A stretch of DNA of 64,000 nucleotides, taken from positions 1,248,001 to 1,312,000 of the forward strand of contig CAWBEI010000002.1 of NCBI GenBank assembly GCA_963787835.1, read 5' to 3'. The position numbers and the translations under genes were made by a program. Each line of letters starts with the position of its first letter. Within the stretch, counting starts at the first letter, position 1. This stretch comes from Ignavibacteriota bacterium (GTDB lineage Bacteria; Bacteroidota; Ignavibacteria; Palsa-1295). This document shows positions 1 to 64,000 of the stretch, in pieces. The notes beneath the pieces were generated by a model. The model made no database searches. It was not told the origin of the DNA and worked only from the letters and a program-made list of their open reading frames with translations.

Positions 1-768
1 ATACGTCCCAGGCACGACATTTCCATCGGGCGCGATGAGTTGCAATTTAATGGTGTGCTCTCCTTTTGCAAGTCCTGTAATGAAATAGGGTTGCCATTTT
101 ACGATATCTGGCATGGACGTAGTATCGATCCAAACCTTCACTTTGAATTTGTCAGGAGCAAGTTCGGCGTTCGATACAAAAAAATCCAGCAGGATTTTAG
201 AATCCTCACCGGCGGTGTAGGTTCCTTTCGGTCTGGAATAGGTTAGAAGCGGTCCGTTCAGATCATTGGATCGCGCGGTATCGGCAGCCATCTTTCCAAC
301 ATAAAACGTGCGCGTTGAGAACGCACGAGGTGATTTAATGCTCTCATGCCATGAGAAGGATGGAAACGCCCGAATCGTGTGCCTCCCGGGAGCAAGTACG
401 CCAATATTAAAAGGCTCCCCACTTTTGTAATTTGCCATGTACGGCTTTTCGTCAACGATCACATGGATGTGCTGGCCTTGCTTTGAGTATGCAATGCCGA
501 GCGTACTATCTCCTTCGGTATGGACCCCCAGGGTGGTACCAGAGACTTGCATAACCACCTTTACGGAATCCGAGGCATTTTTCAAAACTTCTCCTTCTTT
601 CGGTGTGACAATGCTCAGCGAAACGTCTGGATAGGTATGCTGCGGCGCTGGAACGAGTGCAACGTGTGCCGTCGTATCGACGGGAGCCTGTTGCTCGTGT
701 TTGCCACAGGAAATGAGACTGGTTGAAAGAAGTGCTGTTAAAAAAATGACGGAAAAAGTTTTGTTCAT
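1..768 (-). CDS. Conserved lipoprotein, partial (runs off the left edge; missing from the ORF track)
   Basis: Manual translation from ATG at 768: MNKTFSVIFLTALLSTSLISC (lipobox), then GQHIHVIVDEKPY...GRHTIRAFPSFSWHESIK...LTYSRPKGTY...ILLDFF. The frame is open to base 1. Confidence 0.8.
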   Translation of the reverse strand, partial: MNKTFSVIFLTALLSTSLISCGKHEQQAPVDTTAHVALVPAPQHTYPDVSLSIVTPKEGEVLKNASDSVKVVMQVSGTTLGVHTEGDSTLGIAYSKQGQHIHVIVDEKPYMANYKSGEPFNIGVLAPGRHTIRAFPSFSWHESIKSPRAFSTRTFYVGKMAADTARSNDLNGPLLTYSRPKGTYTAGEDSKILLDFFVSNAELAPDKFKVKVWIDTTSMPDIVKWQPYFITGLAKGEHTIKLQLIAPDGNVVPGTY

Positions 769-903
769 GATTATTGACCTCAAAGGTATTGTCCGACATA
801 CGGAGTATTGGTTTTTATGTAACACTATGTTTGCTCTGTTAGTGTGACGCTCTCAGTGTGTTGTAAACGAATCCCTCCGCTCAATATTCCGTACACCTTC
901 AAG

Positions 904-2241
904 ATGACGCTTCAGCCTGTTGCCATAAAGCGGTCCGTTTTTAGCTTGTTTGCGGGAACATTCCGTTCCCTGCGTCATCGCAATTACCGGCTGTTCTTTA
1001 TTGGCCAACTGATCTCGCTCATTGGGACGTGGCTTCAAAATACGGCGCTGTCGTGGCTTGTCTATTCCATAACGAAAGACCCCATGATGCTGGGCATCAT
1101 GAGCTTTCTCGGATCGATTCCCATTTTATTCTTATCGCTCATTGCCGGAACGGTCGCCGATGAACATCCCAAACGCCGAATACTTGTTATCACCCAGGCC
1201 TCTGCTGCGGTGCAGGCGATTCTGCTCGCGGTCGCGATCTGGACCCACAGCGTGACGGTCATCGTGATCGGTTCAGCTAATCTATTGCTCGGGATCATTA
1301 ATGCGTTCGATATGCCAACGCGGCAGTCCTTCGTCGTTGAAATGGCAAGCAAGGAAGATGTGACGAACGCCGTTGCGCTGAACTCTGCCATTTTTAATGC
1401 AGCGCGTCTTCTCGGTCCGGCCTTTGCGGGATATATTATCTACGCACTTTCTATCGACATGTGCTTCTTCCTGAACGGCATATCGTATATTGCCGTCATC
1501 ATCGGTCTTCTGATGATGCGTTTCAACCGCCCGCAGGTAAGAACTCGTTCCAGCGAGGTCTCGCGTATGGGAGCCATGAAGGAGGGCGTTACGTACCTTT
1601 ACTCGGTCCCGCAACTTCGCGCGCTGATGTTCCTTGTTATTGGAATGACGCTTTTTGGATGGAGCTATACGGTGAATCTTCCAGTGGTCGCCGGGCACTT
1701 GCTGCATGGCGGATCTTCCACCTATAGCGCATTGCTATCCGCGAATGGCGCGGGTGCATTGCTCGCGGCGCTATCGCAAGCTGCCTTGGCCGGAAAGCTC
1801 GATTCACGGAAGATGCTATTTACGGGGCTTGCCGTTTTTATACTCGCGCTTGTTGGGATCTCGTTTGCCCATAGCCTGACGGTATCGGTGATCTTGCTCC
1901 TGTTGATCGGGTGGGGTCTCATTACATTCTTTATCACAGCAAATACAACGCTTCAACGGCGTGTGCCGGATGAACTTCGTGGCCGCGTGATGAGCATTTA
2001 TTCTTTCGCGTTTGCGGGACTGTTCCCATTCGGAAGTTTGCTGGCCGGTTGGGTCGCTTCGACCTTTGGAGTTGCAGATGCGTTTCGGTTGAATGCATTG
2101 CTGCTTACATGCTTTGCAGTCCCGGCATTTTTGTTCATTCGAAAGCTCCCGAGACTTTCGACCACGCGAGCAGAATCGGTTCGGGAAATGCTCGCAGGGG
2201 AGCGGGAAGCCATCGAAGCGGAACAGATTTCACGAGGATAG
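904..2241 (+). CDS. MFS transporter (MFS_3/DUF894-like)
   Basis: About 12 hydrophobic segments, with FRSLRHRNYRLFFIGQLISLIGTW and NAFDMPTRQSFV motifs. ATG 904 preferred over GTG 844. Confidence 0.9.
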   Translation: MTLQPVAIKRSVFSLFAGTFRSLRHRNYRLFFIGQLISLIGTWLQNTALSWLVYSITKDPMMLGIMSFLGSIPILFLSLIAGTVADEHPKRRILVITQASAAVQAILLAVAIWTHSVTVIVIGSANLLLGIINAFDMPTRQSFVVEMASKEDVTNAVALNSAIFNAARLLGPAFAGYIIYALSIDMCFFLNGISYIAVIIGLLMMRFNRPQVRTRSSEVSRMGAMKEGVTYLYSVPQLRALMFLVIGMTLFGWSYTVNLPVVAGHLLHGGSSTYSALLSANGAGALLAALSQAALAGKLDSRKMLFTGLAVFILALVGISFAHSLTVSVILLLLIGWGLITFFITANTTLQRRVPDELRGRVMSIYSFAFAGLFPFGSLLAGWVASTFGVADAFRLNALLLTCFAVPAFLFIRKLPRLSTTRAESVREMLAGEREAIEAEQISRG

Positions 2242-2281
2242 GCTTTTATAGAGATATGGGAGTTCTGTCAATCGTTTTGTC

Positions 2282-2695
2282 ATGATCGCCTCCATACTGT
2301 TGAAAGCAATGGCAGTCGGCTTACCGGATGATGTAAGCTCGGCGATCATTGGCCTTTTTTTTGGATTGATCTGTGGCCTGTTCTATTACCAGCATTATTA
2401 CAAGCCGTATTTCTGGGCATTTTCGCTGCTCGGGGGGCTTTTTTTTACGATGGCGTCCCACGCATTGTTCCTTCGGCGCTTTAACGTAAACGAAACGGCT
2501 TCCATCTGGCTTGTTATAGCATCTTTTTTGGTTCCATTCGCGCTGACCTTAGCGCTGAATCAGGGATTATATCGTATCAAGCATAACCGGCGAAAGCGAA
2601 GAATGAAATTGCGGCGGCCCACTCATTTTTTTGAAGTCATCGAGCCTACTGATACGGAGCAAGCCACGGAAACAGGGAAGGATATTTCACGTTGA
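2282..2695 (+). CDS. Hypothetical membrane protein
   Basis: Three hydrophobic helices and a basic tail; TTGA overlap with the next gene. Confidence 0.65.
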   Translation: MIASILLKAMAVGLPDDVSSAIIGLFFGLICGLFYYQHYYKPYFWAFSLLGGLFFTMASHALFLRRFNVNETASIWLVIASFLVPFALTLALNQGLYRIKHNRRKRRMKLRRPTHFFEVIEPTDTEQATETGKDISR

Positions 2696-3042
2696 GATAC
2701 ATCATTGCAATTGGGATAGTGGCAATGCTGGCAGGCTGCTCGGTCGCGCCGCCGGTTCAGGAGCACATGATTATCGCTCCGCACTCCATGGTGCTTTCCG
2801 TTTCCACTCCTGATTCGAGCGTTTCCATTACCCATTCCTGTACCTGCCCGTTCTCGTGGAACGCAACGGTCTCTCCGGTCTCACCGTGGCTTAGTTTTCC
2901 GGCCTCCCAGACCGGCGATAAATCGGATGTTCCGATCTCGATCGACTCCGCGCTCTTAACGGCAGATACCAATCGGGCAACTATTGTGATCGCCTCGAAT
3001 AGTTACGGCGAGGATTCGATCGTTGTTACGGCGATCAAATAA
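2692..3042 (+). CDS. Small lipoprotein, BACON/Ig-like domain
   Basis: LAGC lipobox; beta-rich W..P.WL pattern typical of BACON domains. Confidence 0.65.
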   Translation: MRYIIAIGIVAMLAGCSVAPPVQEHMIIAPHSMVLSVSTPDSSVSITHSCTCPFSWNATVSPVSPWLSFPASQTGDKSDVPISIDSALLTADTNRATIVIASNSYGEDSIVVTAIK

Positions 3043-3047
3043 ATCCC

Positions 3048-3773
3048 TTACGTAAGCATTTCCAACACGCGCCGCTCGGATTCTTTCGTTATGCGCACTT
3101 CTTCAGCGCGTTTTTCCGATGGTGAGTCTGCGGACACCTGGCGAATCTCAATCGGTTCTCCTATCCGGATCTCAGCGGAATATCCCCAGTTCGGGAGCCA
3201 TTTTTGACGAGGCAAAATTTGATAGGATCCGATCAGCGCAACCGGCACAACGGGTACGTTGGCTTCCCGCGCTAAGTGAAATGCCCCACGCTTGAAGGAT
3301 TGCATGGTTCCATTGGGCGTTCGCGTTCCTTCCGGAAAAAAGAGAACAGATGCGCCGTTTCGAATCCGCTCGATGGCTTTTCCGATCGTTCGCTGCGCCT
3401 TTATGGGATTGGAACGATCGAGAACGAGAAATGGGCTGACCAGCAGCGCCCATCCCCAGATCGGAATGCGCGTTAGGGAACTTCGTAGCGTAAGCCGAAG
3501 ATTATCCGGAATATAGGCCAACAAAAGCGGGATGTCCATCAGGCTTGAATGATTTGCCGCATACACATAGTTTTGCCCTTTTTTGATATGCTCCGCTCCC
3601 GTAAGCTTTACGCGAACACCAAAGGATATCAGACACGATCTGCTCCAGATCTTTGCTAACCAAAGATAGCTTTTCCCGCTTGGATCGATGAGTGAGACGA
3701 CGACGGAAACGATCGAGCAAATAATGGTCGAAACGAGAAAAAGAATGGCACCTACAATGGAAAGTACGATCAC
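3048..3773 (-). CDS. plsC: 1-acyl-sn-glycerol-3-phosphate acyltransferase
   Basis: NHSSLMD and FFPEGTRT acyltransferase motifs. Confidence 0.9.
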   Translation of the reverse strand: MIVLSIVGAILFLVSTIICSIVSVVVSLIDPSGKSYLWLAKIWSRSCLISFGVRVKLTGAEHIKKGQNYVYAANHSSLMDIPLLLAYIPDNLRLTLRSSLTRIPIWGWALLVSPFLVLDRSNPIKAQRTIGKAIERIRNGASVLFFPEGTRTPNGTMQSFKRGAFHLAREANVPVVPVALIGSYQILPRQKWLPNWGYSAEIRIGEPIEIRQVSADSPSEKRAEEVRITKESERRVLEMLT

Positions 3774-4390
3774 TGGAGGGTTTCCAGTCTCTTCAAATTC
3801 ATCGACTCCACCAATCGGCGTACTTCATTGATACTTTCTGCTCCATCCTCCACAACCGTTACCACATATCTATTTCCTGGAAAGATCGTGATCTCTCCAT
3901 GCGGTTCCTTCTTATCCATTGATTGGACGGCCCGATAGCCAGCAATGGAAGTCGTTTCGGTTCGCTCATCATTGTTATCGTCAAGATAGACTCCCTTAAA
4001 TTTTTGCCACGGATCGTAAAGATACGGCACGTATGCAAAGTCATCGATCTGAACTTTAAGTTTTTTCGTACCCATGACCAGAGTTTCTGCCACACGCGAG
4101 CGGTTAAAATTCTCTCGTACCTGGATCTCTTTTTCGATCTCGCCCTGGGGCGTCCAGCCCGGAAGCGTGGGAAGGAATGTTGCAAGCTGATCGGGTTCGA
4201 TCGCTTTAGCCATCGGCGGGAGGTTCGATCGCAGGGTATCGGCTTTCGGGGTGGTGTCGATCGGGGGCGGTTTCAATGCCGCAGAATCGCTCGTAGGCCG
4301 GAGAGAATCCAGCGACCCCGGAAGCTGCTCGTTCCGGCGGCAGCCGGACGCGATGCTAAGAAAAATGCAAAGTGTTAGTAAATATTTCAT
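3770..4390 (-). CDS. Hypothetical lipoprotein
   Basis: ASGC lipobox and Pro-rich linker; 4-nt overlaps with both neighbours. Confidence 0.75.
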   Translation of the reverse strand: MKYLLTLCIFLSIASGCRRNEQLPGSLDSLRPTSDSAALKPPPIDTTPKADTLRSNLPPMAKAIEPDQLATFLPTLPGWTPQGEIEKEIQVRENFNRSRVAETLVMGTKKLKVQIDDFAYVPYLYDPWQKFKGVYLDDNNDERTETTSIAGYRAVQSMDKKEPHGEITIFPGNRYVVTVVEDGAESINEVRRLVESMNLKRLETLQ

Positions 4391-5163
4391 ATTCCCATCA
4401 TGCGATTGAGAAAATGTGCGCCTATCCAGAACAGGAGCATTCCCAGAAACACTAAGATAGGGCCACTACGTCCCCGAAGAAACGAGAGATCATGATTGCT
4501 TCGACGGTTGATCTCAGGAATAAGGTCTGCTGCGCCGACATAAACGGCACTGCCCGCACTGAACGCAAACAAGAAGCCGATCATCCGCGCATCGATAGAG
4601 ACGAACAGCAAAACGAAGAGTGCTCCAGCTAACGTGGCAGCGGGAAGCATGAAGGTTGCCGTTCGCGTTGCGCGTCTGGAACTGTGCCCGGCATGCATGA
4701 CACTTGCAACGGTCAGACCTTCGGGCACTTTGTGCAACAGGACGGCGGTAAAGACAAGGATACCAATGCTGGACTTTGCCTGCGTTGCCGCGCAAATAGC
4801 CATTCCATCAAAGAACGCGTGGACTGCAAGCCCACCAATGGCTCCGAACACTGAATGCGATGCAAGTACCGCCTCTTTATGCGTTTCCTCTCCGAAGTGC
4901 ATGTGGCCAGCGAGAATATGTTCGAAAAAATGCAGCGCGCTAAATCCGATGAGCATAGCCAACAACGCAAAATCGTTCCTGTTGGTGAGTGCAATGCTTT
5001 CCGGGATCAGTTCAAGGAATGCCAGTGCCAGTAAAAATCCCGCACCGATCGCAAGCAATGCTCCTTCCACGGCTTTCGGCCATCCTTTTTTTCGCTGCAC
5101 GAGCAAACCGCCGCTCATTTGAGCGACCGCCGCGATCAGGGAAAGGACAACTCCGAGGATCAG
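4387..5163 (-). CDS. ZIP family divalent metal transporter (probable CTG start at 5163; first ATG at 5118)
   Basis: HAFFDG and LLHKVPEG metal-binding helices and a His-rich loop. The upstream in-frame LILGVVLSLIAAVAQ supplies TM1. Confidence 0.85.
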   Translation of the reverse strand: MILGVVLSLIAAVAQMSGGLLVQRKKGWPKAVEGALLAIGAGFLLALAFLELIPESIALTNRNDFALLAMLIGFSALHFFEHILAGHMHFGEETHKEAVLASHSVFGAIGGLAVHAFFDGMAICAATQAKSSIGILVFTAVLLHKVPEGLTVASVMHAGHSSRRATRTATFMLPAATLAGALFVLLFVSIDARMIGFLFAFSAGSAVYVGAADLIPEINRRSNHDLSFLRGRSGPILVFLGMLLFWIGAHFLNRMMGI

Positions 5164-5636
5164 AATTCCCCCAACAGGAGCTTATCTCCAACGAGATAGA
5201 AGACCCAGCTTACTCTCCGTTGCTTTTTCCCATTGAGATGCACGATCTGAGAGATGTGTTTTTGTCCCGAAGGAGTGTCTTTCGTTTTAAATACCGTGTA
5301 GTAATCTCGGCGAGTATCAGGGAAATCATGAAAGAGCTGGGCTATTTTTTGAAGCGTGCTGGTGACGTACGCTCGTTCAGTAGAATCATTTGGATTTGCA
5401 GCTCGCAGCCATTGTTTGCTGGTATCCTTTATCGCGATCAGTGGCGCAGCACTATCGATGTTATTCGTAGCGGCGTAGCCTTTCAGATCCATGATGTGGC
5501 CGAATACCATGTCCGAAAGCGAGTCGCGGACCATTTGGGAAAGCATTACAATATCCGTGCGCGGCTTGTTGCCAAGGCCACCCTGCGCGAATGTGAGAGA
5601 TGGAAATAATAGAATTAGGAATATAAATTTCTTCAT
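5160..5636 (-). CDS. Hypothetical exported protein
   Basis: Signal peptide MKKFIFLILLFPSLTFA-Q. Confidence 0.7.
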   Translation of the reverse strand: MKKFIFLILLFPSLTFAQGGLGNKPRTDIVMLSQMVRDSLSDMVFGHIMDLKGYAATNNIDSAAPLIAIKDTSKQWLRAANPNDSTERAYVTSTLQKIAQLFHDFPDTRRDYYTVFKTKDTPSGQKHISQIVHLNGKKQRRVSWVFYLVGDKLLLGEF

Positions 5637-5654
5637 AAGTAAGAAAAGAAACGT

Positions 5655-5679
5655 GTAGCACCGGGAGTATACTCCCGTG
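5655..5679. repeat. Single GTAG-type REP-like palindrome
   Basis: GTAGCACCGGGAGTATACTCCCGTG in a divergent intergenic region. Confidence 0.5.
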
Positions 5680-5727
5680 GAAAGGATAGAATGTTGACGA
5701 ATCAGAGCACACGAATGTTATTATATC

Positions 5728-7212
5728 ATGCCTCCAAAATTTCAAAACTATATAGCCGGCGCCTGGTACGACTCCGCCAATGGCCGCATCTTCGAAAATC
5801 GTGATCCTGCAAATTGGAACGAAGTACTTGGCACGTTTCCATTTTCGACAAAAGAGGATGTGGATCGAGCTGCCAAAGCAGCCCTCGAAGCATTTCGCAA
5901 GTGGCGGCTTGTGCCCGCACCGGAACGTGGCGATATTCTGCGCCGAGCTGGTGACATTATGCTCCGCCGCAAGAATGAGATCGCGGAGATCATGACGCGT
6001 GAGATGGGTAAGCCGCTCACAGAAACGAAAGGAGATGTGCAAGAAGGGATCGATACAGCATTCTATTGTGCAAGCGAAGGCCGGCGTTTTTTCGGCATTA
6101 ACACTCCCAGCGAACTTCGGAATAAACTGAATCTTTCGTTTCGTGTTCCGATCGGGGTGTGTGGCCTTATTACTCCGTGGAACTTCCCAATGGCGATACC
6201 AACGTGGAATATCTTCCCTGGCCTCGTCGCTGGCAATACATTCGTTTTCAAACCTGCCGAAGATACTCCATGGATAGCAAATATTCTCGTTGAAATTCTG
6301 ATCGAAGCAGGATTACCGAAAGGATGTTTGAATCTTGTCCATGGCGCGGGTGATGTTGTGGGTGCGGGGATTATAGACCATCCTATCGTTCGCGCTGTGA
6401 GTTTTACGGGCTCGAACGCGACGGGTGCGATCGTTGCGCAATCGTGCGGCTTGCAAACAAAGCATGTGTGCCTCGAAATGGGTGGCAAGAACGCCCAGAT
6501 CGTGATGGACGATGCGAACCTCGATCTTGCGGTCGAGGGCGCTCTTTGGGGCGCGTTCGGCACCACCGGCCAGCGTTGTACGGCAACTTCGCGGCTTATT
6601 CTTCACGAAAAAATTCATGATGTAATGGTAGAGCGGCTTGTAAAGCAAGCGTCGAAACTCCGATTAGGAAATGGATTGGATGCCACAACCGATGTTGGCC
6701 CCATCATCAATGAAAAGCAACGAAAGAATATCGAGCGATATGTGAAGATCGGAAAAGAAGAGGGCGCGAAGTGTACCCTCGGAGGTGAAATTCCCAAAGA
6801 CGAGAAATTTAACAATGGATGGTTCTTTCAACCGACTATCTTTACGGAAGTAACGCCAGAGATGCGTATTGCAAAGGAAGAAATATTCGGGCCAGTGCTT
6901 TCCGTATTAAAATGCTCATCGCTTGAAGAAGCAATTGAGATCAATAATTCGGTGATCTACGGGCTTTCATCAAGCATTTACACGCAGGATATTAACCATG
7001 CCATGCTTGCTGTGCAAGACATCGAAGCAGGCATTACCTATATCAATGCTGCGACGATCGGCGCTGAAGCGCACATGCCGTTCGGGGGAGTGAAAGCCAC
7101 TGGCAATGGGCATCGCGAGGGTGGATGGGCCGTATTCGATTTTTACACCGAATGGAAATCGGTCTATATCGACTATAGCGGCAAGCTCCAACGCGCGCAA
7201 ATTGATGTTTGA
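5728..7212 (+). CDS. NAD-dependent aldehyde dehydrogenase
   Basis: ITPWNFP, SFTGS, LEMGGKN, catalytic GQRCT, EEIFGP and PFGG motifs. Confidence 0.95.
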   Translation: MPPKFQNYIAGAWYDSANGRIFENRDPANWNEVLGTFPFSTKEDVDRAAKAALEAFRKWRLVPAPERGDILRRAGDIMLRRKNEIAEIMTREMGKPLTETKGDVQEGIDTAFYCASEGRRFFGINTPSELRNKLNLSFRVPIGVCGLITPWNFPMAIPTWNIFPGLVAGNTFVFKPAEDTPWIANILVEILIEAGLPKGCLNLVHGAGDVVGAGIIDHPIVRAVSFTGSNATGAIVAQSCGLQTKHVCLEMGGKNAQIVMDDANLDLAVEGALWGAFGTTGQRCTATSRLILHEKIHDVMVERLVKQASKLRLGNGLDATTDVGPIINEKQRKNIERYVKIGKEEGAKCTLGGEIPKDEKFNNGWFFQPTIFTEVTPEMRIAKEEIFGPVLSVLKCSSLEEAIEINNSVIYGLSSSIYTQDINHAMLAVQDIEAGITYINAATIGAEAHMPFGGVKATGNGHREGGWAVFDFYTEWKSVYIDYSGKLQRAQIDV

Positions 7213-7214
7213 GC

Positions 7215-7369
7215 GAACGCGGATTACGCGTATGATGCGGATTTTCAGGATGAACTGTCAATCTAATAACATTTGTTGAAGGCTTACGTTATACAGGCGC
7301 GGTGGGTTTGTTCAAGATAATCCCAATAATCAATCCGCGTAATCCGCATCATCCGCGTAATCCAGGTTC
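7215..7369. repeat. Inverted pair of 9-nt periodic (GGATTACGC-like) arms with no cargo gene
   Basis: 7215 GAACGCGGATTACGCGTATGATGCGGATT versus the reverse complement of 7341-7369, GAACCTGGATTACGCGGATGATGCGGATT (3 mismatches in 29). Confidence 0.8.
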
Positions 7370-7373
7370 TCCC

Positions 7374-8531
7374 ATGAATTTTCAATACTCCGAAGACCAC
7401 ATTGCCATCCGAGACGCTGCCCGAGAATTTGCTGAAAATGAAATTGCTTCTTCTGCCGTCGAGCGTGATAAGACCGGCGAATTTCCAACTGAGATCGTCC
7501 AAAAGTTAGGAGAGCTTGGCTTTCTGGGTATGATGGTCTCACCTGAGTGGGGCGGTGCCGGGCTTGATGCTGTGAGCTACGTGCTTGCGCTTGAAGAGAT
7601 CGCGAAAATAGATGCGAGTGTTGCCGTTATTATGTCGGTCAATAATTCGCTCGTCTGCTGGGTGATTGATACCTTCGGCACGGGCGATCAGAAGGAACGA
7701 TTCCTGCGTCCGCTTGCAACAGGCCAGAAACTTGGTGCTTATTGCCTTAGCGAACCTGGAATTGGTTCCGATGCAACCCAGCAGGCAACGACCGCTCAAT
7801 TGCAAGCCGATGGAAGTTATCTTCTTAATGGTGCGAAGAACTGGATCACCAACGGGACTACCGCAGATCACTACATTGTGTTTGCGCAGAGCGATGCATC
7901 CAAAGGCCATCGCGGAATTACGTGTTTCCTGATCGATAAAGGAATGCCGGGGTTTGAGCAGGGGCTTAAAGAGGATAAGCTTGGTATCCGATCCAGCGAT
8001 ACGTGTTCACTTGGATTTACTGACGTGAGAGTGTCGGCAGACCGTGTCATTGGTGAAGATGGCCAGGGCTTCAAGATCGCGATGGAAACGCTGAATGGCG
8101 GCCGCATCGGAATAGCTGCACAGGCGTTAGGTATCGCAAGCGGTGCGATGGATAAAGCAATTCGATACACGTTCGAACGTCATGCCTTTGGTAAGCCGAT
8201 CAATCAATTGCAGGCGATCCAGTTCAAACTTGCCGATATGCAGGTGAAAGTCGAGGCTGCCCGTATGCTCATACTTCGTGCCGCTCGAACCAAGGATGCC
8301 GGCGAGAACTATATTAAAGAGGCGGCGATGGCAAAACTCTATGCATCAACCATTGCGATGGAAGTAGCGAATCAAGCCATTCAGGTGCATGGTGGCTATG
8401 GCTACGTCCGCGAGTATTTGATGGAGCGAGCACTGCGCGATGCGAAGATCACCGAGATCTACGAAGGCACCAGCGAGATCCAGCATATCGTGATCGCACG
8501 GCAACTATTGAAAGAATACGAGAATAATTAA
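7374..8531 (+). CDS. Acyl-CoA dehydrogenase (short-chain type)
   Basis: YCLSEPG.GSD, KNWITNG, QVHGGYGY and KITEIYEGTSEIQ motifs. ATG 7374 lies just after the repeat; the GTG 7302 extension is translated repeat. Confidence 0.95.
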   Translation: MNFQYSEDHIAIRDAAREFAENEIASSAVERDKTGEFPTEIVQKLGELGFLGMMVSPEWGGAGLDAVSYVLALEEIAKIDASVAVIMSVNNSLVCWVIDTFGTGDQKERFLRPLATGQKLGAYCLSEPGIGSDATQQATTAQLQADGSYLLNGAKNWITNGTTADHYIVFAQSDASKGHRGITCFLIDKGMPGFEQGLKEDKLGIRSSDTCSLGFTDVRVSADRVIGEDGQGFKIAMETLNGGRIGIAAQALGIASGAMDKAIRYTFERHAFGKPINQLQAIQFKLADMQVKVEAARMLILRAARTKDAGENYIKEAAMAKLYASTIAMEVANQAIQVHGGYGYVREYLMERALRDAKITEIYEGTSEIQHIVIARQLLKEYENN

Positions 8532-8553
8532 GAAGTAAAAATCTCTTTTTTAT

Positions 8554-9022
8554 TGTCATCCTGAGCGGAGTTTGCCCCGACGTAGGAGGGGCAAACGTAG
8601 TCGAAGGATCTCTTGCGTCTACGATACTTTCAAAGATTTCTTATTCAGGTCAGGATTTATTTAATGTGAAAACATTTTTTGTTTACATTGTCGCCAGCCG
8701 GTCACTCGTTCTCTATATTGGAGTAACGAATGATATCCAACGTCGAATGTTCGAGCATAAAAATAAGATCGTTTCAGGTTTTACGGATAAATATGACGTG
8801 AACCGGCTTCTATATTATGAAACTTTCACGGATATTCGTCAAGCTATTCATCGGGAAAAACAATTAAAAGGCTGGACACGGTCGAAGAAGCTTGCACTAA
8901 TCACAACCACGAATGCCGATTCGAAGGAGATTGTATTTGGATGAAATTCTTGCTGTATTACAAGAGATCCTTCGACTCCGCAATGGTTCGCTCCACGAAC
9001 CGTTGCTCCGCTCAGGATGACA
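8554..9022. mobile_element. GIY-YIG cassette bounded by 62-bp REP-like inverted repeats
   Basis: Both ends read TGTCATCCTGAGCGGAG-[hairpin]-AGTCGAAGGATCTCTTG inward (8554-8615 and 8961-9022). Confidence 0.7.
8666..8944 (+). CDS. Stand-alone GIY-YIG nuclease family protein
   Basis: FVYI...LYIGVTNDIQRR..EH...AIHREKQLKGW.R.KK motifs. Confidence 0.9.
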   Translation: MKTFFVYIVASRSLVLYIGVTNDIQRRMFEHKNKIVSGFTDKYDVNRLLYYETFTDIRQAIHREKQLKGWTRSKKLALITTTNADSKEIVFG

Positions 9023-9024
9023 TT

Positions 9025-9567
9025 TTGAGAATTTCTCTTTTCTGTATCTCATTCCTTATTCTTTATTCTTCATTCTTAATTATTAATTGTAACGCTCAAA
9101 CTGCCGGCAAATACGAATTCTACCGTTATCTTCAGCAGTATGCAATTGAGATCGACCCGCTGGGTGACATTCTCGGACGCATGAGTGCACAATACGAACA
9201 GCGTCTCGACCCTAATTTTTCTCGCGCGTATGAAGTAGTCTATCAACGGAGTTTAGAGGACAAACATATCTCGGGATGGTATCCGGAATCCGGAGTTACC
9301 ATTGGGGCGATCGAGCGGATATTTCTTGTTGATAATGCTGCCTTGCTTGGGCAATATGTTGGATTGGGAGCAGGAGTCGGCCTCGTTAACAAGACGATCT
9401 CCGTACGCGCGACCGCCGAGCTTGGATATAAGATCGCCTTCGGCGGCGGAACCGGACATTACTTCATTGAACCGCGGGTCATTCTCGATTCCTATCTCAT
9501 TACGAACCGGGTCGGCCAGCGTATTCTTCCATATATTTCACTGCCTTTCGGGTACTCCTGGTGGTAG
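9025..9567 (+). CDS. Exported hypothetical protein, probable outer-membrane beta-barrel (start uncertain)
   Basis: TTG 9025 gives a signal peptide ending CNA-Q; amphipathic strands and aromatic C-terminus FGYSWW. The ATG 8941 start would run through the repeat. Confidence 0.6.
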   Translation: MRISLFCISFLILYSSFLIINCNAQTAGKYEFYRYLQQYAIEIDPLGDILGRMSAQYEQRLDPNFSRAYEVVYQRSLEDKHISGWYPESGVTIGAIERIFLVDNAALLGQYVGLGAGVGLVNKTISVRATAELGYKIAFGGGTGHYFIEPRVILDSYLITNRVGQRILPYISLPFGYSWW

Positions 9568-9575
9568 AAATTCGC

Positions 9576-9604
9576 TTGCTTCATCAAACTTTGCCGTATA
9601 TTTG
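9576..9604 (+). promoter_or_regulatory. Candidate Bacteroidota-type housekeeping promoter
   Basis: TTG at 9576 and TATATTTG at 9597-9604 (TAnnTTTG motif), upstream of the gene at 9678. Confidence 0.4.
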
Positions 9605-9677
9605 AAGAACTACGTTCGCGTGAGTTTCTTACCGACGCAGTGTTTTTTCCCAAAAACTTAGGAGAACAATCAAAATT

Positions 9678-10223
9678 ATGAAATTCGGATCTGTAACATT
9701 TTTCGCTTTGGTCTTGCTATTCGTTGTATCATTCTCTTCAAGCAAATCGTATGCTCAGGCTCGTCCCAGCCCGGCAACGCAGGTCGTTTCGGTGGACATA
9801 GTGCCGCTTGTTTATAATGGTTCGATCATGTTTCAATATGAGTACAAGACGGACCCTGTAACAAGCTGGATGCTCCGTCTCCATTATTGGCCTACGGTTG
9901 CGCAGACGGCGAATTGGAGCGCCTTTGGGGTTGGTGCAGCGTACCGGATCTATATTGCGGACAGCCGTGCGCTTACTGGCCTTGCAGTCGCGCCGGCTGC
10001 CGACCTTTTCTTTTTTAACCAATCCCAACAAACTGGCGGCAGCGGCAGCCGGTCGGCGATCGCGTTCGATCTTGGCGTCGATCTTTCCTATAAATGGATC
10101 TTCGATCAATTCGCTGTCGAACCGATCCTTGGGCTTCGTTATGGGATCGGGCCACAGAGTACTCCCGGCTATTTTACGACGATAGAGCCTGTTTTTGGGG
10201 CATCCCTCGGGTACGCATGGTAA
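9678..10223 (+). CDS. Small outer-membrane beta-barrel protein
   Basis: Signal peptide, alternating beta strands, C-terminal GASLGYAW. Confidence 0.7.
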   Translation: MKFGSVTFFALVLLFVVSFSSSKSYAQARPSPATQVVSVDIVPLVYNGSIMFQYEYKTDPVTSWMLRLHYWPTVAQTANWSAFGVGAAYRIYIADSRALTGLAVAPAADLFFFNQSQQTGGSGSRSAIAFDLGVDLSYKWIFDQFAVEPILGLRYGIGPQSTPGYFTTIEPVFGASLGYAW

Positions 10224-10292
10224 TATTAACGCGACATGATACGTTCGTGTAATGAACCGATACATTCGGGAACGTAATTTTTCCATGGTACG

Positions 10293-11003
10293 ATGAAGCG
10301 ATCTCTCTTTCTGGTAATTCTGCTATTGGCTGGAGCGGAAGCGTTCGCGCAGCCAGGGACAGGTGTGCCGCCACGCAGGGTTCCGACCGTAGGGGATTCT
10401 CTGACCGTGATGCCATACCTGACGGGCAGCTTGAATCTCTTTTCCGGGAAAGCATTCCTGGCGAACGCAACGGGACCCGGATTCGGAGCTGGGCTAACCT
10501 TCGATTTCACGAAGGAGGGTCAGAAGGTTGGATTCATGTGCGATTTTGCGTTTCAGGATATGTACGGAGTGGCTCCGAACGGGAATTTTGTCCTCATCCC
10601 AAGTGACAGCATTCTCGTATCCGCTGATGCATATCACTATTGGTACTATCTTCTGTTCGAACCGTTTCTTAAGATACAGACCAGCGGTAAGCAAAAGGGT
10701 TATTTTATCATCGGAGCAAGTATGGGACTCGCCGTGCTTTCCGAGACGGTCAGTATCGGGCAAGGGCAAACGCAATTTACCGCGTGGGATGGAACACCAT
10801 TCGGAAATCGATTTCGCTTCGATATTCGTGCTGGACTCGGTGTTGAACTTGCCAAGATTGGAGGCCACGAGTTAGTGTTCGAAGCTCGAGCAGGTTATCC
10901 GCTCACCAACGAGATTTCCAATTATTCAAACATTTACGGTGGGAACGGCCCTGGCAATTGGAAGATCATTACCATTCAGGGAAATTTAGGACTCAGACTT
11001 TAA
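10293..11003 (+). CDS. Outer-membrane beta-barrel protein
   Basis: Signal peptide AFA-Q; Gly/aromatic-rich strands (FDIRAGLGVE, FEARAGYPL). Confidence 0.7.
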   Translation: MKRSLFLVILLLAGAEAFAQPGTGVPPRRVPTVGDSLTVMPYLTGSLNLFSGKAFLANATGPGFGAGLTFDFTKEGQKVGFMCDFAFQDMYGVAPNGNFVLIPSDSILVSADAYHYWYYLLFEPFLKIQTSGKQKGYFIIGASMGLAVLSETVSIGQGQTQFTAWDGTPFGNRFRFDIRAGLGVELAKIGGHELVFEARAGYPLTNEISNYSNIYGGNGPGNWKIITIQGNLGLRL

Positions 11004-11021
11004 TTTTTTGAACTTGACATT

Positions 11022-11711
11022 ATGAAAAAAGGAACACTTATTATTGGAGGCATCGTACTTTTCCTCCTCATTATTTTCATGTGGTGGCGCACCACATACA
11101 ACGGCTTCGTCACCATGGACGAGGGCGTGAAGGCGCAGCTCGGGCAATTGAACAACGTCTATCAGCAGCGCGCTGACCTCATTCCAAATCTCGTCGAGAC
11201 CGTAAAAGGCTCGGCCATTAACGAACGCCAAACGCTGACCGATGTTATCGACGCACGGAGTAAAGCTACTGGCATCAATCTCACTCCGGAGGCTTTGAAA
11301 GATCCCAACGCCTTGCAGAACTTTCAGAAAGTGCAGGGTGATCTTTCGAGTGCTATTTCGAGGCTTATGGTCGTAGTAGAGAAATATCCGGAGCTCAAAA
11401 GTCAGGCAAATTTTACCGTGCTGATGTCTCAGCTCGAAGGACAGGAAAACCGCATTCGCTTGGAACGAAATAGGTACAACGATCAGGTGAAGGATTTCAA
11501 CGCGCGCATTCGCTCATTCCCAGCCAGCATGATCGCAAGCATGTCAGGATTTACTGCATATCCATACTTCGAAGCCGCCGCCGGAGCTGAGAACGCACCG
11601 AAAGTTAACTTCGGAACTCCCGATGGCGCTCCAAGTTCAGGATCAGCACCTGAGAGTGCACCTCCAACTCCGGCAACAGAGCCGCATGGCCCCGTGAGGC
11701 CGACGCGATGA
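11022..11711 (+). CDS. lemA: LemA family protein
   Basis: YQQRADLIPNLVETVKG, EKYPELKS and ENRI..ER.RYN motifs. Confidence 0.95.
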   Translation: MKKGTLIIGGIVLFLLIIFMWWRTTYNGFVTMDEGVKAQLGQLNNVYQQRADLIPNLVETVKGSAINERQTLTDVIDARSKATGINLTPEALKDPNALQNFQKVQGDLSSAISRLMVVVEKYPELKSQANFTVLMSQLEGQENRIRLERNRYNDQVKDFNARIRSFPASMIASMSGFTAYPYFEAAAGAENAPKVNFGTPDGAPSSGSAPESAPPTPATEPHGPVRPTR

Positions 11712-12622
11712 GAAAATTCTTCGACTTCGTAGCCGTGACCTTTAGGTCACCGTGTGACTTTTCGCTCCGCGACCGTGACCTGAAGGTCACGGCTACGTTG
11801 GTAGTGATATGTTTGCTTTCACTGTCTTCGAATCTTCCTGCACAATCTCCAACCTCTCTCGCGATCCCCATGCTTCACGCAGGTTACGTGCTCGATGAAA
11901 CGAACACGCTGAACCCGAACGAGGTCGCCGCGCTCGATGCCAAACTCCGCCATTACGAAGATTCCACCTCCACGCAAATTTGCATTGTGCTCATCCCTTC
12001 CTTAAATGGAAATCCAGTGGAGGATTTCGCCGTCACCGTGCTCGACAGCAATCATATTGGGCAAAAGAATAAGAATAATGGCGCGCTGATCCTGCTTGCT
12101 TTGCAAGACCATCAAGGGTGGATCTCAACGGGCTACGGACTCGAACCCACGCTCACCGATGCTGCGACGAGCATGATCTATCAGCAAATCCTGGTTCCCG
12201 CGCTGCGCAAGGGCGATGTCTATGGCGGACTCGATCAGGCAACGACTGCGATGTTCCAGGTCATCGGCGGGGAATTTAAGAACGAGAACCCGCAAAGTCC
12301 GTTTCGCGGTAGGCGCGGTGCGCCATCGCCAGCGGGTGCGCTTATTATCGTCTTTGGATTTTTTATTTTTCTCTTTATCATGCGCGCGCTGGCGGGAACC
12401 GGCTCGAAGCGCACGGTCGTTGGCGCGGGCGGAGCAGGTTCCGGATGTATGGGAGGGATCTTGCAGGGATTGTTTTGGTCCTCGATCTTCAACTCAGGCC
12501 GCGGCGGTTGGGGTGGTGGTGGTTTTGGCGGAGGAGGATTTGGCGGAGGCGGCTTCGGCGGGGGTGGTTTCTCCGGCGGCGGCGGCATGGGCGGCGGAGG
12601 TGGTGCAGGCGGTGGGTGGTAA
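11708..12622 (+). CDS. TPM domain protein (YgcG-like) with Gly-rich tail
   Basis: IGQKNKNNGALIL...GYGLEPTLTD motifs and a GGFGGG tail; usual partner of lemA. Confidence 0.9.
   Translation: MRKFFDFVAVTFRSPCDFSLRDRDLKVTATLVVICLLSLSSNLPAQSPTSLAIPMLHAGYVLDETNTLNPNEVAALDAKLRHYEDSTSTQICIVLIPSLNGNPVEDFAVTVLDSNHIGQKNKNNGALILLALQDHQGWISTGYGLEPTLTDAATSMIYQQILVPALRKGDVYGGLDQATTAMFQVIGGEFKNENPQSPFRGRRGAPSPAGALIIVFGFFIFLFIMRALAGTGSKRTVVGAGGAGSGCMGGILQGLFWSSIFNSGRGGWGGGGFGGGGFGGGGFGGGGFSGGGGMGGGGGAGGGW
11729..11797. repeat. REP doublet (REPIN-like) inserted in frame in the TPM gene
   Basis: GTAGCCGTGACCTTTAGGTCAC...GTGACCTGAAGGTCACGGCTACG, 69 bp. Confidence 0.8.
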
Positions 12623-12625
12623 AAT

Positions 12626-12657
12626 AAAAAAGGACATGCTAAGGGCGTATCCTTCAA
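12626..12657 (-). terminator. Hairpin/terminator between convergent genes
   Basis: On the minus strand AAGGATACGC-ccttA-GCATGTCCTT followed by a T tract; a similar hairpin lies at 15509-15540. Confidence 0.5.
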
Positions 12658-12678
12658 TAAAAATCAGCACTTAGAAGG

Positions 12679-15420
12679 TTACCGTTCGATCGAAACTAGT
12701 CGAGAAACGGATTGTCCATTTTCGCTCAGTTTACATAGATAAGCGCCGCTTGGAACATTGTTCGAATTCCATTCTGTGGTATAGGTTCCAGCTTCTAATT
12801 CTTCCGAAAGAATCGAAGCTATTAGGACCCCTTTCTCATCGTATATGGCAAGGGAAACTTCGCCGGAATTCGGGACATTGAATTGGAAATGTGTGGACGA
12901 GTTATACGGATTAGGATAGTTCGGTTCAAGCGTTAGCTGTGTCGATGGTAACGGCGTAGTTTTCACAGCACTGTTCGCTGAATTAAAGGTTGCTGTGAAC
13001 GCACCGCTTCCACACGACCCAACAGCAACGTAACCATCCGATGGTCTGACATCAAGAGCATTAATAATATCATTGCCGATCGTGGAAGCCCCTTCAAGCG
13101 ACCAGACCGTTGACATTCCATTCAGCTTGTTCGTAGAATACACGCCCGTTGAAGTCCCGACTAAAAAAATAGTGCCATCCGTTAGCGGCAAGATCGCTAC
13201 GGACCTGCACGATGGCCCGTTGCCGGAGCCATTTGAATACTCTTCAAGATTCCCGCCTACTGGTTCCCAGTTCGCTCCGCCGTTCGTGGTCAGGAACAGA
13301 CTTTGAACCTCGAAATTTGCAAACGCTACCAAAACACTATCTGCATTATTTGGATTGATTGCAATGGAGCTTATAAATGCCTTTGAAGGAAAACCTTTGC
13401 CCGACCAAATTGCCACAGGCTTCTTGCTTCCCGACTCCGCGCTATCGAGTCTAAAAAGCATACCATCATTTGTACCATAATAGACGATGTTCGGAGGGTT
13501 TGTTGAAACACCGATAGCACTTATTCCGCTGTAAATCCCATAGGGGCTATTTGCGGGAAGTCTTGTAGCTGAAAGACTATCCCAGTTAATGCTTGTAGTG
13601 CTGGTGTCATAAACGGGAAACATACTGAGGTCGTTATTCCGCCAGAGAATGTGACCACCCCCGAAATACATCATGTCGGAGTTGTTCGGATCGAGCACAA
13701 ATGGATTCTGCCATAAATATCCGGTTCCACCGGTGGGATCGATCCGAGTCCAATTACTGCCGTCCGAGGCTTCTGCATACGTAACAGCTAACTGCGCGGA
13801 AGCATAGATGAGACCTGCATCGCCGGCAATCGCACATGCCTGGCCATCGCCACCGTACATAAAGTCCCATGGCTGGGTCTCATCATCGATATCCGTCGAG
13901 TAGCTGCCATTATCTTGAGAGCCTCCAAGCAACGTGACACTACCGGGTGTGTAGTGATCGAGTCCGATCGTGTAAAATTGCATCGTGAGATAATTATTGT
14001 CGAGCGAAGTCCAGGACACCTGTCTGGCTCGATTGTCGGCTGTGTAATAGAGGCCTCCATCACATCCAATGATCATCGAAGAAGGGTTCGAGGGATAAAA
14101 TGCAATGGCTTGTTGATCCACATGCACGTCGGGAAAGCCGTTATAAATATTGAGGTTGGTAATATTGGTTGTCGTCGCAAACCCATCAGTAGAACGCCAA
14201 AGATAGACACTGCCCAAATAAACGATGTTCTCATTATCTGGCTGAACGTGAACATCCCCATCATAAGGAACTTCTATCCCGGCTGCTGTGAGGATGGCTG
14301 TGCGATCAGCCCAGATGCCACCCGTATCCGTTCCATCCCCGGATTCGTAGGTGTATTTCCAAAAGCTGAAATTTCCGGAAAGATCCGTGGCAGAAAAATA
14401 TACAACGTTACCGTTCGAGGGAGCAACGGCGAGATAGATGTAGAAGGTTTGTCGTTCCCAATTAGCAGGTGTAATATTGGTCCAATGAATGCCGTCGGTT
14501 GATCGATAGGCGCCATAGATTGGGGCCAACCCTGTGTTTAGAGCTGTGTTCTCGGAGAGCACTGCATATACCACTCCGTTTGAAGTAACCGCAACACCTG
14601 TTTCACCTGACCCATTAGAAATATTGCCAAGGGTCATCGTCCATGTTTGTCCGCCGTCAGATGATCGCTCGATCCCACCGATTGTCGCTGCATAAACGAC
14701 ATCTTCTGAAGCATTGGAGGAATCTGTTGTGATCTGACATACCCAGTTAAAAGGGTTGGTCAATGTGACACTATCGGTTGAAACCGTTGAGAATAAAATA
14801 TTCCAGGTGACACCATCATCGGTGGATTTGAACATGCCATTTCCAATAAACTGACCACCACCTACCGGTTCGCCTATGCTGCAATCGACGGGTTCACCGG
14901 TAGAGCAATACCAGGTATTCGTTTTTCCGTTACGTGTGTCTTGTGTGAGAGCAGAGATATTATCGATTTGATTTAACGGTGTTGTTCTCACCCATGATGA
15001 TCCGCCGTCGGTAGAGTGCCACATGCCTCCGGCGACACCGCCGGCATTAATGATGTTTTCATTCGCAACGTCAATGCCTAAGGCATCTGTACGTCCGCCG
15101 ACATTTTCCGGCCCGCGCGGTTCCCAAATAACGGACGGAATAGAAAGAGTACTAAATTTGCCAGGGCTCGATGTGCCGATATCCTCACGTGACGGTAGCC
15201 CGGCTGCGAATTTTAACTCTTTCGCACGCATCCCTTGTGGAATGACGCCGGTAGCAGGATTCGCGAGCCGCATTCGCTCGAAGTGCGCGCGGCCGACAAC
15301 ATCCTCATCCAAACCAAGCGATTTTCCAGAAACCAGCTTACCTTGCTGCGTTAGTTGCGCTAACGAAGTGTGTGAAGTTAAAAGAAGGAAGACAGAAAAA
15401 AAGATAACAAAATATCTCAT
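12679..15420 (-). CDS. T9SS-secreted BNR/Asp-box beta-propeller protein (sortilin/GH74-like)
   Basis: Signal peptide; GP.NVGGRT; repeated STDGG.SW Asp-boxes; HVDQ; GGSQDNGS; C-terminal NYPNP...SGAYLCKL T9SS sorting domain. Confidence 0.85.
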   Translation of the reverse strand: MRYFVIFFSVFLLLTSHTSLAQLTQQGKLVSGKSLGLDEDVVGRAHFERMRLANPATGVIPQGMRAKELKFAAGLPSREDIGTSSPGKFSTLSIPSVIWEPRGPENVGGRTDALGIDVANENIINAGGVAGGMWHSTDGGSSWVRTTPLNQIDNISALTQDTRNGKTNTWYCSTGEPVDCSIGEPVGGGQFIGNGMFKSTDDGVTWNILFSTVSTDSVTLTNPFNWVCQITTDSSNASEDVVYAATIGGIERSSDGGQTWTMTLGNISNGSGETGVAVTSNGVVYAVLSENTALNTGLAPIYGAYRSTDGIHWTNITPANWERQTFYIYLAVAPSNGNVVYFSATDLSGNFSFWKYTYESGDGTDTGGIWADRTAILTAAGIEVPYDGDVHVQPDNENIVYLGSVYLWRSTDGFATTTNITNLNIYNGFPDVHVDQQAIAFYPSNPSSMIIGCDGGLYYTADNRARQVSWTSLDNNYLTMQFYTIGLDHYTPGSVTLLGGSQDNGSYSTDIDDETQPWDFMYGGDGQACAIAGDAGLIYASAQLAVTYAEASDGSNWTRIDPTGGTGYLWQNPFVLDPNNSDMMYFGGGHILWRNNDLSMFPVYDTSTTSINWDSLSATRLPANSPYGIYSGISAIGVSTNPPNIVYYGTNDGMLFRLDSAESGSKKPVAIWSGKGFPSKAFISSIAINPNNADSVLVAFANFEVQSLFLTTNGGANWEPVGGNLEEYSNGSGNGPSCRSVAILPLTDGTIFLVGTSTGVYSTNKLNGMSTVWSLEGASTIGNDIINALDVRPSDGYVAVGSCGSGAFTATFNSANSAVKTTPLPSTQLTLEPNYPNPYNSSTHFQFNVPNSGEVSLAIYDEKGVLIASILSEELEAGTYTTEWNSNNVPSGAYLCKLSENGQSVSRLVSIER

Positions 15421-15508
15421 ATTTCCCGATGTTATTTAAAAAGTGCCATATTGACCCATTTGGGAGCGTTGGGAGGAACATCACTCATCGGAATAGCGGT
15501 TCCAAACC

Positions 15509-15540
15509 AAAAGGGACGCGCCTATCAGCGTGTCCCTTCA
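15509..15540 (-). terminator. Hairpin/terminator downstream of kamA
   Basis: Minus strand AAGGGACACGC-tgatag-GCGCGTCCCTTTT. Confidence 0.55.
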
Positions 15541-15566
15541 AATAAATCAGCGAGATCAGAAAGCGA

Positions 15567-16706
15567 TCAGCGCAATCCCGGTTCTGGATTCTGATTGAAT
15601 ACCTTCTTCTTTCTCGGTGCGCGAACGGGGCGTTTGCGAGCGGGAGCTTTTGTGGGCTTCGTCTCTTCGACAACATCGGGATAGGTATAGATGTCGTACT
15701 TGTAATTGCGGAGCACCCAGTTCTTTTCGTCGTGACTGACAACGTAGTTCGGCAGCATGGGAATTTTTCCGCCGCCGCCGGGCGCGTCGATCACGTAATA
15801 GGGGATGGCAAGTCCGGAAGTCCAGCCACGAAGCTTTTCCATAATATCCAAGCCAACCTTGACCGGAGTGCGGAAATGGTTTGCGCCCTTCGTAAGATCA
15901 GCCTGATAAATGTAATAGGGCCGAACGCGCATGGCGAGCAGCTTTTGCATCAGCTCTTTCACGACCATCGGGTCGTCATTCACGCCTTTCATCAGCACCA
16001 TTTGGTTACCGACGGGGCATCCGGCATTGGCGAGCATCTCAGTCGCTTGCTTGGCCTCCGGCGTGCATTCCCACGGATGGTTAAAGTGAGTGTTTACGTA
16101 AATGGGATGATACTTCTTTATCATCTCGCAAAGATTGGGCGTAACTCGCTGTGGAAGCACACACGGAATCTTTGTTCCAAGCCGAATGATCTCGACATGT
16201 GGAATTTCTCGCAACCCCTTCAGAATTTTTTCGAGCATGAAATCCGTCAGTGTGAGCGGATCGCCGCCGGAGAGAATAACATCCCGGACTTCCGGATGCG
16301 CGGCGATATAATCCAGCCCATCCTGAATGTACTTCATCGAAATTTTGGAAGAATCGCCGACTTTGCGCTTGCGCGTGCAGAAACGGCAGTACATCGAGCA
16401 CTGACTCGTTACAAGAAAAAGTACGCGATCGGGATAGCGGTGTGTGATGCTCGGCACCGGCGACATGGCATCCTCATTCAGAGGATCGTCGGGTGCATCG
16501 ATGTCCGCGAGTTCAATTTCGTCTGGCACGCATTGGAGCCAGATCGGGTCGCCCTTATGACGGATGAGCGACAGATAGTACGGGTTTACGCGAGTTTGAA
16601 AGAAGTCGTTCAGTTGGTCCGCAACTTCCGGCTTGATACCGAATTGAGAAATGATCTCTTCTTTGGATTCAACGGATTTGCGGAGTAGCTCTTGCCAATA
16701 TTCCAT
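15567..16706 (-). CDS. kamA: Lysine 2,3-aminomutase family radical SAM enzyme
   Basis: THRYPDR, CSMYCRFC (CxxxCxxC), LSGGDP, PYYIYQAD and YVIDAPGGGGK (PLP lysine) motifs. Confidence 0.9.
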   Translation of the reverse strand: MEYWQELLRKSVESKEEIISQFGIKPEVADQLNDFFQTRVNPYYLSLIRHKGDPIWLQCVPDEIELADIDAPDDPLNEDAMSPVPSITHRYPDRVLFLVTSQCSMYCRFCTRKRKVGDSSKISMKYIQDGLDYIAAHPEVRDVILSGGDPLTLTDFMLEKILKGLREIPHVEIIRLGTKIPCVLPQRVTPNLCEMIKKYHPIYVNTHFNHPWECTPEAKQATEMLANAGCPVGNQMVLMKGVNDDPMVVKELMQKLLAMRVRPYYIYQADLTKGANHFRTPVKVGLDIMEKLRGWTSGLAIPYYVIDAPGGGGKIPMLPNYVVSHDEKNWVLRNYKYDIYTYPDVVEETKPTKAPARKRPVRAPRKKKVFNQNPEPGLR

Positions 16707-16877
16707 AATAAGTGATTTGATCGAACCATTGCTTCCGGCCTCCCGGAAGACACGGCTCGTGTTAACATTAATGCTTTACATCACGCCGCACATTTCGCAG
16801 CTCTGATGCGCCAACGATTCTTTTTTTCGTCTGCTAAAAGAAGATGTCCCGCTTTCACGGTCGATCTTCCTTTTTGC

Positions 16878-16906
16878 AATATACTACATTGCGAACGAAA
16901 AAGCAA
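16878..16906 (-). promoter_or_regulatory. Candidate kamA promoter
   Basis: Minus strand TTGCTT-N17-TATATT(GC); the palindrome GCAAT-N7-ATTGC overlaps the -10 box. Confidence 0.5.
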
Positions 16907-16931
16907 ATCGTCGGCTTAAAAATCTTTCAAT

Positions 16932-16993
16932 TGTAGCGCCGGCGTCCTCGCCGGTTCCCTCGGCGTGGGACCGGCGAGGACGCCGGCGCTACA
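16932..16993. repeat. GTAG-type REP doublet (REPIN), perfect 24-bp arms
   Basis: TGTAGCGCCGGCGTCCTCGCCGGT ... ACCGGCGAGGACGCCGGCGCTACA. Confidence 0.85.
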
Positions 16994-16998
16994 TGTTA

Positions 16999-17475
16999 TC
17001 AAACTCTTTTGCCGAAAATAACGAGGTCGTCACCTGGTTTATAATAATCTTTGATCTGCGCAAGCACTTCGTAATGCTGCTTTAGGTAAAACGCCCTTGT
17101 GCGTTCGTAACTTGGCTGGCTGCTGGTTTCAGCGATGAGAAGATAGCCGCCGCGCTCGCGCACGAACTGGACAGCGAAGGTGTCTAACTGCTGCGCGATT
17201 CCGTGTCCCTGATAGTCCGGATCGACTGCGATCCAATACATATCATAAGTTCCAACGGTGGCTGGTGTTGGCCCGAGCAGGAGAAACCCTGCTACGCGAT
17301 CCGATATTTCCGCTACGTAAGCAAAATAATCTTTTTGCTCTGGTTGTCCCGTACAAATGTCAATGAGCTCTTCAGCGATCGCGACTTCGGCTTCTGAAAA
17401 ATTCTTCGTAGCCCTGATAAGGTGGAGAATGTTTTCGCGATCTTCTTTTTTTATTTCACGTATCATTGGAAACAA
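16999..17475 (-). CDS. GNAT N-acetyltransferase
   Basis: YWIAVDPDYQGHGIA acetyl-CoA motif; ETSS...Y..TRAFY. Confidence 0.9.
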   Translation of the reverse strand: MFPMIREIKKEDRENILHLIRATKNFSEAEVAIAEELIDICTGQPEQKDYFAYVAEISDRVAGFLLLGPTPATVGTYDMYWIAVDPDYQGHGIAQQLDTFAVQFVRERGGYLLIAETSSQPSYERTRAFYLKQHYEVLAQIKDYYKPGDDLVIFGKRV

Positions 17476-17567
17476 TGTTACGAATGTCGCGCTTAACGTC
17501 TCGAATGTTTCGATGGTTCAATGTTGAAGGCTTCATTCAAAAATTTTCATACACCGGCTCGACCGTT

Positions 17568-18623
17568 TTATCGAGCACGAGCGACCGCCCGGTCAAGAAT
17601 TTCATTTATGGTTCCAGCGAAGGTTCGGCCGCTCGCACGTGCTGCGCGCATGAATCCCGCATCTTCGCTGATATCCGGATTCGGATTTGCTTCGAGCACG
17701 AAAAGGTTGCCGTATGCATCCAAACGCATATCCACACGCCCATAATCACGAAGTCCCACGGCGTTCGCAGCGCGTAACGCGATGGTTCGAGCTTCGCTCG
17801 CAATGTTCTCCGGCAACTTCGCCGGACATTCCGGCATCGTCGTTTGATAAAGAGGCGACTCTTCCACCCACTTCGCTTCGTAGCTCACGATGTGCGGCAT
17901 TCCTTCCGGCATGTTATCGAATGTAATTTCCGAGATCGGAAGCGTGATGAACTTACCATCAGACGCCGCTAACACTGCAACGTTTAATTCGCGGCCATCG
18001 ATAAATTCTTCTGCGAGCGCCGGTTGATCGAATTCTTTTTGAATGAACTGGACTCTTCTTTCGAGAGCATGCACATCATGCACGATCGCGTTGGAGTCGA
18101 TTCCTATGCTCGCATCTTCATGTACGGGCTTCACGATAAGTGGGAAGCGCATTTCTGGATCAAGTCCTCCCAATATTTTGTGCTCGAAGAGCTGATGTCG
18201 CGGAGTGGGGATTCCCTTTGCAACGAAGATAGCCTTCGCGAGCGCCTTTTCAAGTGCAAGGCCAAGCGCAAGTGGTGGTGAACCAGTATAAGGAATACGA
18301 AATAATTCATAAAGCGCCGCCACATTCATTTCGAGCTTCGATTGTCCGAGAATCGATTCACAACAATTAAAGATGACTTCAGGGCGCTCATTGGCTAAGA
18401 ACGAGCATAGCTTCTCAGTGTTGTCGTCGGCACTGAAAATGGTTACTTGGTGGCCGTGCTCTTTAAGAGCGCTTGCGATGGAGCGCATTTGTTCGAGCAC
18501 GCCATATTCCGACGCATCGATGAATTCACTCGATGGCGGATGATAATTCGGATCCGACCGGCGCAGCCAGTGATCCTCGGAAGCCGTGTTGCGCGGCTCG
18601 TTATAAATAACGGCAACTCTCAA
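17568..18623 (-). CDS. D-Ala-D-Ala ligase-like ATP-grasp protein (B)
   Basis: IPYTGS, FPLIVKP.HEDASIGI, EEFIDGRE, YGRVDMR and LEANPNP motifs. Confidence 0.85.
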   Translation of the reverse strand: MRVAVIYNEPRNTASEDHWLRRSDPNYHPPSSEFIDASEYGVLEQMRSIASALKEHGHQVTIFSADDNTEKLCSFLANERPEVIFNCCESILGQSKLEMNVAALYELFRIPYTGSPPLALGLALEKALAKAIFVAKGIPTPRHQLFEHKILGGLDPEMRFPLIVKPVHEDASIGIDSNAIVHDVHALERRVQFIQKEFDQPALAEEFIDGRELNVAVLAASDGKFITLPISEITFDNMPEGMPHIVSYEAKWVEESPLYQTTMPECPAKLPENIASEARTIALRAANAVGLRDYGRVDMRLDAYGNLFVLEANPNPDISEDAGFMRAARASGRTFAGTINEILDRAVARAR

Positions 18624-18626
18624 GTC

Positions 18627-19101
18627 AATTACGAATTACGAATTACGAATTTCAAATTACGAATTTTAATCGGCGTCATCCTTTAATCTTCTTTTCATTG
18701 TTTTCTGAATGGATCCTAAAATTTTCAGCAATTCTTCGCAATCAGCAAGCATCGATTCAGCCATTTTCTTGGTGAGATAGCCCGAGTCACGCAATAGTCG
18801 AAGCCAATAGTGTGTTTCTCTTGCCTCACGATAAGAGATATTAAGTTTCGCGAGAAAATCCTTCTTGGACCTGGCTCCTACAAACTCCTCTGCGTTTGCT
18901 CCGATTGAAGTACCGGAGCGAAGTATTTGGTCTTTTAAAACAAATGCCTTTTTCTCCTGCAAATACTCACTCAACCCTATGATCCTAAGAGCAAACGCAT
19001 AGCTCTTATCTAAGATGATTTTTTGTTTCATCGCATAATGGGACTAAAGAGCACGCAGCAAGTAAATAAAATTCGTAATTCGTAATTTGAAATTCGTAAT
19101 T
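18627..19101. mobile_element. Intervening element: four-helix-bundle gene between inverted heptamer (AATTACG)n arrays
   Basis: Left 18627-18665 (AATTACG)3 AATTTCA AATTACG AATT; right 19070-19101 is an inverted array of the same units. Confidence 0.7.
18666..19031 (-). CDS. Four-helix-bundle protein (23S rRNA IVS protein / TIGR02436-like)
   Basis: QILRSGTSIGAN.EE...S.KDF..KL.IS.RE.RET.YWL.LL family signature. Confidence 0.9.
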   Translation of the reverse strand: MKQKIILDKSYAFALRIIGLSEYLQEKKAFVLKDQILRSGTSIGANAEEFVGARSKKDFLAKLNISYREARETHYWLRLLRDSGYLTKKMAESMLADCEELLKILGSIQKTMKRRLKDDAD

Positions 19102-20187
19102 CTACTTCTTTACTTGTTTGCGTTCAAATTGCAATGGGATACCGTACCGGTCGCAGCCGGATTTTAGGACAGATAGGAGCATCCCTTCATACGTGAGCCC
19201 CGCAGCGCGGGCGGCTTTGGGAAAGCAGGAATTTTCTTCGGGTTTGGGAAGAATGCCTGGTAACGGATTCACCTCGATGACATTCACGCGGCCGCGCGCA
19301 TCCAATCGGACATCGATGCGCGCCCAATCGCGGCAATCGAGGACTTCAAACGTCCGCAGCACGACGGCTTCAATCTCCTCTTTCAGCTTGATGGAAATAT
19401 CTGCGGGACAAGTGAAAATGTGGAGCGGACGTTCCGCTACATCATACACCCACTTTGCTTCGAACGAATAAATGTTATTCGCTTCAGGCGGAAGTTCACC
19501 GAGATTTATCTCGACGATCGGCAGTACATGTGCTTTCTCGCCTGAACCCAGGACCGCTACAGTAAACTCACGTCCGGGAAGGAACTCCTCGATGAGTGCG
19601 GGTTGATGATATTCGTTGGAGATTCGCTCGATCTCGCGGTTCATGGCATCTAGGCTTGTGACGAAGGATGAATTCCGAATGCCTTTCGAGGAGCCTTCGG
19701 AAAGCGGCTTTACAATAAATGGAAAATCAGCACCGGGCAGCATCGAGCGGATCGAGCCGATAGGACGATCCGAAGTAATGAATCGTGCTACCGGAATTCC
19801 ATGATAAGATAGGATCTCTTTGGTCCGAGCTTTATCGAGCATGAGCGCGAGCGCGAGCGGTCCCGAGCCAGTGTAGGGGATCTGCAGCATTTCAAGAACT
19901 GCCGGGAATTGGGCTTCCCGCGATGCTCCGGCAAATCCTTCGGCAAGATTGAAAACGATATCGAGATCATGCACAAGCAACCGGTCGAGCGCGCGATCCG
20001 GCACCGCTTCGATCACTTCGACCGTTACATCAGGGTGGGACGCTAATCCGGCCCGCACCGCTTCGATGGTTTCCGGCGCGTCCCATTCCGCATAGAGGTC
20101 ATCGTGCGGAATGTACGGATGGCGGGAACGTTCTCGTTCATCGAGAGTACTTTTGGGCTTGATATTGGCTAAGAGTCCTACGTGCAT
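19102..20187 (-). CDS. D-Ala-D-Ala ligase-like ATP-grasp protein (A)
   Basis: VFNLAEG, IPYTGS, VKP.SEGSSKGI, EEFLPGREFTV, ARIDVR and IEVNPLPG motifs. Confidence 0.85.
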   Translation of the reverse strand: MHVGLLANIKPKSTLDERERSRHPYIPHDDLYAEWDAPETIEAVRAGLASHPDVTVEVIEAVPDRALDRLLVHDLDIVFNLAEGFAGASREAQFPAVLEMLQIPYTGSGPLALALMLDKARTKEILSYHGIPVARFITSDRPIGSIRSMLPGADFPFIVKPLSEGSSKGIRNSSFVTSLDAMNREIERISNEYHQPALIEEFLPGREFTVAVLGSGEKAHVLPIVEINLGELPPEANNIYSFEAKWVYDVAERPLHIFTCPADISIKLKEEIEAVVLRTFEVLDCRDWARIDVRLDARGRVNVIEVNPLPGILPKPEENSCFPKAARAAGLTYEGMLLSVLKSGCDRYGIPLQFERKQVKK

Positions 20188-20385
20188 GTTTTAGATCGTT
20201 CAAAAAAATTCAGGGAAGATATTCGATAGAGATGAAAAAATCAGGTTAAAAATACGAATTGTATGTTGGAAGTCAAGTGTTCGAAACATTTTGTGGAAAA
20301 AAAGCACATCTGTTTACAACTTCTTACGTTACAAAAACTATTATGATGCAGGAATGCTTAATGAATCCTGCGTAATATTGCACAC

Positions 20386-22545
20386 ATGAACAACTCTCTT
20401 ATTTCTCGTGGATCATCATGGAGCCTGCTGGTGTGTTCCATGCTTTGTGTCGCGGGTGTGAAACCGGCGCCGGTCTGTGCTCAAGTGAAATTTAGCGCCG
20501 ACGAACGACGCATTATCACTATCACGGATGAGCGCCGCGATGCCGATAGCTTGTTGCCATATCTCACATCACCTATAGCTAAAGTTGCGCGGCGCGCGGC
20601 GATCGGGATTGGGAATATCGGCGATACCTCTATTCGTCCTGCTCTCCTAAAATATTTTCTTTCCGAGCAGCGAGATTCCGTTGCGGATGCAGAAGCCTTT
20701 GCGCTTGGTATGCTCGGGCCTGATGAGAAAACCTATCGTGCCCTGACGGAGGCGACAGCTCGGCACCCAACGACCGCGCGATTGATCGCCATTGCGCGAG
20801 TCGCGACAAAAGCCGATAGTGCCAGCGCTCCGAGCATCGTTGGGCAACTTGCCGATCAAAAGAAGATCGACGCGCTCACGGAAGCAGAAGCGTATGAGGA
20901 GTTTGCCTTGCATCATGAATCGAACTCCCACATGATGAACGATCTGGAGACGCTTGCGAACGATAACGATCCAAACGTGCGCTGGCGTGCCGCTTATGCT
21001 TTTGCCCGCGCCGATGATTCGCTCGATCTCTCTGGCCGATTTCTGAAACTCAAAGACTTATTGCTCGATCAGGGCTCTCCTTACGTTCGTATGTTTGGCG
21101 CGCTCGCGGTTGGAAAGCTCCATGATGCCCGGGCGGATACCGCGCTGTACCGCGCATATCGTGGTGAAAATGATTGGCGGGTGCGTGTGAGCATTCTTCG
21201 AGCCTTTGGGCAGTTTAAATCCCTGGATGCGTTAACCGTTAGCACGTTGCAACTTGCGGCCGAAAGTGCCTTGCGCGATAGTATGCTTGCGATACAGGTC
21301 GGGGTTACAGCGGGTGATGTCATCGAAGGCTTCATTACATCGGGTTGGCTTTCTCATGAGGATTCAGTATCACAGCGAGAGTGGCTCGATGGATTTAGCG
21401 GGACGGACGGTCGCCATGATGAGGTCGATCCGATCGTGGCTGCCCGATTGACAATTCCCGCTGTCCGGCTACAGACACCCACGCTGCGTGATGCGGTCAA
21501 GAACTATGCGCTCTATAGAGTTCCCACGATACGCAACTTTGCGGTGCGAGCCGCTGCGACGCTGCCGGATACAGGTTTTTTCTACTCAATCCTGCTTACG
21601 ATGTCGGCGTTCGATCCGATTGAGCAAATAGTAAGATTGGAAGTGCTCGACAGCATGTGGGGGCTTGCAAAGCGTATCCCAGCTTTTCGAAAATATCTCG
21701 AATCGGATCACATGGCGAATTTATATCGAGGACTTCTGATCCATATTTCCGATGTTGTGAATGATCCGGCAGTGGATGCGGTAGCACTCGATGCGATCCG
21801 TGACACAAGTATCATTCCCGATAGCTCCCGCAGGGCAGAGGCACGGCAGTTCGTCGAAAAATACATTCCCGCGTTCACGAACCCACGCTTCCGTGACGCT
21901 CTCCTGACCGCTATCAAAGACGAAGCCTGGCTTGGAGATACAAGCGCCGAAGTAGATAGAGAGGTTCGGGTCGCGTACGATTCTGCGAACACCTGGGGTG
22001 ATGGCGAGATAATGGATTCCATTATTGTGCTTCTAAAAACTATTGAAGGGAAGGATGTGGTCGTACCAAAACGGATACAACGAATCAGTAACATCGATTG
22101 GGCTACCCTCGAAAGCTTACCGTCGAATATGGTTCTAAACTTCACGAGCAGTTCTGTGAAGCTCCATCTGTTAACGGAGGAGGCTCCACTCACGGTGCTG
22201 AACATGGTGCGGCTGTCTCGCGAGCAATGGTTCGCCGGCAATATCGTGCATCGCGTGGTTCCAAATTTTGTGATTCAATCCGGTGATCCGAGTGGCACGG
22301 GATGGGAAGGCCCCGGATATACGATTCGCAGCGAGATAACGCCGAGGGAATATGATCGCGAAGGGATGGTGGGAATGGCAAGCGATGGTAAGGATACCGA
22401 AAGCTCGCAATGGTTCATCACAGAGTGCCCGACACCGCATCTGGACAGCCACTACACGATCTGGGCAGTGGTTACGAATGGGATGGATGAAGTCTGTAAG
22501 CGAAAAGTTGGGGATAGAATAGATTCCTTTAATGCATATCGCTGA
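20386..22545 (+). CDS. Exported HEAT-repeat protein with C-terminal cyclophilin-type PPIase
   Basis: HEAT-like repeats (VRWRAAYA, WRVRVSILRA); HRVVPNFVIQSGDP...GMAS.GKDTESSQWFI. Confidence 0.9.
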   Translation: MNNSLISRGSSWSLLVCSMLCVAGVKPAPVCAQVKFSADERRIITITDERRDADSLLPYLTSPIAKVARRAAIGIGNIGDTSIRPALLKYFLSEQRDSVADAEAFALGMLGPDEKTYRALTEATARHPTTARLIAIARVATKADSASAPSIVGQLADQKKIDALTEAEAYEEFALHHESNSHMMNDLETLANDNDPNVRWRAAYAFARADDSLDLSGRFLKLKDLLLDQGSPYVRMFGALAVGKLHDARADTALYRAYRGENDWRVRVSILRAFGQFKSLDALTVSTLQLAAESALRDSMLAIQVGVTAGDVIEGFITSGWLSHEDSVSQREWLDGFSGTDGRHDEVDPIVAARLTIPAVRLQTPTLRDAVKNYALYRVPTIRNFAVRAAATLPDTGFFYSILLTMSAFDPIEQIVRLEVLDSMWGLAKRIPAFRKYLESDHMANLYRGLLIHISDVVNDPAVDAVALDAIRDTSIIPDSSRRAEARQFVEKYIPAFTNPRFRDALLTAIKDEAWLGDTSAEVDREVRVAYDSANTWGDGEIMDSIIVLLKTIEGKDVVVPKRIQRISNIDWATLESLPSNMVLNFTSSSVKLHLLTEEAPLTVLNMVRLSREQWFAGNIVHRVVPNFVIQSGDPSGTGWEGPGYTIRSEITPREYDREGMVGMASDGKDTESSQWFITECPTPHLDSHYTIWAVVTNGMDEVCKRKVGDRIDSFNAYR

Positions 22546-23576
22546 TGCCGCCAAGAATCTTCGAAGAAATTAGAACCAAGGCTAAGCAACGTGTAACGAC
22601 GGCGGGTCATCCTCGTCGCATCCTACTCGGGGATGCGATGGACCCACGCATGCTCGAAGCAGCCCGCATTGCGACCGATGAGTCGATCGCAACGATCGTT
22701 CTCATAGGCGATCCAAAAGAGCTTCAGCACGAAGCGTTGCGCGTGGGCCTTGATATGGGTGGTATCGAGAGCGTATCTCAGGAACGTTACCCCATGTTTG
22801 GGGGACTGGTTGACTCCTATTTCGAACGGCGTCAGGAGAAACTGGAGTCCAAAGCAGAAGCAGCATCGGAACTTCGTTCAGATGATCTTCTTTTTGGCGC
22901 AATGCTTACCAGTTCGGGTTATGCCGATGGTATGGTCGCAGGCTCGCTTTCCACGACCGCATCGGTGATACGAGCCGCATTGCGTGGCATTGGAACTGCG
23001 GACGGTGTTTCCGTTCTTTCGAGCATGTTCCTGCTCGCATTTCCTTCCATTCCCGGAATGCGCGAGCATGAATTCACGCTTGCCTTTGCGGACGCAGGAG
23101 TTGTACCCGATCCCACTGCCTTGCAGCTTGCGGATATTGCAATTCAGACTGCACGATCGTATGAGACGCTGACCGGAATCGAGCCACGAGTAGCCATGCT
23201 ATCGTTTTCAACAAAAGGCAGTGCCCACTCCCCTTCTGCAGAAAAAGTGATCGAAGCGACTGCACTGGCCCGCGCAAAAGCTCCCATGCTTGCCATCGAT
23301 GGCGAGTTACAATTCGACGCCGCGTTCGTTCCCGACGTTGCCGAGCGTAAATCGAAGGGAAGTGACGTTGCAGGACGTGCGAATGTTTTTATTTTTCCGA
23401 ATCTCGATGCCGGTAATATCAGTTACAAGATCGCGGAGCGGCTTGGAATGGGTGAGGCGGTCGGCCCAATACTTCAAGGGCTTCGCCACCCGATGAACGA
23501 TCTCTCGCGCGGAGCCAGCTTGAGCGATATTGTGAACATGATCGCCATAACAGTCTTGCAAGGAAATAACGTATGA
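22545..23576 (+). CDS. pta: Phosphate acetyltransferase
   Basis: VAMLSFSTKGS, DGELQFDAA, FPNLDAGNI.YK and NDLSRG motifs. Confidence 0.92.
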   Translation: MPPRIFEEIRTKAKQRVTTAGHPRRILLGDAMDPRMLEAARIATDESIATIVLIGDPKELQHEALRVGLDMGGIESVSQERYPMFGGLVDSYFERRQEKLESKAEAASELRSDDLLFGAMLTSSGYADGMVAGSLSTTASVIRAALRGIGTADGVSVLSSMFLLAFPSIPGMREHEFTLAFADAGVVPDPTALQLADIAIQTARSYETLTGIEPRVAMLSFSTKGSAHSPSAEKVIEATALARAKAPMLAIDGELQFDAAFVPDVAERKSKGSDVAGRANVFIFPNLDAGNISYKIAERLGMGEAVGPILQGLRHPMNDLSRGASLSDIVNMIAITVLQGNNV

Positions 23577-24349
23577 ATATTTTAGTCACTAACGACGACG
23601 GTATTAACTCCCGAGGGATCTACGATCTTGTTGTTGCCCTGCGCGAGATCGGGAATGTTATTGTGATGGCTCCATTGGGAGAGCAATCCGCCGTGGGGCA
23701 TGCGCTGACGGTCAGCCTTCCGTTGCGTGTGACGGAGTTCCAGAAGAACGGCGATTTTTTTGGATATGCTGTGAGTGGCACACCCGCCGATTGTGTAAAA
23801 CTTGCTTTGCGCACGTTTTTGGACGAACAGGGTCATCCACTACCCGATATTGTGGTAAGCGGCATCAATCATGGAAGAAATACCGCGGTGAATATTATTT
23901 ATTCCGGTACGGTCAGCGCGGCGACGGAAGCGACCGTGCTCGATGTTCCGGCCATTGCAGTTTCGCTCACAAGTTATCACCTTGATGCAGATTTTTCTGT
24001 TGCCGCGGAATTTATGAAGCGTTTTACTCCTGAAGTGGCGCGTCTGCGGTTGCCGCGCGGCACGCTGTTGAATGTAAATGTTCCTGCACTTCCGGCCTCT
24101 GAAATTCGTGGCGTAGCTTATACCCGACAAGGAGCTTCCTATTGGGAAGATGAGTTCGAGAAGCGCGTCGATCCACACGAGCGGCCGTATTATTGGCTGA
24201 AAGGCAAATACATTTTGGAAGATAAGTATCAAGACATCGATGACATCGCGATCCGCGAAGGTAAGATCAGCATTACGCCGATCCATTACGATCTTACGAA
24301 CTACGATTTTTTGGAAACGCTGCGCTCTTCGTGGCCTGATACATTTTAA
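23573..24349 (+). CDS. surE: 5'/3'-nucleotidase SurE
   Basis: ILVTNDDG, GTPADCV and SGIN.G.N...YSGTV motifs. Confidence 0.95.
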   Translation: MNILVTNDDGINSRGIYDLVVALREIGNVIVMAPLGEQSAVGHALTVSLPLRVTEFQKNGDFFGYAVSGTPADCVKLALRTFLDEQGHPLPDIVVSGINHGRNTAVNIIYSGTVSAATEATVLDVPAIAVSLTSYHLDADFSVAAEFMKRFTPEVARLRLPRGTLLNVNVPALPASEIRGVAYTRQGASYWEDEFEKRVDPHERPYYWLKGKYILEDKYQDIDDIAIREGKISITPIHYDLTNYDFLETLRSSWPDTF

Positions 24350-24351
24350 GA

Positions 24352-25203
24352 GTGTTCGTTCTTCAAGAAACCTTCCGTTATCTCAAACATTCATGGGCAG
24401 CATGGCTCATGCAGACGCTTACGCTTGGCGTTGCGCTCGGCGTGAGCGCGCTGTTTGTGTTGCTTGCATGGAAAGCGCACGAGGCGATGTCATCGTTGAG
24501 AGCTAATCTTGCAATTGAAGCCTTTTTCGATCCAGACGTTGCTTCGCAGGATGCAATTTCGATCGTGGATCAGAGTGTCAAGTCTTTGCCTGGAATTTCT
24601 CGCATAATATTTATCTCGAAAGAACAAGCGCTTAGTGATTATGCAAAAATGTCCGGCGAGAATCCTGAGCAAGTACTTGGGGTGAACCCACTTCCCGCAA
24701 GCGTGAAAGTATTTCTTACCGAGCCAACCGCACAAGCTGCCAAACGCTTGGAAGAATCGCTTCGCAATATTCCAAAGGTACAAGAAGTAAAAAGCAATGC
24801 GCCTCTTATTGGCATTATGGAATCACGCTCATTAGCATTAGACCGCATTGCCATTATGCTTTGCTCGCTGCTTATTCTCGCTGCGTTCTTCTATGCATTT
24901 ATCGCATCGCGGCACGGGAATGAAATTCGTAAGGAGACCATTCGCACACTTACCCGAATCGGTGCCACCCGGTGGATGATCATGACGCCAATGGTACTCT
25001 ATAGCGCCCTGGCCGGAATTGCGGGCGGGATCACAGCGATGGGAATTCTCTTACTGATCCATACGCAAGTTCTTGCTTCGATGAGCGATGTATTCACGGT
25101 TGCACTGACATCGCGGGAAATTGTTATATCGAGTTGTGCGCTGGTAATTTCCGGACTGTTGATTAGCTCAGTTCCGTCTTTATTGCAGAGCAAACGCCCA
25201 TAA
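24352..25203 (+). CDS. ftsX: Cell-division permease FtsX-like
   Basis: TM1, periplasmic domain with FISKEQAL and NPLPAS, IGAT, then three further TMs. Confidence 0.8.
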   Translation: MFVLQETFRYLKHSWAAWLMQTLTLGVALGVSALFVLLAWKAHEAMSSLRANLAIEAFFDPDVASQDAISIVDQSVKSLPGISRIIFISKEQALSDYAKMSGENPEQVLGVNPLPASVKVFLTEPTAQAAKRLEESLRNIPKVQEVKSNAPLIGIMESRSLALDRIAIMLCSLLILAAFFYAFIASRHGNEIRKETIRTLTRIGATRWMIMTPMVLYSALAGIAGGITAMGILLLIHTQVLASMSDVFTVALTSREIVISSCALVISGLLISSVPSLLQSKRP

Positions 25204-25205
25204 TA

Positions 25206-25793
25206 TTATTCTATCTTCGTTACTGGATGGATCTCCCGGTAATTCTTTGCATGTCCATCCTGCCCGTGGTTGAAATCCTGGAATAGAACCCCGGTGATGG
25301 TTGCTGCTTTATTCACATTCTTGAAATCCGTCGAAGGTGTTCCCAAATTAGTGATTATCCACTGTGAAGCAGCATCGAATTGTCCGGCATAGGCTGATGC
25401 TGCCACTTCCGCGCAATCGGTGCTGGGAATTTCGGCGATCATCGAATCGTGGGTATCATCGACGATGATAAGATGGATGTCCTTGTCGTCCTCACGTACA
25501 AAAGCAGCGATGGTGCAGGATACGCTGACCGCTTGTTCCTCGAACGCCAAGCGAGTGGTATCTTCGCTCACGATAAGTTCAGGGAATGCGTTTTGCTGTG
25601 CAACGGTGGTGGTAACGGGTGTCCAATTAATAGAGGAAACAGCGGGATCGGTCAGGATCTTCACATGCCACCGCTCAATGCCGCATTCGGGTTCGGAGGA
25701 GGAACTTGGCGTATTACTTGATTTTGAGCAACCAGCTACCAATCCTGCAAAAAGCAGACACCATCCGATTCCTAAGGGACTTTTCTTATGCAT
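25206..25793 (-). CDS. Conserved hypothetical lipoprotein
   Basis: VAGC lipobox; CG.ERW.VK, EDD.DIH, IAEIP and EIHPV motifs. Confidence 0.7.
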   Translation of the reverse strand: MHKKSPLGIGWCLLFAGLVAGCSKSSNTPSSSSEPECGIERWHVKILTDPAVSSINWTPVTTTVAQQNAFPELIVSEDTTRLAFEEQAVSVSCTIAAFVREDDKDIHLIIVDDTHDSMIAEIPSTDCAEVAASAYAGQFDAASQWIITNLGTPSTDFKNVNKAATITGVLFQDFNHGQDGHAKNYREIHPVTKIE

Positions 25794-25965
25794 TTAGTTA
25801 GTACAAAAATAAGGGACAATTACTACTTGCCCGCAATTTCAGCATATTCTTCTTCTCAAGCAAAATAACTAATTATGAGACGAGAATTTCTTCTTTTATG
25901 TTAAGGAGTTTCATCCACGTCAGCACTGTTTTCATTTTTTTGGTTTTATCGTGTAGTTATCCCCG

Positions 25966-27318
25966 ATGTCCTTAATACTTTTGGTTGACGACGAAGCCGC
26001 CGCGCGCAGCAACTACAAGACCATTTTGGAGCATTATGGCCATGAAGTGTTGCTGGCTTCAAACGTTGACGATGCGAAAAAGCTGATCGGGGATAATCGC
26101 GGTATTGATCTTATCATTACCGATATGCGTATGGGAAGTAAAAGCGGCCTCGACATGCTTCGCGAAGCCCGCCAGTTGACACCGGAATCCGAAGTGATCG
26201 TGCTCACCGCTCATGCGGAACTTGAAAATGCCGTGGAAGCGATGAAGCTCGGTGCAGCAGATTATCTTACGAAAGATACTGACTATAAAGAGATCGTGCT
26301 CGTTGTAGAAAAGGCGCTCGAAAAACGCGCGCTGAAACGAGAGATCGATCGGCTTCGAAAACAGACGCGCGAAGAATATGCTTTCGGACGCATTGTTGGA
26401 AAAAGCCCTGCGATCATGCAATTGCATGACGTGCTGCGCCGAGTTGCTCCAACCGATACGCGTGTGCTGATCACGGGGGAATCCGGAACCGGTAAGGAAT
26501 TAGTCGCAGAAATGCTTCACGCAAATAATCCGCGCAGCAGCGGCCCCTTTATTGCTATTAATTGCGGCGCCATCCCACGCGATCTTCAGGAAAGCGAATT
26601 GTTCGGATACGTTCGTGGTGCGTTCACCGGTGCTGATCGCGATAAAGCAGGTCTTCTCGAAACCGCAGACCGGGGAACGGTATTCTTAGATGAGGTTGGT
26701 GAGATGTCGCCGGAGACACAAGTAAAGTTACTACGATTTCTCGAAAAAGGGGAGATGATTCCCGTTGGTAGTGGGCGCGCTCGTTCGGTGAGCGTTCGTG
26801 TTATTGCGGCGACGAACCGCGATCTTAGCGAGGCGATTAGAAGCCATACATTCCGTGAAGATCTCTATTACCGGCTGAAAGTGGTGTTAATCCATATCCC
26901 TCCACTTCGAGATCGTAAAGAAGATATTCCATTACTCGCGCAGAATTTGCTTGAAGAACTTGCGCGAAAGATCGGAAGTAAAGTTCACACCATTTCTACC
27001 GAGGCGCTCGAAGCGCTTACGGAGTACGATTGGCCGGGAAATGTTCGCGAGCTGAAAAATGTGATCGAACGCGCGCTTATTTTTGCCGATGATGGCATCG
27101 TGGATCTCGAGCATCTGCCTGAAGAATTATTTAAGCGGCATCTTGCGCATGTTGCCGATCAAGAGCCGAATGAAATTGCGCCATTGGACGAGATCGAGAA
27201 GAAATACATCCTCGAAGTGCTGGAACGTCTTGGCGGGAATAAACTTCTTACTGCGCGGCAACTGAACATTGCAACAACAACACTTTATCGTAAGCTTCGG
27301 ATGTATGGGATCGAATGA
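25966..27318 (+). CDS. Sigma54-dependent response regulator (NtrC/AtoC family)
   Basis: Receiver (LVDDE, IITDMRM), GESGTGKE, ESELFG...GAFTGA, WPGNVREL and Fis-type HTH. Confidence 0.95.
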   Translation: MSLILLVDDEAAARSNYKTILEHYGHEVLLASNVDDAKKLIGDNRGIDLIITDMRMGSKSGLDMLREARQLTPESEVIVLTAHAELENAVEAMKLGAADYLTKDTDYKEIVLVVEKALEKRALKREIDRLRKQTREEYAFGRIVGKSPAIMQLHDVLRRVAPTDTRVLITGESGTGKELVAEMLHANNPRSSGPFIAINCGAIPRDLQESELFGYVRGAFTGADRDKAGLLETADRGTVFLDEVGEMSPETQVKLLRFLEKGEMIPVGSGRARSVSVRVIAATNRDLSEAIRSHTFREDLYYRLKVVLIHIPPLRDRKEDIPLLAQNLLEELARKIGSKVHTISTEALEALTEYDWPGNVRELKNVIERALIFADDGIVDLEHLPEELFKRHLAHVADQEPNEIAPLDEIEKKYILEVLERLGGNKLLTARQLNIATTTLYRKLRMYGIE

Positions 27319-27321
27319 TCC

Positions 27322-29052
27322 CTAAAACACTTTGCCTGTAATCATTTGTAGGTGCTCAAGTATCGGTCCGATTGCTAACGCGGGAAAATACGTCAGTCCT
27401 CCAACGATAAAGATCACTGCAATAAGCAGACCTCCGAACAGAAGATTGTTCGTTTGAAACGTGAATTTAGATGGAGGCGCGGAAGGTTTTTCAGCAAGCG
27501 AACCAGCCATGGCAAGCATTGCGATCATTGTCGTAAAACGTCCGACAAGCATCGCGATGCCGGTCGTGATATTCCAGAATGTCGTGTTTACTTGCAATCC
27601 CGCCATGATCGAGCCATTATTTGAGGTGGTTGAAGTGAAGGCATAGATAAGTTCCGTAAGTCCATGCGTACCTTTATTTCCGATACTATTCAGCATTTCT
27701 GGCGACACCGCTGCCCATGCGGAAAATCCCAAAATGCAGAAGGTGGTCGGGAGCAGTGCGAGCATGGCAAGTTTCATTTCGCGCGATTGAATTTTCTTTC
27801 CCAGATATTCCGGTGTGCGGCCTATCATGAGCCCGGCAATGAACACGGTTATCACCACGAGCAAAAGCATTCCATGCAGACCGGAGCCAACGCCACCAAA
27901 GATGATTTCTCCTAACATCATATTGACGAGCGCGATCATCCCGCCGAGTGGCGTGAAGCTATCGAGCGATGCGTTCGTTGCGCCATCAGAAACATCCGTG
28001 GTGACGGTTTCATACAGTGCGGAATTTGCGATTCCAAAGCGAACATCTTTGCCTTCCATGTTCCCGCCCGTTTGGGTTCCAGATGAGTGCAGAATGATAC
28101 GATGACTCTTGAGGGAAGGATCACCATTCTGCTCTGCCGCATACATTCCAAGAAAGCCTGCAAAGAACAGGAAACTCATCACGCCGAATAGCACCCATCC
28201 TTGTTTTTGGTCCTTTACCATTCGTCCGAAGCAATACGTAATGCCGGCTGGAATGATAAGCAGGCAGAACATTTGAAGAAAGTTAACAAGCGCACTTGGG
28301 TTCTCAAATGGATGTGCAGAATTGGCATTGAAAAACCCTCCGCCGTCCGAGGCGCTTAATAATTTTATTATCTCTTCGCTTGCAACTGGCCCCATCGGCA
28401 AAATTTGCCGCGCGCCTTCCATCGTGGTGGTATTGACGTAAGGGGATAAATTTTGAATGACACCAAGTGCCACAAACACTAGGCTTCCCACAATGCTCAT
28501 TGGGATCAAAACATAAAGACAAGACCGCACCATGTCCACCCAAAAATTCCCAATGCCCTGCACTCTCGATCCAGCAAACCCGCGAATAATTGCGATTGCT
28601 ACGGCAAGTCCCGCAGCAGCCGAAAGAAAATCCTGAACTGCAATGCCCACCATATCGGTAAAATAGCTCATTGTTGATTCCCCGTGGTAGGCTTGCCAGC
28701 TTGTTCCGGTCACGAAACTTGAGGAAGTATTAAATGAAAGATCGGGCGCCACCGCAGGAAATCCCATTGGGTTCCATGGAAGAAGGTGTTGAAATCGCAT
28801 GATCCCATAAAGTAGCAACGAACCTGCGAGACTGAAAAAAATGAGCGATAGCGTGTAGCTCTGCCAGGGCATTTCTTCTGCTGCATTAACTCGACATACT
28901 TGGTAGATAAAAAGCTCAGTAGGTGAAAGTATTGGATCGAGGAAGGTATGTTCTTTAGAAAACACGCGCGCAAGATATGTGCCGAGTGGTTTTGTCAGCG
29001 CGAAAATGGCTGCAAGGAGAATGAATCCCTGAAGAATACCGATCGTGGTCAT
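27322..29052 (-). CDS. kdpA: Second, divergent KdpA paralog with altered selectivity-filter motifs
   Basis: Colinear with the KdpA at 34008 ([32 protein letters not shown]), but the filter loops read GTSWQ / SASDGGG / SDG / NNGS. Confidence 0.9.
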   Translation of the reverse strand: MTTIGILQGFILLAAIFALTKPLGTYLARVFSKEHTFLDPILSPTELFIYQVCRVNAAEEMPWQSYTLSLIFFSLAGSLLLYGIMRFQHLLPWNPMGFPAVAPDLSFNTSSSFVTGTSWQAYHGESTMSYFTDMVGIAVQDFLSAAAGLAVAIAIIRGFAGSRVQGIGNFWVDMVRSCLYVLIPMSIVGSLVFVALGVIQNLSPYVNTTTMEGARQILPMGPVASEEIIKLLSASDGGGFFNANSAHPFENPSALVNFLQMFCLLIIPAGITYCFGRMVKDQKQGWVLFGVMSFLFFAGFLGMYAAEQNGDPSLKSHRIILHSSGTQTGGNMEGKDVRFGIANSALYETVTTDVSDGATNASLDSFTPLGGMIALVNMMLGEIIFGGVGSGLHGMLLLVVITVFIAGLMIGRTPEYLGKKIQSREMKLAMLALLPTTFCILGFSAWAAVSPEMLNSIGNKGTHGLTELIYAFTSTTSNNGSIMAGLQVNTTFWNITTGIAMLVGRFTTMIAMLAMAGSLAEKPSAPPSKFTFQTNNLLFGGLLIAVIFIVGGLTYFPALAIGPILEHLQMITGKVF

Positions 29053-29094
29053 TGCAAATTCAAAATAAGAGTCAATGCAGTCAAAGAGGATATC

Positions 29095-30423
29095 TTAATT
29101 CCAAAAATCTTGGTCCATGTTTAGTGCTTCGCGCGCACGTTGCACGGCACGTTCGATGTCATTGCGGTCGAGCGCAACAATGTCAGCCATTTCGGTATCG
29201 CGGATGGCCCGCGCTTGTTCCGCTAACATCTGCTTCGCCGGAACTGGCATACGCGGCGCCAGACGTCGTATCACATCGAGCTGGTGTATCAGCACAGCCG
29301 GATTTTGCGCTCCTGCCTGCCGGATCAGATCGAATGCGTGCTTGACCAATCGTTCAAGACGTATCGCCGGCATCCACACGCGCAGTTCGCCACGAAGATC
29401 GTACCAATTGCCTTCGAGAGGCGGCTTCTCTGCAAGTGAGATAAGAACGTCAGCCAGCCAATCAACGCAGGCCAAGCCGGTAAATGTATCATTTACAGCT
29501 GGGCTGAGTGCGCGAATCGCGATCTCGACGATCTGCGCAACTCCGAATTCGCTATCCTGTGTCAGTGTACGGTGATTACCGAGCTTTATGCTGCGACGGA
29601 TGATGGCGTCGAGCAGCGTCACGCATTCCTTCGGATAAACCGCAGCAATCGCTTCGCCGCGAAGCACGAACTGACCGGGACGAAAGCGCAATATTACTTT
29701 TGCACCGGCATTCCCCGCTGCAAGAACAAGCGCTTCGTGGTCAATGTATTGAAGATACCCACTAAGCAGGGATGTTACTACTGCACCATGCGCAGCTTCT
29801 TCCAAAATTTTGGCATCATCTGGTGCAGGTCCGGTTCCCTCAGAAGGCCCGCGTTCCAGTGCTCCGGCTGCGGAAGGATAGACATCTTCAGCAACATGTG
29901 CAACGAGGTCGGGATTCTGTATCGAAGTTGCGATCCTATGACTATAATAAACGAGAAACCCGAAGCTGATGACCACGAGCACCCAGCTTGTGATAAGAGA
30001 AATTTGTGGAATGAAGACGGAAGTTGCGGTCTGGTGCGTAACTAAGAACACCAGTGAGATATAAACGAACGTGGCCATGAAAATGCCGATCGTCATCTGG
30101 GTAACTTTATCTTGCAGGAAGCGATAAAGCAACCGAGGACCGAACAGCGTGGCGACCATCGAAAGCACGAGCAACGCCACGGAGAAGATAAGTGCAAGCA
30201 CGGTCGCAACAGCTCCCATTGTTGCGCTAAGTATGGCGCGCGCATCATCGATACTGCCCATCGTGAGCCACGACGGGATATGAATGATCCCGTATTTGTC
30301 GAGAATATCGGGAATTAAAGTCAAACAGAACAGCGCAACGGAGGCAAGCGAAAGCAATAGCGGAATTCGCCACAAGTTGATATCCCGCTGGGAGCGAAGC
30401 TTGGAATAGGGAGATGCTATCAT
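29095..30423 (-). CDS. DUF2254-like membrane protein
   Basis: ARAILS, FGPRLL..F, SGYLQ.ID and QIVEIAIRALSPAVNDTFT motifs. Confidence 0.8.
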   Translation of the reverse strand: MIASPYSKLRSQRDINLWRIPLLLSLASVALFCLTLIPDILDKYGIIHIPSWLTMGSIDDARAILSATMGAVATVLALIFSVALLVLSMVATLFGPRLLYRFLQDKVTQMTIGIFMATFVYISLVFLVTHQTATSVFIPQISLITSWVLVVISFGFLVYYSHRIATSIQNPDLVAHVAEDVYPSAAGALERGPSEGTGPAPDDAKILEEAAHGAVVTSLLSGYLQYIDHEALVLAAGNAGAKVILRFRPGQFVLRGEAIAAVYPKECVTLLDAIIRRSIKLGNHRTLTQDSEFGVAQIVEIAIRALSPAVNDTFTGLACVDWLADVLISLAEKPPLEGNWYDLRGELRVWMPAIRLERLVKHAFDLIRQAGAQNPAVLIHQLDVIRRLAPRMPVPAKQMLAEQARAIRDTEMADIVALDRNDIERAVQRAREALNMDQDFWN

Positions 30424-30679
30424 CTAAAATAAGGTATAGTGAATATGATCTTATAGCATTTCAAGGTTCTCGGTGTCGAATAATTGTTAAATCTTGGGCA
30501 ATAATTGCGCCAACGTCCAGCAAGGAGTTTTGCAATCTCCGCAATCAAAAATAGCAATGTCGGCGGCATCTTGCATTCTGGGGTGAAAGGTAATGTTATT
30601 GCAGGTATAAGATGTTTTTACGATACCGGATAAATGCGTTTTCCGTTTATTCTCAGTGTATGGCTTTTGTCAAAATTTA

Positions 30680-30719
30680 TAGCGTTTTGCTATGGTCATG
30701 CGTAGCGTTTCGCTATGGT
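30680..30719. promoter_or_regulatory. Tandem palindromic sites, candidate enhancer for the sigma54 activator
   Basis: TAGCGTTTTGCTATGGT (30680) and TAGCGTTTCGCTATGGT (30703), 23 bp apart. Confidence 0.55.
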
Positions 30720-30768
30720 TCTTCAAAAGTAGAATCGTCTTATCGCTTTTCCACCTGCTTTGCGGGGA

Positions 30769-30784
30769 TGGCACGCAATTTCCT
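30769..30784 (+). promoter_or_regulatory. Candidate sigma54 -24/-12 promoter
   Basis: TGGCACG-CAAT-TTCCT: perfect -24 box, -12 box TTCC instead of TTGC; about 30 bp upstream of the porin ATG. Confidence 0.5.
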
Positions 30785-30815
30785 TTTACAACATAAGCAT
30801 TTCCTCGTTACCACT

Positions 30816-32264
30816 ATGAAAACCATTCTTTTATTCTTCCTTGCATTCTCACTCAGTGCTTTTTCGATGAATGTTGCTCACGCGGCAGACTTAAACAAAG
30901 CCGACAGTACAAGCCTATCGAAATCCAGTCCTGTTACTGTTCCCGTTCCTCCAGATACGGCCACAGCGGATACCGCCGCAAAACCCGAACCCTTCGCATT
31001 CGGTGATTTTACATGGTTGAACGGCAACGATCGCAGGCACACGGAATTGCTCGACTCCAAATATTTCACCGGCGAATTCCTTCTCGATGCTAATTACGAT
31101 GCATCGAATCAGCATCCCATCGATCACACGGTCATTGGGTCCACTACGCTTGCGCGTGATAATGAATTTGAAGTGAACCTCGTAGCAGCCGGTGGAGATT
31201 TCCACTATGATAATGTTATTGGACGGCTTTTGTTGCAACTCGGTACGCGCGCTACCGACGTTCCGCGTAATGATGGCAGCGTGTACCATGGCCAGTATGA
31301 TTTAGCTGATGCGTATCGTTATTTTAGCGAGGGGTATGGCGGCTATCATTTCGATGTATGGGACGGCATCAATGTAGAGGCTGGTCTTTTTATGTCGTAT
31401 ATCGGTCTGTTTTCTTACTATAATGCGGAGAACTGGACCTATCAGCCATCGTTTACGTCAGATAATACACCATGGTTCTTCAATGGCATGAGGATTCAAA
31501 CGTTCCCATCCGATAAGCTTAAGGTGGAACTTTGGGTCATTAATGGATGGCAATCCTACGCGAAATTTAATAACGCTCCCGGACTTGGATTCCAAATTCT
31601 CTGGCGACCGACCGATGCGCTTCAGGTCCTATCCAACAATTATGAAGGCTACGATACCCAGGACGAACCGGATCGTCTGCGTTTACACACGGATAATAGC
31701 GTGGAAATCAAATACTACGATCATCCTGGAAGTTTTCTGGATAAGATGGCATGCTCGCTTACGCAAGATATTGGCGAGGAGACGGGCGATGGCGTCAATG
31801 GTTTCCATTCCGATCCGGTGCTTGGCCCTGCCCAGTTCTTTATAAGTGGCATGGCGTACGATCGTTTTTGGATGGCGAACGATCATTTCGGTATGACGCT
31901 CGGTGCCGGTTACATTCATAACCCAGGCCGCTATCTTGTGCTCGCGCCAACCGGCGAGGCAAGTCCATATCCGAACCCATATAATCCTACTGCTCCAATT
32001 TCGCCGTATGCTTTTGCGATCGATGAGCCGGGAACCCAATTTACAGGTTGGGACGCATCCATCTCCTGGGACTGGATGCCGAACGATTTCGAAACATGGA
32101 TGGTGCAACTCATTCATCGTGAGGCAAGCGTTCCATATTTTGCCGGGCCTGGCGGCGTGACATCGCCGGATGGTTATACCACAACGCCAATTCCAGAAGG
32201 CTGGACGCCAGATCTTGTCAAAGATGAATCGCAAATTATCGTGGCATTCTTAGTTCGATTTTAA
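30816..32264 (+). CDS. Outer-membrane beta-barrel porin (kdp-associated type)
   Basis: Signal peptide from ATG 30816; AGLFMSYIG, DNTPWFFNG and INGWQ motifs; terminal Phe. Confidence 0.8.
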   Translation: MKTILLFFLAFSLSAFSMNVAHAADLNKADSTSLSKSSPVTVPVPPDTATADTAAKPEPFAFGDFTWLNGNDRRHTELLDSKYFTGEFLLDANYDASNQHPIDHTVIGSTTLARDNEFEVNLVAAGGDFHYDNVIGRLLLQLGTRATDVPRNDGSVYHGQYDLADAYRYFSEGYGGYHFDVWDGINVEAGLFMSYIGLFSYYNAENWTYQPSFTSDNTPWFFNGMRIQTFPSDKLKVELWVINGWQSYAKFNNAPGLGFQILWRPTDALQVLSNNYEGYDTQDEPDRLRLHTDNSVEIKYYDHPGSFLDKMACSLTQDIGEETGDGVNGFHSDPVLGPAQFFISGMAYDRFWMANDHFGMTLGAGYIHNPGRYLVLAPTGEASPYPNPYNPTAPISPYAFAIDEPGTQFTGWDASISWDWMPNDFETWMVQLIHREASVPYFAGPGGVTSPDGYTTTPIPEGWTPDLVKDESQIIVAFLVRF

Positions 32265-32283
32265 ATTTTGGTACTCGTATTTC

Positions 32284-33777
32284 ATGGCCACCGCGTTGCT
32301 CAATGGTGTTACCATTGGCGATCTCTTTCCAATCGCCTTTCTTGGCGTTCGCAAGAATGACGCCAGGATTTATCAGCGGGCGCGTGAAATGCGAGAGCAA
32401 CCCGCCTTTGCACGTTCAACGCGGTGGGTCGGTGGGAGCGACGATCTCTTAAAAGCCGGACATCCGGCGCGAGCCATCAATGGGATTCGTAATTTTGGAC
32501 AAACTCCAAAACGCACTATGGCCAATCGATTGCTCGAACGCGGACTTCGTGTTCGCATCCTTACCGGATTTTCGCTTGTCATTTTCCTTACGCTGGTGAT
32601 CGCGGGATGGTCGTATTATCATATTTCGACATTGGGAACTGCGGCGGAGCATCTCTTTATCGAGAACTATCGCACGATCAGCTACATGCACCAGATGGAG
32701 CTTGCTGTTGCCGACATGCAGATGAGTGGTTCCCAATCCTTTGCAGAGAACGATGTGATCGTTCAAAAGAACCTTGCCCTCGAATACGCCAACATCACCG
32801 AGCCGGGTGAACTCGAAGGCACACGCACGATAGACCGGGATTATCACGCATTTCTTCAAGCGCGCACTCCGGAGCTTGCGCAAACCGTGCGGCAGGATTG
32901 CGAGGCAGTTCTGAGGATCAATGAGCAGGCGATGTTCGCGCACTCCGAAGCATTCCGAGCACAGGGCGATTTTGCACGGACTTCGACGATAGGGATCACG
33001 ATCCTGCTTGTCGGTGCGGCGATCTTTCTGGCGGTCGCTGTTTCGCGCAGGAGTTTAGCAGAGTTCCAGGAATTGGAGCGTGCGAAAAGTAACTTTGTCG
33101 CGACGGCAGCCCACGAACTCAAAAATCCGCTCAGTGCAATCAAAATGACGAGTGGCCTTCTTGCCGATGGAATTGCAGGTCCGCTTAATGCGAAACAAGC
33201 GGAGCTTTCTGTAACTATTCGGAATGAGTCCGAGCGCATGCTTGCGCTGGTGTGCGAATTGCTCGATCTTGCCAAGTTGGAAACGGGTACGCTGCAATTA
33301 CACCTTCATCCAACGAATGTGGAAACACTTATCGAAAGTGCGATCCTGCCTGTTTCGCTTCGAGCAGAAGAAGCTGGCGTGACGATCGACGTGATGGTCA
33401 TGCGTGACGTGCCCGAAGCACTGGTCGATCCAAATAAAATGGCGTGGGCGATCACGAATTTGCTTTCCAATGCTATTCGATATAGTCCGAAGGGGGCGCA
33501 GATCACGGCGGATGCTCGCGTGATCGAGAACGAAATTTGGATTTCGGTGACGGATCACGGGAAGGGAATTGCGGAAGGCGATCTTACCAGAATTTTCGAC
33601 AAGTTCGTGCAAGTAGAGGAAGGACGGATGGGTTTTGGCTCGGGAACCGGACTTGGGCTTTCGATTGCGCGAGAGATCGTAACCGCTCATGGCGGGCGTG
33701 TGTGGGCCGCAAGTACACTCGGTAAAGGAGCCACACTGACCATCGCACTTCCAATCACGGAACACGCTAATAGTTAA
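32284..33777 (+). CDS. Membrane sensor histidine kinase (start may be ATG 32518)
   Basis: Two TMs flanking a helical periplasmic domain; H-box AAHELKNPL, NLLSNAIRY, DHGKGI and GTGLGLSI. Confidence 0.9.
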   Translation: MATALLNGVTIGDLFPIAFLGVRKNDARIYQRAREMREQPAFARSTRWVGGSDDLLKAGHPARAINGIRNFGQTPKRTMANRLLERGLRVRILTGFSLVIFLTLVIAGWSYYHISTLGTAAEHLFIENYRTISYMHQMELAVADMQMSGSQSFAENDVIVQKNLALEYANITEPGELEGTRTIDRDYHAFLQARTPELAQTVRQDCEAVLRINEQAMFAHSEAFRAQGDFARTSTIGITILLVGAAIFLAVAVSRRSLAEFQELERAKSNFVATAAHELKNPLSAIKMTSGLLADGIAGPLNAKQAELSVTIRNESERMLALVCELLDLAKLETGTLQLHLHPTNVETLIESAILPVSLRAEEAGVTIDVMVMRDVPEALVDPNKMAWAITNLLSNAIRYSPKGAQITADARVIENEIWISVTDHGKGIAEGDLTRIFDKFVQVEEGRMGFGSGTGLGLSIAREIVTAHGGRVWAASTLGKGATLTIALPITEHANS

Positions 33778-33787
33778 CATTCCTATT

Positions 33788-33871
33788 ATGAACGACCTAC
33801 TTTACATCGTAATGATCCTTGCCTTCTTCGGGATCGGCATCGCATTTCAAATGTATTGCGAAAAAATATAA
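33788..33871 (+). CDS. 27-aa single-TM peptide upstream of kdpF
   Basis: Manual translation MNDLLYIVMILAFFGIGIAFQMYCEKI; resembles the small ORFs that precede kdpF in other bacteria. Confidence 0.7.
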   Translation: MNDLLYIVMILAFFGIGIAFQMYCEKI

Positions 33872-33884
33872 TCAACACATTTTT

Positions 33885-33968
33885 ATGAGCGGCATATTAT
33901 TACTCCTCCTTGTAGTTGCAGCGATCGCATACCTGATGTATGCACTGCTGTATCCTGAAAAATTTTAA
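33885..33968 (+). CDS. kdpF: K+-transporting ATPase subunit F
   Basis: MSGILLLLLVVAAIAYLMYALLYPEKF with the YL.YAL..PE.F signature. Confidence 0.9.
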   Translation: MSGILLLLLVVAAIAYLMYALLYPEKF

Positions 33969-34007
33969 TTGAATGATCGCTCAACCAATGAGAGATCGTC
34001 TAAGAAT

Positions 34008-35735
34008 ATGATAACGAACGGCATTTTACAACTTTTGGCATTTCTCGTCGTGCTTGTGCTGGTCACGAAGCCGATGGGAATTTTTCTCACGCGAGTCTTT
34101 TCCGGTGAGCGGACATTTCTTACTCCGATCTTTGGACCTCTCGAGCGGCTTATTTATCGGATTTGTGGCGTAAATCCTAAATCCGAAATGAAATGGACTG
34201 CGTATAGCGCGGCGATGCTAATCTTCAGCGCAGTAGGTGGCGTGGTGCTCTATGGTATTCTGCGTTTGCAGCAAATTCTTCCGTGGAATCCACAAGGGTT
34301 CGGCCCGGTCGCACCAGATCTTAGCTTTAATACGGCTGTCAGCTTCATAACGAACACGAATTGGCAAGCCTACGGCGGCGAATCCACGATGAGCTATTTC
34401 ACGCAGATGGCCGGACTCGCATTTCACAACTTTGCTTCCGCCGCGATGGGAATTGCCATTGCCGTTGCGGTAGTGCGCGGTTTGGTGCGTGCCTCCGTGC
34501 AGACGATCGGGAATTTCTGGGTCGATCTGGTACGCTGCACACTATATGTACTGCTTCCGATATCTATTGTGGTAACGATCATCTTTGTTGGGTTCGGAAT
34601 GATACAGAATCTATCACCCTACGTAACAGCAACGACACTCGAAGGTGTGAAACAGATCATCCCGATGGGACCTGTGGCATCGCAGGAAGCGATCAAGATA
34701 CTTGGAACGAATGGCGGCGGTTTTTTCAATGCGAATTCTGCGCATCCATTTGAGAATCCGACGGCGCTAACGAATTTCATTCAAGTCGTTCTCATCTTTT
34801 TGCTCGGTTCCGGACTAACCTACATGTTCGGACGCATGGCAAAAGACCAAAAGCAAGGCTGGGCGATATGGGGCGCAATGACGTTTCTGTTCGTTGCTGG
34901 ACTTGTCACGTGCTATACCGCAGAGCAATCGGGGAATCCGATCATGGGAAAACTCGGTATCGAACAAGCTGCGACTGCCACGCAAAGCGGCGGTAACATG
35001 GAAGGAAAGGATGTTCGCTTTGGTATTACGCAAAGCACACTCTTCGCGACTGTTACAACGGACGCATCCTGCGGCGCGGTAAACTCCATGCACGAAAGCT
35101 TCACACCGATCGGCGGGATGGTTCCGCTGTTCAATATCATGCTTGGCGAGGTGATCTTCGGCGGAGTCGGCTCGGGATTGTATGGGATGTTCGTTTTTGT
35201 ATTAATCTCCGTTTTCATCGCTGGCCTGATGGTCGGGCGCACGCCGGAATATTTGGGAAAGAAAATAGAATCGAAAGAAATAAAGCTATCGATGTTGGCT
35301 TTGCTCTCACTCGTTTTTTGCATTCTTGGATTTACGGCATGGGCTGTGGTGGAACCCACGGCGCTTAAGAGCCTTGCAAATACAGGCCCGCATGGTTTGA
35401 CGGAGATCCTTTATGCTTTTACATCGGCGACCGGGAATAATGGTTCTGCATTCGCCGGCTTGAACGCCAACACATTATTTTTCAACATCACGCTGGGAAT
35501 AGCAATGCTCTTCGGCAGATTTTTTGTCATCATTCCCGTACTTGCAATTGCGGGGAGCATGGCGAAAAAGACGCCTGTCGCACCATCGCATGGTACATTT
35601 CTGACAAATAATGCGCTGTTCGGCGCACTGCTGGTTATGGTAATAGTAATCGTAGGCGGACTTACATTCTTTCCGGCATTATCGCTCGGACCAATACTCG
35701 AACATTTGCTCATGCAAGCTGGAAAGGTATTTTAA
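34008..35735 (+). CDS. kdpA: K+-transporting ATPase subunit A (canonical)
   Basis: Filter motifs TNTNWQ, LGTNGGG, ASCGAVN and NNGSAFAG. Confidence 0.97.
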
Positions 35736-35737
35736 CA

Positions 35738-37774
35738 ATGGCAAAACACGAAATTCATAAACAAAAAAAGATATTCGATCCGACGATCGTGAAGCGGGCG
35801 TTGGTCGATGCTTTAAAGAAGCTCGATCCTCGCGTGCTTTGGAAAAATCCCGTCATGTTCGTCGTCGAAGTTGGCGCGGTGCTGACAACGGGTTCCTGGA
35901 TCAATGAAATGGCGTCGAAATCTGGTGACCCCACTTTTTCCGGCCTGATCTCCGCATGGCTGTGGTTCACTGTTTATTTTGCAACGTTCGCGGAAGCAAT
36001 GGCTGAAGGCCGCGGCAAAGCACAGGCGGATGCGTTACGCAAAACGAAGACCGATACCATGGCCAAGCTCATCGGTAAAGATGGTACCGTCACGCAGGTC
36101 AATGCCACTATGCTTCGAAAAGGCGATATAGTTTTAGTCGAAGCCGGAGATACCATCCCTGGTGATGGCGATGCAAGCGAAGGGATCGCATCTATTGATG
36201 AATCGGCGATTACGGGTGAGTCTGCTCCTGTCATTCGCGAAAGCGGCGGCGACCGTTCCGCAGTTACCGGAGGTACTCGCGTTATTTCAGATTGGCTGAA
36301 AGTAAAGATCACGTCGAATCCGGGAGAGACGTTTATTGACAGGATGATCGGCCTCGTCGAAGGCGCAAAGCGGCAGAAAACGCCAAATGAGATCGCGCTT
36401 ACGATCCTGCTTTCCGGCATGACGATCATTTTTGTGGTGGCACTCGTGGCTTTGAACTCGTTCGCCATCTATATGTCAAGCCCGGTTTCCATTGTTGTAA
36501 TGGTTTCGCTGCTTGTGTGTTTAATTCCCACTACGATCGGCGGGCTTCTTTCTGCTATTGGAATCGCTGGTATCGACCGCGTTCTTCAACGCAATGTCCT
36601 TGCCATGTCTGGCCGTGCTGTGGAAGCGGCAGGAGACGTGAACACATTGTTGCTCGATAAAACGGGCACGATCACCATTGGCAATCGCATGGCGACTGCT
36701 TTTATTCCTGCCGAAGGAATTTCAATGGAGTCGTTAGCGCTCACCTGTTATCTTGCGAGTCTGAGTGACGAGACACCCGAAGGACGAAGCATCGTTACAT
36801 TAGCGCAGCAATCGGTTAAGGAACTCCCTTCGGATGTTCTGTCGGCTGAGAAAACCTTTATCCCATTCTCGGCGCACACACGCATGAGTGGCGTGGATAT
36901 TGGCGACCGCGCCATTCGTAAAGGAGCAGTCGATGCAATCTCGAAGTTGTCTGGAACTGGCATTTCTGCCCAAATGAGCGCCCACGTTGAACATATCGCA
37001 AGTTCCGGTGGAACTCCGCTTGCTGTTGCTGAAAATGGAAAATTAGTTGGAGTGATTCAACTGAAGGATATTGTCAAGCAAGGCATGCGCGAGAGGTTCG
37101 AGCAGCTTCGCGCAATGGGAATCAAAACGGTGATGATCACCGGCGATAATCCGCTTACCGCCAAAGCCATTGCTACGGAAGCTGGCGTGGATGATTTCCT
37201 TGCTGAGGCAACGCCCGAAACGAAAATGGCGCTTATTCGCAAAGAACAGGCGAGTGGCAAACTTGTTGCGATGACTGGCGATGGCACGAACGATGCACCC
37301 GCACTCGCCCAAGCAGACGTTGGCGTGGCAATGAACACCGGCACGATGGCTGCGAAAGAGGCGGCAAACATGGTCGATCTCGATAGCAATCCGACAAAGC
37401 TAATTGAAGTAGTCGAGATCGGAAAGCAACTCTTGATGACGCGCGGGGCGCTAACGACATTTTCCATTGCGAATGATGTCGCGAAATACTTTGCGATCAT
37501 TCCCGCGATGTTCATGGTCGCATTTCCCCAACTTGCTGCACTTAATGTGATGTCGCTGCATTCGCCGGAAAGCGCGATATTATCGGCGGTTATTTTCAAT
37601 GCCCTTATTATTATTGCTCTTGTGCCCCTTGCGTTGAAGGGAATTAAGTACCGACCGCTTGGCGCTGCGGCAGTGTTACGACGGAATATTATTATTTATG
37701 GCGTCGGCGGCGTTATCATTCCATTCATCGGAATAAAGGCGATCGATCTGGTGGTATCCTCATTCGGATTTTGA
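35738..37774 (+). CDS. kdpB: K+-transporting P-type ATPase subunit B
   Basis: [35 protein letters not shown] and NDVAKYF motifs. Confidence 0.98.
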
Positions 37775-37785
37775 TTTAAAAAAAT

Positions 37786-38370
37786 ATGAAAACAGTTATT
37801 ACTTCGATATTAATGACGGTAGTGCTTACCGTACTGGTGGGAATTATCTATCCACTTGCTATGACGGGCATTGCGCAACTGCTTTTTCCAGCGCAGGCGA
37901 ATGGGAGCCTTGTAATGAAAGATGGTAAGGTTGTTGGCTCATCGCTGATTGGCCAGAGCTTTGGTTTGCCGCAATATTTTCACAGCCGCCCGTCGGCGGC
38001 TGGCACGGGCTATGACGGCATGAATTCCGGCGGTTCGAATCTCGGCCCGACGAGCAAGGCATTGATGGATCGGCTTACGCACGACCGGGATTCGCTTGAG
38101 AAGCTCTATCCTGAACTGAAAGGCGTTGCGCTTCCAGCAGATTTCCTCACAACTTCGGGTTCCGGCCTCGACCCCGATATTAGTGTTGCCAATGCGATGT
38201 TGCAAGCACCTATTGTTGCGCAATATAATAATTTAAATGTCGATACTGTTAAATCGATGGTGACTGCACATATTAAAGGCCGCGATCTTGGTTTCCTGGG
38301 CGAGCCGCATGTGAATGTGCTTGAACTTAATCTTGATCTACTTGAGCGAACGAAGACTCCAACACACTGA
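37786..38370 (+). CDS. kdpC: K+-transporting ATPase subunit C
   Basis: QANGSL, YFHSRPSA, SGSGLDPDIS and VNVLELNL motifs. Confidence 0.97.
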   Translation: MKTVITSILMTVVLTVLVGIIYPLAMTGIAQLLFPAQANGSLVMKDGKVVGSSLIGQSFGLPQYFHSRPSAAGTGYDGMNSGGSNLGPTSKALMDRLTHDRDSLEKLYPELKGVALPADFLTTSGSGLDPDISVANAMLQAPIVAQYNNLNVDTVKSMVTAHIKGRDLGFLGEPHVNVLELNLDLLERTKTPTH

Positions 38371-38373
38371 TTC

Positions 38374-40038
38374 ATGACTGACGCTCTTTCTGTCGAAGAC
38401 CTGCTTCACGAGATCAATTACGCAGAGGAAGCACCGCTGCGGATTTATCTCGGTGCGGCGCCGGGAGTGGGAAAGACGTACCGAATGCTTCAGGATGGGA
38501 ATGCGCTCCGCAATCGCGGCGTGGATGTTGTGCTCGGTTACGTCGAGCCTCATGACCGGAAAGACACGCTCGATCAGATCAAAGATCTGGAAATAATTCC
38601 ACCCAAACAGATCGAGTATAAAGGGGTTGTTCTTCATGAGTTAGATGTCGATGCTGTTATTGCACGTAAGCCACAGGTGGTGCTCGTCGATGAGTTGGCT
38701 CATACAAACGCAACGGGTTCCAAACACGAAAAGCGATATGAAGACATTGAAGACCTGCTTGCTGCAGGCATAGCCGTCTTCAGCACCTGCAACGTGCAAC
38801 ATTTGGAGAGCGTGCATGACATGGTCGAGCGTATGACCGGCGTGAAGGTCCAGGAGCGGGTTCCCGATACATTCTTCGCCCTGGCGCGAGAGATGATCAT
38901 CGTCGATGTGACGCCGGATGAACTTCAGGAGCGGATGCGGCAGGGGAAGATCTATCCACTCGAACGCATCGAGCGATCGCTGTCAAATTTTTTTACTCAT
39001 AGCAACATCAGCATGCTGCGCGAACTGGCGTTGCGCGAACTGGCGAACGACGTCGAGCAGAAAGATAAAGATAAGCGCCGCGAAACCAATACCCCCGGCA
39101 CGGCAACATCCGGCGAGAAAGTGCTCGTTGCCATTCCGCCCACTGAACAGGCCGACCGGCTGATTCGGCGAGGTTCCCGCATGGCTGGACGTATGAATGC
39201 TAAATGGATCGTAGCGTTCGTCGAGAGCAAGAAGACAGTGTTGACCGAAACTATGGAAGCAAAACTGCGAGAATCTTTTATGCTTGCGCGCTCGCTGGGC
39301 GGGACGGTTGTGCAACTGAAAGGCGAACAGGTTGCCAAAACTCTGATCGATTTTGCGCGCGCGGAGGGGGTAACCCAGATCGTCATCGGGGCCACGCAAC
39401 GAGCCATTTGGAAGCGGTATTTCTCTCGCACCGTTGTGGGTGAATTACTCAACCTTGCCGGTGAGTTCGGTGTCTATGTCGTACCCCTCCAGCACGATTC
39501 GGATGAAGTAGAGCGCCTTGTTTCGCCGTCATCCACTGCGGTTCCGCAGGAACAGCCGGTACGGCTTACCGATTATATTTTGCCTGCGAGTATTATTGCA
39601 GATCTTCGCAGCGTCACAACGGTCGAGCAGACGATTGCGGTACTCATAGACCTTCTGATTCAGAAAAACGGTGAGCTGGCCTCCCGCCGCGCGGAAATTC
39701 ACGATCTCATTATGCGCCGCGAGCGGCTGATGAGTACGTTCCTCGATACCGGAATTGCTATACCTCATGCCGCCGGTTTTTCCGGCACGAGTGACATTCA
39801 TGCCGTGATGGCGCTCACGCCGGATGGCGTCGTATCGTTAGGCCGCGATCAAAAAGCGTATAGTGTAGTATTATTTTTGAGTCCTGAAGTAGGGAAGGCC
39901 AATCATTTGAAATTCCTTGCGGCGATCGCGAAAGTCTTCATCGATAAGACCACCACGCGGGAGATCGCCACGATGCCTTCCGCCGAAGATGCCTGGCAGT
40001 TCATTCATAAGCTGGAGTTGACAGGGCGAACGAATTAG
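38374..40038 (+). CDS. kdpD: Soluble KdpD sensor: KdpD N-domain + Usp + PTS EIIA-like domain, no TM or kinase
   Basis: GAAPGVGKT, LVDELAHTN and LRELALR; Usp domain; C-terminal RRERLMSTFLDTGIAIPH and HLKFLAAIA (EIIA type 2). Confidence 0.85.
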   Translation: MTDALSVEDLLHEINYAEEAPLRIYLGAAPGVGKTYRMLQDGNALRNRGVDVVLGYVEPHDRKDTLDQIKDLEIIPPKQIEYKGVVLHELDVDAVIARKPQVVLVDELAHTNATGSKHEKRYEDIEDLLAAGIAVFSTCNVQHLESVHDMVERMTGVKVQERVPDTFFALAREMIIVDVTPDELQERMRQGKIYPLERIERSLSNFFTHSNISMLRELALRELANDVEQKDKDKRRETNTPGTATSGEKVLVAIPPTEQADRLIRRGSRMAGRMNAKWIVAFVESKKTVLTETMEAKLRESFMLARSLGGTVVQLKGEQVAKTLIDFARAEGVTQIVIGATQRAIWKRYFSRTVVGELLNLAGEFGVYVVPLQHDSDEVERLVSPSSTAVPQEQPVRLTDYILPASIIADLRSVTTVEQTIAVLIDLLIQKNGELASRRAEIHDLIMRRERLMSTFLDTGIAIPHAAGFSGTSDIHAVMALTPDGVVSLGRDQKAYSVVLFLSPEVGKANHLKFLAAIAKVFIDKTTTREIATMPSAEDAWQFIHKLELTGRTN

Positions 40039-40107
40039 GGCGTAATATGAAATTTAGGTTGCGTTGAAGTTATTTGTGGGCGATCTGATGTTTCGGAGTC
40101 GCGCCAC

Positions 40108-41979
40108 ATGAAAATTACGCTGATCCTCGTCCTTAATGCCGGCCTGATCGGCCTGTTCATTTACCTGCTTAGAAAAAAGAACCTGCTTTCCTTTATGGAT
40201 GGCGGGAAATGGTGGCTTACGTGGCTTTCCATCGCTATCATCACGCTGATGGACGAGCTGACATCCGTCTTTTATGTTGCCGCAGAGTCTTACCTTATTG
40301 TTGGGCTTGCGGCATTTGTGTTTATTATTGCAACCTCGATCTTTGTCCGATTTCTATCGAGCAGGATGGTCGAGATCGCGCATATTCTGGAGCATCACGG
40401 AATTCGGGGCGGCGGCGTGTATAGCTTTAGTTACCTTGTGCTGGGGCCAACGATGTCCTTCGCGGCGGTGGCGTCGATCCTTGTTGATTATATTCTCACC
40501 GCAGCGATCTCGACCGTTGCGGCCGTCTATAATGGAAGTTCATTCTTCCATCTTCCTCAATATGTCATCTATGGTTTGTTTTTGTTGGTCATTTGGTCTG
40601 TGGCCTTCTTGAACATCATTGGTATTCGGGAGAATGCACGTTTCACGTTCTTGATCTTCATCGCGGCGGCGATGGTATTAATGACGCTCATTTTTTCGGC
40701 CATTATGTCGCCGAGCGCTGGGCAGATCGGTATGGTAGGTGAAGGTTTTCATAGTTCTTGGACCAGACTAACCGGAGGAAGTTTATTCGACGGCGCAAGC
40801 TTCTTCATCTTCGGATTTGCCGGAGTTATTCTTGCGTACTCGGGGATCGAAAGTGTGGTGCAGACGGCGGGGCTTGTAAAAAGTTGGAAGGATATTCGTA
40901 AAGCGTATATTTTCCTCGCGGTGACGGTCGGTATTGTGACGCCGCTCATCACCATGCTTGTCCTTACCCGGACGGACATCAATTTTGCATTGCATGAGGA
41001 TGACCTCATAACCTATTTTGGTACGGTCGTTAATGGGCCGTGGTTCGGATATATTGTTGGCGCGCTGGCGAGCTTTACGCTTATCATGGCGGTGAACACC
41101 GCGTTCGTGGCTTCGAGTGAACTGTTGGAGCGCGTGGCGCACCGGTATGGGTTCCATTGGCTCATTAAGACGAACAAGGCGGATTCACTCTACCGCATTC
41201 ACATCATCAATGCCACACTCTTTAGCGTTATCATTGCAATCACAGCCGGAAGCCAGGAGATGCTGGCTCACATGTATGCTGTTGGTTTGGTAGCCAGCTT
41301 CACGATCAACATGGGCGCGCTCGTGTACTACCGGTACTCGCGTGGCAGCGAGGAGATCCCCGATTATTATACTTCCCGTACGGGTACATTCGTGATCTTC
41401 CTGCTGCTACTGGCGTGCTTCGGATTTATCGCGTTCCACAAATGGCAGGGTTTTGTGCTTTGGGCGATCACGGTCACGATCTTCCAGATCATTGGGTTCC
41501 GCGTAGCGAAACGGCGCGCGCCGGAGATCGAGCAGTTCAAGAAGACGGATAATCCGATGGATATCATCTTCCGCATTGCGGAAGCGGATCCGGAGAAGCC
41601 TTTCCATTTTTATTTTCGGAGGGTGCAGGATACCTCCCCGATCATTGAGGAAGCCAATGTTGCTTACGTCACGTTTTACTCGCCACGCTCGGGTTCACCG
41701 GCGAAGCTGGGCAGGAATCATTTCCTACTGACGATCTACCGGGAATCCCTCGAGCGGCGGCTCGTATCGCTGATCCACATGCTGCAATACGATTTTGCCG
41801 ATCGCGACATCATCTTTCACGTAGGATGGCCGACCTCGAGCTGGGTCGATCGCTTCTCAACCGGCGTGATGGTCTTTTCTCTTATTCGATTGCCGCGACG
41901 GTTCCCAGCGTATAGTTTTGTGATGGAATACGAAGGTTCCGAAGAAAAGGCCTTGATCGATGCCAAAGCCAATGCGTGA
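40108..41979 (+). CDS. APC-superfamily transporter, KimA-like (putative K+ importer)
   Basis: DELTSVFY, GGG.Y, SILVDYILTAAIS, AYSGIES and MYAVG motifs resemble the KimA/YdaO fold; last gene of the kdp run. Confidence 0.7.
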   Translation: MKITLILVLNAGLIGLFIYLLRKKNLLSFMDGGKWWLTWLSIAIITLMDELTSVFYVAAESYLIVGLAAFVFIIATSIFVRFLSSRMVEIAHILEHHGIRGGGVYSFSYLVLGPTMSFAAVASILVDYILTAAISTVAAVYNGSSFFHLPQYVIYGLFLLVIWSVAFLNIIGIRENARFTFLIFIAAAMVLMTLIFSAIMSPSAGQIGMVGEGFHSSWTRLTGGSLFDGASFFIFGFAGVILAYSGIESVVQTAGLVKSWKDIRKAYIFLAVTVGIVTPLITMLVLTRTDINFALHEDDLITYFGTVVNGPWFGYIVGALASFTLIMAVNTAFVASSELLERVAHRYGFHWLIKTNKADSLYRIHIINATLFSVIIAITAGSQEMLAHMYAVGLVASFTINMGALVYYRYSRGSEEIPDYYTSRTGTFVIFLLLLACFGFIAFHKWQGFVLWAITVTIFQIIGFRVAKRRAPEIEQFKKTDNPMDIIFRIAEADPEKPFHFYFRRVQDTSPIIEEANVAYVTFYSPRSGSPAKLGRNHFLLTIYRESLERRLVSLIHMLQYDFADRDIIFHVGWPTSSWVDRFSTGVMVFSLIRLPRRFPAYSFVMEYEGSEEKALIDAKANA

Positions 41980-42667
41980 TGTTGCTGCCATATTGGTCGC
42001 CGGAGGGTCATCCGTTCGTTTTGGCTCGCGTAAACAGTTCGAGTTAATAGGCGATCTGCCGATGTACCAATATGTGGCGCGGACGTTCGCGCGCATTGAC
42101 TCCGTTCATACTATAGTGCTCGTTGGTCCCGAATCTGATATAGCGGAGATGCAGGCCGGGATGCAAAGCTTGAATCTGAATGTGAACTATAAAGTGGTGG
42201 CGGGCGGCGCAGCGAGACAGGAATCCGCTGAGAACGGATTACGCACTGTTGACGATGAAGACATCACGATTGGAATTGTGCATGATGTGGCGCGCGCATT
42301 AGTGGAGGAATCGCTTATTCGTTCCGTCATTGCGGCAATACGAGAGCATGGTGCGGCGGTCGCGTGCGTACCGGTCGTCGATACGATAAAACGTGCGGCG
42401 AATGATGAGATCATTGAAACCATCCCCCGCGAGAACCTGTGGCGCGCACAGACTCCGCAGGGTGCGCACATCTCGCTGTTACGCGATGCCTACGACTACG
42501 CGCGAACTGCGCACCTGCTTGCTACCGACGAATCCCAGCTTCTGGAGCAGATCGGCCAGCGACCACGCATTGTGCGTGGCAGCGAGATGAACTTCAAGAT
42601 CACCTATCCGGCCGATTTGGATCGAGCACGCGCCGCAATGGCGGATGGCTTGCGGAACGCTTCATAA
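41972..42667 (+). CDS. ispD: 2-C-methyl-D-erythritol 4-phosphate cytidylyltransferase
   Basis: AGGSSVRFG..KQF, GG..RQES, HDVAR, AQTPQ and NFKITYP.D motifs. Confidence 0.93.
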   Translation: MRDVAAILVAGGSSVRFGSRKQFELIGDLPMYQYVARTFARIDSVHTIVLVGPESDIAEMQAGMQSLNLNVNYKVVAGGAARQESAENGLRTVDDEDITIGIVHDVARALVEESLIRSVIAAIREHGAAVACVPVVDTIKRAANDEIIETIPRENLWRAQTPQGAHISLLRDAYDYARTAHLLATDESQLLEQIGQRPRIVRGSEMNFKITYPADLDRARAAMADGLRNAS

Positions 42668-42726
42668 CTAATTTTCTTTGGGGGTGAGTCCACTATTAGA
42701 TTCACATCTCATCCACCATTATCAAC

Positions 42727-43431
42727 ATGAAAAACGCTTTCCTCATCTTTACCATCTCTTTGCTCGCAGCGTCGTATGGCTGTTCGCTCGTTCCATCACC
42801 AAAATCTTCGACACCGGCGACCGTTGTCATCCCGAACACGGGTACAAGCTGGATGTTCCAGAATACGTATATCGATAGTACCGGAAAAGTCCTAAGGATG
42901 GACACCTCAACGAGGACCGTCGTGGCGGTGAACCAGACCATCCAGGGTGATTCCGGTGTGGTGGAGACCATCGAGACCTATACCACAAAGGCGACCGCCC
43001 CCGACACCATCTATTTCCGCTATCTTTCGAACGGCGATATTTCGCGGCTTAGCTGGCCGCTCCTTGCGCCGCATATTGCGCCCGAATGGCTGACGGTCCC
43101 CTATTATACGCACAAAACAGAACCCTATAACTGGTCCGGGAATTTTTCACTGCTTGGCTATACCAAGGATACGATCTCGTTTTCCACGTCCTATGACGAT
43201 CAGGCGAGCGACACCGTGGCGGGGGTGGTCTATTCGGCGAGTGTGGTCAATACCACGATCTGGGAGAATCTGACGGGGCCTGGGAAGGATAGTCTCATCG
43301 TACAGAACCAAACGAACGCGTTCATTGCCTCCAATGGAATTTTTGGCAGCCGAGGCAGCAGCCTACACACCATCAATGGCAAGCAAGTGTCGCGCGAGCA
43401 GCAGGTCCTGATCGCGGTGAATATAAAGTAG
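42727..43431 (+). CDS. Hypothetical lipoprotein
   Basis: SYGC lipobox; Thr-rich beta content. Confidence 0.7.
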   Translation: MKNAFLIFTISLLAASYGCSLVPSPKSSTPATVVIPNTGTSWMFQNTYIDSTGKVLRMDTSTRTVVAVNQTIQGDSGVVETIETYTTKATAPDTIYFRYLSNGDISRLSWPLLAPHIAPEWLTVPYYTHKTEPYNWSGNFSLLGYTKDTISFSTSYDDQASDTVAGVVYSASVVNTTIWENLTGPGKDSLIVQNQTNAFIASNGIFGSRGSSLHTINGKQVSREQQVLIAVNIK

Positions 43432-43455
43432 AGAATTCCGAAAGGACGATAGGAC

Positions 43456-43488
43456 ATAGCCGGAGATGTAAGTCCCCGGCTATTTTTT
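43456..43488 (+). terminator. Rho-independent terminator
   Basis: ATAGCCGGAGA-tgtaag-TCCCCGGCTAT followed by a T run. Confidence 0.75.
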
Positions 43489-43696
43489 GTGATTTCAGGA
43501 GAGGAAAAACAAACAAAATTTCAAAATGTGTGTGTAAAGAGTGCCACGATTTTCAGGATTAGGGGCCAATTTTTGCCAAGTTTCTTTACGGTTTTTCCAC
43601 AACGATTTCGGTTACGCTTATGTTTCCATACTCCTGCATCATTGCAAGCAATCAAAATTGGCCTAAATGTGCCAAATTCGAAGAATTTAAGAAGGA

Positions 43697-44362
43697 ATGC
43701 TCAATCTTATCGTAGTCATTATCGCGAGCTACTTAATCGGCTCGATCCCATTCGGGGTACTCATCTCAAAGAAATTTCGCGGATTCGATATCCGCACCAA
43801 AGGGTCGGGGAACATCGGCTCCACGAACGCCTTTCGAACATTAGGGTGGAAACTTGGTCTGGTCGTTCAAATTTTGGATCTGGCAAAAGGATTTGGCGTC
43901 GTTCTACTCGCCACGTTTCTCTTTAAGGGGCTTCCGTTCCATAATGCCACGCCATTTCAGGATGTCACGGTGTTCCGTTTGATCGCGGGTTGCTCTGCTG
44001 TATTGGGGCACGTATTCACGGTCTTCGGCGGGTTTCGAGGCGGTAAGGGAATCTCGACTGCGGCAGGCATGATGATCGGGGTAGCTCCGGTGGAAGTGGC
44101 CGTCGCAATAGGAATTTTTCTTTTGGTGGTGTTCTTCAGCGGTTATGTATCGCTGGCATCGATCATCGCGGCTATTACGCTGCCGACGACGATGTTCTTG
44201 CGTGAGAATGCCTTCGGCGTTCAAATTATGGGCTATAACACGCTGATCTTTTTTGTGATCGGGCTATCGTCGTTCCTGATCTATACGCATCGGTCGAATA
44301 TCGCCCGCCTGCTTGCGAACCGGGAACACCGGTTCGATAAGCTGCGGATCTTTCGAAGCTGA
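43697..44362 (+). CDS. plsY: Glycerol-3-phosphate acyltransferase PlsY
   Basis: YLIGSIP, GSGNIGSTN, GH.F...FRGGKG and HRSNI.RL motifs. Confidence 0.95.
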   Translation: MLNLIVVIIASYLIGSIPFGVLISKKFRGFDIRTKGSGNIGSTNAFRTLGWKLGLVVQILDLAKGFGVVLLATFLFKGLPFHNATPFQDVTVFRLIAGCSAVLGHVFTVFGGFRGGKGISTAAGMMIGVAPVEVAVAIGIFLLVVFFSGYVSLASIIAAITLPTTMFLRENAFGVQIMGYNTLIFFVIGLSSFLIYTHRSNIARLLANREHRFDKLRIFRS

Positions 44363-44402
44363 TGTTAGTAGTCTCAGCGGTGAGACGTAGCACAAACACG
44401 CT

Positions 44403-45401
44403 GTGAAGACTGTAGTCATAGGCGCGGGAGGCTGGGGCACCACGCTGGCCCGTATGCTCGATGAACGAGGGCATGAGGTCACCCTGTGGGCACGGCGGGA
44501 AAAATTTGCAGATCAAATTCGCCACGCACGTGAAAATGCGGTGTATCTTCCGGGCGTTGCGATCTCGCCGTTTATTGAGGTCACGCATGATGCCTCTGCC
44601 CTGGATGGTAAAGAGTTATATGTCTTTGCCCTGCCAAGTCAGGAAACACGTAAGGTCGTACACGATCTTTCCAAACATATCTCACGATCGAACGCGATCT
44701 ATGTAAGTGCCTCGAAAGGGATTGAAAAAAATACCCTGTTACGAGTAACAGAAGTATTGGCCGATACGCTGGGAGTTGTGGCATCCCGAACCGCTGTGCT
44801 TTCCGGTCCAAGCCATGCCGAGGAAGTGGCACGTCAGGTTCCCACAGCGATCGTTGCAGCCAGTACCGAGCATGATGTGGCACGTGAGGTTCAAAGTGCA
44901 TTTTTCCTTCCATATTTCAGGGTATATTCGAGTTCCGATGTGGTTGGAGTCGAGCTTGCTGCGGCGTTGAAAAATGTCATCGCGATCTGCGCCGGAATCA
45001 CGGATGGAGCAGGTTTCGGCGATAATACCAAAGCCGCCCTCATGACCCGAGGGCTCGCCGAAATGCGGCGATTAGGCATTGCGCTTGGCGCGGAGGAGCA
45101 TACGTTCAGCGGCCTTGCAGGATTAGGGGATCTCGTCGTCACCTGTTCGAGCAAGCATTCCAGAAATCGGTTCGTTGGCGAGCAAATTGGCCGAGGCCGA
45201 AAGCTCAAAGATATTTTGAACGATCTGAAAACCGTTGCCGAAGGCGTATCGACGGCGGAATCGGCAATGAGCCTTGCGGAACTCCACAAAATTGAAATGC
45301 CGATCGTCCAGGAGACGTACAAGATACTTTTCGAGAATAAAGACCCTCGCGAGGCAACCAATGACCTTATGAACCGTGACCCTAAATCGGAACGATGGTA
45401 A
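44403..45401 (+). CDS. gpsA: NAD(P)H-dependent glycerol-3-phosphate dehydrogenase
   Basis: GAGGWGT, SKGIE, SGPSHA, LKNVIAI and GDLVVTC.S.HSRN motifs. Confidence 0.96.
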   Translation: MKTVVIGAGGWGTTLARMLDERGHEVTLWARREKFADQIRHARENAVYLPGVAISPFIEVTHDASALDGKELYVFALPSQETRKVVHDLSKHISRSNAIYVSASKGIEKNTLLRVTEVLADTLGVVASRTAVLSGPSHAEEVARQVPTAIVAASTEHDVAREVQSAFFLPYFRVYSSSDVVGVELAAALKNVIAICAGITDGAGFGDNTKAALMTRGLAEMRRLGIALGAEEHTFSGLAGLGDLVVTCSSKHSRNRFVGEQIGRGRKLKDILNDLKTVAEGVSTAESAMSLAELHKIEMPIVQETYKILFENKDPREATNDLMNRDPKSERW

Positions 45402-45434
45402 ACGGCGGCACTCAGGATAAAACTTAATTACAAC

Positions 45435-46418
45435 ATGCTTCGAATTGGTATCGCCGGAGTCGGTCATTTAGGAAAAATTCACGCCAAGCTTTGGAAGGAA
45501 GTCGAGGGTGTTACCGTTGCGGGAATTTATGATGCAAATCCTGCCGTTGCGGGCGCCGTTTCGAATGACCTGAACAATCCCTGGTTTGAGGATTACGAAA
45601 AATTTCTTCAGCACGTCGATGCGCTCTCTATTGTAACTTCCACGCCATCGCATTATGCGATTGCAAAGGAAGCGATCGTTGCCGGCAAGCATGTCCTGAT
45701 CGAAAAGCCCATCACCACCACCACCGAGCAAGCCGAGGAACTTATCGAGCTTGCGAAAAAGCATCATGTAAAGATCCAGGTAGGCCATATCGAGCGGTTC
45801 AATCCGGCGCTGCTGGCAGCGGAGCATTATCTTAATGATCCTCGCTTTTTCGAGTCCCACCGCATGGCGCAGTTTCAGCCAAGAGGAACTGATGTTGCCG
45901 TTGTGCTCGATCTCATGATCCACGATATCAACGTCATCCTTTCACTTGTCAATTCGCCGGTAAAATCAATCGACGCTTCCGGCGTTGCCGTCGTCTCCGA
46001 GGAACTCGATATTGCCAACGCCCGCATCAAGTTCGAGAACGGCGCCGTTGCTAACGTGACCGCCAGCCGTATCTCCCAAACTCCGATGCGCAAGCTTCGC
46101 ATTTTTGCGAAGGATGCCTATCTCTCGCTCGATTTTGGAACGAAATCTGCCGACATCTTCCGGCTCATCTCTGGAGACGAGCAGTCACATCATAGTGGAC
46201 TTACCATGAAGCTCGGCCAGATCGAAAAGGGCAACATTCCCAGGACCATCATCTACGAAAAACCCGACGTTCGCGATCTGAACCCGCTGAAATACGAACT
46301 CGAAATTTTCCGAGATGCCATTGTGAACGATACCACACCGCTCGTCTCCGGCGAAGACGGCCTGAACGCCCTCCGTGTAGCCGAGATGATCCTGAAAGCC
46401 ATCGAAGAAGGGAAGTAA
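45435..46418 (+). CDS. Gfo/Idh/MocA oxidoreductase (GnnA-like)
   Basis: GVGHLG, IEKP, GHIERFNPA and DLMIHD motifs. Confidence 0.88.
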   Translation: MLRIGIAGVGHLGKIHAKLWKEVEGVTVAGIYDANPAVAGAVSNDLNNPWFEDYEKFLQHVDALSIVTSTPSHYAIAKEAIVAGKHVLIEKPITTTTEQAEELIELAKKHHVKIQVGHIERFNPALLAAEHYLNDPRFFESHRMAQFQPRGTDVAVVLDLMIHDINVILSLVNSPVKSIDASGVAVVSEELDIANARIKFENGAVANVTASRISQTPMRKLRIFAKDAYLSLDFGTKSADIFRLISGDEQSHHSGLTMKLGQIEKGNIPRTIIYEKPDVRDLNPLKYELEIFRDAIVNDTTPLVSGEDGLNALRVAEMILKAIEEGK

Positions 46419-46736
46419 TCTTTTTCCGTTGGAAATAGGTGCCATTTCTTTTTCTTGCTGAGTTCCCGACCACCCTCGAATGTAAGCCAAATTCGCCATT
46501 TGAGGCAAACGTTATTCACAATTCACTTTCGTGAAGAACTCGTTCATAATGAAAGCCGTCGCCCCCTCTATTTTCAATGAACTCCCCATCCTTCCCTAAT
46601 CCTGAGAATCCTGTAAATCGTGGTCTACTTCTTAATTCTTAATTGATACAGGGTGCCCATCACAGTAGATACTAATATACGCACTAAAATCGGCAAAGTC
46701 AAGGGATTCCGAAAAATAATTGATTTTTCGTGTGAT

Positions 46737-46806
46737 GTAGCGCAGGGGTCCTCGCCTGTCCCCCTGCGCGTGGAGGGAAGGGGACCGGCGGGGACGTCGG
46801 CGCTAC
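46737..46806. repeat. Degenerate REP doublet, same family as 16932-16993
   Basis: GTAGCGCAGGGGTCCTCGCCTGT...ACCGGCGGGGACGTCGGCGCTAC. Confidence 0.75.
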
Positions 46807-46830
46807 GATAATCCCCGTTCAACTGCCCTC

Positions 46831-48246
46831 TTATTCCTTCACAAATTTCGCGCGCGAATACCCATCACTTATGAAATAGACGCCGGATGGGAGCGAGGAA
46901 ACATCCAGCGAGTTGCCGGTTTGTCTAATCGCATAACTTCGGCCAAGAGGGTCGAGAACGGAGATCACTCCGCCTGACGATTCGAAGTTGAGAATGCTCG
47001 ATGCCGGATTGGGATAAATAGTGGCTTGATGCAGAGTTGGTTCACTTTTCGAAACTGAAGATTGAGGAGCAAATGTTAGTCGCGCCAGATACGCGGGGTA
47101 GTCATTCCCTTCAAGACTGGATGTGCTAAATGCGCCAATTATCGAGCCATTTTGAGTCTCAGCGGCACCCCAAAAAAAGAGTGCGCCTTCAACAGTCCTA
47201 TTGATTTGAATGGAATCCGTTTGCCGGACCCACGTCGCACCCAGATCGGTACTCAGTCGTACTAAACCAGTATTAGTACCAAATCCGACATCATCGACAT
47301 TAGCAACGTTAAGGGCAATAATGGAATCTCCGAATAGACGATACATGGAGCCAAAAGCAGTTATGGCCCCAGTATCAATAATAATATTCCAACTTTGGCC
47401 TCCATCATAGGTTCGAAGTAAAATCGATCTAGAATTGGAGTCTGACTTGGAAAAAAGGGAACCCGTGCGCCCTTGTAGGATCGTATCACCCTGCCCCCAA
47501 ACTGTACTTGTATAGTAGAACCAATAGCCCGCCAATCCATTAATTTTCCCCGAATCGGGAGTGTATTGTGGTAGGTAATTGGAATCGACGGTATTCCATC
47601 CGTCAAGCGTAGTGTATAATGAATTATACCCGAACACACGATATTTATCGTTACCATACGAATGGCATACCATTGAACCATATGAACCAGAGGGAACGAA
47701 AGGAACAGTATCCCATCCTGCTTCCGATTGTGTAAGAATGACGTCCGGATAAGCGCCGACAATAATTCCTTCAATCAGGCTATGACAGTCGATATCGATA
47801 AGATCGGAAGTTGTTGGGCAAGGCATTTTTTGCCATGTACTACCACCATCGAACGTCCGGAGAATGAGGCCGCTATCGCCCACAGCGAATGCAACAAGTG
47901 AATCAACCTGATCGACTTTATTAATCCGGAAAACACTGAGACTTGAAAAATTATATGACTCCAGATTATCAGGCGGTACCTGCTCTTTCCAAGTAAGACC
48001 AGCGTCATCAGTTCTCCAAAAGACACTTCTATGCGCGGGCAAAGACGGAAGCCATTCCTCCGCTAATACTGTGCAGGTGTTCCCATAACAGGAAATTTGT
48101 GAACTCACCGAGGTATCGAAATCAGTAACGTTTGCAAGAATTTGAGCGTACGTTGAAATAGCAAAACAGGAGTTTAGTACGGCAATTACAAGGAATTGCC
48201 GTACTAAACGAAATGAGGACGCCTGATGTATTAAAAGAGACCGCAT
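46831..48246 (-). CDS. T9SS-secreted Asp-box beta-propeller protein, array copy 5
   Basis: Signal peptide; TFDGG.TW boxes; IYPNPA...DPLGR...LPSGVYF...AKFVKE C-terminal domain. Confidence 0.85.
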   Translation of the reverse strand: MRSLLIHQASSFRLVRQFLVIAVLNSCFAISTYAQILANVTDFDTSVSSQISCYGNTCTVLAEEWLPSLPAHRSVFWRTDDAGLTWKEQVPPDNLESYNFSSLSVFRINKVDQVDSLVAFAVGDSGLILRTFDGGSTWQKMPCPTTSDLIDIDCHSLIEGIIVGAYPDVILTQSEAGWDTVPFVPSGSYGSMVCHSYGNDKYRVFGYNSLYTTLDGWNTVDSNYLPQYTPDSGKINGLAGYWFYYTSTVWGQGDTILQGRTGSLFSKSDSNSRSILLRTYDGGQSWNIIIDTGAITAFGSMYRLFGDSIIALNVANVDDVGFGTNTGLVRLSTDLGATWVRQTDSIQINRTVEGALFFWGAAETQNGSIIGAFSTSSLEGNDYPAYLARLTFAPQSSVSKSEPTLHQATIYPNPASSILNFESSGGVISVLDPLGRSYAIRQTGNSLDVSSLPSGVYFISDGYSRAKFVKE

Positions 48247-48268
48247 GGATCTAAATTATAACAAGCGC

Positions 48269-48293
48269 GTAGGTCGAGCGTCCTCGCTCGACA
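48269..48293. repeat. Single GTAG REP
   Basis: GTAGGTCGAGCGTCCTCGCTCGACA. Confidence 0.6.
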
Positions 48294-48392
48294 TGGCAGT
48301 CCCCCTTGCCACACCAAATGGCATTTGGGGATACAAGTGTCGGTCGGTCCGGGTTGAACGTAGATCATAATAGTTCTCAAATTAGCACGCCG

Positions 48393-49754
48393 CTATTCCT
48401 TCACAAATTTCGCCCGCGAATGCCCGTCGCTCACAAAATATACGCCGGACGGAAGCGAGGAAACATCCAGCGAGTTGCCGGTTTGTCTAATCGCATAACT
48501 TCGGCCAAGAGGGTCGAGAACGGAAATATTTCCTTCACTCGATGTAATTTGAATTTTGCCAGTTGCTGGATTGGGGAAAATGTTAAAAACCGGCTGTGAT
48601 GAAACCGCAGGTGCAACACTTGATGGAACCGGCTCCAAATAGGCGAGAAGGTTGGATCCATCGTAGTTGCTATCCGTTTCAATATTGGCAATAACGCGAC
48701 CTGAATCGGTTACCGCTATAGTTTGAATCCAATAATAGGGAGCGCCGTTATCAACGGGTACCGAATATACCTGCCATGTAGCGCCCTGATCCGTGCTCAT
48801 CACAATCCGTTCGGAAGAATCTTCGCCAGCAATAACAATCGTTCGTTTATTTATAGGAGTTATGGTAGTAGGCTCTAACGCAACAGTATCGTGAAGCGGG
48901 TATTGCCAACTCTGTCCCAAATTGGGAGAGATAGCGATAGAAAGATAATAATGTGACGTGCTGGAATCGAATCGTTCACTAAGCACCGCCAACGAATCGT
49001 TCTCGCCGAATGTCAGGAACTGAGGGTTTACGACGGAACTTTGAATAGAGTCGGTAATTACAATAAAAGACGTATCTGACGTTCTCCAATCGTCGTAAGT
49101 GGTTAAAATCTTGTTTGGCGATACAAAAACACGAAACATGCCGCTTCCATAGGAGCGAAAGGAAGAGCCGTGACCTGTAATTTCTTTGTCCCAATGTTTC
49201 CCTGAGTCTAAGGTTGAATAATATAAACCATTATCTGCATTCACCATTCCCTCGGCTGCGTCTGAAAAGTCAACATAGTAATACCCGCCGTTGAAGAGAG
49301 TATCCTTCCCAACTACATTAGTCTGGATATTGTTTGTATCGATCTGAAAGGTTTTCCACCCGTCAAACGTTTGGATAGTGGCGCCCACGCGTGCATCGAC
49401 GGCAATTGCATCAAGGGAATCAAGCTGTTGAATGTTATCGAAATAATAATCAGTGCCCCCTCCGGGATGATGAATTGCTTGTGGAATGGGACCCGCAGAG
49501 TTCCACGTCAGTCCACCGTCCGTACTGTGAATGATAAAATTGGAATCTGGCATTTGATGTGATTCCCCAGGTGAACCCCACACTACCCCAACCGCCGAAC
49601 AGCTCTCACCAGAACACGAAATACTTATGAAGCCATAATAGAATGTGTCGATACGGTCTGGGTGTATGACGTGCCACCGGTATTGCCCATTAGCTCTTGA
49701 AACGAATGCAATGCACGAGAACAGAGCGATTAGGACGATTATTGATTTTTTCAT
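48393..49754 (-). CDS. T9SS-secreted Asp-box beta-propeller protein, array copy 4
   Basis: Same architecture; STDGGLTW box and AKFVKE terminus. Confidence 0.85.
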   Translation of the reverse strand: MKKSIIVLIALFSCIAFVSRANGQYRWHVIHPDRIDTFYYGFISISCSGESCSAVGVVWGSPGESHQMPDSNFIIHSTDGGLTWNSAGPIPQAIHHPGGGTDYYFDNIQQLDSLDAIAVDARVGATIQTFDGWKTFQIDTNNIQTNVVGKDTLFNGGYYYVDFSDAAEGMVNADNGLYYSTLDSGKHWDKEITGHGSSFRSYGSGMFRVFVSPNKILTTYDDWRTSDTSFIVITDSIQSSVVNPQFLTFGENDSLAVLSERFDSSTSHYYLSIAISPNLGQSWQYPLHDTVALEPTTITPINKRTIVIAGEDSSERIVMSTDQGATWQVYSVPVDNGAPYYWIQTIAVTDSGRVIANIETDSNYDGSNLLAYLEPVPSSVAPAVSSQPVFNIFPNPATGKIQITSSEGNISVLDPLGRSYAIRQTGNSLDVSSLPSGVYFVSDGHSRAKFVKE

Positions 49755-49758
49755 GATT

Positions 49759-51111
49759 TTATTCCTTCACAAATTTCGCCCGATTTTGCCCATCGCTCAC
49801 AAAATATACGCCGGATGGAAGCGAGGAAATATCCAGCGTATTACCGGTTTGCTTTACTTCATAATTGCGCCCGAGGGGATCGAGAATGGTAATTTCTAAC
49901 CCGAAATTACCGACATTCAGAATGTTTGTGCAGGGGTCGGGGTAAACGGAGAATGAATCGTTCGACGGAAATTGGGCACGAACAATGGATGGATCAGGCT
50001 CCAGATATGCCAGATATGAGGAACCTAAAAAGCCACTATCGTCGGAAATTCCCGCAAGAACCCGACCGGAACCTGTTACAGTAAATGGAGTGATGCTGTA
50101 ATAAGGAACCCCATTACTGAGTGGCACTGTATCGCATTCCCAATGCAGACCGCCATCGAAACTCTGGACGATCCGGCCAACGGAATCGTTACCGGCCATG
50201 ACCATGTGATGCCAGTCTAACGATCCTTGAAGAGGACTAACAGCGAAGTAGATGCCATTATTTTTCGGAACTGGCAATTCGCTCCAATGTGCGCCGAAAT
50301 CGGTGGAAAACGCCATTGCCACGGAAGCGTGGTAATCGGTGCTGTCCTTCCATCGCCATCCTTCAATGGCAAGTGTATCTCCAGAGCCAAAGAACATTGT
50401 GACGGGATGAAAGCTTGTATCCGAGAGCGGTCCATCCGATGCCATTAGGGTGGTGTCCCAAGTGCTCCAATTATCCTGTGTAGTAAAAATCTGACCAGGG
50501 GCGTTAAACACACGGAACATGCCACCGCCATAGGAATGACATGCGTCCCCGTTATCGAATACTTCCTGTTGCCAGTGGTTTCCAGAATCAACGGTGGACC
50601 AGTAAAAACCAAATGGCGCCTCCAGCATGCCTTCGGCAGCATCAGCAAAATGGACACTGTATACGTCATTCACAGCACTGGTGCTATCGACATGCCACGT
50701 TTTCCAGCCATCGTGAGTTGTAAGAATCTCATTAGATTCATCATCGATGATGACCACGTTCAAGGAATCAATTTGCTGCGAGATACCATAATGGACGCCG
50801 TTCCTGCCTTTCCCACTTGAAGTGTACTTCCATCGAGGGATTCCTGCAGCGACCACAGACCATGATAAGCCTCCATCATGGCTCGAAAGAATAACACTCG
50901 AATCGCCCAGCAAAAGCTTTTGATCACCTAATGAGGCATAGATAACTTCTGTCGCAACGCAATTATCGCCATTGCAGGAAATGGATGAAGGGCCCTGATA
51001 GAACGTCGAGTCGGTCCTATCAGGAAGAATAATATGCCAGTGGTATTGCGCATGCAATTCTGGCGAAATCGTCAGAATTGCGAGGATCGCAAGAAATAAA
51101 GTGTGTTTCAT
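49759..51111 (-). CDS. T9SS-secreted Asp-box beta-propeller protein, array copy 3
   Basis: Same architecture. Confidence 0.85.
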   Translation of the reverse strand: MKHTLFLAILAILTISPELHAQYHWHIILPDRTDSTFYQGPSSISCNGDNCVATEVIYASLGDQKLLLGDSSVILSSHDGGLSWSVVAAGIPRWKYTSSGKGRNGVHYGISQQIDSLNVVIIDDESNEILTTHDGWKTWHVDSTSAVNDVYSVHFADAAEGMLEAPFGFYWSTVDSGNHWQQEVFDNGDACHSYGGGMFRVFNAPGQIFTTQDNWSTWDTTLMASDGPLSDTSFHPVTMFFGSGDTLAIEGWRWKDSTDYHASVAMAFSTDFGAHWSELPVPKNNGIYFAVSPLQGSLDWHHMVMAGNDSVGRIVQSFDGGLHWECDTVPLSNGVPYYSITPFTVTGSGRVLAGISDDSGFLGSSYLAYLEPDPSIVRAQFPSNDSFSVYPDPCTNILNVGNFGLEITILDPLGRNYEVKQTGNTLDISSLPSGVYFVSDGQNRAKFVKE

Positions 51112-51116
51112 TTCAT

Positions 51117-52460
51117 CTATTCCTTCACAAATTTCGCCCGTGAATGCCCATCGCTTACGAAATACACGCCGGATGGTAATGAGGAAATATCCAGGGTGTT
51201 ACCGGTTTGTTTTACTTCAAAGGTGCGGCCAAGCGGATCGGTAATTGTAATAGTCCCACCGGCATTCTCGACATTCAGGATGCTTGCGGCAGGATTGGGA
51301 TAAAGGAAGGCTTGTTGCGCCGATGAGGTCAATGGCTTTACCGAAGAAAAAAGAGGTTCTGATTTTGCAATGAATTGATCCCCCATAGGAGACCCCGTCA
51401 AAGCGTCAGAACGTGAGAAGACTCCGATCATCGACCCATCGGATAAAAACGTCAATCCGATTATAATAGCCGGAGCACCGAGTGTTGTATCAAATTCCAG
51501 CGTATCGATTTGCCAGGTCGAACCTAAATCGGTGCTCAAAGCAAAAAACCCCGGCCACCAATTTCCAAGGGAGTGCTGGAGGGCAATAACAGTATTGCTA
51601 TTGACGGGAGACTGGATGAGCTGTGTAAACGTATCTTCAGTAAATGCCCAATGATTTCCTCCGTCGAACGAACGAACGCAAGCGGATGTATCGTGAAAAG
51701 TCTTCCCGAGTTTACCCATAGAAAGGAGTAGTGTATCTCCGTTTCCTATTGAAGCATTTGAATAGGAATGAGCCAACGGACTAGGACCGTGCCAGCCGAA
51801 AGGATAAAAAGAAGAATCAACCGTTTGCCAATCGTCGGAAGTAGTGTAGATACCACTTGCACTTTCAAAAACTCTGAATATTCCATCGCCATAGGAATGA
51901 CAGGAGATCGGGAAATCATTGACCGAATCCGGTACAAATGGAACGACCCGCCACCCACGCTCATCCGTAAGCACGAGAATAACGGAAGGATCTATCCCGA
52001 TAATAATCCCCTGATCCAGCGAAGAGCAATGGACGCCGATAAAATTCGATTGTACAATGGGATTCATTCTTGACCATGTGTTCCCAGCGTCATACGTCAT
52101 AACTATTCCACTATCGCCAACGGCAATTGCGACGAGGGAATCGATGAGATCGACAGAGTTAAGCGGGAAAGAAACCGAGGAACTATTACTTGGCTGCAAA
52201 CCAGGGTCCTGCATGCGCCAGGTATGGCCGCCGTCATCCGATCTCCAAAAGACGGAGCGAGTCTCGTAATCCGTGAGAGATATGCGAGTCTCTTGCTGAG
52301 CGATGTACAGATAAGTGTTTCCAAACACGGACATGGATGCGTAAGGAAAATAACCTATGGAATCCGGTTTAACCACGTTCCACCGCACTTGCGCGTGCAA
52401 GCCAGGAACGAATGCGACGATGGAGAACAGGATGATAAGAACAAGTTTTGATCTGTGCAT
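51117..52460 (-). CDS. T9SS-secreted Asp-box beta-propeller protein, array copy 2
   Basis: Same architecture. Confidence 0.85.
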   Translation of the reverse strand: MHRSKLVLIILFSIVAFVPGLHAQVRWNVVKPDSIGYFPYASMSVFGNTYLYIAQQETRISLTDYETRSVFWRSDDGGHTWRMQDPGLQPSNSSSVSFPLNSVDLIDSLVAIAVGDSGIVMTYDAGNTWSRMNPIVQSNFIGVHCSSLDQGIIIGIDPSVILVLTDERGWRVVPFVPDSVNDFPISCHSYGDGIFRVFESASGIYTTSDDWQTVDSSFYPFGWHGPSPLAHSYSNASIGNGDTLLLSMGKLGKTFHDTSACVRSFDGGNHWAFTEDTFTQLIQSPVNSNTVIALQHSLGNWWPGFFALSTDLGSTWQIDTLEFDTTLGAPAIIIGLTFLSDGSMIGVFSRSDALTGSPMGDQFIAKSEPLFSSVKPLTSSAQQAFLYPNPAASILNVENAGGTITITDPLGRTFEVKQTGNTLDISSLPSGVYFVSDGHSRAKFVKE

Positions 52461-52465
52461 AAAGT

Positions 52466-53788
52466 TTATTCCTTCACAAATTTCGCCCGTGAATGCCCAT
52501 CGCTTATGAAATACACACCGGAGGGTAGTGCGGAGACATCGAGCGTGTTGCCAGTTCGCTTTGCTTCGTAAGTTCGGCCAAGGGGATCGAGAATAGCAAC
52601 AAGGCTTTCGGAGTTTGCGACCGTAATAGTGCCACTGGCTGGGTTTGGATAGACGGCCAGATTGGACTGCATCGTCTTGGGTTCCTCGACACTGGAAGAT
52701 GAGGGTTCTAAATAGGCCAGCACATCACCATTACTGCTGTCAAGTATGATTGATGCAATAACACGCCCGGATCCAGTTATGGCAACAGAATTTATCTCGT
52801 TATACGGCATTCCATTGTCGAGCGGCACCGTCTCAAGTTTCCAAGTCGCTCCGTGGTCGGTGGTGATGATGATCTGACCAAGCGGATCGATGCCAGCAAT
52901 AACAATGATTTGCTGGTCAATTGGCGTTACGAATTGAGGATTCATTGCTACCGTCGTTGGCAAAGGCAATACTGACCATTGCTTGCCTAAGTCCGATGAG
53001 GAAGCCAGCATCACGGAATAACGCGTGGCAATGCCACCGGTCTTATACAGGGCAAGGACCGCTAAAGAGTCATTACCGCCAAAAACTAACATTTGCGGGA
53101 TGACTTGTGGGTTCAGGAGTGAATCGCTCAATGTAAAAGTAGCAGTATCGTTCGTACTCCAATTATTGTGCGTGGTGTAGATATACTCTGGAGGGTGGAA
53201 AACACGAAACATCCCCATGCCATACGAATGATAGGCTGCAGGGCCTTGAAAGGTAACAGGAGTCCAGTGATTTCCGGTATCGATCGTTGAAAGGTAACTA
53301 AAGCCTTCATTTATCATCCCCTCAGCTACATTAGCAAACTTGATTCCATAAAAAGAAGGGTAGTTATTAAAACTGGAATCAATCCTGATTGTTTTCCAGC
53401 CGTCGAATGTGCGAACGATCACTCCAGCTTCTTCATCAACCGCAATGGCATCAAGGGAATCTATCTGTTGCACGCTGGAGTATAGAAGTCTAGTCCTTCC
53501 AGTAGAGTCGTACTTCCATTGTGGTACAGAATCCCCCGCGGCCCAGGTAAGTCCTCCATCCGTGCTGTGAATGATGACATTAGAATCCACATCGTAAATG
53601 GTGTAACTGGCGCTATAATAAATCGAACAAGTATCCACTATTATGGCAGTGCAATTATCTCCAGAACACGAGATGCTCGTGACACCGGGATAATGCTGCA
53701 CAATATGCCACCGGTATTGAGCCTCAGCACCAGAGGCGAACGCAAGGCAGATGGCGAGCACGAGCAGGGATAATCTAATTTTCAGCAT
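52466..53788 (-). CDS. T9SS-secreted Asp-box beta-propeller protein, array copy 1
   Basis: ATG 53788 gives signal peptide MLKIRLSLLVLAICLAFASGAEA-Q; same C-terminal domain. Confidence 0.85.
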   Translation of the reverse strand: MLKIRLSLLVLAICLAFASGAEAQYRWHIVQHYPGVTSISCSGDNCTAIIVDTCSIYYSASYTIYDVDSNVIIHSTDGGLTWAAGDSVPQWKYDSTGRTRLLYSSVQQIDSLDAIAVDEEAGVIVRTFDGWKTIRIDSSFNNYPSFYGIKFANVAEGMINEGFSYLSTIDTGNHWTPVTFQGPAAYHSYGMGMFRVFHPPEYIYTTHNNWSTNDTATFTLSDSLLNPQVIPQMLVFGGNDSLAVLALYKTGGIATRYSVMLASSSDLGKQWSVLPLPTTVAMNPQFVTPIDQQIIVIAGIDPLGQIIITTDHGATWKLETVPLDNGMPYNEINSVAITGSGRVIASIILDSSNGDVLAYLEPSSSSVEEPKTMQSNLAVYPNPASGTITVANSESLVAILDPLGRTYEAKRTGNTLDVSALPSGVYFISDGHSRAKFVKE

Positions 53789-53944
53789 AGCGTTGCAGGA
53801 TATGTTGTAACGAAGACAGGGGATTACTAAGCAGAACACCCCCCCCATAGTTTAAAACGCACGGGGTCGCTCGGGTTACAAAAAAATCTTTGGCAAAATA
53901 CGTGTCGAAGAGACAACCGTCAACCTATTTCGGAAATGACAACC

Positions 53945-55427
53945 CTATTCCTCGATCCCTGCCAGCTTTTTCAGTTTATGGATCTCCTGCGGGGTAAGTG
54001 GGCGGGATTCGCCGCGCGACATGCCGCGGTGAGTGAGTCCTGCAAAGGTGACGCGGTCGAGCTTCTCAACATCGTATCCTAAGGTTTCAAAGATACGGCG
54101 CACTTCGCGGTTCTTTCCTTCCTTAATTTTCAACTCAATCTCCATGGGCGTTTCCATAATGGAAAGTTCCGCCGGGCCGGTCACATCGCCTTCGCCAATA
54201 TCAATTCCACCGGCCGCGATCTTCTTTGCGTCGTTGATCTCTAATTTTTTATCCAGCGTAACATGATATTCGCGCTCGATCTCGAAACTTGGGTGTGTGA
54301 GCCGGTTCGTTAGCTCGCCATCGTTCGTCAGTAAAAGCACGCCGGTAGTGTTGCGGTCCAGCCTGCCGACGGGATACACGCGCTCCTGCGTGTTTACATA
54401 GTCGAGCACGGTTGTGCGATCTTTTTCATCGCTCGTAGTGGTGATCGTATCCTTCGGCTTGTTCAGCAAAAGATAAAGATACCGAGGCCGCAGCGAAATA
54501 GTCTCGCCATTCACGGTCACATGATCTTCATACGCCTTCACTTGCACGCCCAGTTCAGTAACGACTTTCCCGTTAATCGTTACCAAACCTTTGGTGATAA
54601 GCTTCATCCGCTTTACGTCGGGAAGTAATTCCTGCATTCGATATAAATTTATTGAGCCGCACAGTTCCCGTCTCACCGAGATTACTTGGCACACCCGGCG
54701 GAGCTTTTTCCGGTGTTTTCCTGACGCGCTTTAATGCAAGCGGCGCTGGAGTTAAGCTTGGTACTGTTATTACTTTCGGCTCTTTTCCACGAATGGTAAG
54801 CGAAGTTGGTCGCGGCGATGCAGGCCTCAGTGAAGCAGGCCTGGGTGATGCAAACCGTGGCGGAAAAACTTTTTTGCCACGCGGAGCGCCAGAGGAAGGA
54901 CCGTCTAATCTCTTTCGCGGTGGGCCGCTTCGTGAACCATCTCGTGGGGTAAAAGGCCGGGAACCGGTTCGTGGCGTGAAACTTCGTTCTCCGGTTCGTG
55001 GCGTAAGGCTTCTCGCGCCTGTTCGCGGTGCGGCGATTCGGGTTCCTGTTCTTGGTGTCAGGCTTCGTGCGCCTGTTCTTGGTGTTAGGCTTCTTGTGCC
55101 ACTTCTGGGCCCGGTGTTTCGAGAAGGTGTTCGTGGAGTTACCGGCCGCGGTCCCTTGCTAAATCCTTCTCGAGGCTTTGCACTGCGTGGGCGTGATGGT
55201 GAAGATGCACGGGGGCCGTCGCTTCCCGCCGGACGGTCTGTTCTCTTCACCAATTTCGATAGTGAAGAGGATGCCGGTTTTGCACTGTGAACTCGTGGTC
55301 TGTCACCCATCGGTTTTGCTTTGAGGGCAGGTCGGCGGCCTGCCGCAGATGTGGATACCGTGCGTCTCGCCGGACGTGCAGGCGGCTTACCGGTCGATCG
55401 TTTTATTGGACGGCGTGGTGGAGGCAT
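53945..55427 (-). pseudogene. rluB: 23S rRNA pseudouridine synthase (RluB-like) interrupted by a 1-nt frameshift near 54602 (real lesion or sequence error)
   Basis: S4 motif RLNKFISNAGITSRRKADE is in one frame and LITKGLVTING...VGRLD...EGKNREVRR in the next; scpA-scpB-rluB context. Confidence 0.8.
54930..55140 (-). repeat. 27-bp degenerate coding tandem repeat (TPRTGxRSL) in the RluB N-terminal extension
   Basis: About seven 9-aa units visible in the translation. Confidence 0.75.
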
Positions 55428-55443
55428 ACTTGTAGTTGGTGGT

Positions 55444-56400
55444 TTATTCTGATCCCACGCCGCTTTCGGCGGATGTATCATCTTCGATGGACGAAGTGTT
55501 TTCCATCATCGCGATCTCGGCAAGATCTGACTCCTCAGAGAATTCGGTAAGTTCCCGAGCCGCGGCAATGGCTTCATCGACGGTCACATCGTTCTCAGAT
55601 TCTGAATATTCTGCATCGACAAATTCGGTGGCCGCTTCTTCCAGAGTGGTCGCGCGAACGGATTCTTCCTTCATCAATTCATCGATCTCGCGCGGACGTG
55701 GAAGATCCTGAATGCGCGGAAGCCCGAAATGACGAAGGAAATCGACGGTGGTTCCATAGAGTAATGGGCGTCCCACGGTTTCTGCGCGGCCTGTAATGGT
55801 AACGAGATTTTTTTCCAAAAGCGATTTCAGAACTTCATCGCAATTAACGCCGCGAATATTTTCGATGTCATTCTTGGTGATAGGCTGCTTGTAGGCAATA
55901 ATGGCAAGCGATTCCAGCGCCGCACCCGAAAGCCTTCTGCGCGATTTTTCTTTGAAGAGCCGCGCGACATATTCTCCAAATTCCGGCCTCGTTGAAAATT
56001 GATATCCTCCTGCGATCTCAATGAGACGGAACGCGCGTCCGCTTGCTTCATAGCTCGCATTCAGAAGCTCCACAGCATCGTGGATGAGCGGAAGCTCGAT
56101 AAGCTGGCGTTTCTTCCGTTTCTTTTCTGGAACAGGGGCAGGTTCAGCGAACGCTTCAGTTGGTGGTTCCGCAGGGCCAGCCGCGACATCCATTTCTGGA
56201 TTGAGCGCGAACGGAGTTTCCATCAAAGGAGATGTTTCATCCAAACCCAATTGATCTTCGACGACGGGTGCTGGCTTTTCCTCTGGGATAAATTCTTCGC
56301 CGAGCACGAGTGCGCGTAGTTCCTGCACGCTCAGTGGCTCATCACTCGCAAAGAGCAATGCTTCGATTATGGGTGCGAGCGATTCGGGAGTGTAGGTCAT
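55444..56400 (-). CDS. scpB: SMC-Scp complex subunit ScpB
   Basis: IEALLFAS, LESLAIIAYKQP, IRGVN and GRPLLYGTT motifs. Confidence 0.95.
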   Translation of the reverse strand: MTYTPESLAPIIEALLFASDEPLSVQELRALVLGEEFIPEEKPAPVVEDQLGLDETSPLMETPFALNPEMDVAAGPAEPPTEAFAEPAPVPEKKRKKRQLIELPLIHDAVELLNASYEASGRAFRLIEIAGGYQFSTRPEFGEYVARLFKEKSRRRLSGAALESLAIIAYKQPITKNDIENIRGVNCDEVLKSLLEKNLVTITGRAETVGRPLLYGTTVDFLRHFGLPRIQDLPRPREIDELMKEESVRATTLEEAATEFVDAEYSESENDVTVDEAIAAARELTEFSEESDLAEIAMMENTSSIEDDTSAESGVGSE

Positions 56401-56403
56401 CGG

Positions 56404-57279
56404 TTATGGCTGAAACAAAATTATATCATCGAATATCCCGTGCTGTCGCAGCGCGATCAGGCGATTGCGCACAAGATCGAGAATGGCAATGAACGTCACG
56501 GCGATGCGGAGCTTAAGACCGGGTGGGAAATCTTCAACGTCTCCATCTTCCAAAAATTCTGCGAAAATATCGGCAAAATTAACTTCACCGCGCATGGAAA
56601 CAGTCGTTAGCACCATCTCCGATTGCTCTTCGACCGATACTGGTATCAGATCGACATCATGCGTTCGCTTGATGCGCGGCGCCCGTTCTATCGCGCGGCG
56701 GAAGGCGTTCATCAGATGAAAGATGGTCACATTCTTCAGCAGATTCTCTTCTTCCTGTGGCGCTTCGGTACGCTCGTCGGAAGCGTAGTATTGCCGGAAA
56801 TAGACCTTTCGCTGCTCCTCGCTCATGGTGAGTAGTTCTTCAGCCATCTCCTTGAAACGGCGATATTCCAGCAGGCGTCTCACCAGGTCGGTGCGTGGGT
56901 CATCTTCTTCGACGCCATCAACGCGCTCCTCGCGGGGAAGCAGCATTTTCGCCTTGATCTGGCATAGCTCTGCCGCTACGACGATGAACTCCCCGGCAAT
57001 TTCGAGATCCAGTGCAGCCATAAGGCGCAGATATTCCAGGAATTCTCGCGTGATGCGGGTGATCGGGATATCGTAAATATCCAGCTCATCGCGTTTAATA
57101 AAGAACAGCAGCAGGTCGAGCGGCCCCTCGAACACGGATGAGCGATCATCCTTCGAGAGCCGAACTTTGTAGATAGGCTGCGCGGTCATGCTCGGCGGGG
57201 CCTGAGCATCGCGTTCAACGGTTTCGGTCAATGATTCGGAAAGCACCTCCATTGACACTCTAATCAATTCTGCGCCCAA
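56404..57279 (-). CDS. scpA: Segregation and condensation protein ScpA (start uncertain)
   Basis: FEGPLDLLL, IKAKMLLP and TFIAILDL motifs. Confidence 0.93.
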   Translation of the reverse strand: MGAELIRVSMEVLSESLTETVERDAQAPPSMTAQPIYKVRLSKDDRSSVFEGPLDLLLFFIKRDELDIYDIPITRITREFLEYLRLMAALDLEIAGEFIVVAAELCQIKAKMLLPREERVDGVEEDDPRTDLVRRLLEYRRFKEMAEELLTMSEEQRKVYFRQYYASDERTEAPQEEENLLKNVTIFHLMNAFRRAIERAPRIKRTHDVDLIPVSVEEQSEMVLTTVSMRGEVNFADIFAEFLEDGDVEDFPPGLKLRIAVTFIAILDLVRNRLIALRQHGIFDDIILFQP

Positions 57280-57408
57280 TTAGATTCGGCAAACCTCAAA
57301 TTTCTTTAATTTTTAAGGAAACGTGGTAGGTTTTTGGATGTTATTGCTTTGCTTATTCTTCTTGCTCGAACCGCCTCGCCATTTTCTCACAATAATCCTC
57401 TTACGCCC

Positions 57409-59256
57409 ATGCCTGATTTGCCAGAGATAACCGCTCGCCCGAACCACATTCCACTTCGTGATTTTTTTCGCAATCCTGAGCGAACAGCTTATAGAATTTC
57501 TCCCGATGGTAAGTTCGTCTCTCATACAGAACCGCTCGAGCGCCGGATGAATGTGTTCGTCGAGCCTCGCGGTGAGATCGGGCAAGGGAAATCCGTCCGT
57601 GTTACGTCCGAAACCACGCGGGACATCACCAGCTACGGTTGGAAGAATAACGACACCCTCATCTACGTCCGAGATTTCGATGGCGATGAAAATTTTCACC
57701 TTTTTGCCGTCGATAAGGAAGGCAAGAACGCACGCGATCTTACGCCATTCCCAGGGGTAAAAGTGGAAATTGTCGATGAACTGGAGGATATCGATAACGA
57801 GGTCTTGATCGGAATGAACAAGCGCGATCCCGAATGCTTCGATGTGTATCGGGTGAACATCATGACCGGTGCAATGTCGCTGGTTACCGAAAATCCCGGC
57901 GGAATTGTGCAATGGGGAACCGACCACACGGGTGCCGTCCGCATCGCGATCCGTACCGATGGAGTGAACAATACGCTGCTGTATCGTGACAAGGAAGGTG
58001 ACGAGTTCCGCGAGATCCTCACCACCACCTTTAAGGAATCGCTCTTTCCACTCTTTTTTACATTCGATAATGCCGCCATCTACGCTGCGAGCAATCTGGG
58101 CCGAGATCGAATCGCAATTGTCAAGTACGATATTGCGAATGCTCGGGAACTTGAAGTCATTTTCGAGCACCCGGAAGTGGATGTCGATGGTCTGGAATTT
58201 TCTCGTAAGCGAAATGTGCTGACCACCATCCGTTACACCACCTGGAAGATGCAGCGGGAGTTCCTGGATGAGATCACGAAAGACCTCTTTGCACGGCTAA
58301 CAGCTAAACTTCCCAACTATGAACTGACGCTGATCGATCATACGAAGGACGAGCAGGTCTTTATCGTCAGAACGTCCAGCGACCGCTCGCTGGGAGCATT
58401 CTATCTCTATGATCTTGCAGCCGACCGGCTCGATAAGCTTGCCGATGTTGCTTCATGGCTTCCGGAAGATCAACTTGCACCGATGAAGCCTATTACATAC
58501 ACCTCACGGGATGGGCTGACGATCCATGGCTATCTCACACTTCCGGTTGGGATAGAAGCAAAGAATCTGCCCGTCGTGGTTAATCCTCATGGCGGGCCGT
58601 GGGTGCGTGATGAGTGGAGATACAATCCGGAAGTGCAGTTTCTGGCAAGTAGGGGGTATGCTGTGTTGCAGGTGAACTATCGAGGTTCAACCGGATATGG
58701 CCGCAAGTTCTGGGAAGCATCCTTCAAGCAATGGGGAAGGAAAATGCAGGACGATGTCAGCGATGGTGTGCAGTGGCTTATCAAGGAAGGCATTGCCGAT
58801 CCGAACCGAGTCGGCATCTATGGCGGAAGTTATGGCGGATATTGCACGTTGGCCGGGCTTACCTTCTCGCCGGAGCTGTATGCCTGTGGTATTGATTATG
58901 TGGGCGTTTCCAATCTGTTCACCTTTATGAAGACGATCCCACCCTATTGGAAGCCCATGCTGGAATCCATGTATGAAATGGTCGGGAACCCGGAGAAGGA
59001 CATGGAACTCATGAGAGCCGCGAGTCCCGTGTTCCATGTGGATAATATTCGCGCGCCGCTATTTGTTATTCAGGGTGCAAAGGATCCGCGTGTGAACATC
59101 GAAGAATCGAACCAGATTGTCGAAGCACTCCGAAAACGAGGCATCGACGTGCCGTATCTCGTAAAGGAAAACGAAGGTCACGGCTTCCACAACGAAGAGA
59201 ACCGCTTCGAAGTCTATGAAGCCATGGAAGGATTTTTAGAGAAACATTTGAATTAA
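57409..59256 (+). CDS. S9 family (prolyl oligopeptidase / acylaminoacyl) peptidase
   Basis: PHGGP, NYRGSTGYG, GGSYGG, DPRV and EGHGF catalytic-triad motifs. Confidence 0.93.
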   Translation: MPDLPEITARPNHIPLRDFFRNPERTAYRISPDGKFVSHTEPLERRMNVFVEPRGEIGQGKSVRVTSETTRDITSYGWKNNDTLIYVRDFDGDENFHLFAVDKEGKNARDLTPFPGVKVEIVDELEDIDNEVLIGMNKRDPECFDVYRVNIMTGAMSLVTENPGGIVQWGTDHTGAVRIAIRTDGVNNTLLYRDKEGDEFREILTTTFKESLFPLFFTFDNAAIYAASNLGRDRIAIVKYDIANARELEVIFEHPEVDVDGLEFSRKRNVLTTIRYTTWKMQREFLDEITKDLFARLTAKLPNYELTLIDHTKDEQVFIVRTSSDRSLGAFYLYDLAADRLDKLADVASWLPEDQLAPMKPITYTSRDGLTIHGYLTLPVGIEAKNLPVVVNPHGGPWVRDEWRYNPEVQFLASRGYAVLQVNYRGSTGYGRKFWEASFKQWGRKMQDDVSDGVQWLIKEGIADPNRVGIYGGSYGGYCTLAGLTFSPELYACGIDYVGVSNLFTFMKTIPPYWKPMLESMYEMVGNPEKDMELMRAASPVFHVDNIRAPLFVIQGAKDPRVNIEESNQIVEALRKRGIDVPYLVKENEGHGFHNEENRFEVYEAMEGFLEKHLN

Positions 59257-59294
59257 CCGGGAATACGAATTTGAGTATAATGCAATGATGCGAA

Positions 59295-60296
59295 CTACAC
59301 AATCAAGCCCATCTTCCGCTTCACATCGATTAATCGTGGTTCCGAAATGCCGCGGGCTTTTTCGGCGCCGAGTTTCATCAGGCGTTCGAGTTCCGCGCGG
59401 TGGGAGATGATCTCGCGGTGGCGTGCACGTATCCGCTCGGTGGATGAGATTACCACTTCAGCAACAGCTTTTTTCAGATCGCCATAGCCGCGCGCATTTG
59501 CAAAATCCAATTCCACAGCTTCCTGCGATTTTCCGGTCAGCGCCTGATAGATCGTAAGCAGATTGTTGACACCAGCCTTTTCAATATCTTTCGAAAAACG
59601 AATTTCGGAACCCGAATCTGTTTTTGAGCGCATGATGGAGCGCTCAATGTCCTTCGGATCATCGAGGAGTCGAATCGCATGACCTTTTATATGCGCCGAG
59701 CTTTTCGACATTTTTGCAGTTGGATCGTCGAGTCCCATTATTCGAGCGCCGGCAGCGGCGATCACCGGCTCGGGAACGATGAACGTCTCGCCATACAGGT
59801 GATTGAACCGCTCCGCAATATTACGCGCAAGTTCCACATGCTGCTTCTGGTCCTCGCCAACAGGAACGTCGTGTGTATCGTAGAATAGAATGTCCGCCGC
59901 CATAAGGACAGGATAATCGAACAGGCCGGTGAGTACGATCTCCTGCTTCGCCGATTTATCCTTATACTGCGTCATCTTTTTCAGCCATCCTTCGGGAGTG
60001 ATGCAGTTGAGCAACCACGCGCCTTCGGCATGAACGGTCACATGGCTTTGCACAAAGAGCGTACTTTTATTCGGGTCGAGGCCCACAGCGAGAAAAAGTG
60101 CCAGTAGTTCGAGCGTTCGCTCGCGCAGCATCTGCGGATCCTGCATCACGGTGAGCGCGTGCAGATCCACAATGCAGTAGATATTATCCTTCTCTGCATC
60201 GTTCTGTAACTCCACCCACCGCCGTACCGCACCGATATAGTTACCAATGTGGATCATCTCCGAGGGTTGTATGCCGCTAAAGACTCGTCGTTTCAA
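59295..60296 (-). CDS. trpS: Tryptophan--tRNA ligase
   Basis: SGIQPS, HIGNY, YPVLMAADIL, VGEDQ.QH and KMSKS motifs. Confidence 0.97.
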   Translation of the reverse strand: MKRRVFSGIQPSEMIHIGNYIGAVRRWVELQNDAEKDNIYCIVDLHALTVMQDPQMLRERTLELLALFLAVGLDPNKSTLFVQSHVTVHAEGAWLLNCITPEGWLKKMTQYKDKSAKQEIVLTGLFDYPVLMAADILFYDTHDVPVGEDQKQHVELARNIAERFNHLYGETFIVPEPVIAAAGARIMGLDDPTAKMSKSSAHIKGHAIRLLDDPKDIERSIMRSKTDSGSEIRFSKDIEKAGVNNLLTIYQALTGKSQEAVELDFANARGYGDLKKAVAEVVISSTERIRARHREIISHRAELERLMKLGAEKARGISEPRLIDVKRKMGLIV

Positions 60297-60305
60297 TGTC
60301 CTATT

Positions 60306-60644
60306 TCACCGCTTCAAATGTTCAATAAACTCACGCAATCCGTTCCAAACGTTGTCGCGATCATGGGAGAAAAGAATTCCGATCTTATCTTCAACTCTCG
60401 ACATCAGCAGCGTGCTCAATTTTTCGGCTCGGACAGTGGATGGCCGCATAAGGTTGCTCGCACGCCAATCCTCGATGGGAATATCATTTCCCCTTTTCGG
60501 AGCTTTTGTGGTAATGCGAGCCAGTAAAAGGTCGCCATCTTCTTGAAAAGAGAGAACCAAGGCAGGACGAAGTTTTTCGCGAGTACCGTCGCTGAAGGGA
60601 TATTCGATCAGGACGATGTCCCCGAATTGGAATTGCTCCGCCAT
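60306..60644 (-). CDS. PemK/MazF family toxin
   Basis: GDIVLI.YPFSD...K.RPALVLS...ITT signature. Confidence 0.85.
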   Translation of the reverse strand: MAEQFQFGDIVLIEYPFSDGTREKLRPALVLSFQEDGDLLLARITTKAPKRGNDIPIEDWRASNLMRPSTVRAEKLSTLLMSRVEDKIGILFSHDRDNVWNGLREFIEHLKR

Positions 60645-60850
60645 GCGTGATAGTGATCGTAAATGGAATCTTCTTCGTCATACCCTTCGAAGAACGACTC
60701 GAAGGCCATTCGTTCCCACGCTTCATCTTCCGAACGTTCAACATTCAGCGGCCGAGCGACGATTTCGACTTTCTGGCCTTGAGGAAATGGCAATGAAAGG
60801 ACGACCTGTCCCTGTTGGTTCACCGTTGCCTGGCCATGATACGTTTGCAT
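60608..60850 (-). CDS. Putative antitoxin
   Basis: Small ORF overlapping the toxin start; beta-rich N-terminus and acidic tail EEDSIYD. Confidence 0.65.
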   Translation of the reverse strand: MQTYHGQATVNQQGQVVLSLPFPQGQKVEIVARPLNVERSEDEAWERMAFESFFEGYDEEDSIYDHYHAWRSNSNSGTSS

Positions 60851-60932
60851 AAAAAGGCGAACGAAATATGCACTGTGGAAGTGCCCATGTCATAGTGAAT
60901 CATTAGGGTATCTCAAGCGTACTACATGCCCA

Positions 60933-62837
60933 ATGTGTGGCATAGGCGGCGTATTCGATTTTGGCTATCAGTCCAGACCGGAAATAACTCCGGAGCTGCT
61001 CACGCGCATGTCCGATGCGATGGTGCATCGCGGGCCGGACGATGCGGGCTTTTACATCACCCCATCGGGTATTTGCGGTCTCACATTTCGCCGCCTCGCG
61101 ATCATAGATCTCACGTCCGCCGGCCATCAGCCGATGATCTCGCCGGATGGGCGATTTGCGCTTGTGTTTAACGGCGAAATTTACAATCACCGCACCATTC
61201 GCGCCGAGTTAGAAGCGAAGGGGTATAAATACAGATCTCAATCCGACACCGAGACCATCCTGTACGCCTATCAGGAGTGGGGCGAAGCGTGTCTCGAGAA
61301 ATTCTTTGGCATGTTCGCCATCGCGATATGGGATAATGAGAAAAAAGAGCTATTTTGCGCGCGCGACCGCATAGGAATCAAGCCGCTTTATTATGCCACT
61401 CCTAATGGGCGCTTTCTTTTTGGGAGCGAAATAAAAGTCTTGCTTCAGCATCCTGCGCTCAATGCTCGATTGAATGAAAATGCATTGCCGCACTATCTTT
61501 CGATCATGATGCCGCCCGCGCCCGAGACCATGTTCGAAGGAATTTATAAACTCGAAGCAGGACACTCGCTTCGCATTGATTCGAACGGGAATATCACCAA
61601 ACGGCAGTGGTGGTCGCTTTTAAATGCCGGTTCGCCGCTTGAAAATATCCGCGAAGAAGAAGCTATAGAAGAAATTCGTCGATTGCTCCGTCAGTCGATC
61701 AAAGATCGCATGATGTCTGACGTCCCGTTCGGTGTGTTCCTTTCCGGCGGGATCGATTCCAGCCTGAATGTTGCGCTGATGGCAGAATTAATGTCGCGCC
61801 CGGTGCAGACATTTTCCGTTGGCTTCAAGGATCTCGAAAAATATAACGAGATGCAATATGCTCGTTCGATCGCAAAAAAATTCGGCACGGATCATCACGA
61901 AGTTCTTATCGATTCCCACGATGCGGAAGGCGTGCTCTCCAATCTCGCGTGGCATGAGGATGAGCCAAATGGCGATCCGGTTTGCATTCCGCTTTATTTC
62001 GTCAGCAAACTCGCGCGCGATTCTGGAACCATCGTTGTGCAGGTCGGGGAGGGTTCCGATGAGGAATTCGGAGGCTATAAACAGCAGGTGCGCGATATTA
62101 AGCTCTATGAGAAAGGGTGGAATCCCTTAATGCAGGTCACGCCGAAGATCGTACGCCGTGCTGCATACATGGCCGGAAGTCCGCTGGTGAAGAATCCACT
62201 CGTTCGAGAATATATGAGGCGGTTTTCGGAGGGTGAAGAGCTATTCTGGGGCGGTGCAATGGCGTTTACGGAAGAACACAAGCGAGCAATGCTGACAAAC
62301 TATTCGGAGAAAGCATCATCCCTATATTTTGCAGAGCAATGGCACAAAGAAGTGCTAAGCAAATATCCCGGCACAGAATACATGCGCCGGATGATGTACT
62401 TGGAATTCCGCCAGCGGTTGCCGGAGCTTCTTCTGATGCGTGTCGATAAGATCGGAATGGCAACCAGCATCGAAGCGCGCGTTCCGTTCCTGGATCATCG
62501 CGTAGTAGAATTTGCATTCCGTTTGCCACGACGCATAAAACTTGGACCGAACGATGTGCCGAAATATATTTTGAAAAAGGCTTCGGAAGGAATTCTTCCG
62601 AACGAACATATCTATCGCAAGAAGATGGGCTTCGCGGCGCCGGTGAATGAGTGGCTGAAGACCGATCTCAAGCAATTCCTTGAGGATCACCTCTTCCAAA
62701 GTGAATTGCTAAAGACGCATACAAATTTAAGTTACGTTAGAAGCCTCGTTCGCGAGCATCAATCCGGTGGGCGAAATAACGGACAGTTGTTGTGGTCGCT
62801 GCTGAATTTGGCGTTGTGGGAAGAACGGTTCCTATAG
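60933..62837 (+). CDS. asnB: Asparagine synthase (glutamine-hydrolysing) family amidotransferase
   Basis: MCGI, HRGPD, NGEIYN, FLSGGIDSS and EARVPFLD motifs. Confidence 0.92.
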   Translation: MCGIGGVFDFGYQSRPEITPELLTRMSDAMVHRGPDDAGFYITPSGICGLTFRRLAIIDLTSAGHQPMISPDGRFALVFNGEIYNHRTIRAELEAKGYKYRSQSDTETILYAYQEWGEACLEKFFGMFAIAIWDNEKKELFCARDRIGIKPLYYATPNGRFLFGSEIKVLLQHPALNARLNENALPHYLSIMMPPAPETMFEGIYKLEAGHSLRIDSNGNITKRQWWSLLNAGSPLENIREEEAIEEIRRLLRQSIKDRMMSDVPFGVFLSGGIDSSLNVALMAELMSRPVQTFSVGFKDLEKYNEMQYARSIAKKFGTDHHEVLIDSHDAEGVLSNLAWHEDEPNGDPVCIPLYFVSKLARDSGTIVVQVGEGSDEEFGGYKQQVRDIKLYEKGWNPLMQVTPKIVRRAAYMAGSPLVKNPLVREYMRRFSEGEELFWGGAMAFTEEHKRAMLTNYSEKASSLYFAEQWHKEVLSKYPGTEYMRRMMYLEFRQRLPELLLMRVDKIGMATSIEARVPFLDHRVVEFAFRLPRRIKLGPNDVPKYILKKASEGILPNEHIYRKKMGFAAPVNEWLKTDLKQFLEDHLFQSELLKTHTNLSYVRSLVREHQSGGRNNGQLLWSLLNLALWEERFL

Positions 62838-62838
62838 A

Positions 62839-64000
62839 TCATTCCTCCGGTACAACCGGTTTCCCTGTCTCGTAATCGAATAAAGTTTTCTGTGTAAGAT
62901 CAGCGAGCGCAAGATGCTCGGCTACTTCCGCCGTTAGTGCAGAAACCCGTGCATGGGTTACTCGTTGCTGTGCAAGCGTTAGATCCTGCGAGGTGATCTT
63001 ACCCGCGTCGAATCGGTCGCGAGAAAGCGAGTATGCTTTTTCTGCGACCGTTACCGATTTCTTCGCAACTTCCACCTGCTTTTTTGCAGCTTCGATCTGA
63101 TCGACCGCGCTTAGAACTTCCTGCTTGACCTGCTCCTCTTTTAGCGAGAGCGCCGTCTGGCCAAGATCGATCCCGCTTTGAGCTGCCTCCATTCGCAAGG
63201 AATGCGCCCCCCAGTCGAAGATGGGGATGGTGATCGAAAGTGTAAGAGTGCGGTTGAGGTATGGGTTCTCCGCAATCTGTGATAGCGAGGTAACATACGG
63301 AGTTGTGGCACCGATCGAGCCGCTGAGCGATGCATAGATCGTACGATCGTTCCCAGTTTTTGCAAGATTATCTTCACTGTACGTGATGGATTGCCGTGCT
63401 GCGAGCACATCCTCGCGATTGGACATCGCTGAGTGAATGGCGCTCTCGCGATCGATGGAAATATCTACTTCAGGCAGCGTATCGAGCCGTGCCGAAAGTG
63501 AATCGCTGAAGGAAAGTCCAAGTGCAATTTCGAGATCACGCTGTGCTGCCGAGCAAAGACGCTCATCATTGAAGAGATCCGTTTGTGAGGCGGCAAGATC
63601 TGCTTCAAGCTGCAGCTTATCAACTTCGGCAATAAGGCCTGCCTTGTATTTATTGTCGGCAAGATCGAAATTGGATTGACTCGCCGATACTTCATCCTTC
63701 TGAATTTGGAGTTGTTCTTCGGCCTGATAGAGGGAGTAGAAAAGGCTCTTAATGGAATAATTGAGAGATGCCCATTGGGTGGCATACTGCGCGCGCGCGT
63801 CTTCGAGTGCCATATCGGATTCGTGCGACGTGATCGCCATTTCGTTCGCCTTGAAGATCGGTTGGTTGATCGCGATATTCCCGCCTCCGAAGTATTGATT
63901 TAGTGCAGGGCCAGTCGTTCCGAGTTGGGTCTGGTGATAGAGGTTCCCAGTAATGGAAAGCGTACCGCCCGTCCACGCGATCGGTTGGGAAATAGAAATG
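62839..64000 (-). CDS. TolC family outer-membrane efflux protein, partial (5' end beyond the window)
   Basis: IPIFDWG, Y.AGL and F.AGKI OEP repeats; the frame stays open to the window end. Confidence 0.85.
   Translation of the reverse strand, partial: ISISQPIAWTGGTLSITGNLYHQTQLGTTGPALNQYFGGGNIAINQPIFKANEMAITSHESDMALEDARAQYATQWASLNYSIKSLFYSLYQAEEQLQIQKDEVSASQSNFDLADNKYKAGLIAEVDKLQLEADLAASQTDLFNDERLCSAAQRDLEIALGLSFSDSLSARLDTLPEVDISIDRESAIHSAMSNREDVLAARQSITYSEDNLAKTGNDRTIYASLSGSIGATTPYVTSLSQIAENPYLNRTLTLSITIPIFDWGAHSLRMEAAQSGIDLGQTALSLKEEQVKQEVLSAVDQIEAAKKQVEVAKKSVTVAEKAYSLSRDRFDAGKITSQDLTLAQQRVTHARVSALTAEVAEHLALADLTQKTLFDYETGKPVVPEE

Follow-up and report, generated by a model that had tools for sequence, protein, structure and literature searches.

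To our knowledge, only in KdpFABC among the P-type pumps does selectivity reside in a separate, channel-like subunit, and what we know of the Kdp filter derives from point mutants of the Escherichia coli protein. According to the available part of PMC12629597, the filter of E. coli Kdp determines both affinity and selectivity, KdpB being 'relatively promiscuous', and the only charges in the membrane core of the complex are E370 and R493. The KdpA G232D mutant, in the accessible text of that source and of 10.1101/2021.05.18.444724, has a Km raised to the millimolar range and displays coupled transport of Rb+ and NH4+ with very little Na+ activity. The K+ ligands of the main site are main-chain carbonyls, contributed by N112, T113, T230, S343, C344, N466 and N467 (10.1101/2025.03.04.641403, in the portion available). 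Within the same superfamily, E. coli TrkG and TrkH (PMC9898762) and the class I and class II HKT transporters of plants (PMC7918770) provide paralogs with different ion handling; the accessible sections of these sources describe a Ser at the first-pore filter position and acidic residues near the filter that tune cation dependence. The kdp system of Desulfovibrio vulgaris (DVU3334-3339) has its sensor and kinase split and comes with a dedicated response regulator, with no second KdpA mentioned in the available part of PMC3333781. We found no description of a second KdpA with an acidic filter, either in the available part of PMC10654040 or in a searched literature that was mostly open-access, without the older KdpA mutagenesis papers or supplements that may cover N114, N231 and C344.

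The window, by which we mean the whole 64,000-nucleotide stretch of Ignavibacteriota DNA analysed here, carries such a gene, kdpA2, near a complete kdp operon (Table 1). Its product scores 742.9 bits against the Pfam KdpA model, spanning positions 2-548 of 548, and 673.8 bits against TIGR00680, for which the cut-off is 387.7. PF03814 is the sole Pfam match, with PF02386 (TrkH) unmatched. KdpA2 is a full-length protein, 61.5% identical to the canonical KdpA of the same genome (KdpA1) and about 46% identical to E. coli KdpA. The first-pass annotation, which described an orphan second KdpA with an intact reading frame, is borne out by these scores, and all four motif pairs that it quoted match both paralogs. 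It was also right that kdpA2 lacks a kdpBC of its own. Unlike E. coli kdpA, the gene coexists with a canonical copy and lies outside the kdpB/kdpC operon, in a divergent unit 5 kb away that shares the operator of that operon, and the source genome (97.9% complete) contains a single kdpB and a single kdpC.

Table 1. Features of the kdpA2 locus, in window coordinates.
Feature	Position	Strand	Basis
Sigma-54 response regulator converging on kdpA2; probably activates both units	25966..27318	+	profile match
kdpA2 (variant kdpA), acidic rewritten filter	27322..29052	-	intact ORF, 576 aa
Filter loop 4, N478-N479-G480, core unchanged (E. coli N466-N467-G468)	27613..27621	-	alignment
Filter loop 3, S355-D356-G357 (E. 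coli S343-C344-G345)	27982..27990	-	alignment
Filter loop 2, S233-A234-S235-D236-G237 (E. coli G229-T230-N231-G232; one residue inserted)	28342..28356	-	alignment
Filter loop 1, G116-T117-S118 (E. coli N112-T113-N114)	28699..28707	-	computed from residue numbers
DUF2254 membrane protein; probably opens the kdpA2 unit, with 42 bases separating the two genes	29095..30423	-	profile match
Predicted sigma-54 -24/-12 site, DUF2254-kdpA2	30498..30512	-	10/11 consensus positions
Tandem 13-base palindromic operators, likely sites of the sigma-54 activator	30680-30692, 30703-30715	.	motif scan
Predicted sigma-54 -24/-12 site, porin-kinase-kdp operon	30769..30783	+	10/11 consensus positions
BBP2-type outer-membrane porin (listed ORF start 30612, conserved ATG 30816)	30816..32264	+	profile match
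Membrane histidine kinase; putative kinase half of a split KdpD system	32284..33777	+	profile match
Two 27-aa ORFs (33788-33871, 33885-33968), the second KdpF-like, just below cut-off	33788..33968	+	
Canonical kdpA (KdpA1)	34008..35735	+	profile match
kdpB, sole copy in genome, canonical ion site	35738..37774	+	profile match
kdpC, sole copy in genome	37786..38370	+	profile match
Non-kinase KdpD: KdpD, Usp and PTS EIIA domains	38374..40038	+	profile match

The canonical filter N-T-N / T-N-G / S-C-G / N-N-G is absent from KdpA2, which instead reads G-T-S / S-D-G (with one inserted residue) / S-D-G / N-N-G; on account of these non-canonical loops, we class it as a KdpA variant rather than as a canonical member. 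We compared 10 rows of the KdpA2 clade, including one near-duplicate pair, with 119 canonical KdpA rows, numbering residues by alignment to KdpA of E. coli MG1655. Unlike E. coli KdpA, all 10 clade rows have N112G, N114S, the one-residue insertion in loop 2, T230S, N231D and C344D, along with Q129D, N137D, Q222E, A336E, F471M, V496T and P499A. Residues N112, N114 and N231 are unchanged in 119 of 119 canonical rows and altered in 10 of 10 clade rows, so the rewriting of the filter is not a matter of chance. The substitutions introduce six fixed carboxylates (Q129D, N137D, Q222E, N231D, A336E and C344D); the two new Asp residues noted at first pass are both present, and the four others had been missed. 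The fourth loop had been read as rewritten to NNGSIMAG. Those letters are correct, but the core N466-N467-G468 is unchanged and only the Met (F471M) is fixed, the Ile varying among orthologs (I/T/A/S).

As in E. coli KdpA (KdpFABC; PDB 5MRW and 6HRA), the residues Q116, G232, G345, E370, R400, N466, N467, G468 and R493 are kept, and G374 with them, in all 10 clade rows; these include the entrance residue Q116, the vestibule charges E370 and R493 and the filter glycines at 232, 345 and 468. The top structure match of KdpA2 is the G232D laboratory mutant (PDB 7NNP), marginally so at 502.8 versus 502.6 bits, and like that mutant it has an Asp in the second filter loop with the rest of the protein intact. 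Unlike the mutant, KdpA2 is natural and selected, and its Asp, most likely at position 231 beside a retained G232, comes alongside a coordinated rewriting of loops 1 and 3 and of residues behind the filter. When aligned with variants that have no insertion, the loop-2 Asp corresponds to N231D, and G232 is retained in 69 of 69 variant rows among the matches listed; the inserted residue also allows a G232D-like register, the one in which phmmer aligned KdpA2 to 7NNP. An AlphaFold2 model of KdpA2, built from only 17 sequences, has a mean pLDDT of 52 with filter loops below 50. In its Ser at the first-pore filter position and its acidic residues near the filter, KdpA2 resembles TrkG/TrkH and the HKT transporters as the accessible text describes them; unlike these ATP-independent proteins, it scores only as KdpA and keeps the segment that couples to KdpB.

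Fixed changes at conserved columns are concentrated within 8 residues of the filters (9/45 versus 10/150; p=0.013 with the selected site excluded), and the same test is significant in just three of eight variant lineages. Because the K+ ligands are main-chain carbonyls, the substitutions probably act by reshaping the filter loops and the residues behind them. We take residues 353-380 and 398-412 (around R400) to be the segments leading to and touching KdpB; each has an identity of 0.96 in the KdpA2 clade, compared with 0.90 and 0.92, respectively, in canonical KdpA. The N terminus is more variable in KdpA2 (0.51) than in KdpA1 (0.74).

Orthologs of KdpA2 occur in 6 of 35 family genomes (G000, the source genome, and G002, G006, G010, G011 and G042), which represent two genera and share 70-88% identity. 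Within the genus, 5 of 15 genomes carry the gene, the source genome included, and additional clade members were found in metagenomes. Five of the six loci occupy the same position beside the kdp operon. In G042 (67% complete), kdpA2 lies elsewhere with no kdp gene or operator adjoining, and that partial genome yields no match to kdpB or kdpC. The reading frame is intact in all six orthologs, and dN/dS is 0.043-0.066 (NG86) for the 5 of 15 pairs with an estimable dS, the other 10 being saturated. Substitution is about 2-2.7-fold faster in KdpA2 than in KdpA1 (dN 0.115 versus 0.043 and 0.213 versus 0.111), the dN of KdpA2 being near that of KdpC. Given orthologs in 6 of 35 genomes and a dN/dS of about 0.05, KdpA2 is not decaying; this argues against the outcome that the first-pass annotation had named as fatal to its proposal, namely substitutions unique to one genome under relaxed selection. 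We rejected gene conversion between KdpA1 and KdpA2, as the two genes agree at 27% of four-fold sites and share no stretch of identical bases as long as 17. In G006, the canonical kdpA is split by a frameshift (L037:7341-9069), which may be an assembly error, and kdpA2 is intact; kdpB and kdpC are also split in G001 (L041).

The kdp operon of this locus resembles DVU3334-3339 in its split sensor/kinase and its own response regulator; unlike that operon, as the available part of PMC3333781 presents it, here a divergent kdpA2 unit shares the operator. The tandem palindrome is positioned between two divergent sigma-54-type sites and is one of only two tandem pairs genome-wide, while sigma-54-type sites at that consensus level number 140 in the source genome when both strands are counted. 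Of 15 family loci examined, 14 have the palindromic motif upstream of kdp genes; in G011, a further, separate operator pair and sigma-54-type site precede DUF2254-kdpA2. Because the palindromic operator is shared between them, we infer that one sigma-54 activator probably induces the DUF2254-kdpA2 unit and the kdp operon together. The gene had been described as transcribed away from the main operon behind a DUF2254 gene; the orientation is as stated, but the unit nevertheless appears to be co-regulated with the operon. Scans for sigma-70 promoters and terminators at the locus gave no excess over shuffled sequence, and a single RNA run (0.06 share) contained short contigs mostly unlike this stretch, none of them usable for kdpA2.

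A DUF2254 gene is present in 11 of 71 variant loci of at least 10 kb among the matches listed, and none of the 45 control loci has one (p=0.006, with related genomes not independent). In the family, DUF2254 is above cut-off in 4 of 35 genomes, every time beside kdpA2. A search of the ESM Atlas with the DUF2254 protein returned DUF2254 clusters only, and the available part of PMC11184937 covers only the knotted fold. Several other features of these neighbourhoods deserve mention. G010 (L038:11696-12787) and G011 (L039:10929-12020) carry a second, divergent BBP2-like porin gene ahead of kdpA2, and G021 has a similar porin gene at a contig end (L045:10646-11398). Only in G011 does a short hydrophobic ORF (about 78 aa) separate DUF2254 from kdpA2 (L039:13513-13749). 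Both tandem 27-aa ORFs of the kdp operon are conserved across family loci, the first having no NCBIfam match. Elsewhere in the window, positions 15567-20187 encode, by eye, a KamA-like radical SAM enzyme, a GNAT protein and two ATP-grasp ligases, split by a four-helix-bundle gene.

Similar filters are found well beyond the family. We scanned half of a one-genome-per-species collection with a DNA pattern that fixed the Asp at 231 and nothing else; it matched at least 120 loci, from which we estimate about 240. Among the 120 matches listed, 65 are from Pseudomonadota, 33 from Actinomycetota, 17 from Acidobacteriota and 5 from other phyla, and 115 have a readable ORF. We counted residues in 59 full-length rows, after removing short or frameshifted sequences and one duplicate of the KdpA2 clade and adding one metagenome row. 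Among the matches listed, N231D is accompanied by S114 in 57 of 59 rows, by D344 in 52 of 59 and by loss of N137 in 58 of 59, none of which formed part of the selection pattern. The combination S114-D231-D344 is present in 52 of these 59 rows (among the matches listed) and in none of 70 canonical rows, where each of the three residues is likewise absent. S114 recurs in all eight variant lineages among the matches listed. The inserted, six-carboxylate form accounts for 2 of 115 among the matches listed, both belonging to the KdpA2 clade (titles Ignavibacteria and Bacteroidetes). A metagenome scan with the KdpA2 protein returned mostly canonical KdpA; 1 of 80 loci retained is a clade member, and these loci served as the control.

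Flanking DNA was available for 80 variant loci among the matches listed: 27 have both kdpB and a canonical kdpA, 38 have neither (18 of these with the full 20 kb of DNA), in 14 kdpB is present but no canonical loop 2 was detected, and one has a canonical kdpA only. Some of the 14 are truncated or frameshifted, but L148 and L158 are clear kdpF-B-C-variantA operons. Homologs with such filters co-occur, a pattern that the first-pass annotation had proposed to look for, with canonical KdpA, which is present in 15 of 15 carrier genomes searched, a hand-picked set. The ion-site residues of KdpB are canonical at this locus and in 4 of 4 dedicated variant operons extracted, the positions checked being V260, C261, I263, T265, N624, D583 and K586. 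We therefore set aside an altered KdpB in the dedicated operons; 13 other differences in four related actinomycete rows are probably lineage effects. We also observed a differently rewritten KdpA (L163:9296-10870; N-C-F, G-L-D-G, M-N-G, A-D-G), the third of three kdpA genes in that locus, on a divergent N370 branch. Another divergent type (N137M/W, a T-C-G loop and N370) sits in its own kdpABC operon at L145, L189, L194, L216 and L028, and this N137M/W type lies near an acidic variant in four Burkholderiaceae loci.

The altered-filter homologs do not form the single clade that had been suggested for them. In a 49-row tree with pore columns masked, the variants are scattered, and well-supported branches force eight changes under both LG+G4 and C20-PMSF. 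Constraining all S114-D231-D344-type variants to one monophyletic subfamily is rejected by the AU test (p 4e-61 with pore columns masked, 1e-7 with all columns), as is the joining of the KdpA2 clade with acidobacterial and alphaproteobacterial variants (p 9e-7; C20 model, 12 rows, three lineages). In a 32-row bootstrap tree, the KdpA2 clade and the canonical KdpA of its own family are sister groups (100/100). Since the trees reject one clade and the KdpA2 clade groups with its family's canonical protein, the filter likely arose repeatedly, and repeated duplication with convergence is the simplest reading of these sequences. Change counts on trees do not separate gain from loss. Several key filter changes are single-base steps. 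In all 63 rows among the matches listed, S114 has an AGY codon, a single base change away from Asn, compared with 36% AGY over Ser codons generally; inheritance from a single ancestor would also give AGY. At L210, a tandem kdpA pair is 84% identical, and the copy has N114S, N137S, G229S, T230S and N231D. An ancient pore module, retained while the remainder of the gene was converted, finds no support in the KdpA2 clade, its non-diagnostic pore columns being 0.74 identical to the best canonical sequence and 0.70 to other variants. In four other lineages, where the two values tie or lean slightly toward other variants, such a module or old conversion between paralogs may have played a part.

We consider it about an even chance that KdpA2 is a swap-in subunit for a lower-affinity, less selective monovalent-cation pump. 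The components of this reading can be graded separately: judged from sequence, the ion handling of KdpA2 is very probably altered and the protein quite probably assembles with KdpB and KdpC, and by analogy the direction of change is likely toward weaker and broader binding. KdpA2 would take the place of KdpA1 on the genome's single KdpB and KdpC, with the same sigma-54 activator switching on both units. The resulting pump would have a weaker affinity for K+ and a relaxed monovalent selectivity, accepting surrogates (Rb+ or NH4+, for example) besides K+, and may serve at medium K+ in lineages that yielded no Trk/Ktr. The unchanged KdpB suggests that the cation would be monovalent, and an operator in common with the kdp operon suggests a K+-related signal. 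The idea of an alternative A subunit on shared KdpB/C, already raised at first pass, gains indirect support from the purifying selection, the kept coupling segment and the shared operator, as well as from the canonical KdpA of all 15 carriers and the kdpF-B-C-variantA operons elsewhere.

Searches gave no TrkH/KtrB match in 35 of 35 family genomes or in 9 of 10 other carriers; the source genome yielded no Kup and no PF02386 match, and no full-length Kup was matched in the 35 family genomes. This absence does not discriminate between readings, since it is family-wide and without a matched control. Thirteen of the 35 family genomes also have no KdpA match. Directly after kdpD, positions 40108-41979 encode a 623-aa membrane protein that is APC/KimA-type by eye, has no NCBIfam match and is possibly the other K+ importer of this lineage. 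Several points weigh against a lower-affinity pump. Most of the changed filter positions bind K+ by main-chain carbonyls, so side-chain swaps need not weaken affinity, and Asn-to-Asp could be near neutral if the Asp is protonated. Co-induction under K+ shortage sits awkwardly with a lower-affinity pump, and the faster evolution of KdpA2 relative to KdpA1 and the lack of kdp neighbours in G042 also count against it.

KdpA2 might instead remain a K+-selective partner of KdpB/C that is tuned to acid, with Asp and Glu protonated at low external pH and a filter that works best, or opens only, under those conditions. Amide-to-acid swaps make up four of the six gains (Q129D, N137D, Q222E and N231D), co-regulation with kdp suits a K+ role, and the available part of PMC9062700 discusses Kdp within acid tolerance. 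Many titles among the 120 matches listed name peat, bog, palsa or acid-loving genera, as judged by eye with no control titles for canonical kdpA. We nonetheless consider acid tuning unlikely, as protonation leaves the side-chain losses at N112, N114, N137 and T230 unexplained.

Rather unlikely, too, is a hybrid pump that mainly imports a different monovalent cation, either NH4+ or Na+, the latter replacing K+ as an osmolyte during K+ starvation. The N114S change falls at the first-pore position where, in the accessible text of PMC7918770, Ser marks Na+-uniporting class I HKTs, an equivalence that we draw from the G232/G345/G468 register; S114 is found in eight of eight lineages among the matches listed, and E. 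coli G232D pumps NH4+. The same text records exceptions to the Ser rule, G232D has very little Na+ activity, and the operator belongs to kdp, with no separate one. The NH4+ option named at first pass finds no backing in the gene neighbourhood: amt is present in 0 of 80 variant loci among the matches listed, and the source genome has its own Amt elsewhere.

We judge it quite unlikely that KdpA2 has a non-pumping role, whether by titrating KdpB/C as a decoy, by sensing ions or by forming a channel on its own, perhaps together with the DUF2254 protein. The 38 of 80 variant loci (among the matches listed) in which the fetched DNA holds neither kdpB nor a canonical kdpA would suit such a role, as would the DUF2254 association (11/71 versus 0/45 loci among the matches listed, and 4/35 family genomes) and the fixed changes V496T, P499A and G518F outside the filter. 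The vestibule and tunnel charges are retained, however, and a decoy would not require the same filter solution repeatedly. It is also a difficult reading for the L148 and L158 operons, because there the variant is the only A subunit beside kdpF, B and C.

A pump for a divalent cation (Mg2+ or Ca2+), proposed at first pass on the strength of the new Asp residues, is very improbable. Six new carboxylates do enter a core where E. coli has only E370 and R493 charged, but the ion site of KdpB is unchanged, dedicated operons included, and D231 and D344 occupy the second position of the filter, to which C344 contributes its carbonyl as a K+ ligand. In channel structures, side chains at the equivalent position point away from the pore. 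Finally, KdpA2 can hardly be a decaying or neutral duplicate: it is faster than KdpA1, patchy (5 of 15 genus genomes) and reached in several key changes by single-base steps, but its dN/dS is about 0.05 (dS saturated), its frames are intact (6/6), its derived residues are fixed (10/10) and the same changes appear in distant phyla.

KdpA2 is a real, selected and apparently undescribed variant of a known pump subunit, and second, acidic-filter genes of its kind all carry the annotation of ordinary kdpA. Among the matches listed, cultured carriers include Paraburkholderia, Planotetraspora, Catenulispora and Methylocapsa, so direct testing is feasible. A natural alternative filter on an unchanged KdpB offers a ready test of whether the filter alone fixes affinity and selectivity, and also of whether subunit exchange can retune a P-type pump. 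A broader picture, which we advance only tentatively, is that bacteria have repeatedly duplicated KdpA and converged on an S114-D231-D344 filter, reprogramming the cation of Kdp by a swap of its channel subunit, and that the six-carboxylate form may pump NH4+ or Na+ rather than K+, or may be proton-gated.
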